Below, piece after piece: positions 1 to 64,000 of a DNA stretch of 64,000 nt. The notes under the pieces were generated by a model. The model made no database searches and was not told the origin of the DNA. It saw nothing but the letters and a program-made list of their open reading frames with translations. The stretch comes from Paragordius varius (taxonomy: Eukaryota; Animalia; Nematomorpha): NCBI GenBank assembly GCA_964247055.1, contig OZ176053.1, forward strand, positions 4,960,001 through 5,024,000. Direction: 5' to 3'. Within the stretch, counting starts at the first letter, position 1. Each line of letters opens with the position of its first letter. The position numbers and the translations under genes are program-made.

Positions 1-81
1 AATTATTCATTGTGTTTATAAAAAAAATAAAAATAGTTGCCCTCAAATTAACTTTCAGCTTTTTATGTCATGATTTTAACC

Positions 82-84
<3 letters not shown>

Positions 85-113
<29 letters not shown>
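85..113. repeat. (AT)n microsatellite
   Basis: Uninterrupted AT dinucleotide run. Similar runs occur at ~3702-3738, 45849-45912, 54647-54682 and 55061-55078. Confidence 0.95.
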
Positions 114-117
<4 letters not shown>

Positions 118-981
118 GTAATCATGTTTATTAATATTAAACTCAACTCCATAAACCACAGTTTGGAGAAAGTACATTTTTGAGAACTTGAACTTTTTTC
201 ATACCATGATAAATTATTTGAGTTGATGTAAACTGTCAAAATTGAAATAACAGACCATTTTTCTACATGGTTAATTAATAAATTATGGTAATATTGTTTT
301 GATAACATTTATACATTACTAATTTTTGGGCCTCATAATTAACCTTAATGAAAAAATGTTTAAAATAACATAAGAATATTATTTATACAAACTTTTGATT
401 AAACTTTGGGATCAATAGTCATAAATTATTTCAAAGTTTTTGATATGAGGAAATTCTTTGACTCCGAGTTAAAATATAAATGATCCTTAATGTGTGTACT
501 AATATTTTTAATTTGAGGCTTTTATTGAGAAGTTTATCTGTAAAAAATGAAGTATATAATAAGTGTTTTTTAAAATGCAAATTAAAAATTGTGAATTAGA
601 GAAACATAGACGCCCGTTATTCGAAAATGGAGTTTTTATATTTTTACGAATGCGAACATAGTATTTTATATTAGCCCTTGTATTTAGTCACTCCCTCTGT
701 TAAATGTTTCAGAACCAAGTCCCTAAATAAATATTTGAAATATTTTTTTCCCGTAAACTTTATGAAATCAATAGTTTTAATTTTGAATAAAGGCAAAAAT
801 TTAAGCTCAAGGTGAGGGCTTGTTTTATTAGTCGCTGGATAAGGCTACTTACTTCTGTAAAATACATTATATAATAATAATGTGGCTTAAAGTAAATTCT
901 CGGAAAATCCATTAGATTAAATCAATAATGGTTTTACACATTCATTGTAAAATAAAAAATGTCCGACCGCTTTTTTAATGA

Positions 982-2085
982 CCGGGTGTATTCATTTTTA
1001 TCGGATTTTTGGTAAAACATATGTATTGCCTGGATTTTTTAAGCGCTCATGGAAGGAAACCTATTATTTATTTTATTCTACATCGGATTTTATCATTTAG
1101 CTCATCTCTCAAATAAAATATGAAGGTTCGGCCAGAAATAATTGACCTTGGGGGGAAATCATTCGTCAAGCCATTTTTCAGAATTTTTAAAATTATTGAA
1201 GTGCAGCTTTGGGGGGGTGTGCCCTATTGATGCAAGTTGTATTAGAAATAAGTCCCATAGAAGCGATTTTAAGGTGTTATCCATTAGCTTCGTTTATGAG
1301 ACAAAGCATTGTCATGTGGTGAAATCGTTTTTCCTTGTTTTGTGGTTCATTCCGATTGCTTTTAATATATAGTTTTAATTAGTTATTTGAGAACGAATTC
1401 CAGTGACTTCAAAAGTTTATAATGCGCAATACGCTCTGGTCCTTTAGCCTTATTTTGAATAGAACGGCTTGGGATAAAATTCCCGATTTTTCCGCTTTGG
1501 GTTTCCAAAGTAAGCCATTACTCATCACCCATCCCAATTAGGCCAAAATGTTTTCTTTGCGTGACGTTAAAACATTTGACAAGATATTTGGCCATTTTCG
1601 ATTTGACGTTCATTCATATTCTGTGGGACCCATTTACCGAGGTTGATCTTTCCCATTGTTTTATACATATTGATTCTTTTCATGATACACTGTTGATAGG
1701 TCTGGGTTGGGTGTTCAACGAATTACTCTTGCATTTTAGCGTCTTCGTTGTGTGGCCTACAAGAGCCCCCACACTCTAACATTTGATCCCAATTTTTTTT
1801 CGAAACCATGTCTCCCTTAGGTATATAGCTAGAGCATTGACCATATTCATCACATGAACGATAACTTTCAACAGCCTTTCTCTTATTTTGTCAATGCATA
1901 CCGAAAATGTTCCTTAGGCAGAAATGATTACAGAAAGATAAAATAAGGCTAGTTTTTGGTAAACACAACTTGTGTGTTTGTCGTTCATATGAACAAAATG
2001 GAGTATGTATCAAATTAATCGTCTGTGCACTTATCCATGCCGTATTCTAGTTTATAACCGGTAAAAACTTATGAATACACATGAT
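982..2085 (-). mobile_element. Decayed mariner (Mos1-like, Tc1/mariner) element with transposase pseudogene
   Basis: Minus-strand translation, with stops and frameshifts, gives KEHFRYAL, ETWFR, KINLGKWVPQNMNERQIE, GDE*W, PKRK and HDNA, matching mariner WVPHEL, TGDEKW and HDNA motifs. Imperfect TIRs: CCGGGTGTATTCAT-TTTTATCGG (982) and the reverse complement of CCGGTAAAAACTTATGAATACAC (~2058-2080). Confidence 0.8.
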
Positions 2086-2510
2086 TAGCCGCTGACGACT
2101 TCCCTCTATTTGAAATACGCCATCGTGTAAAAACAACAGGGCTTTGAAACAATTTGACGCTCATTTTGACAATTTTTTTAGAATTTAACATAAATTTTCT
2201 TTTTATAATATGGACAATTTTTTAACCTTATGCTACTTTAATACGTAACCTTTGATTTGAAAATATTTTATTGAATTAAAAAAACCGTTTTGTTAATAGA
2301 TTATATCTTTCAGTTGTGATTGAAACGATATGAGTTTTGGGCTAAGGTTGGGCTGACCAGTTGTAGATGCGTAAGATAACCTCAAAAAACAGAAAACTTT
2401 TGACATTTCCTGTATCAATTACTGCTAATGACGAGGCCATATAAGATGATTTTTACACAAATCCTTGAAATCCCAACGCTAATAACTTTAGGGAAAATAA
2501 GCTTTAATAG

Positions 2511-2580
2511 GCGTGATGGTATAGTTGGTAGGTCATCGGACTCTTACACTGCGTGATAGAGTTCGAACCCCAACTACGCA
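2511..2580 (+). mobile_element. tRNA-derived SINE head / tRNA pseudogene (Lys-CTT-like)
   Basis: A box TGGTATAGTTGGT, B box GAGTTCGAACC, partial acceptor stem GCGTGAT/ACTACGC; anticodon and T stems are degenerate. A second related copy lies at 19135-19185 on the minus strand. Confidence 0.65.
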
Positions 2581-3189
2581 ATTTTTTCATCATAACTGTC
2601 AGTCCTAAGCAAGCCAGTGTTAAATCTTCATCCGGATATAATTAAAGTTTTTAAAAAGAGATTTCAAACTGTATATTTTATAGCCTTAAGAAAATTTTAC
2701 CTATAAACTTATGAGATATATAATATCAAATATGTAATATTAATCATTTATTAATAGTAACAGTTTATTGTTTACTATTAAATATGTAAGTTTAATTTTT
2801 TAATCATTTATACTTGATAAATATTTTTAAAAAATGGTCGATTACTCTTATTATGACCAAGGTCAGATCAGGTCCGACCGGTTTTTTGATAAAATTGTCA
2901 ATTCCATAGTAATTATGAATCCAACAAATATGAATAAATTAAAATATTAAATGTGTATGATTTTTCACTAAAATTTTATTAAAAATAGTATTGATCGACT
3001 GCACCTTATTAACTTAAATTTATATACACCGATGTGTAAAATATTTTTTGTTTTTATGACTGTTACCAAACGCGTTATTTTTGACGAAGAGCCGTAAAAC
3101 TTATTTTTAAAAGATAGGACACGACTGACGCTGAAATTATATGCTATAAAAAATTAAAATAATAACATCTATGGGCAGATCTTATAACA

Positions 3190-3640
3190 ATACGGAACAT
3201 TATTGCATTTACCACCAAGTTTTTCTGCATAGCGGAGCGAACTAAAATAGTTCTTCAAGTTTAGTAAATTATCTTAATAAAATAAGCATAGGTACTTATT
3301 ATGCCTTTATTTGTCATTTTATCTTCCCCTATTATTCAAATAATTTGTCCAGCTAAGCACACACCACATACGTTTTGATTAATTTTTTATTATTCAGGAA
3401 AGTAAACTGATTAAATCGTTACATTCCTTATTACAAAACTTCTCGCTCGCACTCAAACTAATGGTTACAAATAGACTAAATCGAAATATTCTTACGAGAC
3501 CGTTCAAGGTCGATGCCGTTATAAACAATTACCATTGTCAAACATCGACAACTCCACTATTAAATTGTTGTGCACACCGATTTATTCGATTCAGTAATGG
3601 TTGAGTCCAAATGACGTCGGTTTAATGTCGAGAGGTTTGT
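3190..3640 (-). pseudogene. P-element/THAP9-like transposase remnant
   Basis: Minus-strand fragments TLNRRHLD, CAQQFNSGVVDV (cf. AAQLFSxSVA) and LKNYFSSLR...GGKCNNVP (cf. ENFFSQIR...GGxxDHP), interrupted by stops and frameshifts. Confidence 0.5.
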
Positions 3641-3698
3641 AGTAAAATTTATTATATACACAAAACCATAGAAACTAAAATACAAATTTTTCTTAATA

Positions 3699-3741
<43 letters not shown>

Positions 3742-5233
3742 TTAATATATTTCTTAATATTACTTATCGTTTTGGGATAAGGAAGTAGAGTTGTAAATTG
3801 TTAATACATTAAATTATATTATTTAAAATTGTAATTAAAAACAGTTAATGTTGGAAAACTCATGTTTTAATATTTTTAGCGTTTTTCTATTTTTCCTGTA
3901 TAATTTCAATTTTTTATTGTAATTTGGTTTGCTGGTAAACTAAAATTTGGAGATAAGTATAGCCATTGTATTTCGCTTAATTTATATGGTTAATATTAAA
4001 CAATTATTTATAAATTAGATACAAATACGGTTAATAAAAGTGGTTTTAATATATTGATGATATACATACAGTTAATTTTCAAGGAGTTTTAGACCAAAAT
4101 TATTGTATCTTATCAAACCATTAAATGTGATATAAAAAAGAAAACGAGCTAACTTAATTATAACAGGTATCTATGGAAAAATGCTCATATAATTTCACAT
4201 GGGGACCATGCCATATAATTTTAGCTATCTGTATTTTATTCTTTAATAGAAAAATTTTTTTATATAAATAAATGTTTATTATCATGGTACAAAGCCTGCC
4301 AATATACTGTTTTACATTTTTAACTGCAAAAGTTATTAAAATATTTCATTACTAATAAATAATAAATTGTAGAAGTTTCATTTATGTAAAAGATTTATTT
4401 CAAATATATTAGGTAACATTTGTTGTATGATCTTATTTTCTTATTGTTGGAAAAAAGCAACCAGAAGCATAATTCTGATTCAATAATATATATATCTACA
4501 TTTTCATAAACATTGGTAAAAAAGAGGGATTCATTTATACTTTGATAATTGCAATAAACTTTTGTTGTATCAGCCTTAATAAGGTCATTGTTATTTAATA
4601 CTCGCATACACAGTATATTCATTGTTTTGCAATTATAAAGTCCAATATAATAATAGTTTTATAAAATTATTTATATACATACTTTCAACAGATAAATTAT
4701 GCCTGCCAATAAAAGATATTTCTAAAAAATCAATAAAATTGTCTGAGTGAGTTTTAGACTTAACCTTAATATCCCATACACGTCTGGATACATACATGTC
4801 CAATACCATAAAAAAGCATTTATTATATAAAATACATGTCCGATGTACAATAAAAAATGGCAAAAAATTTAAAAAAATCAGAGATTATAAGGGTTGAATT
4901 ATTACAGTTTTTTTATCAGGGCGAACATGTGGCATATAATAAAATAGCAAACATTTAAAAGGCAGTGGTTGGACATTGAAAAAAACCTGGATATAATATA
5001 TAAACTTTGGCTGGTATGCGTTAAGCAATTGGTTATCAGCAGGTAAAATATATATTTATATTGTATTTTATATCAACTAACGTACATAAAAAGGATTCAC
5101 ATCAAAGAGTAAACACAATTATAAATACATCATAATATTAAAAAATAAATAAGAGTTATTTGGAAATAAAATATTAAGAGTATAGTGTGTATAAAGCTAA
5201 AAATTTCAAGTGTATGCTCATTGTTCCCCAAAT

Positions 5234-6990
<1,757 letters not shown>

Positions 6991-7310
6991 TTGTTAAAAA
7001 TTGTGTTGAAAATTTAAAAATAGGAAACAAGTGAAAATATAATGGTCGTTAATTATAATGGCGGATAAATTGAACGTTTATATCGCACGAGGTAGGTAAG
7101 GAAAAACACGTGTATATGGAAAAAAAATACTTTATAATATCGTTAATTATTTTTGAAAAATTATGATTTAAAACATACTAGTACTTTGGTCATCACTTTT
7201 AGAGTTATGTCAATACGAAACCAATAATTTGAAAATTATAAACAGCGAATTATTTCAAATTAGTATATTATTATATAGAATAAATAAGAGAAAAACGCAT
7301 TATTATTATT

Positions 7311-7894
7311 TTAACACTTGGATACAACACATTCATTTTAGTCCTTCGATTCAAATTGGGGTAGTTGGATACCCCAGGCCTGTTTAAAATAAAATTCTTT
7401 AAAAAATATGGAAGGAATCAAAACCACAGTAAAATTCAGCATTTGTATAACATCAATAAACTGAATTATATAAAAATTTTATTCAAAAATACTTGATATT
7501 ACTTATTTTAAGCTAAAAGCGAAAGGCAAAAATTTAGTCAACGTGACAGCTGTGCAATAGTATTAAAAAATAAAAACAAAATAAACCGCTTTTTCTATTT
7601 CTATCAATGTTAGATGTAATTTAAATACAAAATTAGTTTTAATTAAAACGTTATAATTAAATGAAATCGATTTTTTGCAAAAATTTTGTAAAAAAATGGC
7701 GTCGAAGTAGTTTGACATGGAACTTTTTTTTCAAAACAAAGTATTATTTAGATATTTTGGCATATTTATATAATTTTTATTAGGATAGAAGCATAAATTC
7801 AAATTGGGACCGTTTCTTTCGGTAGTTTTTTAAAAATCATAAATTAAATTTAGTCTGGGGTATTTAGATACCCCAATTTGAATCAAAGTGTTAA
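7311..7894 (-). mobile_element. piggyBac-like MITE (TTAA-flanked)
   Basis: TTAA at both ends; terminal CACTT/AAGTG; internal repeat GATTCAAATTGGGGTA at both ends, with ~1 bp versus ~28 bp spacers. It is the reverse complement of 62961-63550. Confidence 0.8.
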
Positions 7895-8289
7895 TATAAT
7901 TATATAGTTCTTAATGGCCATCACAAATATCATCCAGCCGCTTATTTTTCTGTTTTTAAGGGTAAAAAATATTTAATAATTAGTCAAAACTATAACGCTA
8001 TCTTGTTTCGGGCTATTTTCCTAGTCGAGAGTTGTTTTAAAGCTATATCCGATAAATGGGTCAAATTTAAACCTTTTCATAAACACATTGACTGTTTTTA
8101 ACCCAAAACCAATTGTAACACTTTATTACCTTTTGAGATAGTTTGATATGGCAGATTTTATATCTGAAAAGAATTAAACGTATCCAAAAAATTATTTAAG
8201 TTTTTACGCCATTCTTCAACAAAATTTATTTAAAAGGTTTGTAGTTTTATATCTTAAAGCGATTTAAAATTCGAAAATAAATTAAGTAT

Positions 8290-8760
8290 ATATATATATT
8301 AGTTCGACTTAAAAAATATACTTCTTTATTGGGCGCATAATACATTTTTTTTAAAAAAATCGAATTGTAAAATTCTCATCAGACTTTTTAGCCGCCATTT
8401 GTTTTTTTCAATTATTTCTAGACTTTTAACTTTTTTTTGTAGTTTTATATCGGAAAGCTCAATTTCGTAAATAATAGTAACATTGTTTTTATTATTAGAT
8501 AAAAAGGCTTATATTTTTACATTTTTGTGATTTCTAAAATTTAAATTGGGAAACCAAAACACGATTAAAACGAACAGTTGATAAATTAAAAGATATCAGG
8601 TTTTTGATGGTAAAATGTAGCCTAAAAGCCTTTTAAATTTAATATTTTAATATATATTCATTTGCCTATTCTATTGGCGATTTAAGAATTTAAAAAAAAA
8701 TGGCGGCAAAAAAGTTTAAGATAAGGATTTTTTTACAATTTTTATATTTTTAAAAATATT
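8290..8760. repeat. Dispersed non-autonomous element family with core AAAATGGCGGCAAAAA..TTGAGATGAGG, here as an inverted pair
   Basis: Inverted copies at ~8372-8402 and ~8697-8735. Related cores at ~22247, 34350, 35000, 50510 and 62930. The left end resembles 33255-33310. Confidence 0.5.
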
Positions 8761-9631
8761 TTTTGTAAAATAAATCTAAAAGATTAAAAAAATCATATTT
8801 TTAAATTAGGCTTGATACCTTAAATATTTTTTAATATATTCAAATTACAAATCGGTCTGGGATATAAAACCAAAAGGTAAGGGACTGTTGCTACAATAGG
8901 CAAATAAATGTATGTTATGAGTAGAAAATGGTAATAATAAACTTTTAGAAGCTTTCAGATTGTATTTGACCAACAAAAACTTGATATATTTTTTTATTTT
9001 AAAATAAACTGTTTCGTTAATCATTTGGAGTTATCAATTCAGACACTGAAGCCACAAAACAGTAAAAAATAATAGCTTTAAAACAGGAGATATGTTTGAT
9101 AATTCGATCAAATAACTTTCAAAACAGTTGTTTGCCAGAAGCTGTGAGATTAAAACTATCTAAATATGTTGTCGCGGAGAGAAAGGCGAACATGAAATGT
9201 TAAATTAAATTAAAAAAACAACTTGTTAGTGGCTATTTTTTCGAAGTCGAAAACAGACATATAAGTTCATAACATTAGCTAAAGATGTAAATAAATAACT
9301 TTAGCTTTCAAATGTATTTTATCAACAAATTCGTAGTATTTATCGATTTTAAAATTCGCTGTTTGTTTTGAGTAATAAGGTTATGCCAATAAACTTATAC
9401 TTAAAACTGTATAAAATATAAATTTTATTTATGAGAACAATGTTTGATAATTGCATAGCCAAAACAACTTTCAAAAGTAGTTTATATGCAAGTTTGACTG
9501 GTCATAAAGCTACCAGATAGGAATATATAATAAAAAATATAGAAAATGTAATTTTAAAGCTACCTTTTTTTGTTATTTTTTTAATACGATAAAATACAAC
9601 AGACTAATAAATGCTTGAAAGCTTTCATTAC

Positions 9632-9921
9632 CAGTGAGTGGCACTCACAAAAAAAATTATAGTGCCTAATGAAATGATTTTTTATTTAAAGAACCGCAAT
9701 ATAATACCGACAAATAATGCAGATTCATATGCAGACACTATAACTCAGAGGTAATCACCAAAAAATTATAATGGCCGTGCAGCATATAATACCAATAAAG
9801 ATTTCATAGCTGTTAGACACATTTGCAGATATTTATACTCAAAATAAGTACATCAAAATAACTTATCAAATAATTGAGGGCCATAAAAGGCACTTTTGGG
9901 GCCGCGGTTTGAGTACCACTT
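9632..9921. mobile_element. hAT (Charlie/Buster-like) MITE
   Basis: Ends CAGTG..CACTCAC and GCCGCGGTTTGAGTACCACT. Related ends occur at ~13555-13575, ~16625-16645 and 35106-35287. No TSD found. Confidence 0.55.
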
Positions 9922-10102
9922 CTCTAACTAAATGGGTAGATAAGATTTTTGCGGGTTATATATAAGGTGACCAGATTTTTTTAAGGAAAAAGCGGGAATA
10001 TGAGAAGGGGGTCGTTGGGGGGTACAACCAAAAATTTTTATACAAAAAATTTATTGTAATATTTATTTATTTTTAACACATCATTGTAAATATAAAAAAA
10101 TT

Positions 10103-10925
10103 TGTACCTCACAGGTTGTTTGTACCTTATTCGATAAATTTACATGTGCACGAACAAAGGGTGAAGTGATTGTAATATTCTAGAAAAAAAATAAAGACGA
10201 AATCATCACAAAGTGCGCTGGGTGATGCAAGAAGCGGCACAAAAAAATATTTTTAACAATTTAGCGAATACATAATCAAAACATTATTGGCAGATACACA
10301 ACGCTATTAAAACAGCTACTGATTTGTTACCCCTGGATGTGGAAAATACAGATGTTAAAATGCTTGGATATTGTAGAACTGTTGGTTAGTTCTTTCGCCA
10401 GCGATTGAAATATTTATAAAAATGTGATCTCCTAGAATCCTATTTTTTATCACAGGACAAAGGTCAAAATTCCAAGTCAAAAAAGGTTAGAAAATAATTT
10501 TATACCATTACCTAATCGCAATATCATAAAGCATCCAGAAAAACAAGGCTCAATGAATAGCCAGAATATAAAAATGTTTTATACAAACAGAAACGATTAT
10601 ATGGAAGACAAGACGGTGCACAATGACATTTTTTATGAAGTCTCATTATTAAATATATATATTGAATGAAAACTTATATTATGGACAACAGAAAAAAATA
10701 CGTAGGATAGAAATGGTTAAAATAATCATTTTTAAACAAATTATGTTCCATACAATAATATTTTAATTGTAGAATTTGCATTATCTTTACCTGAACCACT
10801 GCTATTGAACGCGTTTTTCTACAGTAAATTAAGTAAGGACACGGAATCAAATTTAAATGTTGAATAAAAGCCATTTTATGTGTTAAAATATAATGTGACA
10901 AACTATGAAGACTTATACAATATTT
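10103..10925 (+). pseudogene. Inverted, internally deleted, diverged copy of the same hAT transposase inside the element
   Basis: Plus-strand blocks match minus-strand transposase sequence: TGTACCTCACAGGTT (10103 vs ~12475), ATCACAGGACA (10440 vs ~11795), TTAGAAAATAATTTTATACCATT (10488 vs ~11610) and GAAGACTT.TACAATATTT (10907 vs ~11050). Confidence 0.85.
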
Positions 10926-10984
10926 TAAGTAATTTTGTTTATTTTTTAACACAAAAACTTTATAGAAAATATTTTATTCTTTGG

Positions 10985-12795
10985 TATATATTTGTTTGAG
11001 TGAATGCGTTTTAGCAGATTGTCATCATTTTAAATATTGTAGAAGTCTTCACAAGAATTTGTCAAATTATATTTGACAGATAAAACGGCCTTTAAAGTTT
11101 CACTAAATTTGATTTTTCCGATGTCCACACCTGATTTACTGTGGAAAAAACGCGCTCAGTAGCAGCGTTGGTTCCAGGTAAAGATAGTGCGAATTCCACA
11201 ATTTTTAAAATATTATTGTAAGTAATATAGTTGGCTTCAAAATGATAAAATATTTCCAACCATTTCTTTTCTACTGTTAATTTTTTATCCATAATTTAAG
11301 TTTTTCATTATTAATATATCTTTTAACTAATGATACTTCAAAAAAAAGATCATTTTCTGAAAGATTACTTTTTGAGAATTTTTGGGAGCAGATAAATCAA
11401 ATGATTTTTGATCGCATCAATTAAATTCTGATTTTAATGTTATCCAATGAAAATGATCAATTTCATTGAATTGCGTCATCCAGTCTTCCAAATAATCTTT
11501 ACAGTTTGTATAAACATATGGTACAAGATATTATAGCAATTTATTAAGCCTTGTTTTTCTAAATTATTTATAATATTGCGGATGGTTAATGGTATAAAAT
11601 TATTTTCTAACCTTTCTTGGCATTGTAATTTTAGGTTACTAACTTCATTGCCGACTTCGATTGCTGAAATTTTGTCACCTTCTATCATTATTAACATTTT
11701 GAAAGAGAGAAGCTTGATTATGTAGGAACTCTAACCATATTTAGCCAATCACTTTCAAAAAACTTTTCCAAAGTTGTAGGACATCTGTCCTGTGATAAAA
11801 AATAGGATTTTAGAGGATCATACATTTTTAAATTCTTTTGATAGCTGGCAGAAGAGCTATCCGAGTTTTACAATATCCAAGCATTTTTTGATATTGAACT
11901 TCTGCATTTTCACAGAATTCCTTAAGCGTTTCAACGCGTACCATATATATAATAGGAAAATTATTTAACAACTACATTTTCCACATGTAGGGGTAACAAA
12001 TCAGCAGTTGTTTGAAAAGCCTTATGTATAATATGCGCTGCACACCCACAATAATGTTTTGATTAAGATTATCTGTTAATTTATGTAAAATATTTTTTGT
12101 TCCTCTCCTTGCTTTTCCACCAAAGTTCGTATTGGTGTTGTCAGCGCAATATGCGATAATTTTGTCTATTAAATTATTTAGAATATGCATTATTGAAGTA
12201 AATATTATTTCAGAATTTTCACCGGGTAGGGAAATTAAATCTAAAATTTAAATTTCTCCGGTTTCTGAATCAAAAAATCTTATGAAAGTGGGAAATAATT
12301 TTTCCTGGTGATTTGAAGCATCATAGTATAGGGAAAAGAAATTAATTTTTAGCAAATCTTTTTGTATTTCAGAAAATGCATGTGGCGAAAGGACATTGCA
12401 CACAATGGCTTCTGCGTTTGTACGGGCACATGTAAATTTTTATGGAATAACGTGCGAATAACCTGTGAGGTACAGTCCATTGATCTAAAAGAATGGTTGT
12501 GATTTACGGCGTGAAAGGATAAAACGCCCTCAGCTAGTGCCAAATTCTTTTCTTCCTCTCCAAAAGCGGGTTTTCGAAAAAGATCGCTCATTTTGTGAGA
12601 TGATGCCGCCATAACTAAACATCTTTTATGTTTCTGTGTTTCCATGTGCTTTGTAATATCATGTTTGCCGCCATGTGCTAGGGTGAATTCCCCCTCGCAT
12701 ATACATTTAACAGATGATTCATTCTTCGTATTTTTAATAAATATAAAATCTTTCATTAATTGATCATTGAATTTACAACCTCTTTTTGTGCTCAT
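10985..12795 (-). pseudogene. hAT transposase, frameshifted
   Basis: BED-like N-terminus (KCICEGEF..HGGKHDITKHMETQKH), AYCADNTNTNFGG, and hAT dimerisation-type C-terminus LSLPGTNAATERVFS...VKYNLTNSCEDF; several frameshifts split it into short ORFs. Confidence 0.9.
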
Positions 12796-13599
12796 ATTTA
12801 TAAACTACTATTAGTATAATAAATATTATATTACCTTAATTTTCTGGAAAAAACGTGTAAGGTACCGATTTGTGGTATCAATTTGTCTTTTAATCTAGTA
12901 ACTTGGCTTTTTGATAATAATGACAGTAGTAGTAGAGGAAGGAAAATGTATAATCATATGATATAATTCGAAAAAAATAAAAAATTTTAATTTAGAATAA
13001 AAAAATTTATTTGTATTAAAAAAATTTTTTTATATAATCGTGAAAAAGCGGGACATTTTAAAAACTTAGCGGGACGCGGGACAAAGTGTGAAAAGGGGGG
13101 ACTGTCCCGCCAAAAGCGGGACGTCTGGTCACCTTAGTTATATTCTAATATTTTGATTATAGCATCTTCTACAAAATGGATATATTTTAACATTAGCCAA
13201 TATTGACAAATCGAGTTATCATAATAAGCCAAAACATCAGCAGATATTATTCTATATTTTTTTGGGACATCCTGCTGAAAATCAATATTATTTCATCTTA
13301 ATTGGAATACCATTATGATAGACATATTCTTTAACAAGTGAAAAAGCGTCAGAACCTGAGCATAAATTCCAAAGAAAAAGGTATGAAATCCTTCTCATAA
13401 AATAAAATTCTATCACAAATTACTAAATTAAACGGCTTTGATTACTAAAAAAAATAAAGAGAAATCACCAAAAAATTTTAAATTATCATTTCTAAGCAAT
13501 AAAAAATTAATATTTCAGGTGCAATAAAAAACACGAGATTTCATGCGGCCCGTTAGCCGCGGTTTGAGTATCACTGGTTTACACAGTGCACATAGAAAA

Positions 13600-15370
13600 G
13601 TATCCTGAATATATATACCATTTCCCAGTCAATCGAAACATTTTCCCAATCAATCGAAACGTTTTCCCAGTCAATAAAAACGTTTTTCCAGTCAATCGAA
13701 ACATTTTCCCAGTCAATAAAAACATTTTCCCAATCAATAAAAACGTTTTCCCAGTCAATAAAAACGGGTTTATTTTTGATGATAAATATCAAAACAAGAT
13801 TTAAATATAACTTTTAACCATTATCAACGTAATATTGGGATAATAAAAAACACAATATTGAATAACATTTTTTCCTAATATATTCCAATGCACAATCAAT
13901 TAGGACTTATCCTTTAAAAGTTGTATTAAATTATCTGGATGATTATTTTTTGGTATTTGAGATACTTTTTAGAAAATTTCTAATATTTTATGGATAGTTC
14001 GCATTCTAACTTATAAAATCTATAGTGGCGGGTGAAAAATAAAATAAATATATACCATTTTATCTCAAAGGTATTTAACATTTTATATTGGATCTTAAAC
14101 ATATTTACCCTAATTTATATAATATTTATCATCTGGTCCAGCGGTGGCCAAACGCGGGCCTTCGAGATTCTTTGGGCAGCTCGCGAAAAATTTGCCCATA
14201 TGCAAAATCATGCCCACAAAATCTTAGTAAAATTCATATTCCTTACGCAATTGTTCTGAATGAGTCTATTAAATTGGCAACGAATTGAAAAAAATTGTTA
14301 CATTGTGTTTGTATTTTACAGTTTGTCTAAAATCGATGCGGAACGCCGTGTTTTTTAAAAAATTGCGTCCAGCGAAGCCATTTGGTTGGGCACCCCAGTT
14401 TTAATCAAATATCATTTTTCATTAAATATTTTTAAATCAAAACATTTTTATCATTAGAATATTTTTTGTTTAATTATTTTTTTCCGACAGTATTTTTATC
14501 CACAAACTTGACATGTTTAAAAACCAATTTGAAATCTTAAATGACCTTTGAGATAAAAATGGTATATTTTTTTATTTATTTTCCAACCGCAACTATAGAT
14601 TTTATAAATTAACCCAAATAATGCGAACCATCGATAAAATAAAAATTATTTTATACCATTTACAGTTCAAATTCACCCTTTAACAATTCAAATTTACCCT
14701 CAAACTATTCAAATTCACCCTTGAACAATTCAAATTCACCATCGAACAATTCAAATTCACCCTAAAAATAAATTATGTGTTTTCGAACTAATAAAACTCA
14801 TTATCAATATAAAATATATCTTTATGGCATAATATTATTTTTCAGTATTATTTAATTTAAAACAAAATTTTATTTTTTAATAATATATTGAAATATAGGT
14901 AATTTTTAATCTTAAAAAACATGTTATTTATTTGAGGGTGAATTTGAATTGTTCGAGGGTGAATTTGAATTGTTCAAGGGTGAATTTGAATTGAAGGGTG
15001 AATTTGAATTGTTTAATTCGAACTGTAAATGGTATATATTTTCTAAAAAATATCTCAAATTCCAAAAAATCATCATTCAGATAATTAAATATAACTTTTA
15101 AATAATATACGTCATTGTTGATTGTACATTGGAATATATTAGGAAAAAGTGTCGTTCAATAATTGTCCTTTTTTAAAAAAATAATATCCCAATATTACGC
15201 TAATAATGGTTATAACTTATTTTTATATCATGTTTTGATATTTAGCATCAAAAATAGAACCGTTTTTATTGAATGGGAAACATTTTTATTGATTGGGAAA
15301 AGTTTTTATTGACTGGGAAAATGTTTTTATTGCTTGGGAAAAATTTTCGATTGATTGGGAAATCGTATAG
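13600..15370. repeat. Foldback-like nested inverted repeats with two families of 21 bp tandem subrepeats
   Basis: 13600-13985 is the inverse of 15040-15370 (21 bp TTTTCCCAGTCAATCGAAACA, 7 and 5 copies); 13985-14090 is the inverse of 14530-14640; 14650-14790 is the inverse of 14910-15040 (21 bp CAATTCAAATTCACCCTTGAA, ~5 and ~4 copies). Confidence 0.8.
14139..14398. mobile_element. hAT (Charlie-like) MITE nested in the foldback
   Basis: Ends CAGCGGTGGCCAAAC and GTTGGGCACCCCAG resemble CAGGGGTGGCCAAC-type TIRs; flanks do not form a TSD. Confidence 0.6.
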
Positions 15371-15509
15371 TAAAGGACCATTAATTCGGTAAAGGGGTTT
15401 CACAATATTGGAATTAACGTCAAATGAAATATCACAAGTGACTAAAAATTTCAGCTTTAACTTCATGAAAGAAATAATTTTATAGAATTGTGAGGTGTTG
15501 AGGTCACGT

Positions 15510-15975
15510 TAATCTAAAAATCCAAAGCGGAAGAAATCGTGTTTACCTTGCTTACCATTCCATCAACACCCAGGCCAAATTCGCGGGTAAGAAGCCCATT
15601 CTCTTGTGTGGTAAGAACAAAGCGTAATGGAATTTTATAAGCAAATCTATCGATACAAATAATTACTTTAAACCATGAATCAATCGAAAAATGACCTGGA
15701 TGGGCCAGAAGATATGCAAAGTGATTTCTTCATGACAATGATCGACAGCAAAACCAGTGACACCTTGAAATCACTTCATTTTAAAATTCTTTCGCAACTG
15801 TTGAACTCTACGCCATCTGACTAATATATTTTCGAATCAAGGATGCACGCTCTCGTAAAGCAGCACTTTAATAATTTCGAAATATGATTTTTTGTTAAAA
15901 ACACAACATGTTACAATCTGATATAGACAAATAAGAAAATTTTCAGATTCATCGAATGATGTAGAAAAAGTGTTT
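15510..15975 (+). pseudogene. Second mariner transposase remnant (C-terminal half)
   Basis: Fragments NPKRKKS, ILLCG, (F)LHDNDRQ and the YSP/SD-Y-FRS region, with stops and frameshifts. Confidence 0.65.
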
Positions 15976-16979
15976 AAAGGCCGTTTCTCCATACTTCAAA
16001 ATACCATGTAACTGGCCTCACCAAAATTGTGCTATAAATTAAATTTTAGGCAAAATATTTATTTTTTGGAAAATGTTAACATCTAGCATACATTTATAAT
16101 TTGCCTCGACATTTTTGCGTTTAGTTAGAAGACTTGTCCATTTTCGTCGGGGCCAAAAATTTGGGATTTTCGGACTTCATCTACATTTTATAAATATTAT
16201 TTTGTTTCTTATAACAGTTTATGATACTGTTTAATGATATTTTTTCGAAAAATTTAATGCAAAATGTATCCAAGTTTTGCCATTTTTTAATATAGAGCAG
16301 TCACTTTAAAAGTGAAAGGAACTTTTCTATGTCACCGCCCAAAAAGCACCATGAAAATCCTGATATTTTATCAAAATATTTTTAATTATATAAAAATTAT
16401 CCTAATAATATTCTTAAACGGTTAGTGTGGCTTAGATGAGTTAAGTTTAGAAGTTAACCGTTAATTCAAACTTATGGCATTAATTCTTAAGCTTCTATTT
16501 TGATAGAATTTTATTTTATTAAACTAAAAAAGAAATATTATTATACTATTAGGGCGCTTCTATATGCGTTGGAGAAATGATGTAAAATGTCTTAGAATCA
16601 AAAAGTTATTCATATACAATAGTAATACTCAAACCGCGGCTTCAGATGTAGTATTATACCGTAAATTATTCATTAAGTGAAAATTTTATCGGTAGTGTGG
16701 CCTTTAAGAAAAATATTTGTTTTGGCCCTTTGAAATTTTTTGGTGAGAGCAAATAAAATACATATTTATAATATGATTGCGTTCATTTGGTGACTAATTG
16801 TCGCATGATTCAATAATATTTTTTTTCAAAAACGGAATTTATATTAGGCCACTGCATAAGGGACACTATTACAGCCCCTATTATCTTAGTTTTTAATATC
16901 GTGAATGTATACAAATAAAAATTCTTAACGATATCCTAACTTTCAAAAAATCATTCCACCATATGTGAAAAAATGTTTT

Positions 16980-17435
16980 TTAAAACTTCGATTCAAATGG
17001 GCGTAACTAGCGACAAGACCATATTTAAATTAAAAAAAACTACAAAGGGACGATTCCACTTTATACTTCTATGCAAAAAAATTATATAAATAAAACAAAA
17101 TCTAAATATTTAGTTTTTAAAAGCTTGATATCAAACTACTTAACTCTATTTTTATTTTACAACATTTTCGAAAAATATCGTATATTTATGATTCTAACGT
17201 TAAAAAATCAATTTTTTTATTAAAGTGACATTTAAAATTATTATAAACAGAGAAAGTGGTTTATTTTGAAATATATTTGTACTATAAGTATCATAAGGTT
17301 TTTTGAATAAATATGTTTTCATGTTTCGGTGCATCAATGCCGTTTTTTCTAATAATTGATTTTAACAAGCCTGTCCCAAAGACCCCAATTTAAATCGAAT
17401 GATTGAAATAAATTTGTTGATCCAAGTGTAATGGA
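16980..17435 (+). mobile_element. Degenerate copy of the piggyBac-like MITE
   Basis: Starts ACTTCGATTCAAATGGG; internal AAAAAACTAC...TATACTTCTAT; ends CCCCAATTTAAATCGAA...GATCCAAGTGTAA. Collinear with 62961-63550. Confidence 0.6.
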
Positions 17436-17964
17436 AAAAAGCAAATAATTTTTGCCCACAAATCTCCTTTAATCATATATTATAATTTAATTTAATATCT
17501 TGATTATAATGATACATAATATCAAATAATAGATAAAAAGATATTTTCTCGGCTAAAACATAATTAATAGTGTTTAAAAACGACTTTACATTAAACTTAC
17601 TTATACATATAAGAAATTGACAACATCCATAATTTATTATAATCAAAATGTAAAATAATTTTTTTTAATTTTACATAAATAATATATCTAATTCCAATAT
17701 TTATAGATTTAAATGCTGTTTTATTTGCTATAATGAGCTATAAAAGGTTGGCTCCAGTTATCCCTATTTGAATCAAAGTGTTTAATTACTCAAATATATA
17801 ATATACTCCCATACGCGTTAACAATTGTTGAGTTTGTATATTTATAGAAAAAGTGTCAATCTTAGGAAATAAAGTTGTTGATAGTAAAAGTAATGTAACT
17901 TTGACGATAATACCGCGACAAAAAGGGTTATGAACAAATAGTTTGTGAAATACTTCGTTAAATA

Positions 17965-19689
17965 ACACTAGTCGACAAATTTGGATTCGAGCACCACCAC
18001 TCAAAATTTTAAATTTTGACTAATTTCAGTTTGCTATAACCGAATCTAAATTTGACCCCCTCAATCAGTATTTTGAGAAATTAAATTTTCGTTTCATAAA
18101 GCAACCTGTTGCTTGATTGAAAGTACTATGACTTTTAATTGCAAAGGTAGGCTAGGAAAATAATCTCCACAACATGTTTTATATTTAATATAAAGATGGC
18201 GTTTTTTCCTTAGAAAAGAAATTTTATAACGACAAATTGACAGATAATCCAATATAGCTTTATAGTAAAAAGTTAATTTTATAAAATTATATCATTTTAT
18301 AGAGCGTTTATAACTCTATCTTTTAAATTTTGATATGTCATTTAAGGCAGAAAAAATAGTACGAGTATAAACATTAAATTTTAGTGTTTTTTTAAAGTTA
18401 ATTTTGAACACGTATAAATTTTTATCAAAAAATACTAAAAGAGGCTGTTTGTGGTTTAAACCTTCGGCTTTCACATAAGTTATATTTATCTAGTTGGTCT
18501 TGGTTATTTTTAGTACTTAATAAAGTTTTTCTCTTCGGTTGATTTTTACAAAAAACCCTGTGAATTATACTTAGTGGATATTATTTATTTTGAAACCGAT
18601 TGGATGCGGTATATTTTGAATTTCAGATGGATGTTGGGCAGCCACTTTTAATACCTGGATGGTAGATATCTTGCCATACTTATGGGCTCTAATAGGACCA
18701 CTTGTACTAATCTAATCTTCTTATCCAACTTAATGGTCGAATCTGTCTAACTCTTTTCAGTGAATCGGTTAATTGAAATGTCAATTTCCCTGGATTTTGC
18801 TAACGTTAACTACGTTATATTCTCTGCTGGTCTCACCTACCGGGCTATTGCCAAATCTGGCATAATTTTAGGATTGCTTGGGGGATTTTTGCAGAGTATG
18901 TGCAAGCCGCCCGGATCTATCCCACCATACATAGCCCTTATTTTAATATTTTTGATTTTCAATACTTTGGTTAGTTTTTAAAGTTAATTCTACATTCTTA
19001 AAGTTTATCCTCTTTTATTAAATACATAGAATTTTTAATTAATATATAATAAAAAAATATACAGTTTAGAGTCTCTTTTTTCTTTCACTTGTCAAGGCTT
19101 TAATCGCCTGCCCAGGGCTTACAGGATGGAAAAAGCGTAGTTTCGGAGTTCGAACTCTGGCACGCAGTGTAATAGTCCGGCGCCTTATATTCAATAAATT
19201 AAATATTTATTTATTATATATTATCTATTTCCATGTCGAATAACAAGCCAGCTCGATATGACATATTTCTCGTGCAAAAGATAAAAACCTTCAGCAGCGA
19301 TTTTAAGCAGTTTATATTTTCTAATATATAGATCGAAGGCATTTTTAGTTAAATTTTATTATATGAATTATCAATAACATTTTATGTAGAGTCTTCGTAA
19401 AAAAATCTTCTGTGGTGTCGTATACTAGGGCTGGTATATTTAGATCATTTTGGTATTTTCGTTATAAAATTATTATGAAATTCCTGGCTCTGGAATACCA
19501 CTTGTATCGACATACTCAATTAAATATATAAATATATGTACAAGAGGAATAATTGTTTTATTAAATACAAAATAAAAAATTAATTTTTAAAATATATTGG
19601 CGGCCTCAATTTTTTGTTATGGCCTTTGCATGTAATTAGGTATAAAAAAATGAAAAAATGGGGTGGTGCAAATCCTTGTTGAGCAGTGC
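17965..19689 (+). mobile_element. TA-flanked non-autonomous Tc1/mariner-type element, copy 1 (contains a SINE insertion)
   Basis: TA|ACACTAGTCGACAA..GGATT..GCACCACC at the left, and GGTGGTGCAAATCCTTGTTGAGCAGTGC|TA at the right. Collinear with 57451-58885. Non-coding. Confidence 0.8.
19085..19190 (-). mobile_element. tRNA-derived SINE fragment inserted in the Tc1-like element
   Basis: Minus strand GGACTATTACACTGCGTGCCAGAGTTCGAACTCCGAAACTACGC matches 2539-2579; the segment is absent from copy 2 of the host element. Confidence 0.65.
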
Positions 19690-20419
19690 TATAAAACACC
19701 TTTTTTGCCATAATGTGGGAGAAACAGAGATACAATTTTTGAAATTGATTGGTTAGCCAAATCGAAAAGCGTATATCTGAGCATTAATTGAAAATGATTG
19801 TATTGATACTTTTCAAGTCATATAATTAATATAATTTATTTAGATATTTTTGAGGTATTTCACAAAAAAAAATAAAATAATAATAAAAATAATACCTAAA
19901 AAATATTTTTAGGTTGTATTTGAAACGTTTAAAGATAAGTGTCAAGTCCATTTAGAATGTTATATGGTTAACATAAACTGTTTATGGGAATATAAATTAA
20001 GGGTAAATAAGAAATGCTCACTAATTTATATGGGTAAATTCAAAGTGGAAATGGCATCCTGATGTTTGCAAAACAAATTTCATGTAAAAGGAGACAAGAT
20101 TTAATTGTAATAAATAATTCATAAATTTTCATTTTTTTAGATAGATTAACATTATGCAAGGATTTTTTTCTATAATAAGGATAAATGAAATTAAAATTAA
20201 TACCCTTTGTTTTCCATTTACTGTAATTCGTAATTTCTCAATTAATCTTTAAATCTATAATAAGTTATAAACTAGTAATATTTTTTAAAAAAACATTATC
20301 ACAATATTTTTTTTATAGAATAACAACCGATCCTCATAAAATTACATCATACAAAAAAATAATTTATTTAAATTTAAAATATCGTATAAATAAATAATTT
20401 AAATAAATTAGGTAAATTA

Positions 20420-20735
20420 ACTAGAGTTTAATTTGCGTTGAAGATTTAGAGCATATTCCTAAAATAGAAAAATTTATACATGGTCAGATAAACAATCCTT
20501 TTTATCTTTTTTATTATCAGAAATAAAATTCTTGGACATCATCTTTGCTAACTTGATATCTTTTTGCAGTATTCCAGATATTTTTTTATTACTTTCTTTT
20601 AAACACTGAAACTCGTGTGATTGCATTTTATGCGCCAGAGATTCATCTTCTTTTAAAGTCCACTCCCGAAAAACTAAAAATTAAATTTTTTTTACCTTTA
20701 CGATAATCAGTTGGGGTTACATCATCAGGGTTCAT
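20420..20735 (-). CDS. CCDC50: CCDC50-like protein, N-terminal exons (3' end not resolved)
   Basis: ATG at 20735; exons 20696-20735, 20480-20673 and 20458 to ~20422, joined by 22 nt and 21 nt GT-AG introns. Gives MNPDDVTPTDYRKVFREWTLKEDESLAHKMQSHEFQCLKESNKKISGILQKDIKLAKMM...LSDHEYALNLQRKLN, resembling CCDC50 [22 protein letters not shown]...LVQHDLQVAK (recalled, not searched). Confidence 0.65.
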
Positions 20736-23700
20736 GTGTTGGCATGAAACTCAACTGTTTCATCAGATTTATAATAGAAAATTATTGAGTGCACAAAATC
20801 GGGTAACACTAAAAATATTATTTTGGATCGAAAAAGGCATAAATCCAGCTTTTGTTTAACAACCTTACGTTTAATTAGAGAAGGTTATCGATACTTTTGT
20901 GGTAACTTAACTACGAAAAAATAAAAAAATGATAAAGCTATATGCTCCATCAAAAAATTTGTAATGTTAAAAAAACCATTTAAACCAAAATAATTTACAA
21001 TTTTTAAATGTAGCGCTTTAAAAGTTTAAAATTTGTCCCTTCTTACTAAATTGCGGGTATGAATACAATAGTTAAACCACAGAGCTTAACCGTGTAAAAA
21101 GCTACTATTTTAAAACTCACCTTTATTAAAAAATTTTCATTAAACATTATTCTTCTTTATTACATTAAAAATGATGTGTTCCTGCAGTTTTTTGCTATAT
21201 AATTGATGTAGATTCAAAACCTGATTTGACCAATCCGATTTTATAATAAATAAATATTAACATTTTTAGGCTAAAATATTCTTAAAATCTTCATAGATTT
21301 ATTTGCCTGTTTATTCAAAATCAGAAAGCGACTAAAAAAGTTGATATAAAGCTTTTTTATAAATTTTTTATAAAAATATATTGACTTAAGCGTCAATAAA
21401 ACTTAAGATGTGGCTTAATTACAAATTTTAGAGATATTTACTTCCAAAAAGTAATTATTTTGGCCCTTGCGAGTGATTTAACACTTTAATGGTAGCTTTA
21501 TACCCCACGATTTGAAAATTGAGTATCTTTAAATGTGTTCTCTATTATGCCAAAATCAAAAATATGCTTTTAGTAATTTATGCGCATTTTTCAAACAATA
21601 TTTTTTAAAAAATGTAATATTGTAATTATTTAAATAGCTAATGCAACAGACATGTATATTATGGTTAGAAAGTGTTAATAATTAACTTTAAACAGCTTTA
21701 GGCTTCATTTTAAAAGCAAAAACTTTATCTATTCTGATTCAAATATCAGCTGAATGTTAAATCGTGTTTTGAAGCTGTCCCAATTTTGGCTAGAAATTAC
21801 AACACTGTAAAAAATAAGGTTTTTGATTAACACATGAAAATATTTGATAATTGAGTTTCAACTAAAACAACTTTTAACTCTTTACATTATTTACGAAATC
21901 GCGCTCTGGGATATAAAGCTACCCCAAAATGTTAAATAAGACAAAAAAATGTAAATGTCATGAAGTTTTCCGCGATGAAAGAATAGGGCTAAATCTTGTA
22001 AAGACTTGTTTTGAAAGTTGTTTTACATAATAAATTATCAAATATTCTGTCCTGTATTAAAAAAAGCAAAAATTTTGAACAGCTTAACTTTTGGAGTCTA
22101 AAATTGGGGCATCTCCAAACCCTCTAGAAATAAGCTGATTTCAAAAAAAATGTGTAACCTGAAAGCTTATACTGAAGTTATTTAAGCATTTTCTAACCGT
22201 AATATACATTGTTTATTATATTAGGGATTTATAAACTTTTTTAAAAAAACGGCGGTGCAAAAGTTTGAGATGAGGATTTTTTTAATTTCAGAATTAAATA
22301 AATTTAAAACCTATGCCTTAAAAGTTAGAGAAATCTTTTTAATTCGGCCTAATACACTAAATACTTATTAAAGTATTTAAATTTTAAATGATTCTAAAAT
22401 AAAATTTTCCTAAAGGTTATGGAGATTAAGAAAGTTATTTTTTTGTAATAACTGTTCCATGTTCGAAAATGGCAAAATTTGTTTTTTTCAATAATTTATA
22501 TTGGTTAAAGCTAAATACCTTATTCCGAAAATATCACTAAATATCATGAACTATATATATAAAAGCAAAAAATTATTTTATATTTAAATTTTGGATGTGG
22601 GCTTCCAAATGTCCCAAATATTTCCATTAAAAATCGGCTTATCTCTACAAAGGTGAAAATTCCGAGATTTAGGGATAATTTATTTTATAAATGTTGGATT
22701 ATGGCATAAAAAAAGACATATTTTTGACAAATGCATATTGTGTTAAAAATTTATTTTTATCAAAAGTTTACTGAAGTTTACTTCGTATTATATATCTTTT
22801 ATTCGTTATTGATTTTTTTCCATTATGAAAATTTTGATAGGGAGTTGGCGCAGATTTACGAACCTTTGCAACGAATTGTGGTGTTTTATCTTTCGAGTAA
22901 ACTTTTTTCTGTCTTTGCCTTTCACTTTCATTCTTGTATTTAACACTTGCATCAGCTGTTTTAGATTGCTTTCCTCCTTTAGCAAACTATGTAAATAAAC
23001 TAAAGGATTATTATTAATAATAATATGTCTATAAAGAATATAAATTATTCCTTTTATTCATCTTATACTAATTTTTTAAACAATTTTGTTAAGCGTCATA
23101 TCGATATTTTATTTTAAAAATTTACCCATAAAATTACATTAATATTACTAAGGGCCAACAAACAAATGTGTTTGAAATTTAATTATCTGTAAAAGTCTAA
23201 AATGATGTTTCATTCATTTAGTTGTTTCCTAGATGAAAACAATTTTGATGAAATAATTTATTTTTGTATTTTATGTATGCAACCTTTTCATTGGGTTTCA
23301 TCACAGGCTCAGATATTCGACTCTAAGCCTATATTTTTAAGTAATTGTTGGTCTATTTGTTTTTCAAATCGGCCTTCCACCGTTTAAAAGTTATATATAT
23401 GGATTCCAAATTTTTCGAAACCTGTCGATTATAATTCTCTATCAGTTTGCTTATTTGGGCTTCTTGATGTAAAATCTCCTCAAAATGAAGCGACCTATAT
23501 TTTTCTATGTGAAAATATGGCGGTTTCATGTAATATACAGAGACCAGGTTTTATCTTTTGCCAAGTTCAAATGGATTGTAGATAGTAAAACTGTCATTTT
23601 GTCGATACATTTTGATTGACGGTTTGTCCTTGTTTTTTCCTCTCAAAGATTGATTATCTTCATTTCCGTTTTCGCTCGGATCTTTATTGGGTGAATTATT

Positions 23701-24373
23701 TGTTGACTTATTATTCACACATTATACATAATTGTCTAGCCATATACTTATTCGTGTTTGTTTGGTAAGATAGGCGATTATCTGTTGCATTTTCCCGATT
23801 TCAGTTTTGAACAACAAGCTTGTGTATAAACCATTTTTAATTTTTATTAGTATCGGGTAATTGTGTATGGAGGGAATTAGTATTAACGGCATTTTGCGAA
23901 TAATTTGTGCAATGTTTTCTCGGGTTTTTACGTCCTTTTCATTTAGGACTTCAGTTCCAAAATATTTACTATGTCAGTTTTAGTGTCATCAATTGTTTTA
24001 GATAATGCATTGTTAACTCTATTGAATTCATTCTGATAATTGTTGTTAGTCAAATAGAAATTAGCGGCGGTTGAGTAAGGTTGGAAAATGTATATCATTG
24101 TATTTAGTTGAAAAAGTGATGAAACATTTTGTGGCGGAAATGAAATTTTGAAAATATGAATTTTTTTCATGCAACATAAATAGTGCTACACAAGTACTAC
24201 ATTAGTTGAAGGGTTTACAGCAAGTTTGGCAAATATAAATCTCATTATTGTTCAATCCGTCTAAGTAATATGGAATAATAATATATATTTTATGACGATC
24301 ATTTTGATAAATTAATAAAACTCAATTTATTGAATAAATAGAAAAATTATGAAAAAAAAGTTTAATAGCGTTT

Positions 24374-27300
24374 TTAATGTGCATATAATTTTGGTAAAAT
24401 GTGTTGATTTTGCTTTTTGCGCTGCTCAGCCATCCATTCTCCAAATTTTCTAAGTTGTTCGTCGCGTTTTTTGTCCTGTATACGGAAATATATAAAATTA
24501 TTAAATATTAATAAATATATATTACATTAAATATATAAATTTCATAAAATATATTTACCAGAAAATTGATGTATAATGACGCCGGTATCCATATAAAAGT
24601 TGTGAGAACTATAATCGTTCCTACCAAGTTATCTGCCATCAATTTTTCTATAACAACAGTTTTTCATTAAAGGTTATAATATATATAATATAAAGGTTAG
24701 TAATATAATGTTTAGTATAAGCTAATTACTGAAATCATTGATATTGATATTTTCAACATATTGCCAAATCCGTTGAATTTTGTCCGTTAACTCTACTTCA
24801 CATTTTCCCTTAAAAAATAATAAATTTCGAATTTTATAGGTATATGAAATATCAAATTAGATAAAAAAGTACACCTAAATAATATAAATATATTTCCAAA
24901 AATACAGTCCAAACCTTTTTACTACAGTATCCATAATTACAAGGTTCTCCTTCATCCAAAACAATATATTGGGTTTGGGATGATTCTGATTGTATAAATG
25001 GTTGACATTCGGTTGTCTTTGTGCTCTTAATAGGTTTGCAGCAAAGGTAACATGATTTATCTGTAGGGGTTATGTGAGAATAAATATATAAACACCCATA
25101 AGCCATATTTATCCGCAACAAAAAAAATACCTTAGAAAAAAAATTACAAACCTTTCCATGTATTTCTGTATAAGGAAAAAGCATTCAATTATTCCCAGAG
25201 CTTAAATCAAATGGACCTTAAGACAAAAATTTATTAATATCTCATATAGAATCAATTCCTCTTTATGAAAATAGAGCCTCAATAGTACGCCCGATAAGAG
25301 ACACAGACTTTCAGACAAATACTCGCCTGCACCAAAGGTTTGTGCTTATATTTTTAGTCATTTTAATATTAGACTATACAAAAAACATTTCTATCAAACC
25401 GCCGTGTGAGTGTTTTTTGGGGTTTTTTTTAATCGACACCTTACTATATATAAATAAATTTATGAAAGAACTACCTCGAGAACCATGGATTAAAATTAAA
25501 TTTCAATAAGTTAGATATAATGTATCAGAATATTGTACATACGCCCCTAAATGCGCCATATGCGACAAAGAAGCCAAACCAAATTCAAAAAACACAATAA
25601 TACTAGCTCTACAAACTTTGTCTCGTCACTGGTACATTAATTGAAATAAATTTTAAATGCAACAACTGTAAAAATAATAATCCAACCTAATGCTCTAATC
25701 GACGACATTCCAACAGCAAAAGTAGACCACTTCATTTATCTTGGAGTCGTCCTAAAAGGTGATATCACTAATAAAAATACAAATTCAGCAAGCATGGGAA
25801 TAAGACACATAAAATTTGCCCTTAAACTATTGTCAATAATAAATGGTTAATACAAAACAGAAGTCAAGCCTGCTCTTACCTATACCACAGAAACATAACC
25901 CCTAAACTATCTTGCCAAAATCATTTATACTGATAATACAATATTCAAAGCTTGCTTTTCTGATAGCAATATTACAATTCAACACAAAAATGATACTGTA
26001 TAGAACGTTGAAAAAAGGAATAGACTCAAATATTTAAGTCAAGAGCGACGACTAACCGATAACCCAATCCAAACTATTAATCATATTCAACCGTTTGAAA
26101 ACAACACAAAGGACGCCCGATGCACACCTGAAACCCCAACATCGAACATGAAAATATGTGACAACTAAATGATGTTTTAAACATCTAATATTTATCGCTT
26201 TATTTCACAAAATAAATAAATTATCCGTAAGAATACTGTAATTTCAAATATAAAAGAGAAACAGCATGTAAAATAAAAGACTAATATGTATTTTTTATTA
26301 ATAAAACAACGTTTAATCGTTTTATCTATCTAATAAAATTATAGAAATCGTGATTGAGCGTGTAGTTACATTCCTATTCTTTATTCCTCGATCAATACAT
26401 AAGTTATATTAAAAATTAAGGAAAAATTTATTTATATAAAAAATATGAACTTTTGCTATATATGTTTTGTGATGATTGTACTAATTTATATTTTACTGTA
26501 ATTATTCTTGTCCTAGAAAACCAATTTATTTAACGCTAAAAAATTTTATATATACATTTAAAATATACCAATTTCCCTGCATATACACGGAGTTAGTCCA
26601 TGAGATTCACAATGTGAAATACATTTTCCAGAGCCATCACACATCCCCCGTGCTGAAAAAGTTTTGCAAAGGCTTGTTTGGTTTTCAAAATTAAAGAAAG
26701 TATTAAAAAAAGTTAGGGGAGATCCAACATCGTATACGAAAGATTGGCTTTTATTATAAAAAGCTTGAGCATATAGCAATCCTTTTGTTAAAGATAGCGA
26801 ATACTTGCCCACATATTGTTTTTCAAAGCCAGATTTTTTCAACACATCAACCAAATTTTGATTTGGATTATAATCGATGTAAAGGCTGTGTGGCATAACT
26901 TTTTCCACAGTAATACTGTTAGTGTTAGGACGAGAAGAAATTGTTTGATTTAGAGATACGAAATACAGGTAAATGATAGGACAATTTACATTTTTGCCAT
27001 TACAAGGTATGGGTGATGCTGTGAAACAGTCGAAATCCAAAGAATAAGGAGTAAAATCTAAAACACATTTGTTTTTATCACAAAATAAAAAAACAGCAAT
27101 AAAATAACATTTTTAAAAAATCAATTTTATCTTTTTATTATTTTAATTATTATGCTTGATGCAAAAAGTTACATAACTGGAAAGATATCAAAAACCGATT
27201 TAAACTATCAAGTTAACAACAAACATTAATATTTTATAAAAACTTGTAAATAAAAATACCCATGCTTTTGTCTTTTATACCAACTAAAGCTGAAAAAATT

Positions 27301-30300
27301 TGGGGTAGGCAAGTTTTATTTTGGTGAATAGTAGCCGGTTTACAATTAACACAACATTCCGAGATAGTATCATCACACATAGCTTCTTTTGCGTATTTGC
27401 ATTCTTGGGTACAACATTTAAATATTCCGCTAGGTGCTAAATTTATCAAAAAAGCATATAAGAAATGAAAAATTATATTTTACCAATATAACAAGAGGTA
27501 ATGATAAATATTAATCTTTAAATTATTTATGTAAAAAATGATCAATAGAGAAATTACAGTTTTTCATACTTATAGATTAATAACATTATAAGTAATACCT
27601 AACAAATTATAATTAATTGTTTGTAAACTTAAATTTTTGATACTTAAAAATTTTGCGAAAATTTACGGGCGTTTAAAATACCTGAATTGTAAAAATTCGT
27701 ATCCGAGGAAAAACCAGGATCACATTGCTCATTTTTGTCCAATATACCATTCCCGCACATATCTTCTAAATAAATTAACGTAAAGAATATAATACTGTCT
27801 TGGTATAAATAAAAAATCAAGAAAAAAGGTTTAATAAAATAATGTATATAAAGTAGAGAAATTAGCATTTTTAACTAGTTTAAATATAGATAATTGGCTT
27901 TAAATGCGATAAAATTATTAAAAAACTAATTTATGGAAAATGCCTATTAAAATAGTAATATATTATTTTCTTCCCTGCAAAATTTTTATATAATTAGGTT
28001 TATATATATAAATAGTAATTTTCTATAATCAAAAATAAAATAAATATGTCATGATTTTATACTATGTAAGAGTAAAAATATGCAAATACTATCTAGCTTA
28101 AAAAAATCAAAAATTACCTTTGTTATCTGGTTCGTGGTTTAAATCGTTTTGAGTAAAACAGAGATGGGATTTAGCCCTGAGCACAGAACCAATAGCTAAC
28201 CGTGAACTGGGTGAAAAGCGTTGATTGTTAGTTTCAAAGCCACGTAATGAATATGGATGCATGATATAACTCCCATACCTATTGGTATCTAAAAAAGTTA
28301 GCATTATATAGAGATTTATGAAAAAATGCATAAAATTTAGCTGTTTTAAAGTTTTACATTTTGGACTAATACATTCCCCGAGTCCTTATATTAACAATAT
28401 TTATTTTTATGAAAAAATAAATACCATAGATCGCATTTTTCGATATACTTACATTTGATAAATGTTAGCTAGGTAAACATTATGAAAATCCTTTCGCTTA
28501 TTAAATAAATTTTAGGATACAACGCAGGAAAAATTAGTCATTTCTAAGATGAATTTGATCTGTATAAATTTAGAAAATTTGGTTTTTAACTTTTATAGAC
28601 AATAGATTCTCAAATAAGTATTCATACAATAAATAAAAAAATAAATAAAACTAACCATCAAAAGAGGGAGCTTGATTAATGTTAGTCCGTTTTTTAAGCC
28701 AGGTTTTAGTGGATAAATCATGTTCGCTGCCCCAATTATGGCCGAGTTCATGAGCGGTTATAATATCGCCTTCTTGGGTAAAAACGGTTCTAAGAGCTTC
28801 ATTTTGATAAGAGCTAAATCCCGTGTTAAGCGATATAGGCACATGTGATAGGAAACGTGATCCATAAGTTTCTAAATAATATAATTGAGAGGTAGTTATA
28901 AATAAGAAAAATAGCACCTAAATAAAAACACTATTAACGTATATACAAAATTTTCGTTTAAGAATTAGGTGTGTATAATATTTTATAATCAACAAAGAAA
29001 CAAGCAAAATTAAATTTTTTATCATTGAATTTAGTAATAACCAAAACAAATATAATAAAATAATTCAAAATAAACATAAATCAATCAATTCATAACAAAA
29101 ATTATACTGCGCATAATGGGATAATTATATGGGTAAGTACAGACACCACCAGGCCGATGCATTTTATCTGATGCCACATAGGCCAAACCTAGTACATTTC
29201 CTTCAAATGGTTGATGGGTAAATAAATGAGCCAAGCATATATCGTCCTCCTATATATAAAAATTTAGTAAAAATTATTAGATAAATATTTTTTTTTGCAA
29301 AAAACAATCATACTTTTTTAATTCAATTTAAACTATATAATTGGAATTATGTATAAATAAGTGTGCCATTTACATCTCTATTTCTTATTAAGCGACCCAA
29401 AATAGGTTTATTTTGTCAAAAAAACGAGAAAAAATGGTTGTTGACTTTTAGAAAAAAAAATTTGACTTTAAATATTAACGTTTTGTCTGTATGATTTCAA
29501 TTTTTATTGTATGTCGCATCTAAATAAAATCAAATCCCATGCATTAATTTTCAAGGAAATAAAACAAACATCCTCAAGTTTTTATAGATTAATAGAAAAC
29601 CCATTAATAATTAAAACATTATTATATTTTAACGGGGTCCAGGAAATAAGAATCATGACCAAAATAAATGGATTTCATTTAAATTGTTATTTTTAAACCA
29701 ACCTTATTGGACATAACATAATATTTATGGGAGCTTTTTGATAAATTTATTAATTTTAAAAAAGGATTCATTTATCAAACAATTATGAAATTTATAATAT
29801 ATATCTATTTGCAATCACTATTTTAAACAGGAATACTTAAATAAAGATTATAATTTGAGTATAATTTAAATAATCAAGTTTGTTAACGTGTAGCCTTAAA
29901 AATAAAAAAAAATAATTAAATTACTTCAACTTTAGCGTCTTCATTTTTATATTTCCCAATTATTTTTGGGCGATAAAGTGTAAAGGACTCAAGAAATTTT
30001 CCCACGCTTGTCCATTTGGGAGAAGGGCCATTATAATGTTCCAAAGAAAATATGTCAGATTCTAAACAAATTTTGGTGTAATTTTTTATGTAATTGTAAA
30101 ATATCAATCAAAAATACATAAATAAAAATAATCAATAGAGGTAAAAACAAATTTAACATACAGTTTCAAAAAATGGAAATATATACTACTTACTTTCTAC
30201 CTTAAACTTAGCTATTTAGCCTTGTTTCCCTAATTTAAGACATTACATATTTATAAACAAAATAATAAAAGTAGCTTTAAAAATATATCTATAGGTATCA

Positions 30301-32289
30301 AAGCCAATTCTATTAAATTATTATAACTCGGATTCATAAATGTTTTATGAACCAGGTCACTTTATGTAAACATTCAAAAGAGGCAAAATAACCCTTACCT
30401 ATGACTTCATCAAACTCATGGGTTGGTCCATTATAAAAACGGAAAGAGTTATTAGATAATGGTAAATTATTGCTATTGATTGTAGGATGCGTATGAATCA
30501 AAATTTGCCGTATAATAAAACCAAAATTAGTTAGGTTTTGTCCATCTGGAGTTTCCCAAACGGTTGTAGTGTAAATGGCATTAATTCGACTAATAACACC
30601 AACCTAAAAGTCGAAAATATTATTAAAACTCGATTTGTAAATCTTATTTGTTAATATAAATTTCAATTTAAATTTTAATTAATTTAACTAAACCATATAT
30701 TTTTAATTGTCATTTGTTAAAACAAAAAATTAAGCTTCAATATGATAACTTACAATAATTGTTGTAAAAAAACATATATTAACAAACCCCTGTGAAAAAC
30801 GGATCAATTAAACTATGTAAAAACATTTATTATATTGCAATCCAATATATTATTTCGATACTTAGCCAATATGGCGTATATTTAGAATTAAAATATGAGA
30901 AAATACTAAATAATTTATGGTGTTTTGAATGCTGGATTTCCCAACCGCCTGAAAAAAACGCCAATCAGCAACAAGGAGTAGAGAACATCTTTTAGAAACG
31001 TTTGAATCGATCAAGTTTTGAGTTATAGCCCTTTTTTTCCTGGCTTTATTCTTTATACCTAAAAATTATTTTAAACTATGCTTGTAAAAAGGGTATAATT
31101 CATAAACTTATAATTAACTGATAAAAATAAGCATTTGACCGTTTTGCAGATATTCATAATATTAGAAGTTAAGTCATATATTTATAAACTTAAACATATC
31201 TTGCAACTAAATTAAAATTGAATTTGATAAACATTAATTAGGACATATTAATTATTCGGTAAAAATTTGATAAAAAATTAAAGTTAAACTAACTTATCAT
31301 TCATATAAAAACTTCGCCAAACAGTCATGGTAAAAAATGCATTCATAAACCGTCGAATCTCATAATAATTATATGGTCAAAAAAATAAACTAAACTTTTA
31401 TCAGCCATTTAGAATTAAATAAGATGTACCTTGAAATTATAAAATTATTTATTCTTTGATTCTCTATTTACCACAAATAAAAATATATCTATACCCATAT
31501 AATTTTTAACAAAATATATTTGATATTATCGCACACGAGTCTTAATAGAAATATATGTTTCACAATATCAAGAATGTTAAAGTGGTAATTAACTATAAAT
31601 TAAACTAAATAACGTGGAATTCGCCAAAGAAACCGCAAAAGATAAATACACATAATCATGACAATAAAAGTTAACAAATTTATATAACCAAAAAAGAATA
31701 CTTATGTTTTAAGTAAGCGCAAAAAAACAAGGGCCATCTATAGCGAATTATATATATACAATTAGAATAATTTTTCATTAATTATATGTGTAATGTAACT
31801 TATGTCTTATATTTGACTAATATAGTGATAAAATTATACTTTCACCATATTATTTAATAAATTATAGCGTAGTAAAAATAATTACAAACCTTTATTATAA
31901 CATGACATATATTTTGCTGTCTCCAAATTATTTAAATGCATCAAATAACAGTTTTCTGCTGTAGTTGTTAGACCAAACTCATTCGCATCAAAGGCGATCA
32001 AAACTGAGTTATTATGTATGCTATTAAATATATGGTAAGCTGGCTAAAATTTAAATTTAAAAACCTCGATGTAAATATTTAACTCTTTAATATAAGCATA
32101 TATTTCGTCATTATAGCGAGTCATTAAAAAAGTGTTATTTTCAATATTCCCTAATATTAAAATTAAAATACCAATATAAATTTCTGGCTTATATGACTCA
32201 TAATTATTATCAATCACCACCTTAAAATCTAAGGAAAGAATTTCATTATGGTATTTGAGATCAACATAATATTTGCTATATTTAATCAT
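24374..32289 (-). CDS. ADAM17: ADAM17/TACE-like disintegrin metalloprotease, multi-exon; 5' end uncertain
   Basis: Exons include 30399-30603 ([14 protein letters not shown]), ~29130-29247 ([20 protein letters not shown]), ~28657-28852 (zinc motif [12 protein letters not shown]), ~28117-28289 (Met-turn YIMHPYS), ~27690-27768 ([15 protein letters not shown]), ~27258-27430, 26569 to ~27057, 24915-25060 ([16 protein letters not shown]), 24730-24808, 24559-24647 (TM segment [18 protein letters not shown]) and 24374-24475 (DKK tail, stop). Prodomain-like exons at ~31900-32289; signal-peptide exon and the CxLxxxAD exon were not located. Confidence 0.92.
25690..25910 (+). mobile_element. Degenerate non-LTR retrotransposon (RTE-like) RT fragment in the 1508 nt ADAM17 intron (25061-26568)
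   Basis: Translations [16 protein letters not shown] and [15 protein letters not shown] match the VxxFxYLG and YxxxIxPxLxYxxE motifs at the RT C-terminus. Confidence 0.55.
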
Positions 32290-35105
32290 AAAACAACTTT
32301 ATTCCATATTCCATATAAAAATAATGATTATATTGGTCTATATGCCGTTTGGCTTTGTTTGTTACATAATATTTTTGGATAAATTTATAGGATAGACTAG
32401 AATTGACAAATATACTGCATATTAATGCATAAGTAACAAAGCGCATAAAAATTTGAATATTTTTATCTCATTCATAAACACACCTTTAATTTTAGGTGAA
32501 TAAACACTGTGCACATAAAAAAATATCTGATGAAATATATAAATTACGGTAGATAAAGGGAGTTTCAGGATTCTCATTCTTTTTGGTTTCGCATAACCAA
32601 AATTTTGCACACTATATGTCAATGGTACTCACCAAAAATTTTACAGGCCAAACAAAATATCTTTTCAGTATAAAGGCCGTCCACCATATAATATTGACAA
32701 ATATTGCATATTTCACAATTCACTTTATTCAATTATACGTCCACTAAAAAATATCCGATAGGAAAATGCATCACGATTATCATGGTTTTGGTTTAGGCCC
32801 TTATTAGTGTTACTACGTTGGTAACTGTTCCAAATCAGAATGAATTTGCGCAGACTTTGTTAAAAAAACAAAAATGGGATATTTTAAAACTTTATATTTT
32901 AATTTTTTGTGTGTTTATACATTTTTAGGGGTATATTTTTACCCCTGAGGAAAATTTAACATACTATTTTAAGAGTTTATTTTGTAAAAAATATTTATCA
33001 CTCCCTCTTCTTCTGTATTAGATAAAAGCCAGCTTTTTAACTTGAGTTCATATCATTTACGATTGAAACAAACACCTAAAATTGAAATCTATAATATTAA
33101 ATCTTCCAAAGGAAATCATTTATATTTTACAAGTATAATATACATTTTATTTTCCCTAATACACGATTTAACACTTCATGATCTCTTGGGGTGGTTTTCT
33201 GTCTCAGAGCGATTTTAAAATTTTAATATCCTAAAAAGTATCTAAGGTAGTAGGTCGAATTCAAAAATATGCTTCCTCGAGCGTTATTAGGCGCATAATA
33301 CATTTTTTGAAAAATAAAATAACCATTCTACAAATTCGCTTCAAAGATGTTATTTTTATATTGTATATTTTAGAGAAGGTGTAGTACCCAAGTTTTTATA
33401 GGGTCATAGATATAACACTGATGTCGTAAGTTTTTGAAAAAATTTTAAACAGAAGTCATATTGGTTGTATATTTTACCGAGGGTGGAGTCCTATCGGGCT
33501 ATTTAAAAAGGCGTTTTACTTTATCTCCTTAAATACTCAAAATGATGATTCATATTACTAATATATGGACAAAAATTATCTTTAAATCCACGTTATTGCA
33601 GTACAAGAAGGCGCCGGACTAAAATTTTGCCTTTTTACGGTAAATATAAATTATTAATTAATCTATTGGTCTCATGGATTTTCCAAAAATACACTTTAAA
33701 TATATACGTTTTTTCATATTGTGACATATTATAGATAGGATGGAGCCCTATCCAGCGAATTGGAAACAGCACTTCCCTTTTTGCTTTTAGGATAAAATAT
33801 CTAAAACCAGTATTAATTTCATGTGATCTCATTTTCTCGAAAACATGCCTCAAAAGCTATGTATTGCATGGAGACGTATTGATCTATTCAGCGGCTCTTT
33901 GAATAATACACTCAATCAATCTTTTTATCTTTATATATAACCAAGATCAATTCCTCATAATATCATTGGTTCTTTCGATGTTTCAAAGCTAAATATTTTA
34001 TGTTATGGCGCATTTTTCAGAGCGTAATCATCTACTCCGCGATTGAAAAAAGTGCTCGACATAAAATTTGCCTTTGTACGTCGTAAGCCTTTATTGAATT
34101 CAAACAATGTACACGTTTTCTGGATTTTCAACTTAAAGCAAGCACTCTACATTTTTATAGGAATCTAGCTATAACATTGAAACCTTTATTTTTAATACTT
34201 ATGTAACTTCTGAAGTCTGTAATAACTGCTTATAATAAAAAAACAGCTGATTTTTTAAATACCTGGCAAACATTTTCCATCAATATTGATTAAATGTAAT
34301 CTAATTACCATTTTTCGGTCTTAATATATTAAACAAAAAATTTAAAAATATTGGCGGCAAAAATTTTGAGGTGGGAATATATAATTTTATATTAATATTG
34401 TTTTTTCTCTTTGAATTTGAATTGATTATTTTCAGATATTTGAATTTAATAAAACCAAACCAATTAAGTGTCGATTTTACATTAGATGGAAAACGGAGTC
34501 AAAAAAAATTTGAAACCACAAAATGTTCCGAATTCCAATACGTTTTAGTTTATTATAAGGAATATAAATGTTTATTCATAACAGTTATTTTAGTTAATAG
34601 ACAATAATAATTTTTCAGATATTATTTTTTATTGTTTTCTATAAGTAAAACCATTATTTCTATTATCTAGACCAGGGGCTTTCAAGATATGTTCGCGGTT
34701 ACTTGGATTATTTTTGTTTTTATTTATTTTAAGCCCAATTTTGGATGATATATTTTCTAAATAATCGCAAATTTTTGATTGAAATCCAATTTTTTTATTT
34801 TTTTAACATTTCTATAACACATTTGCGTACAATAATAAGTGTGTTGGACATCCCTAATCTAGACTACAATACTTTATTTTAGATTCTTTTTACTGGTATA
34901 TTTAGTTTTAGCGGCACAGTTTGGTGCGGTTTAGAGCTTAAACCGAGTTGAAACGTACTGAACAGCAGCGAGCAGTGCCAAAAAAATAGTAAAATATTGC
35001 GACTAGAAATTTAGGATGAGGATTTTTAATTTTTTAAAAATATTCTTTGAATATTGCGCGTAGGCCGGCCAACCTATTTTTAAATTTCGTTCCCAATATC
35101 TAGAT

Positions 35106-35287
35106 CAGTGACACTCACACCGAGGTTCTAAAAATGTTTTACGAATTTACTAAATTTTTGATAAACTTTTCTTGATCCGCAAATGTATCAAACAGCCATG
35201 AAATTTTTATCGGTATTATATGGTGCATGGACCTTTAGACAAGAAATATTTTTGCGGCTTTTTAAATTTTTTTAGTGAGTACCACTG
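35106..35287. mobile_element. hAT (Charlie-like) MITE
   Basis: TIRs CAGTGACACTCAC / GTGAGTACCACTG; left flank ATCTAGAT resembles the TCTAGA-type target, but no TSD. Confidence 0.55.
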
Positions 35288-36452
35288 TCGTAAATAGCAT
35301 TAAGTTATTTAAATTTTAAATCGCCTTGGATAGTTAATATCGTCTTAACCAAATGATATTCCAAAATTTCGTTTTTATAAATTATTTGGCTTAATTACAT
35401 TTAAATTATAAATATTTTTGTATTTTACTTTAATTTTTAGTGAAAATTCATTTCTCATATCAGGCTTTGAACGAATTAAAACATGTTGTTGTAATATAAA
35501 TTAAGGGGGAGCATGTAAAGTATGGATGTCCAACAAAAATGGCTTCGTAGGCCGTATTAGAATATATATGGGCATTCATAACAAATTTATTACATTTCAA
35601 ACACAAAACTGGAAAATGCAAACACAATATAGCAATTTTTTCTAGTTCTTGCCAATTGGGTAGACTTATTTAAAAAATTGTTTAGGATATCTCAATTTAA
35701 TAAAGATTTTATAAACATATTTTTTTATGGATGTTCATTTTTTTTGCGTGCCGCACATAATAGGAGGACTGCATGTGGGTCACCCCCAATACAAAGTCTC
35801 TAGTTGTTAAACAGTTTGTCATCCAAACCTCCATAATGGGAATAGATTTTATAAAGAATTTTAATTATTGTAGACAGTTTTTGATAAATGGCGACGCCTA
35901 ATACACAAACTTATATTCTTTTCTATTTTACCAATGTCTATTGAATGGCAAAGTTTAGTCAATTGCTTCATAAATCAAATGGACAAAAATTCTTTTCTAA
36001 CAGCCTACTGCTTATTCAGTAAGTTTTCATCTCTATACGCATCTGATCCCCAAATTTTAGCCGATTCTAAAAGCTCGTGAGTTTCATTATGCAAAAATAA
36101 GAAAAACTACATTATTATTCCCCAAGAAATTCCGCGTATGAGGTGCCCGAAGTATGATGACTTTTGTTTAGTAATTTATAAAACCAATAATTATCAAAAA
36201 TTGCTATCAAAATATGAAACTAATTTAAATTTTATTTGTTAGCAATTTGACAATATATATTGTGAGTTCACATCTTTACAAGTATCTAGTATGATGCGCA
36301 AACAATGAATGTATATTTTTTAATTTGGTTTAATATCATTGTTACTCTTAAAGATTTATCTCTGAAATGGCCCTGGAATAGGAGCTACCCCAAAAGGTAT
36401 GAAGTGGCATGTTTTATTCAAAAGTATAGCATGATATTTATTTGACTTATGT

Positions 36453-38577
36453 CAGTGGCGTACCGAGCATTTGCGGCGCCCGGGGCATAAAACTGTAATG
36501 GCGCCCCCTCCTATTTTGAAAGCCAATAAAACAATTTAGTAAAAAAAATATTAACGTTTTTAAATGCTTCATTAAAATCAATTTTAGGATTTTGCAATCT
36601 ATGTCGAACCCTACCTATTCTTATAAGTATTTGATGGTAGAAAATATGTTAAAAATTGAAAAAACACTTTGAAGTAAAATGGATGCCTCACTTCTCTTGT
36701 TTCATTAGTATTTGAAATATTTTTACTTAAATCTCCTAATAGATCTATTAAATCATCTATTCCTATAACAATGGTAATTGAATTCTAGCACTCCATCGGG
36801 CTTCAAACTCACGCTTAACAGTTTTTTAGTTTATTTTTCAATAGGTCTCATATAATAGTTGAAAAAAAGATGGATATTTTCAATTATTCCGAAACAGGTC
36901 ACAATAATAACATCTTGTTTTACTACCGTGACTCCTACCAAATTCAAAGAATAAGTGTCACAATTGACAAATATTGCTCTTTTATTTTTCCAGAATTCTT
37001 TGTTGAACGCCTGAAATGTGACCTGACATCACAGCTGCATTATTATATCATTGAGAACTACAATTTGATAATTGAATATTATCCATACTTAAATTTTCTA
37101 AAATTACCTTTTAAATTGACATTGCATTTGTTGTATAACTGAAAAAAACCCAAAAAGGATTCCTTATGACAACTCTCTTTTTCTCATAATCAATACACCT
37201 ACCTGGCAACTTAAGAAATTTGTTCTCGGTGGGCTATATCTGGCGTTAGATCAAACATAAGTCTATAATATTTACCTTTTTTATGTCATTGATCAATTTA
37301 GCTTTAACTCTTCAAGCTATAAGATGTATAAACTCGTTTTGGATTTTGGATGAAACACAGGATATTAGGAGATTCAATGTTTTACATGTGTTCTCCCATT
37401 ATTGGGTCAAACCGAGCTGCATGTTTTAGTAAAGATAAGATTCCAGGATTTGGTACTGAGTCATTTAGATACATTAAACTTGCAGCATGTCCTCGAAAAG
37501 GGAGGTTTTGGTTGATTAGAAATTTCATGCAGGCCAATATTCGATGTAATAAGATCGATCAAAAAGTAGGCAATAACCATACGCAGATCTGTTCTTTGGT
37601 GAATATAAAAACCAAGACCTCTCAACTTCAAATCCTTCTTTTTTACCGAAACACGTCGAAAAAATCAAGATTGGGGCATTGAACGATGATTTTTTGTTTC
37701 AAAGAGATAGCAATCATTTTGAGATACTTGAGGTTCACGAAGAATTATTTCTGTGTGAAGCTTAATAGATATTACGGGAGAAACACTATTATTAGAAAAA
37801 GGCGACATCATTAAACTCTATAGATAGCGCTTGGAATTAATAATGGTATATTTGTAGTTTTCCTATATATTGGATCAATAACTAGGGTTTCAGGTGTATT
37901 AATGTTTTTATGTAGGGGTGCTGTTATATTTGTGTCTCATACACCTTTCAATGTTAGGGTCAGATATTTTAGTTAAATAAGATTTCATACTCATTCGCAT
38001 TTTATTTGTTTTATTCCCTTCATGGGTTTACCGTTTTTTATTTGCATAACCGCTGAGTTTAGGCATTGATATCTGATGAAAATGAAAGTATTTATAAAAA
38101 ATACAAGGCTATATTAATAATAAAAGCTACCCTCTTAGAGATGGAATGATCTTGTTAAATAAATAAAAGTAGGTTTCGAAATTGAATATGTATAAAATAA
38201 AAATGCAATTATAAATTATGAGAATAAGAGATAAGGTTTTTTGAACAGAGCGAGAAGTTGAGATAATTTAATTAAAGGCAATAAAAGAATTAACAATAGT
38301 AAGTGCGTGATAAAGAAATGTTTTTTAAGCGAAAAAATAAGTTTGCACTGGTTGAAGGGAATAATGAAAGTTGTTTATTGCATAATGTTTGATCCTAATT
38401 TCATTTATATATTTAATATAGAAATTACCTAAGTTGCTGAAAAATCTTACTTGAAAGTTGTTTTTATTTTTGCATAATTTAAATTTAATTTAAAAAAATC
38501 ATTTAGGCGCCCCCAAATAACGGCGCCCGGGGCATGATGCACCCCCTTGCCCCCCCCCCCCCATCGGTACGCCACTG
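36453..38577 (-). mobile_element. hAT element with decayed ZMYM1/DUF4371-type transposase
   Basis: Perfect 14 bp TIR CAGTGGCGTACCGA/TCGGTACGCCACTG with GGCGCCC subterminal repeats. Minus-strand remnant from ATG at 38066 (MPKLSGYANKKR*) includes QNLPFRGH, IQNEFIHLI, MFDLTPDIAHREQIS, ESFLGFF, YNAAVMSGHISGVQQRI and NCDTYSLNLVG. Confidence 0.9.
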
Positions 38578-40494
38578 TTTCGCTTTAAAAATTACCCAAT
38601 TTTTTTGAATTTTGCTTTTTAATTGAAGGTGGTAGATTAGCAAGACTGATTGGTACTCTTAAAGCTAAAGAACTCATATTCGCCGGTTCTATTATTGAGG
38701 GACAATTCCGAACAGTTTGGTTTAGTCAATCTATCCACTAAAATTGACGACACACCTTCGAAACGTTTTTGATTCAAACTAACTTAAACTTTTGTACGCT
38801 ATTTTTAATAGGGGTTTGCACCCACGAAAATGATGATGCTTATTTTGGAGGCGGTTAAATAATCCGATTAAAAGGAAAATGTTTTTAATTTTTCCCAATT
38901 TTTACCTAATTCTTTATTAATCGAATTCCTTTGTTTTGGTATATACTATATACAGTAAAAATTGAAATTATCAAAAAGAAAGACAAATATATTTTTAAAA
39001 TACAATCATTTTCAAATCTCAATTTTTTTAAATTATAGCTCATTGTTTAAATTTGCAAAGTATGGAACAGAGATATATATTGGTAACATAATCAATTAAA
39101 TATTTAACGACTGTGAATAAATAATTTATAAAAGATTGAGATCAAAAGTATGGTCGTCTTTTAATTAAAAAATATTTGTAATTCTATTTTTATGTTTTGT
39201 CCGCGTAATTTCAGTTTTTACTGTACCTGTTTATCCATAATTGAAACTTCTTGACATTTAAGTTATTGGAATATGTTAATCAAATGGGACCACATCTTAA
39301 GGTCATAAATAATAATTTGGAACCGGAAATGAAAAATAGTGAAAATGTTAAGAGCTATATCCGACAAGATTACTAATTTTTAAATCATTTTTTTATAGAT
39401 ATAGCTCATTTATCATAATAGAGAACAGTTCAGAGGAAATTAGGCTGTCTTCTTGGCTTGCAAAAAAGCCCAGGAATTAGCAACTCAAATTTTGCAAAAT
39501 TTCTATAATAAATTTAATATTATTTAGGTAATTGATTCAAACGACATATTGGAAGGCTTAAAAGACCGAAAAAAGGATATCTATTTTTAAAGGGAATTCA
39601 TTAATTCAACATGTTTTATTTAATAAATTTTATTATCAGTTAGTTTTATTGGATAAAAAAACGTGATGAATAAATGTCCCATAAAATCATTCAATGTATA
39701 ATGAGTGACTTTTATGGCCTATACGCACAGAGTATATTATATGTTATTAGCGAAATTTTAATGATTCTACTTCTGGCAATCTATTGTGTTAAATTTAAAA
39801 AAATTATTTCTCGTTTGATGTCCTTACAAACACTAATGAAACATATCTCGATCACAAGCCTTTAATTGTTATGTTGATTTGGATTAACTAATAGGCCTAT
39901 GATAATTCCTTATAAAACTTATGTGTAATGAGTATATAAAATTTATTTATTATTTAAAATTCATACGTCTGCCAAATTTATTTTATTATTCTGAATATCA
40001 TATGTTATGACATGTAAATCAGTGTTATAGCCAATTTAATGAAATAGAATATTTAATTGTCATGTAAATAGACCCCTATAGTAAACATTTCTTAAAATTG
40101 AGCTATCATAAGTTATTATCTTTGATACAAGGTAATATTTTGAGATATTTAATTTTTATTAATATTTGTGAGTGAAATTTAGAGTAATTCATTAAAGAAC
40201 ATGTAAAAATTATGAAAAAAATCAACCGTATATTTTGTCGATTTTTTCAAAAGATATGTAAATTAATATACCTCAATTATATAATTTTTGGAATTATATA
40301 ATTTATGTAGGAAATATCTAGATAATAAAAAGTATTTTTCTTTCTGTAAAAAATTGTCTTTAGTTCAAACATTTTGCCTATATATTTTTGATCGAGTGAA
40401 CAAATTGTTTAAAAATTGAGTTTCTATAATTTGAGCAACAATCATTTTATTATATCTAATGTTTTTTTAATTTTAACGCGATAAATCACAGACC

Positions 40495-43400
40495 TTACAC
40501 CTATCCATCCTAATACTGATAAGTGGCGGCTTCGGTGACCGATGGATGTGGAAAACAATAATGGGATAAAATAGACAGTTGCATCAATTTAGTCGAGTCT
40601 AACATTAAACCGTCCGGCAAATCTGTTACGAATAAGCTCTCAGCCAAAATAACCGACATTTTACACTGCATCTATCCTAATACTGAAAAGTGGCAGTTTC
40701 GGTGAGGGATGGATGTAAAACACAAATGGGAAATCTAATAAGACAGTTGCATCAAGTTGGTCAAGTCTTACATTAAACCGTCCGGCAAAAGCTGTTTCGA
40801 TTTAGTACTCAGCCAACCCACATTTTACACTCTATCTATCCTAATACTGAAAAGTGGCAGTTTCGGTGACGGATGGATGTAAAACACAAAAATGGGATAA
40901 TCTAATACAGTTGCATCAAGTTGGCCAAGTCATACATTAAACCGTCCGGCAAAAGCTGTTTCGAATTAGTTCTCAACCAAATCAACCCACATTTTACACT
41001 CTATCCATCCTAATAACTAAAAGTGGCGGCTTCGGTGACGGATGGATGTAAAACACAAAAATGGGATAATCTAATGAGACAGTGGCATCAAGTTGGCCAA
41101 GTCATACATTAAACCGTCCGGCAAAATCTGTTTCAAATTAGTTCTCAGCCAAAATTACCCACATTTTACACTCTATCTATCCTAATACTGAAAAGTGGCA
41201 GTTTCGGTGACGGATGGATGTAAAACACAAAAATGGGAAATATAATAAGACAGTTGCATAAAGTTGGCCAAATTACACATTAAACCGTCCGGCAAAATTT
41301 GTTTCGAATTAGTTCTCAACCAAAATAACCCACATTTTACACTCTATTCATCCAAATAACTAAAAGTGGCGGCTTCGGTGACGGATGGATGTAAAACACA
41401 AAAATGGGATAATCTAATGAGACAGTGGCATCAAGTTGGCCAAGTCATACATTAAACCGTCCGGCAAAATCTGTTTCGAATGAGTTCTCAGCCAAAATAA
41501 CCCACATTTTACACTCTATCTATCCATAACTAAAAAGTGGCAGTTTTGGTGACGGATGGATGTAAAACACAAATGGGAAATCTAATAAGACAGTTGCACC
41601 AAGTTGGCCAAGTCATACATTAAACCGTCCGGCAAAATCTGTTTTGAATTAGTTTTCAGCCAAATTAACCCACATTTTACACTCTATCTATCCTAATACT
41701 GAAAAGTGGCAGTTTCGGTGACGGATGGATGTAAAACACAAAAATGGGATAATCTAATGAGACAGTGGCATCAGGTTGGCCAAGTCATACATTAAACCGT
41801 CCGGCAAAATATGTTTTGAATTAGTTCTCAGCCAAAATAACCCACATTTTACACTCTATCTATCCTAATACTGAAAAGTGGCAGTTTCGGTGACGGATGG
41901 ATGTAAAACACAAAAATGGGATAATCTTATACAGTTGCATCAAGTTGACCAAGTCATACATCAAACCGTCCGGCAAAATCTGTTTCGAATTAGTTCTCAG
42001 CCAAAATAACCCACATTTCACACTCTATCTATCCTATTACTGAAAAGTGGCAGTTTCGGTGACGGATGTGTAAAACACAAATGGGAAATCTAATAAGACA
42101 GTTGCATCAAGTTGGCCAAGTCATACATTAAACTGTCCGGCAAAATCTGTTTTGAATTAGTTGTCAGCCAAAATAACCCACATTTTACACTCTATCTATC
42201 CTAATACTGAAAAGTGGCAGTTTCGGTGACGGATGGATGTAAAACACAAAAATGGGATAATCTAATGAGACAGTGGCATCAAGTTGGCCAAGTCATACAT
42301 TAAACCGTCCGGCAAAATCTGTTTCGAATTAGTTTTCAGCCAAAATAACCCCCACATTTTACACTCTATTCATCCTAATAACTAAAAGTGGCGGCTTCGG
42401 TGACGGATGGATGTAAAACACAAAAATGGGATAATCTAATGAGACAGTGGCATCAAGTTGGCCAAGTCATACATTAAACCGTCCGGCAAAATCTGTTTTG
42501 AATTAGTTCTCAGCCAAAATAACCCACATTTTACACTCTATCTATCCTAATATTGAAAAGTGGCAGTTTCGGTGACGGATGGATGTAAAACACAAAAATG
42601 GGATAATCTAATACAGTTGCATCAAGTTGGCCAAGTCATACATTAAACCGTCCGGCAAAAGCTGTTTCGATTTAGTACTCAGCCAACCCACATTTTACAC
42701 TCTATCTATCCTAATAACTAAAAGTGGCGGCTTCGGTGACGGATGGATGTAAAACACAAAAATGGGATAATCTAATGAGACAGTTGCATCAAGTTGGCCA
42801 AGTCATACATTAAACCGTCCGGAAAAATCTGTTTCGAATTAGTTCTCAGCCAAAATAACCCACATTTTACACTCTATCTATCCTAATACTGAAAAGTGGC
42901 AGTTTCGGTGACGGATGGATGAAAAACACAAAAATGGGATAATCTAATGAGACAGTTGCATCAAGTTGGCCAAATTACACATTAAACCGTCCGGCAAAAT
43001 TTGTTTCGAATTAGTTCTCAACCAAAATAACCCACATTTTACACTCTATCCATCCTAATAACTAAAAGTGGCGGCTTCGGTGACGGATGGATGTGAAACA
43101 CAAAAATGGGATAATCTAATGAGACAGTTGCATCAAGTTGGCCAAATTAGACATTAAACCGTCCGGCAAAATTTGTTTCGAATTAGTTCTCAACCAAAAT
43201 AACCCACATTTTACACTCTATCCATCCTAATACTGAAAAGTGGCAGTTTTGGTGACGGATGGATGTAAAACACAAAAATGGGATAATCTAATGAGACAGT
43301 GGCATCAAGTTGGCCAAGTCATACATTAAACCGTCCGGCAAAATCTGTTTTGAATTAGTTCTCAGCCAAAATAACCCACATTTTACACTCTATCTATCCT

Positions 43401-44784
43401 AATATTGAAAAGTGGCAGTTTCGGTGACGGATGGATGTAAAACACAAAAATGGGATAATCTAATACAGTTGCATCAAGTTGGCCAAGTCATACATCAAAC
43501 CGTCCGGCAAAATTTGTTTCGAATTAGTTCTCAACCAAAATAACCCACATTTTACACTCTATCCATCCTAATACTAAAAAGTGGCAGTTTCGGTGACGGA
43601 TGGATGTAAAACACAAAAATGGGATAATCTAATGAGACAGTGGCATCAAGTTGGCCAAGTCATACATTAAACCGTCCGGCAAAATCTGTTTTGAATTAGT
43701 TCTCAGCCAAAATAACCCACATTTTACACTCTATCTATCCTAATACTGAAAAGTGGCAGTTTCGGTGACGGATGGATGTAAAACACAAAAATGGGATAAT
43801 CTAATGAGACAGTTGCATCAAGTTGGCCAAATTACACATTAAACCGTCCATCAAAATTTGTTTCAAATCAGTTCTCAGCCAAAATAACCCACATTTTACA
43901 CTCTATCTATCCTAATACTGAAAAGTGGCAGTTTCGGTGACGGATGGATGTAAAACACAAAAATGGGATCTAATGAGACAGTTGCATCAAGTTGGCCAAA
44001 TTACACATTAAACCGTCCGGCAAAATTTGTTTCGAATTAGTTCTCAACCAAAATAACCCACATTTTACACTCTATCTATCCTAATACTGAAAAGTGGCAG
44101 TTTCGGTGACGGATGGATGTAAAACACAAAAATAGGATAATCTAATGAGACAGTGGCATCAAGTTGTCCAAGTCATACATTAAACCGTCCGGCAAAATCT
44201 GTTTTGAATTAGTTCTCAGCCAAAATAACCCACATTTTACACTCTATCTATCCTAATACTGAAAAGTGGCAGTTTCGGTGACGGATGGATGTAAAACACA
44301 AAAATGGGATAATCTAATGAGACAGTTGCATCAAGTTGGCCAAATTACACATTAAACCGTCCGGCAAAATTTGTTTCAAATCAGTTCTCAGCCAAAATAA
44401 CCCACATTTTACACTCTATCTATCCTAATACTGAAAAGTGGCAGTTTCGGTGACGGATGGATGTAAAACACAAAAATGGGATCTAATGAGACAGTTGCAT
44501 CAAGTTGGCCAAATTACACATTAAACCGTCCGGCAAAATTTGTTTCGAATTAGTTCTCAACCAAAATAACCCACATTTTACACTCTATCTATCCTAATAC
44601 TGAAAAGTGGCAGTTTCGGTGACTGATGGATGTAAAACACAAAAATAGGATAATCTAATGAGACAGTGGCATCAAGTTGGCCAAGTCATACATTAAACCG
44701 TCCGGCAAAATCTGTTTTGAATTAGTTCTCAGCCAACCCACATTTTACACTCTATCTATCCTAATAACTAAAAGTGGCGGCTTC
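40495..44784. repeat. Tandem satellite array, ~25 monomers of ~172 bp
   Basis: Monomer CTATCTATCCTAATACTGAAAAGTGGCAGTTTCGGTGACGGATGGATGTAAAACACAAAAATGGGATAATCTAATGAGACAG...AACCCACATTTTACACT; period 172 bp (e.g. 42365 to 42537). The first monomer is the most diverged. Confidence 0.99.
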
Positions 44785-45382
44785 AGCATTACATCAGAAA
44801 CATCATATGCTATAACACATTTTTTTACACTTATCTCACAATTGTTTTGTAACAATACACTTATTAACAAAAAAATTGTCGTTATAGGCAATATATTTAA
44901 TTAATGTTTTATTATCTATATTTAACCCAAAAATAGGGTCACTATATCATACAAAAATAATAAATTTAAATCATATATAATATAGAGATGATTTTCGTGT
45001 CTTGTGAAAAAAAAATTGAAGAAAAGAGCGATTTCGTATACTCCTAATTTTTTTAAAACATACATTTTAAACCAAATTAAAAGTTATTGGCAAGATTTAT
45101 TTAAAAAATTAAAACTTCTATCATTTGTGTTTATTTCCAACTCTATATATTTCTAAAAATTATAATTATACAGACAAAACGTAATAAGTAAACGCAAATA
45201 TTTTGTTTATAAAATAAATCAGATTTTCTGAACCAGGGGTGTCCAACATCTTCTTGAACATCATATTCGACCCGCGAAATTTGTAAAATTATACTTAAAA
45301 AATCTTATTGTGTAAACAAATATTCTGAATAAGTTTATCCAAAAGGCAACGATGAAGAAATTAAATAATTACGAATCCCCAC

Positions 45383-45667
45383 CAATGGCGTACCGAGCAT
45401 TTGCGGCGCCCGGGTCATAAAACTTTTATGGCGCCCCCCCTTTTTTTTAAAGCCAATAAAACAATTTAGTAAAAAAAATAAACGTACTTAGGTCAATAAT
45501 AGAGTATATATTTTAGACTACCTAAATTGCTGAAAAATCTCATTTGAAAGTTCTTATTATTTTTGCATAATTAAAATATAATTTTAAAAAATCATTTAGG
45601 CGCCCCTAAAAAACGGAGCCCGGGACATGATGCACCCCCTTGCCCCCTCCCCCTCGGTATGCCCCTG
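45383..45667 (-). mobile_element. hAT MITE, internal-deletion derivative of 36453-38577 in the same orientation
   Basis: Begins CAATGGCGTACCGAGCATTTGCGGCGCCCGG, ends TCGGTATGCCCCTG; consists of the two terminal ~110-180 bp segments of the larger element. Confidence 0.9.
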
Positions 45668-45844
45668 ACTTATGTAAAGATAAATTTAACAACCACTAAT
45701 ATTTCTTTATAATTTCATAATTCTACTTGGAACAAATGGAGTCATAAACCTAACATTAAATATTGCAAAAACTTTATATTATGAAAGCCTAAAAAATTTC
45801 TATTATATAGATATATATATCCTTTATTGATTACACATATATAA

Positions 45845-45922
<78 letters not shown>

Positions 45923-46023
45923 AATAAGATATAAATATATTTCACATATACAAAAATATAAAATAAATTACATATAATACTGACTGATTGGATTAAGTAA
46001 TTATACAATTGGTGATTAAATAA

Positions 46024-49000
46024 TTAAAAATAAATAAGTTTTCCACAATGGCTAAACGGGTAATCCTGGTTACTGTCCTTAACTAGTTGGCCTCTTGGAA
46101 GGCACAACCAGGGGTCATACGTAAAGTTTTGCCATAACTGAAGTTTGTGCTTCAACCTGTGAAATGTGCGATTCAGATTGGCATCTTTATCACTCAACTC
46201 AAAGGCTTCTGGCTTGGCTTCGAATTTAGGGTGATACAAATTATTTCTATCATAATATTAAAATAAATAAAACTTTCTGATTTAAAACCAATTTGTCAAG
46301 TGTATTATGAAAATAAAGTATTTTAAATATAGAGATTTTATACAAAAATAGAATTAATATAATATCGTATAAATATTTTACAATTCAAGCGGATCCTGAT
46401 ATAGATCATAAAATTCCCATTCAGGACGAAAATAATATTGTCTTAATGTCAAATTGTTCCATTCGAGGGAACGTCCTGCCAATGTTCTACAAAAATATAC
46501 ATGTTTTATAAGAACAAAAAATGAGTGCGCGATAATGCAAAATAGCAATACCTGTTTAAGATATCTTGATATGTAGGGGATACATACAGATTTGAATCGA
46601 TTGGAAAAGGCGTCAGATGATTCAGATTATGAATCACTTTCATTTGCGACGCCATTTCGATGATCGATCTCATCGGATAGTATCCCGTAATTTCATGAAG
46701 GCTGGCGCTACCAAAAATATTGTTGGCCAATAAATGGTAGAACCGATGCCTACGATTTGCCAAAGGCAAATCCGGAAACATAACGGCAGGCGTTATGTTT
46801 AAGGATTGTGCCTTATGGTATAAATTTAAGGGGTTTAGTTGGTATGGGTAGGTAATATCAATATTCCGAGCCAGCTCAGCTGTCCAGGTACCATCGAAAG
46901 GACCGGTCATCATGAAAAACATTCGGATTGAATAGTATAGGGAATCAGACAAACTCGAATAGAAAGTGACTCGTTGTGGCCTCCTAACATTCTTATATGC
47001 TGTTAAATTACCAATTGAATCTAAAATATCTTGACCATTGGGAAACAAAGCAACGGCAACGTTTTCATTTCGATGATCACTATGTGTGGGCGATGGTTGA
47101 GGATTTGCTAAAGATTCTAAACTGTTGGAAATAACTATTTCATCATTAAAGTTAACATTTTTGTTCGTTGAATTTTTATATAAAACAGTTTTGGTGAAAT
47201 TGTCCAAATGATTGGGATTGATAGGATAGAACATTGAAAGTACGAAAGGAATTCTAACACCCAAATCGTAGAGATTTGTCCGACCTCGCGGAAAAGCCAC
47301 GCCATTGTCCGACATGTACATTACGCTACTCAAAGAATATCTCATGAGATGTTTCATTTCTCGTACCACCATACCAATCCCTACAAAAGCACATATTAAA
47401 ATTCAACACTTATAATAGGACAATAAAGATAGATTCCATAAAATTATCTCAAATATTATTCGTTTTACAATAGCTCCATAGCCTACTACCGAAAGTAACC
47501 TGTCAAAAGTAAATGTGTAGCAATAAGTATATATCAGGACCTAATAGCCTTACAAAAATATTAATAGTATAAATGCCGTATCTAGTTATATTTATGACTT
47601 ATTCATGAAATATTATTTAGTTTAAATTCTGTAAATATAAATATTTTTGTTTGTGAAATAGTATTTAAAATATCCACCTGGTAAATTATTTTTAATATTG
47701 ATAATCAAATACTTAAAATAATACATCAAGTGGTCTAGACAGCAACCTATACAAAAATTGTTTGATTAGGAATATTAGATATTTATGTAAATTAAGCTTA
47801 TTAAAAAATACCTTTCATATTTTAGTAAAATAAACGATATTAAATATTTTTACCTTTTATTATAAAATAATGTATTATAATATTCGTGTTCCCACGTTAA
47901 AACTCTTTAAGACAACAATAAGTGTCCTTATAAACCTGGAGATTAAATTTGAGGTGAAAAACATTCATAAAATTGTTATAATATAAAAAAATTTGATAAA
48001 AATCTATCTGACAATTTTATTATTAGGTATCTTATTAGAAGAATTATATTACATTTCTTATATCGATTAACACAATGAGGTCACCAAATCATGCCGAGCA
48101 CAAATAAAATAAGATAGAAAATATATGAATAGGAAATATTAAGCTGAGGCAGCATTGAAACAGTTATTAACAAAATAAATTATATTTTATAAAATATATT
48201 TTATATTTTTCATCTATAACTTAAATTATTAGAGACGCCAGTATTGTGAAAAAAATAATATAAAAGGGTCCTCAAATTATGTTTTAATAAGATTTTTTCA
48301 ATAATCAGTTAATCGTACTTGGAGGCGTCTTTTGTATATTAATTTATACTTTTTATTTTAATAATATGAATTATCAAGGCGACTACGGTAGTTAAGGTAA
48401 CGAATGTATAAAATAATCTTAAAAAATAATAAGTATTATATTTAAATACGTATAATGAATTGGATTACGTTTTATTTTCGTATATAATTGGGGTCGCCAG
48501 ATGGCATGATTTTAATTACAATAAATTAGAAAATAGATAGGCATACTAACATATTAATAGATTATTATTGAAAAACGATGTCAAATATTAAATAAAACTC
48601 AAGTTGATATATTAGTAATCAAGTTTACAATCTAGGTATCAAAATAGTAAACGTCTTTTAAAAACAAAATTGTGCATCTTAATTAAATTTTTAAGTAAAT
48701 GTTACCAGAATCTAGGCGACTTATAGTTTTGTACTGAGCGGCCAATTCCATCCGTGTCGTTGAAGTATCAGGGTAATAAGGTTCAACACTCTTGATTTTG
48801 TTGGCATCGTACTCTAAAGGCGTCCAATCAGGAATAGAATTTGAATTGGCGGAAATGGTAAAGTGTGTTTCGTTTCGATCCATGCCTAATAACAACTTAT
48901 CTTTACCATAAACACTCTTTAGAATAGATTCAATATTAAGGTTGCTGATTGGAACACTGATAGGTTTTCCATCTCCGAAACGTTCGCAATAAGGCCCATA

Positions 49001-49751
49001 TATTGGCATTAAGTTTTGATGGCACCGATGGGGATCTTGAAATGAAACAATAAGCAGGAAACTTCCATTAACTTCACTAATACCATTTTTCCTAAAAATA
49101 AGATAATGGTATATATTTTGGGGTAAAAATAAAATTTATTTTTGTAAACAAACTTTTTATAATCCTCAAATGCATTTCTAAACTTCCACAATTCATGCTT
49201 CATGAAGGTGGTGTTGCGGCCAATTTGCATAGAAGGATAGGTGTTATCTGTTGATTCAAAATGAAACCGAAACGATTCATCAGTCCCTACGTGTTTAGTA
49301 CCAATCAATCCTATTATAAGAATTTTGTATAACCTGTAAATATTTTGGTATTTTGCGCTAAATCATTGGATATAGAGGTGACGTCCAGACAGTTAAAATT
49401 ATGAACACCATTGTGTAAACCATACATTCCGTTTTGATGTTGAGGAAGGGCGGTGTAAAATGTCGCTCTGTATATTAATAAGAAAAGAGTAAACCTGCTC
49501 GAACTACAACTTGGTGAACTTGTGTAAGCTTTCATATAAACACCTCCATCCTGCATAATATATTGGAGGTGTGGCATTTTACAATAAGGATGGTCATATA
49601 ATTCTGATTCAAAACCGGCATCATCACCTAAAAAAGTTATAAAAACCATACCAATGATGATTATTGCATTAAAAGCAAAACCCAAATCTAAAAGCGCTAA
49701 AAAATTCAAAAAGTATAGCATTTGGTACCGAATTGTGAAAAATATAAACAT
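46024..49751 (-). CDS. SGSH: N-sulphoglucosamine sulphohydrolase (sulfamidase)
   Basis: Exons 49652-49751 (start at 49751 or 49721), 49495-49627, 49334-49467, 49154-49310, 48706-49091, 46552-47380, 46382-46486, 46024-46246; all introns GT-AG. Motifs GDDAGFE, LPQHQNGMYGLH, DPHRC, IPDWTP, SDNGVAFPRGRTNLY, HEITGYYPMRS, PIDSNLYVSPTYQD and DPWLCLPRG. Confidence 0.96.
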
Positions 49752-49896
49752 ATGGTTGAATGAATATAAAAAAATGTTTGATTAAAATATGATAATCTGT
49801 ATTTTAAAAAAGAATATTAACATTGAGGCAATTTTCAGGAAATCTGAGTTAAAGATTTTTAAATCCTATATGTACCCTAGGTCATTAAGTGGTTAC

Positions 49897-50350
49897 TAAC
49901 ACTTTGATTTAATTGATGTATTAACTAACGACCCTACACCATATTTAAACTATTATCATTAAAAAACTTCTGAAAGGGGCAAATCCAAATTTTATGCTTG
50001 TAGCCAAAAAACATATTTACATGACCCAAAATAACTATATACCTACTTTTAAAACCTTTATATCAAAGTATTTTTGCCATTTTTTTTAACTTTTACAAAA
50101 TCGTGTGTTTATTCTGACGAAAATTTGTTTTCATAATTTAATATAATATTATAACCAGAAATAATGGTTTATTTTGCAGGTTTTTATATACCTATTGCGT
50201 AAATATCATGTTGACTAAATTTTTACGTTGAGGAATTGGGTAATATCAAGTTTTGTGTAAAAAAAATTATTTCTATTTTGGTTCACAATGTTATATAAAT
50301 GCAAACTTTTGCAATGATTAAAAATTATTTCACATATTTTGAAATATTTA
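49897..50350 (+). mobile_element. Old copy of the piggyBac-like MITE
   Basis: Starts TAACACTTTGATT; internal blocks AAAAAACTTCTGAA..TTTATGCTTGTA and GTTGACTAAATTTTTAC align by eye with 62961-63370. Confidence 0.5.
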
Positions 50351-52269
50351 ATTTTAACACTTTATGACCGAAGGTAGTTTTGAGGGCATTTATGTTCCTT
50401 AAAAAATATTTTTATCAGGGTGCCAAATTTAAGAATATCCTCTCCTTAGCCTTTTGACCGAATGAGATATAAAAAGATAAAAAAAACGTAAATTATAAAA
50501 AATACTCACCTCAAACATTTTTGCCACCATTTTTTACCCGCCCAAACATCAGACAATTAAACAATATAAATAATTAACGTTGGGAAGTTATTTGATTGCA
50601 ATTTAGCAGCAAACATTTGATATTTATTGATTTTAGATCAGCTGTGTGCTTAAATCGTGTTTCAGATATATTCAAATTCGGGACTATAGAAGATTAACTG
50701 TAATAATTATAATTTTTTTATATTAACTGTAAAAATTATAATTTTTTTAACAGTTGAGGAGAGTGATAAATTTCAACCCAAAAAAAATTTTAAACAGTAG
50801 TTCGTTCACTCTATGAGGTAAGACACTAAAATGTCATACAAAAATAAAAATGTAATAAAGTCGTCACCAACAGCCCAAATTTAAATGTCCTTAAAATGAA
50901 TGTATATTCTTGTTAAAAGCCTATTAAAGATCCCCACCTAGTAAGAAAAAGAAAAATTTCGAAAAATTTAAGTTACAAAAATTTAAAGTTGCTAGCCCGT
51001 GTTAGAAAAACGATACACTAATTAATGATAATTTTCATATTTTTAACAATCCGCTAAGATTGAATATTTGAAGTTTGCCCTTCAGTACAAAATCACCACC
51101 GCAAAAAATGTGGGTTATATACAAATAGGCAATTCAATATCTGAAAAAATTTTGGGCATCATCAATTCAATATTTTTTATGAGCTGAAAAGACATTATTT
51201 AAACCTCAGTTCAGACACTTCAAAAAAATGGGTATTTTAATAGACTTGGAGCCTATTTTTTAATTAATTAAGCCACTTTAAATTTAAAATTCATTTATAA
51301 GTGCAGAGTGTAACTGAGACATATTTCAAAAATCTATAAATAGCGCAATATTCAAGTTTTATAGCCCCTACTATTGGGCCTATTGTCGCTTATGTTTTTT
51401 ATGATGTTAGAACTCAAGTTTTTTCGTGATATCATTAGGGTTTTGAAAGCGTACGATGAACCTTTTTGAATCAAAAAATACTTTATCATTATTTAGATAG
51501 AATTGTTAGTAGATTAGGACATTTTTGTGGTTAGATACGCCTTAAATGTATTCAGTGTATAATTGGTTTGATCTAATAATCGAATGCCTTTTTCTGACCA
51601 TGCTGTTCCTGACAAACTCAAAGAATGTTAAAATATGGTGCTTTTATTAAAATATTTTAGGTTTAAAAGATTATTTGACACAGCTATAAAAATAATATTT
51701 ATTATTGCCAATGATTTCACCATTAATAAATGCATATATGAATATTAATCACATAATATATAATCACTATACAAATAATTTAATTTGATTATTCACTTGA
51801 TAAACGTGTAAGGTTTAATCTCGTGTTTTTTTCATTAGGTTTAAGATTCTGCTGAACCTTTGCCCATGTTGATCAGGAAGCTTTGAATTACGAGAAAATA
51901 TCAACTATATATCCTATTACCGTAAGAAGTTTAGCGTCAATGGACACCCTAAAAATCAGTATAAAATGTTGATGTATATAAATAATGAAAATAATTTTGA
52001 ATTATATAAAACTAACCTATATCTTTGAAAATGTGAACCAAATAAGCAGCTAAATATCGATACCATCGGGGAAAGAGGGGACATCTGTCAACACAGGTAT
52101 TTGGCACATGTTTTTCAGCCTATAAAGCTATGACCCCTAAATTGTTTCGAATCGAATAATGTAAATGAAATATAAAACGTATAAATTTGAAACCAATTTG
52201 ATAAAGTGCATTATGAAAAAAGGGTGTTATAAATATTGTAAGCGTGCCTTAAATATAAAAATAATAATT

Positions 52270-52950
52270 AAAACTACAATTCTATGATATCCTTAATTTC
52301 ATGATACTCCCTACTCTAAGCGAAAATAATTATGTTTCAAAGTTAATATGTTGTTTTCGAGCGAAATTCCTGCCAATGTTATAAAACTCTAGTTTGGAAC
52401 GAATACAAAAATAAAGAACGAAGTTTATTAACATATCTTAAAATGTCGGGGAGACATACAAATTTGCATCAATATGATAAGGCGTGAGATGATTCAGATT
52501 ATGAATCAACTTTTATTTCTGAACTCATCTCAATAATCGATCTCATCGGATAATATCCTGTAATTTCATGTAGGCTCGCGCTACCAAAAACATTATTAGC
52601 CTACAGGTGGTAAAAACGATGCTTACGATTGGCCCAAAGCAAATCATGAAACATTACAGCAGGCCCAATGTTTAAAGATGGTGCCTTGTGGTATTAAAAC
52701 GGGACCTGGTATACTTATATAAGGCCATTTTTCAACTAATGTATTCGTTTCATAATAAAAAAAATCCGTAGGAGATAGTACAAGGAATTTCACAAACTGC
52801 CATAAAATATGATCGGGTGTAGCTTCTTCCCACACTGTTATGCTAGTATCCCACATTGTTATGAGAAGTGTTATAGATTTCGTGATGAAGGATATGACAA
52901 TCACGGAGATTGCCTATTGAAATTTTTTCTTTGCCACAATCCTTGAACCT
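52270..52950 (-). pseudogene. SGSH: SGSH fragment beta-1 (older, with stop and frameshifts)
   Basis: Minus strand YHKAPSLNIGPAVMFHDL..HRFYHL*ANNVFGSASLHEITGYYPMRS; similarity continues into the downstream exon and intron. Confidence 0.85.
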
Positions 52951-53040
52951 TACGGCAAGTGTTATGTAGATGGACCGTGTGGAATTAATATAATGAGCTA
53001 AATTCATACGGCCAACAATATTTTCGGGAGACGAGCCTAC

Positions 53041-53515
53041 AGTTGGCTCGGAATATTGATATCACCTACCCATACCAACTAAACCCCTTGAATTTATACC
53101 ATAAGGCACAATCCTTAAACATTACGCCTGCCGTTATGTTTCCGGATTTGCCTTTGGCCTATCGTAGGCATCGGTTCTACCATCTGTTGGCTAACAACAT
53201 TTTCGGGAGCACCAGTTTGCATGAAATTACGGGATATTATCCAATGAGGTCGATCATTGAGATGAAATCGGAGATGAAAGTGATTCATAATTTGAATCAT
53301 CTAATGCCCTATCCCATTGATGCAAATTTGTACGTCTCCCCCACCTATCAAGACATGTTAAACAGGTATTACTATTTTGCATTATCGCGCATTCATTTTT
53401 TGTTATAATAAAACATGTATATTTTTGTAGAACATTGGCAGGACGTTCCCTCGAATGGAATAATTTGACGCTAACACAATATTATTTTCGCCCTGAATTG
53501 GAGTTTTACTATTGT
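53041..53515 (+). pseudogene. SGSH: SGSH fragment alpha-1 (3' part of exon 6, intron 6, most of exon 7)
   Basis: ARNIDITYPYQLNPLNLYHK...YVSPTYQDMLNR|intron|TLAGRSLEW; the intron is retained, so this is a DNA-level duplication. Confidence 0.92.
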
Positions 53516-54641
53516 TAGATCCTCTTGATTTTAATTTATTAATACACAATCAATACCAACCATTTTTTAACAAAACATTTAGTTATAAAATATTTTCCTG
53601 AATTTTAGCATTATTTGTCATTATAAAGGCTTTCAGAATGTTTTAAATTTTCTGGCAAAATTTTTTATAAGAGTGGCCCCATTTTATAAACGTGAGTAAT
53701 TTTTAATACTGAATTGGAAAAACAAGCAGCAATGAAATTTATCAATTAAATATTACATGTATGATAATTGTGCGGTCTTGTAATAACTGCGGGGATGGTC
53801 TGTTTAATAGTGATTATAGGATTCTCTTCGTATTAACATGGTGCTTTGATCGTATTGTTCTTATTATAAAACATATAAGTTAAAATAAAAATATACTTAA
53901 TATTAATTGGCATTTACACCATAAACGAAATTGCGGTTTTGCATCTAAAATGGTATTTTGTAATTAGTTTTGACAAAGTTGGTAAATATAACATTGATGT
54001 AAAACAAAATTTATTATTTTTAACAAAATTAATATCGTAATTAGTATTACATATATCCAAGTGTTAACTTTTAAATAATTTACAATTTTATACAATCATT
54101 AAAAAACAAAATTCCAACAAAAAATTCTGTAAAGTACAAAAAGTTGTATAAAATCTGTGACGGAAAAGCTTGGCTATAATTCAAATGAAATAATTCCCTC
54201 TGTTCCCTATTTCAATATATCTGTTGTTTATATATATACCTTTTAAATACCTTTAAAATACTTAATGCGATAATAATGTAGGTGTCTGTATATATTTTTA
54301 ATGCTCATTTTTAAAATTTACTTACATTGGCGAGACCAGAAATAAAAAAATTTTTAAATTTATAAATTTTAAAAAAAGAAACTTACTTGGGTATTAACAC
54401 TTTGATTTGACTTCAATGTTTCAAATCGTTCAAATGCCAAGTTCGCTAAAGACATTGTTATTTTAAATCAGTTTTAAATTCTAAACTATATTTCATTTCA
54501 AATAATACTTCAATATAATTATTATATGGGAACCCATTTCATGTAGTCCACTCATAAATGTAATCGTCATCGATTCGCAAATGGTAAAATTAGAAATCGC
54601 TTTTAAAGTAAAATACTTGGATGTGTTTAAGCAACAATATG

Positions 54642-54688
<47 letters not shown>

Positions 54689-55103
54689 AAACAATTTACT
54701 TAAACCAAAAATTTGAATAAATAAAAGACCTAAGTGTTGTTTTGTTTATATTTTTATTAATAGATGTTAATAGGTTCATTTGTTTGAAAGATAGTAGCTG
54801 GTATCCATTCTATTTAAGTGCTAAATAGAAGTTTTTAGTATAAATATTTTAATTTGATTACATTGTGTATTTATTTATAAAAAATTATAACTTTTTCAAT
54901 TATTTTACCTATTATTAAAATTTTTCATCTTATGGATAAATAGAGTTATTTAATATGTTCAGTAAACTGATTAATTGGTTAATTTATTAGTTAAAATAAA
55001 AATTGATTATAATTGCAAAAGGACTAGGTTATTATAAACGGCTAGATGCGCAATATATGTATATATATATATATATATAAATCACTTCGACTTACTATAT
55101 AAC

Positions 55104-56684
55104 TAAGGTGACCAGACGTCCCGCTTTTTCACACTGTTCCGCGTCCCGCTACGTTTTTAAAATGTCCCGCTTTTTCACGATTATATAAAAAGTTTTTTTT
55201 ATCCGTTTAAATTTATCATTAAATATCTTAAAATCTATTCAATTTTAAATTAAAATTTTTTATTTTATTAAAAATATTTATTTTTTTCGAATTTATATCA
55301 TATGATTATACACTTTGCTTCCTCCTACTACTGTCATCATTATTGAAAAGCCGAATTAATACCACAAATCGGCAGCTTAAAAGAAAAATTGATACCACAA
55401 ATCGGTACCTTACACGTTTATTCCAGAAAATTAAGGTAATATAATATTTGTTATACTAATAGTAGTTTATAAATATGAGCACAAAAAGAGGTTGTAAATT
55501 CAACGATGAATTAATGAAAGATTTTCCTTTTATCAAAAAAACGAAGAATGAATCATTTGTTAAATGTGTTATATGCGAGGGGAAATTCATTCTAGCACAT
55601 GGCGGCAAGCATGATATTACAAAGCATATGGAAACACAGAAACATAAAAAATGTTTAGATTTGGGGGCATCATTTTACAAAATGAGCGATTTTTTTCAAA
55701 AAACGGTTTTTGGAGAGGAAGAAAAGAATTTGGCACTAGCTGGGGGCGTGTTTCACGCCGTTAATCACAATCATTCCTTTGGATCTATGGACTGTACCTC
55801 AAAGGTTATTCGCACCTATTCAATAAAAAATTTACATGTGCCCGTGCAAGGGCTGTAGCCATTGAATGCAATGTCCTTTCGCCACATGCATTTTCTGAAA
55901 TACAAAAAGATTTACTGAAAATTAATTTTATATCGCTATACTTTGATGCATCTCACAAGGAAACAAAATTATTTCCTACTTTAATAAGATATTTTGATCC
56001 AGAAACTGGAGTAATTAAAATTTATTTTATTTCGCTACCCGGTGTTAATTCCGACACAAGTTTTACTTCAATAATGAATATTTTATAAAATAATAATTTA
56101 AAAGACAAAATCATCGCATATTGCGCTGATAAATGGTATAAAATTATTTTCTAACCTTTTTTTGACTTGGAATTTTGACCTTTGTCCTGTGATAAAAAAT
56201 AGGATTCTAGAAGATCACATTTTTATAAATATTTCAATCGCTGGCAAAAGAGCTAACCAACAGTACTACAATATCCAACCATTTTAACATCTATATTTTC
56301 CACATCCAGGGATAAATCAGTAGCTGTTTGAATAGCGTTGTGTATCTACCAATAATATTTTGATTAAGATTATTCGCTAAATTGTTAAAAATATTTTTTG
56401 TGCCGCTTCTTGCACCCAGCGCACTTTGTGATGATTTCGTCTTTATTATTTTTTTCTAGAATATTACAATAACTTCACCCTTTGTTCGTGCACTAAATTT
56501 ATTAAATAAGGTACAACAACCTGTAAGGTACAAATTTTTTTATATTTATAATGTATTTGTGTTAAAAATAAATAAATATTACAATCAATTTTGTATAAAA
56601 ATTTTTGGTTGTGCCCCCCAATGACCCCCCCCATCCCCTTCTCAGATTTGTCCCGCTTTTCCTTTAAAAAATCTGGTCACCTTA
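55104..56684 (+). mobile_element. hAT (Blackjack-like) copy 2, internal-deletion derivative
   Basis: TIR TAAGGTGACCAGA/TCTGGTCACCTTA; perfect TSD TATATAAC on both sides; transposase 5' part 55475 to ~56129 joined directly to the antisense segment ~56130-56532. Confidence 0.95.
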
Positions 56685-57450
56685 TATATAACATTTGCAC
56701 TTCAAACATTTCCTTGAACACTCTCTTTAAGTTTGGATTTAACCATAATTATTGCATGTTTTTTTATTTTATTAATATCTAAGCTCATTCCTTTTTTCAT
56801 TATATATCTATTCATTTGATAATTAATATTTATCATATAAAAACCACTTTTTTCTCAAGAAATATATTTTTAATTCCACAATATCGAAAACTTATAAATG
56901 TTTTTAACCTAAAATTTTAATTTATAAGCCAAGACATTAATAAAGATATACGGTTTCTGGATAAAGATAAATAAAAGTTTAGATTAAAAAATGAATGATA
57001 CACAGTTTGATTGACAAAAGATACTAATCTCCTGATGATGCCTATGGCTAAATTTTAAAAATTGATAAATTTATATTTTATTTTTACGTTATTTTACGAC
57101 GATTTTAAGTCATACAGAAATTAGTTTGGTGAAGGTTTACCAATGATGCAATCCATTGAGTTAGAAGGATGATCGAAAAGAATCTAGAGATGGGATCCAT
57201 AATAGATTTTTAAAAGAATTCGATAGTATACCAAGAATTATGGCGAAGTCTAAACAAACCATATCATATACATATATCATTCTGAAATTCATGCTTATCA
57301 TAGTCAAAGACATCGGAGAATGTTAAATTAAATAAATCTATAGGATTATCAGGCATTAGTTCTGCAACAACATTTAACCCTATTTATTAAAATAATTGCT
57401 TCGATGCTGACCTTTTATATATTTTTTATTATATGGTACTTAATTAAATA

Positions 57451-58885
57451 ACACTAGTCGACGAATTTGGACATTGAGCACCACCACTCAAAATTTTAAA
57501 TTATGACTAACTTCAGTGTTCTTTGAGAGATTATAGGTTTTATAATTTTTCAAAAACTAGAGAAAATCGAGAGAAATTAAATATAACTTTATATAAAAGT
57601 TATTATATTATAAATTTAATATCATTTAATAAAGCGTTTTAAACTCTATCTTTTGAATATAAATATGTCATTTAAATATCAGGGAGAAAAAAATAGTAAT
57701 GATATAACGTGAAAATTTAGTCTTTTTAAAGATTTTTAAACACGTATAAATTTATATTAAAAATATACTAAAAAAGGCATTCTTTGGTTTAAACCTTCGA
57801 ATTTCAGATCGACTATATTTATTTTGTTAGTTTTCGTTATTTCTAGTACTTATTAGGGTTTTTCTCTTCGGTTGATTCTTACAAAAAATCCTCATACTTC
57901 CACCTAGTGAATATTATATATTTTTAATGATTGGCTGTGTTAAATTTGAATTTCAGATGGATGATAAGTAGCCACTTTTATTACCTGGATTATGTATAAT
58001 ATATTACCATAATTTTATGAAACGCAAAAATATTTAAACTTATCTAATCTTGTGTTATCCGATTACATGGTCAAATCTGTCTAACTCTATTCTGGAATTG
58101 GTTTATTTGACATTTAGATGCTGAAGTTAATTACGTTATATTGCAGTCCCTACCGGGCTTTAATCACCTCATTATTGTATACCTTTGCCACTGGCATGAT
58201 TATAGGATTGCTTGGGGGATTTTTGTAGAGATTGTGCAGCCGCCGAGATATCATATTACACACCATATAGCTTTTTCGATTTATAATATTTTTGATTTTT
58301 AATACCCTTGGATCTTAGCAATATATTTTAATTCTATATTTTTAAAGTTTTTTTAATTTTATACATTAATTAACATATTGAATAAATTCATATTAATTAT
58401 TGAATATTGTCTATTTCTTTGTCGCATGCCCGCTCGATAAAACGTATTTCTCGTGCAGAAGAGATAACAAACCTTGAGCAGCGATTTTGGGCAGTTTATA
58501 TATTTTTATTAAGATCGACAACATTTTTATAAGGTATTATTATATGGATCATAAATAATATTTTCTGCAGAGTCTTTGTTAATAAAAAAATGTTCTATGG
58601 TATCTTATACTGGGGCTCGTATATTTGGATCATTTTTGCATTTTTGTTATCAAATTATACTGATAAACCTGGCTTTGAATACCTCTTGTATTAACTAATT
58701 CGTTAAACATTTAAATAAATGTACACGAGGAATAATTGTTTTTTAAAATTAAATACAAAATTTAAAATTAAATTTTAAAAAAATCCTATTGGGAGCCTCA
58801 AATTTTTTTGTTTTGGCCTATCCATGCCACTAGGCAACAGAAAATGCAAAAAAATGGGGTGGTGCAAAACCTTGTTGAGCAGTGT
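57451..58885 (+). mobile_element. TA-flanked non-autonomous Tc1/mariner-type element, copy 2
   Basis: Same termini as 17965-19689, TA on both sides, collinear interior, no SINE insert. Confidence 0.8.
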
Positions 58886-60002
58886 TATTGGCAAACACAT
58901 ATGTTTGTGCACACATTTGATCTTTACAACCCTCTCTCTATCAAAAATAGTCGTTTGCGAAATCGATATACACTAAACGCATGAAATAACCCTGCTACGT
59001 ATCAATTGAGTAGAAATCTTTGAAATATTAATTAATAAATTGCTTTTCCACATTTACTCATTTGCGTCATACATGATTTCGCTAAATTCTTTATTAGGTA
59101 ATAATCTAGGCAAAAGAAATACACAATGTAATATTTAAATTAGCGTTTAAAGAGATAACAAATATAGCCTATTACAAATTTGAATTAAACATACAAATTC
59201 ATATATCAACAATTACTATCCTTTAATCAAATAAACCAATTAACATCTATTAAGCCTATAGAGATAATACAAAACAACAGTTAGGTCCTTCATTTATTCA
59301 AATTTTTGGTTTAAGTAAATTGTTTTTTTAAATATATATATTATATATATTGTTGCTAAAATACTTCCAACTATTTTACTTTAAAAGCGAGTTTTTTTCT
59401 AATTCTACCATTTGCGAATCCGATTACATTGATGAGGGACTACATGGTTACCACACAATAATTATATTGAAGTATATTTGAAATGTATTATAGTGTAGAC
59501 TTTTTAACTGATTGAAAATGCAAACTGTCTTTTAAGCGAGCTTGGCATTGATTAAACGATTTGAAATGAAGTCAAATGATTCAATCAAAGTGTTCCCAAG
59601 TAATTTTTTTAAAAATTTATTAATATTATATTATTAATCTCGCCAATGTAACTAAATTTAAAAATTTAACCAAATATGAGAAATAATATGTAACTACGAT
59701 TAGAATCCTACAATCACTATTACAGGAATCGTACGATTATTTAGGCACAATGATCCTACATGTATTATTTAATTGATAATTTCTTGCTGCTTATTTTTCC
59801 AATGTTAGTAATTTTTATCAAAATAACTTACGTTTATAAAATCGGGCCACTCTTAAAGAAAATTTTGCCACAAAATTTAAAACATTTTGAAAGCCTTTAT
59901 AATGACATAATGCTAAATTTCAGGAAAATATTTCAAAACTAAATGTATTGTTAAAAAATGGTTGGTATTAATTGTGTATTAATAAATTAAAATCAATTTA
60001 AA

Positions 60003-60470
60003 CAATAGTAAAACTCCAATTCAGGGCGAAAATAATATTGTGTTAGCGTCAAATTATTCCATTCGAGGGAACGTCCTGCCAATGTTCTACAAAAATATAC
60101 ATGTTTTATTATAACAAAAAATGAATGCGCGATAATTACAAAATAGCAATACCTGTTTAACATGTCTTGATAGGTGGGGGAGACGTACAAATTTGCATCA
60201 ATGGGATAGGGCATTAGATGATTCAAATTATGAATCACTTTCATCTCCGATTTCATCTCAATGATCGACCTCATTGGATAATATCCCGTAATTTCATGCA
60301 AACTGGTGCTCCCGAAAATGTTGTTAGCCAACAGATGGTAGAACCGATGCCTACGATTGGCCAAAGGCAAATCCGGAAACATAACGGCAGGCGTAATGTT
60401 TAAGGATTGTGCCTTGTAATATAAATTTAAGGGGGTATGGGTAGGTAATATCAATATTCCGAGCCAACTG
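60003..60470 (-). pseudogene. SGSH: SGSH fragment alpha-2
   Basis: Near-identical inverse of alpha-1 with a 7 bp deletion near its 5' end; intron retained. Confidence 0.92.
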
Positions 60471-60559
60471 TAGGCTCGTGCCGAAAATATTGTTGGCCGT
60501 ATGAATTTAGCTCATTACATTAATTCCATACGGTCCATCTACATAACACTTGCCTAAGG

Positions 60560-61280
60560 TTCAAGGATTGTGGCAAAGAAAAACTTTCAATAGGCAATCT
60601 CCGTGATTGTCATATCCTTCATCACGAAATCTATAACACTTTTCATAACAATGTGGGATACTAGCATAACAGTGTGGGAAGAAGCTACACCCGATTATAT
60701 TTTATGGCAGTTTAGGAAAGTCCTTGTACTATCTCCTACGTTCATTATGATAACGAATACATTAGTTGAAAAAATGGCCTATGATATAAATATATCAGGC
60801 CCCTTTATTAATACTACAAGGCACAATCTTTAAACATTGGGCCTGCTGTAATGTTTCATCATTTGCTTTTGGCCAATCGTAAGCATCGTTTTTACCACCT
60901 GTTGGCTAATAATGTTTTAGGTAGAGCAAGCCTACATGAAATACAGGATATTATCCGATGAGATCGATTATTAAGATGAGTTCAGAAATGAAAGTTGATT
61001 CATAATCTGAAGCATCTCACGCCTAATCATATTGATGCAAATTTGTATGTCTCCCAGACATTTTAAGATATGTTACTAGAGTGTTATAACATTGGCAGGA
61101 AATTCGCTCGAAAACAACATATTAACTTTGAAACATAATTATTTTCGCCTAGAGTAGGGAGTATCATGAAATTAAGGATATCATAGAATTGTAGTTTTAA
61201 TTATTATTTTTATATTTAAGGAACGCTTACAATATTTATAACACCCTTTTTCCATAATGCACTATCAAATTGGTTTCAAA
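60560..61280 (+). pseudogene. SGSH: SGSH fragment beta-2
   Basis: Inverse of beta-1, e.g. AAGCATCGTTTTTACCACCTGTTGGCTAAT...GGATATTATCCGATGAGATCG; intron 6 is mostly deleted. Confidence 0.85.
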
Positions 61281-62960
61281 TTTATACGTTTTATATTTCA
61301 TTTACATTATTCGATTTGAAACAATTTAGGGGTCATGCCCTAAGCAGCGATGTCAATCAAAACACGCTGAAGAACATGTGACAAACTGTGTAGACAGGTG
61401 TCCCCCTCTTTCCCCGTATCGATATTTAGCTGCCGATTTGGTTCTAATTTTCGAAGATATAGGTTAGTTTTATATAATTTAAATTATTTTCTTTATTTAT
61501 ATATACCAACGTTTTGTACTAAATGTTAGGGTTTCCATTAACGCTAAACCTCTTATGGTATTGGGATATAATTGATCTTTTCACATAATTTGAAGCTTCC
61601 TGATCAACATGGGTGTTCATCAGTATCTTAAACCTAATGAAAAACCACAGAAGATGAAACTTAGACCTTTATGAAATGAATATTCAAAAATAAATATTAT
61701 ACATTTTTATTTGTATAGTGATTATATATTATGATATTAATATTTTTACATACATTTATTAATAATGCAATCATTGGCAATAATAAATATTATCTACAGA
61801 TGTATCAAATAACCTTTTAAACCTATTTTGATAAAAGCTTTAAACATTCTTTGTTTGTCAGAGGCAGTATGGTCAGAAAAAGGCATTCTATTATTAGATT
61901 GAATCATACACTGAATAAATTTAAGGCGTAGCTAAGGACAAAATTGTCCTAATCAACTAACAATTTTATCTAAATAATGATTATGTATATTTGATTAAAA
62001 AAGGTTCATCACACGCTTTCACAGCTCTAAAGATATCATAACAAAACTCGAGTTCAAACATTTTAAAAAATAGAATAAGCGACAATAGGCCCAATAGTAG
62101 AAGCTATACAAGATTACAATATTTATAGATCATTTATATTCAGTTACACTCAGCACTTATAAATAAATAAAAACACTTATTATAAAATCTAAAGATGCCT
62201 AATTTATTGAAAAATGATTCAAATAGATATTAAAAATCCCATTTTTTATGAATAGTGATTTAGAAGCTATTTTACATAGAATGCTTTGTCGCCTCATAAA
62301 AAATATTGAATTGATTATTACGATAATTTATATTGATGTTGTCCCTATAATTGCTTCTAGATCGCATTCACGGTGTAAGTCTGTACTAAAGGGTGAATTA
62401 TGGCTAAATCCCCTTAACTTGGTAAAAAGACAATGATATAAAAATCATTTGGTGTATTGTTTATCGAAAATGGGCTAGAAATTTTAAAATTCGATAAATT
62501 TTTGAAAAGTTTCTCACTAGGTGGGAATCTCTAAAAAGCTTGCTAATTCTTGGACATAAAATATTTATTTTAAGGAGATTAAATTTGGGCTGTTGGTGAC
62601 CCCAGGTCTGGTGACCACCTTTATAATTTTTGTTCATGTTCGTCTTGACATTTTGAAGTAATTTCTTACCTCAGAGATGAAATTAGTAAACGTCTGCTTT
62701 TAAATGTTTCGGTTTAAATTTATCACTGTTCCCATGTATCGAAAAACTTTAATTTTACAGTTAATCAATTCTATAGTCCCAAATTTGGATATCTATGAAA
62801 AAAGATTCAAGTTAAAAGCTGTTACTAAAATCAATAAATATCAAAACTATGCTGCTATAGAAAAGCTTTCCAACGTTAATTATATTTTTTCATTATAATT
62901 ACTTCTTGGTATGATGTTTGGGTAAAAAATGGTGGCAAAAATGTTTGAGGATATGATGTT

Positions 62961-63550
62961 TTAACACTTCGATTCAAATTGGGGTATCTAAATACCCCAG
63001 ACTAAATTTAATTTTATATTTTTAAAAAACTACTGAAGGAAACGGTACCAATTTAAATTTATGCTTCTATCCTAATAAATATTATATAAATATGCCAAAA
63101 TATCTTGATAAAATTTTGTTTTGAAAAAAAGGCTCCATCTCAAACTACTTCGACGCCATTTTTATTTAATAAAATTTTTGCAAAATATCGTCTTCATTTA
63201 ATTTTAAGGGTAAAACTAAAGCTAATTTTATATATAAATTACATCTAACATTGATAGAAATAGAAAAAGAGGTTTAGCTTGTGTAATTTTTCAACTTTAC
63301 AATTTGACACATGTCACGTTGACGAAATTTTTACCTTTCGGTTTTAGCTTAAAATAAGTAATGTCAAGTATTTCTGAAATTTTTTTTTTATATATTTCGG
63401 TTTATTAATGTTAGATAAGTGCAAAATTTTGCCATGGTTTCGATTGCTTCTATATTTTTTAAAGAATTTAATTTTAAACAGGCCTGGGGTATCCAACTAC
63501 CCCAATTTGAATCGAAGGACTAAAATGAGTGTGTTGTATCCAAGTGTTAA
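62961..63550 (+). mobile_element. piggyBac-like MITE (TTAA-flanked)
   Basis: TTAA|CACTTCGATTCAAATTGGGGTATCTAAATACCCC ... CCCCAATTTGAATCGAAG(spacer)CAAGTG|TTAA; reverse complement of 7311-7894. Confidence 0.85.
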
Positions 63551-64000
63551 TGATTTACTTTTAACCTTTTTTATGTCTCATTTGGCCAAAAGGCTAAGGA
63601 AAGGATATTCTTAAATTCGGAACAAAGTTAAAAAAATTTTTTACGTATTAACATGCCCCTAAAACTACCTCAGTTTATATAGTGTTAAAATTAAATATTT
63701 AAAAAATATGAAATTATAAAACACTGTAAAAGTTTCCAATTATATAACATTGTGAACCAAAATATGTATAAGAATTTTTACAAAAAACTGAGACAATCCA
63801 ACATAACATGTGCAAATTTTCTAAATATAAAGATACTTCAAAAAACCACTTAGTTTATGATATTAGATTTAATTATAAATGAAAATATCTAATTATCGCC
63901 AAAATAAAACCAAGATTTCTAAAATTTTTATATAGAAATTGCGGGAATATTTTGATATAAAGGTTTTAAAAGTAGATATAATTTAAATATTTTTTAGGCT

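What the first reader, a model, noticed from the sequence alone, without database searches (positions are those of the whole stretch)
36445..45675. 9.2 kb composite hAT unit (element + satellite cargo + MITE) bounded by a single 8 bp TSD
Seen: ACTTATGT immediately precedes the TIR at 36453 and ACTTATGT immediately follows the TIR at 45667. The inner flanks (TTTCGCTT after 38577, ATCCCCAC before 45383) match neither each other nor the outer ones, so neither element has its own TSD. The two elements are direct copies, so the outer termini are one left end and one right end. Established: hAT transposases create 8 bp TSDs. Inference: the whole block, including 6.8 kb of cargo with the ~25-mer satellite, arrived as one unit. 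Either it macro-transposed like a bacterial composite transposon, or a circle carrying an element copy recombined into a resident element; both predict this flank pattern. This would be a route for moving satellite arrays around a genome.
Basis: partly seen in the sequence, partly recalled or inferred. Interest (0 to 1): 0.85.

Follow-up and report, generated by a model that had tools for sequence, protein, structure and literature searches.

The report
Two hAT transposons moved a gene fragment
Two related cut-and-paste transposons that had landed on either side of a broken gene piece and a tandem repeat most likely jumped together as one 9-kb block, a mechanism shown in maize and seen here as an old natural event in an animal genome.

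Summary
ACTTATGT flanks both outer ends (chance about 1e-4 per pair; the family makes 8-bp TSDs). Element A (2,125 bp) is a decayed hAT with a DUF4371-type transposase remnant; B (285 bp) is its MITE. The 6.8-kb cargo is not unique. It is an internal slice of a segmental-duplication family: the 3' exons of an AUH-like enoyl-CoA hydratase pseudogene plus 25 x 172-bp repeats. Its closest sisters on C6 (5-9% diverged) run through both cargo ends without hAT and hold each inner 8-mer once. So the inner 8-mers are old insertion sites of A and B in a donor copy. Best reading: Ac-type macrotransposition (about 0.72). Recombination into a resident element is less likely (about 0.17), because neither element looks chimeric. 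No donor footprint or empty site was found. Contig depths suggest both haplotypes in two samples carry the cargo. The satellite-transport claim fits one array: 19 others have no family end within 1.5 kb. The mechanism is known; this is a good natural animal example. The scan noted a similar Tc1-like composite elsewhere in this genome (unchecked).

The parts
36445..36452 (.). Left copy of the 8-bp target-site duplication ACTTATGT
36453..38577 (-). Element A: internally deleted hAT, 2,125 bp, perfect 14-bp TIRs. Strand is given by the transposase sense, so 38577 is its 5' end and 36453 its 3' end. More than a dozen near-full-length relatives in the genome; closest is C8:3867113-3869214 (92%).
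36565..37799 (-). Decayed hAT transposase remnant (many stops and frameshifts). Matches DUF4371-type transposases; no match to their C-terminal dimerisation part.
   Evidence: an overlapping family copy at C5:5.121-5.123 Mb has an 838-aa open frame with PF05699
38578..38585 (.). Inner 8-mer TTTCGCTT: remaining half of A's original target site; present once and uninterrupted in the C6 sister
38578..45382 (+). Cargo, 6,805 bp: internal slice of a segmental-duplication family (AUH-like gene 3' part, spacer, satellite, downstream flank)
38629..38769 (+). Pseudo-exon of an AUH-like enoyl-CoA hydratase (6-bp deletion shared with the C6 sister, plus a frameshift); end approximate
38940..39225 (.). 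Small high-copy interspersed repeat inside the cargo, also present in the sister copies
39444..39501 (+). Degenerate AUH-like exon piece, followed at 39501/39502 by a window-specific deletion of about 320 bp that removes the next exon
39528..39597 (+). Last AUH-like exon, frameshifted
40495..44778 (+). Tandem array of 25.2 x 172-bp units (164-174 bp; mean pairwise difference 6%)
45375..45382 (.). Inner 8-mer ATCCCCAC: remaining half of B's original target site; present once and uninterrupted in C6 and C3 sisters
45383..45667 (-). Element B: 285-bp MITE of the same family (about 100 bp shorter than the common 380-400-bp form), 9 substitutions in 245 terminal positions from the MITE consensus; same orientation as A
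45668..45675 (.). Right copy of the target-site duplication ACTTATGT

Best explanation
Footprint of one hAT macrotransposition. Step 1 (shown): the genome has a family of duplicated blocks carrying an AUH-like gene and a downstream 172-bp array; the window cargo belongs to a pseudogenised branch with two sisters on C6. Step 2 (inferred from the inner 8-mers): during the activity of this DUF4371-type hAT family, a 2.1-kb deletion derivative inserted at TTTCGCTT and a MITE inserted at ATCCCCAC, 6.8 kb apart and in the same orientation, in one copy of that branch. Step 3 (inferred from the outer TSD): transposase from an autonomous copy paired the two outer ends (A's 3' end, B's 5' end), cut out the 9.2-kb block and inserted it at ACTTATGT on C4, about 350 bp beyond the last exon of an SGSH-like gene. 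Step 4 (inferred): the donor haplotype was repaired or lost; the block then decayed in place. It is most likely a dead passenger: no intact gene is inside and no further jump is seen.
For: Perfect outer 8-mer, chance about 1e-4 per pair. The family makes 8-bp TSDs and is hAT. Cargo homology to sisters starts and stops exactly at the inner TIR ends, while the sisters continue more than 1.5 kb beyond and hold each inner 8-mer once. There is no microhomology at the inner junctions. The left 750-bp flank is unique, and neither flank matches the duplication family's own flanks. A is not visibly chimeric: both ends best match C8:3867113-3869214 at 95%. B carries none of A's 10 right-end variants. 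Ages are compatible: B about 3.7% from consensus, cargo branch about 0.03 per site. The outer ends are one 5' and one 3' terminus, as in Ac macrotransposons (PMC9910405; PMC3260210).
Against: No donor locus with A or B, no excision footprint and no empty target site was found in the assembly (only the best 40 candidates are scored). The composite is single-copy, so repeat mobility is not shown. The family's first ~55 bp and last few bp carry no subfamily-diagnostic sites, so recombination there cannot be excluded. Public contigs reach only 27-28 nt into the left TIR, the A/cargo junction is not among the listed pieces, and the right junctions were not tested.
Confidence: 0.72

Rival explanations
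1. Homology-driven capture. A resident element with the ACTTATGT TSD took up 'A inner end - cargo - B inner end' from the donor, either by integration of an excised circle or by gap repair or gene conversion on the donor template.
For: Predicts the same four flanks. Gap filling is the usual origin of single-copy Pack-TIRs in animals (PMC8277862). The block is single-copy. The termini are too alike to exclude short crossovers.
Against: It needs the same doubly inserted donor plus a third element and two exchanges. The outer ends should then come from one element, but A's left end is closest to a 2.1-kb copy and B's right end is pure MITE type. Exchanges would be confined to about 55 bp at a terminus. 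Pack-TIR gap filling gives internal breakpoints with microhomology and two TIRs, not four intact TIRs.
Confidence: 0.17
2. Other alternative-transposition product, such as a re-replication 'composite insertion', in which A's side and B's side came from different sister copies and were joined inside the satellite array.
For: Known for Ac (PMC9910405). The array could hide a join. The left cargo part is slightly closer to C6b and the right part to C6a.
Against: The distances are small and compare unequal stretches, and the tree is star-like. Cargo order is colinear with single sisters. It adds steps without explaining more.
Confidence: 0.06
3. Coincidence or misassembly: the cargo reached this site by ordinary segmental duplication, A and B lost their own TSDs through flanking deletions, and the outer match is chance; or the assembly is misjoined through the repeats.
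For: hAT elements cause adjacent deletions (own knowledge). No long-read span was seen here.
Against: Expected chance cases are about 1e-3 genome-wide. The outer flanks show no homology to the duplication family. A and B share only 100-135 bp at about 90%. Cargo contigs at 98-100% identity, with allelic variants absent from C6, lie at about flank depth in two samples.
Confidence: 0.05

Closest known systems
Maize Ac/Ds macrotransposons (Huang & Dooner 2008; Wang et al. 2022; as described in PMC9910405 and PMC3260210)
   Same: hAT superfamily; two linked elements in direct orientation; outer 5' and 3' ends used; intervening host DNA carried; one 8-bp TSD around the block.
   Different: The maize cases were caught genetically with an active Ac. 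Here it is an old natural insertion in an animal, both elements are non-autonomous and DUF4371-type, and movement is inferred from sequence only.
Pack-TIRs of animals (Tan et al. 2021, PMC8277862: 370 cases, 208 of them hAT)
   Same: A host gene fragment with introns lies between hAT ends under one TSD; single copy.
   Different: Pack-TIRs are one element with a filler, mostly made by gap filling with microhomology. This unit has two complete elements, four TIRs, junctions exactly at TIR ends and 6.8 kb of cargo.
Ising TE of Drosophila melanogaster (foldback-flanked composite; cited in PMC6431247)
   Same: Animal composite unit: host DNA moved between two DNA transposons.
   Different: Foldback elements, hundreds of kb, repeated moves observed in laboratory stocks.
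Compound Ds-l4-483 of maize B73 (PMC3260210)
   Same: Natural ~7-kb hAT compound with trapped host DNA between two element copies.
   Different: There the first element keeps its own TSD and the second is a truncated duplicate. Here neither element has its own TSD and they belong to different subfamilies.
hAT Tip family (BuT2, Tip100; PMC3942097)
   Same: Short TIRs, 8-bp TSD, transposase with DUF4371 plus PF05699.
   Different: No phylogeny was built here, so placement in the Tip family rests on domain content only.

Membership tests
hAT superfamily | Short TIRs (10-25 bp) | tested here: met
   14-bp TIR: 14/14 in A, 12/14 for the outer pair
hAT superfamily | 8-bp TSD | tested here: met
   14 of 22 family copies perfect, 19 of 22 with at most one mismatch
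hAT superfamily | hAT transposase (PF05699 dimerisation domain) in the family | tested here: met
   A's remnant matches P0009, which has DUF4371 and PF05699. An 838-aa frame with PF05699 overlaps an A-family copy on C5 (coordinates only, sequence not seen).
hAT Tip family | Clades with Tip100/BuT2 in a transposase tree | not tested
   Only the DUF4371 + PF05699 architecture, as in BuT2
Ac-type macrotransposon | Two elements of one family, close and in direct orientation; outer ends are one 5' and one 3' terminus | tested here: met
Ac-type macrotransposon | One TSD around the whole block, none around the single elements | tested here: met
Ac-type macrotransposon | Intervening DNA comes from another locus and is cut exactly at the inner element ends | tested here: met
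Ac-type macrotransposon | Donor excision footprint or empty target site | tested here: inconclusive
   None found in the assembly or in the listed contig rows; the searches score only the best 40 candidates
Ac-type macrotransposon | Transposase-dependent excision and reinsertion of the block | not testable with these tools
   Needs an excision assay or a second insertion with another TSD; none seen
Pack-TIR (gap-filling type) | One element interrupted by a filler, with microhomology at internal breakpoints | tested here: not met
   Two complete elements; junctions at TIR ends without microhomology (definition)

The most novel reading that the evidence does not exclude
In this compact, TIR-element-rich animal genome, composite (macro-)transposition by pairs of non-autonomous elements recurs across superfamilies (this hAT case plus unverified Tc1-like and hAT cases noted elsewhere by the scan) and accounts for a measurable share of dispersed gene and satellite duplications, including larger unseen units around the other AUH-satellite copies.
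Probability: 0.2. Interest if true: 0.68.

Novelty: new member of a known kind. Interest (0 to 1): 0.42.

Why it matters
Macrotransposition by paired hAT ends has mostly been shown in maize stocks. In the papers I could search, animal cargo capture by TIR elements is mainly explained by gap filling. This locus is an unusually legible natural record in an animal: the outer TSD, both old target half-sites and insertion-free sister copies are all present. It shows that two non-autonomous elements can most likely relocate kilobases of host DNA, including a tandem array and gene exons, to another contig. It also gives a simple genome-wide signature to count such events. The cargo is a pseudogene fragment and one event is seen, so no functional consequence is shown.

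Tried and rejected
Cargo as a transposon of its own: rejected, because sisters continue past both ends and their downstream homology stops at different points. Paralogous empty site: the left flank is unique, and a small old repeat at 36291-36406 gave no convincing alignment across the junction. Donor half-sites or footprint: none found. Second composite copy with another TSD: none. Pfam on A's stop-free pieces gave nothing; the family was shown through homologues instead. The TGTA variant in A's left end proved private, so it cannot serve as a subfamily marker. A is unrelated to the other hAT at 9963-13136 (different TIR, no tblastn match). Huang & Dooner 2008 and Wang 2022 were not held and are cited through PMC9910405 and PMC3260210. 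The single read-laying run was kept under 6,000 letters and covered only the left half. The broken transposase was searched piece by piece by reference, not joined.
Full report
OBSERVATION. The flank pattern is as described. ACTTATGT lies at 36445-36452 and 45668-45675, directly against the outer TIRs. The inner flanks TTTCGCTT and ATCCCCAC match neither each other nor the outer 8-mer. Elements A (36453-38577) and B (45383-45667) are direct copies sharing about 98 and 135 bp of their ends, and they hold the only four ends of this family in the window. The satellite is 25.2 copies of a 172-bp unit at 40495-44778. Two random flanks share an 8-mer with probability 0.8-1.1e-4. With some 430 family candidates in 110.6 Mb, about 8 direct pairs within 10 kb are expected, so about 1e-3 chance cases in the genome. 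The match is real.

THE ELEMENTS. The family has a 14-bp TIR and makes 8-bp TSDs: of 22 MITE copies with both ends, 14 are perfect and 19 have at most one mismatch. A has more than a dozen near-full-length relatives, the closest at C8:3867113-3869214 (92%). Its minus strand is a decayed transposase. One stop-free piece finds DUF4371 proteins, among them P0009 with DUF4371 and the hAT dimerisation domain, and these align along 36565-37799. The best PF05699 hit in the genome lies in an 838-aa open frame at C5:5.123 Mb that overlaps an A-family match on the expected strand. This is a candidate autonomous partner, seen as coordinates only. The domain content resembles the Tip group (PMC3942097), but I built no tree. 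By transposase sense the outer termini are A's 3' end and B's 5' end. B is a 285-bp MITE, about 100 bp shorter than the common form.

THE CARGO. It begins with an exon of an enoyl-CoA hydratase. The family's upstream exon scores PF00378, and its best solved relative is AU-binding protein/methylglutaconyl-CoA hydratase, AUH. Nine copies on C1, C4, C5, C6 and C8 have that upstream exon. The window holds only the 3' exons, with frameshifts, a 6-bp deletion shared with a C6 sister and a private deletion of about 320 bp. The array follows about 0.9 kb after the last exon, as in the other copies. The two closest sisters, at C6:3.97-3.98 Mb and C6:4.00-4.01 Mb, differ by 5-9% and form a star with the window copy; the other copies are about 19-26% away.

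KEY RESULT. Homology to the sisters starts at 38578 and ends at 45381/45382, exactly at the inner TIR ends. The family's copies continue for more than 1.5 kb on each side. The sisters carry TTTCGCTT and ATCCCCAC once, without any hAT. There is no microhomology between element ends and the displaced sister sequence, and the window's outer flanks show no homology to the family's flanks. The inner 8-mers are therefore best read as the surviving halves of the target sites that A and B made in a donor copy, and the outer 8-mer as the target of a later single insertion.

MECHANISM. Macrotransposition and recombination into a resident element both predict these flanks. They differ in chimerism: under recombination, A's left end and B's right end come from one element. 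Both ends of A best match the same C8 copy at 95%, while B's left end matches at 91% and B's right end is not in the top 40. B is MITE-consensus type at both ends (9 differences in 245) and has none of A's 10 right-end variants. Exchanges would have to fall in roughly the first 55 bp or the last few bases, where there are no diagnostic sites, so the rival is weakened but not excluded. Ages agree with one burst: B about 3.7% from consensus, cargo branch about 0.03. I put macrotransposition at 0.72, homology-driven capture at 0.17, a re-replication-type composite at 0.06, and chance or misjoin at 0.05. Shown: TSD, family identity, origin and cut points of the cargo. Inferred: the doubly inserted donor, the transposase-driven jump, and loss of the donor.

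WHAT WAS NOT FOUND. No donor half-site, excision footprint, empty target site or second composite copy (each search scores 40 candidates). In four public runs (two samples, one study), contigs join the left flank to the first 27-28 nt of the TIR, just under the tool's 31-nt bridging rule. Cargo contigs are 98-100% identical to the window. Variants at 38762, 38814, 38826, 39247 and 39776 are absent from the C6 sisters, and at 38826 the two alleles sum to about the flank depth. This suggests one locus carried on both haplotypes in both samples, with no near-identical donor; contig depth is a weak measure.

SATELLITE CLAIM. Nineteen other loci carry the array. None has an end of this hAT family within 1.5 kb downstream, and none of 10 cargo starts has one within 1.5 kb upstream. 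The array spread mainly with the AUH-like duplication block, by a route not identified here, and the hAT jump accounts for one copy. Larger mobile units beyond my 1.5-kb view are not excluded.

COMPARISON AND VERDICT. The unit meets the sequence-level features of an Ac-type macrotransposon: 10- and 28-kb units excise and reinsert with 8-bp TSDs (PMC9910405), and up to 100 kb has been moved (PMC3260210). It is not a standard Pack-TIR (PMC8277862). An animal precedent with foldback ends is the Ising TE (PMC6431247). My literature searches found no natural animal hAT case, but the library is incomplete. The host is not established. Earlier scan notes call it a probable horsehair worm; I did not test this, and one comparative paper gives 200-300 Mb for the species it studied, against 110.6 Mb here. 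An earlier follow-up (s1-324150) reports a Tc1-like composite in this genome, also unchecked. Verdict: a real and well-documented new member of a known kind; single event, dead cargo; interest 0.42.

Noticed in passing
G000 C1:15.20 Mb, C4:29-41 kb, C5:13.52 Mb, C6:8.27 and 10.07 Mb, C8:35-194 kb (L006-L020, L059-L070): At least nine AUH-like gene copies with mostly open exons, several near contig starts, each followed by a related satellite array. In some (L018, L019, L065, L070) the period is about 114 bp instead of 172.
   Followed up: partly
G000 C5:5120800-5123320: 838-aa open frame with PF05699 overlapping an A-family copy: candidate autonomous element of this family; sequence not seen.
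   Followed up: partly
G000 C3:4.17, 4.41, 4.45, 7.94 Mb; C6:5.56 Mb (L054-L058): Interstitial copies of satellite plus right flank, 10-15% from the window copy, with different downstream end points and no family TIR nearby; how they moved is unknown.
   Followed up: partly
window 39501/39502: Window-specific deletion of about 320 bp that removes one AUH-like exon present in the C6 sisters.
   Followed up: yes
window 46030-49751 (-): Sulfatase (SGSH-like) gene whose last exon ends about 350 bp to the right of the block, so the insertion may lie in or just after its 3' UTR.
   Followed up: partly
window 24855-30603 (-): Exons of an ADAM10/17-like metalloprotease (HELGHNWG zinc motif, disintegrin-like cysteines), with a weak sulfatase-like piece at 26561-27040 among them.
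   Followed up: no
window 9963-13136: A second, unrelated hAT (different TIR); a related transposase fragment lies downstream of an AUH-family copy in L064.
   Followed up: partly
window 38940-39225 and 45154-45231: Two small interspersed repeats inside the cargo, shared with sister copies and so older than the jump.
   Followed up: no
window 13621-15362: Several 21-bp tandem arrays in inverted arrangement, typical of subterminal repeats of a TIR element.
   Followed up: no
L032, L039, L050: Longer (1.2-1.4 kb) members of the same hAT family with their own TSDs; L039 and L050 share an inserted sequence, and L032 retains part of A's interior.
   Followed up: no
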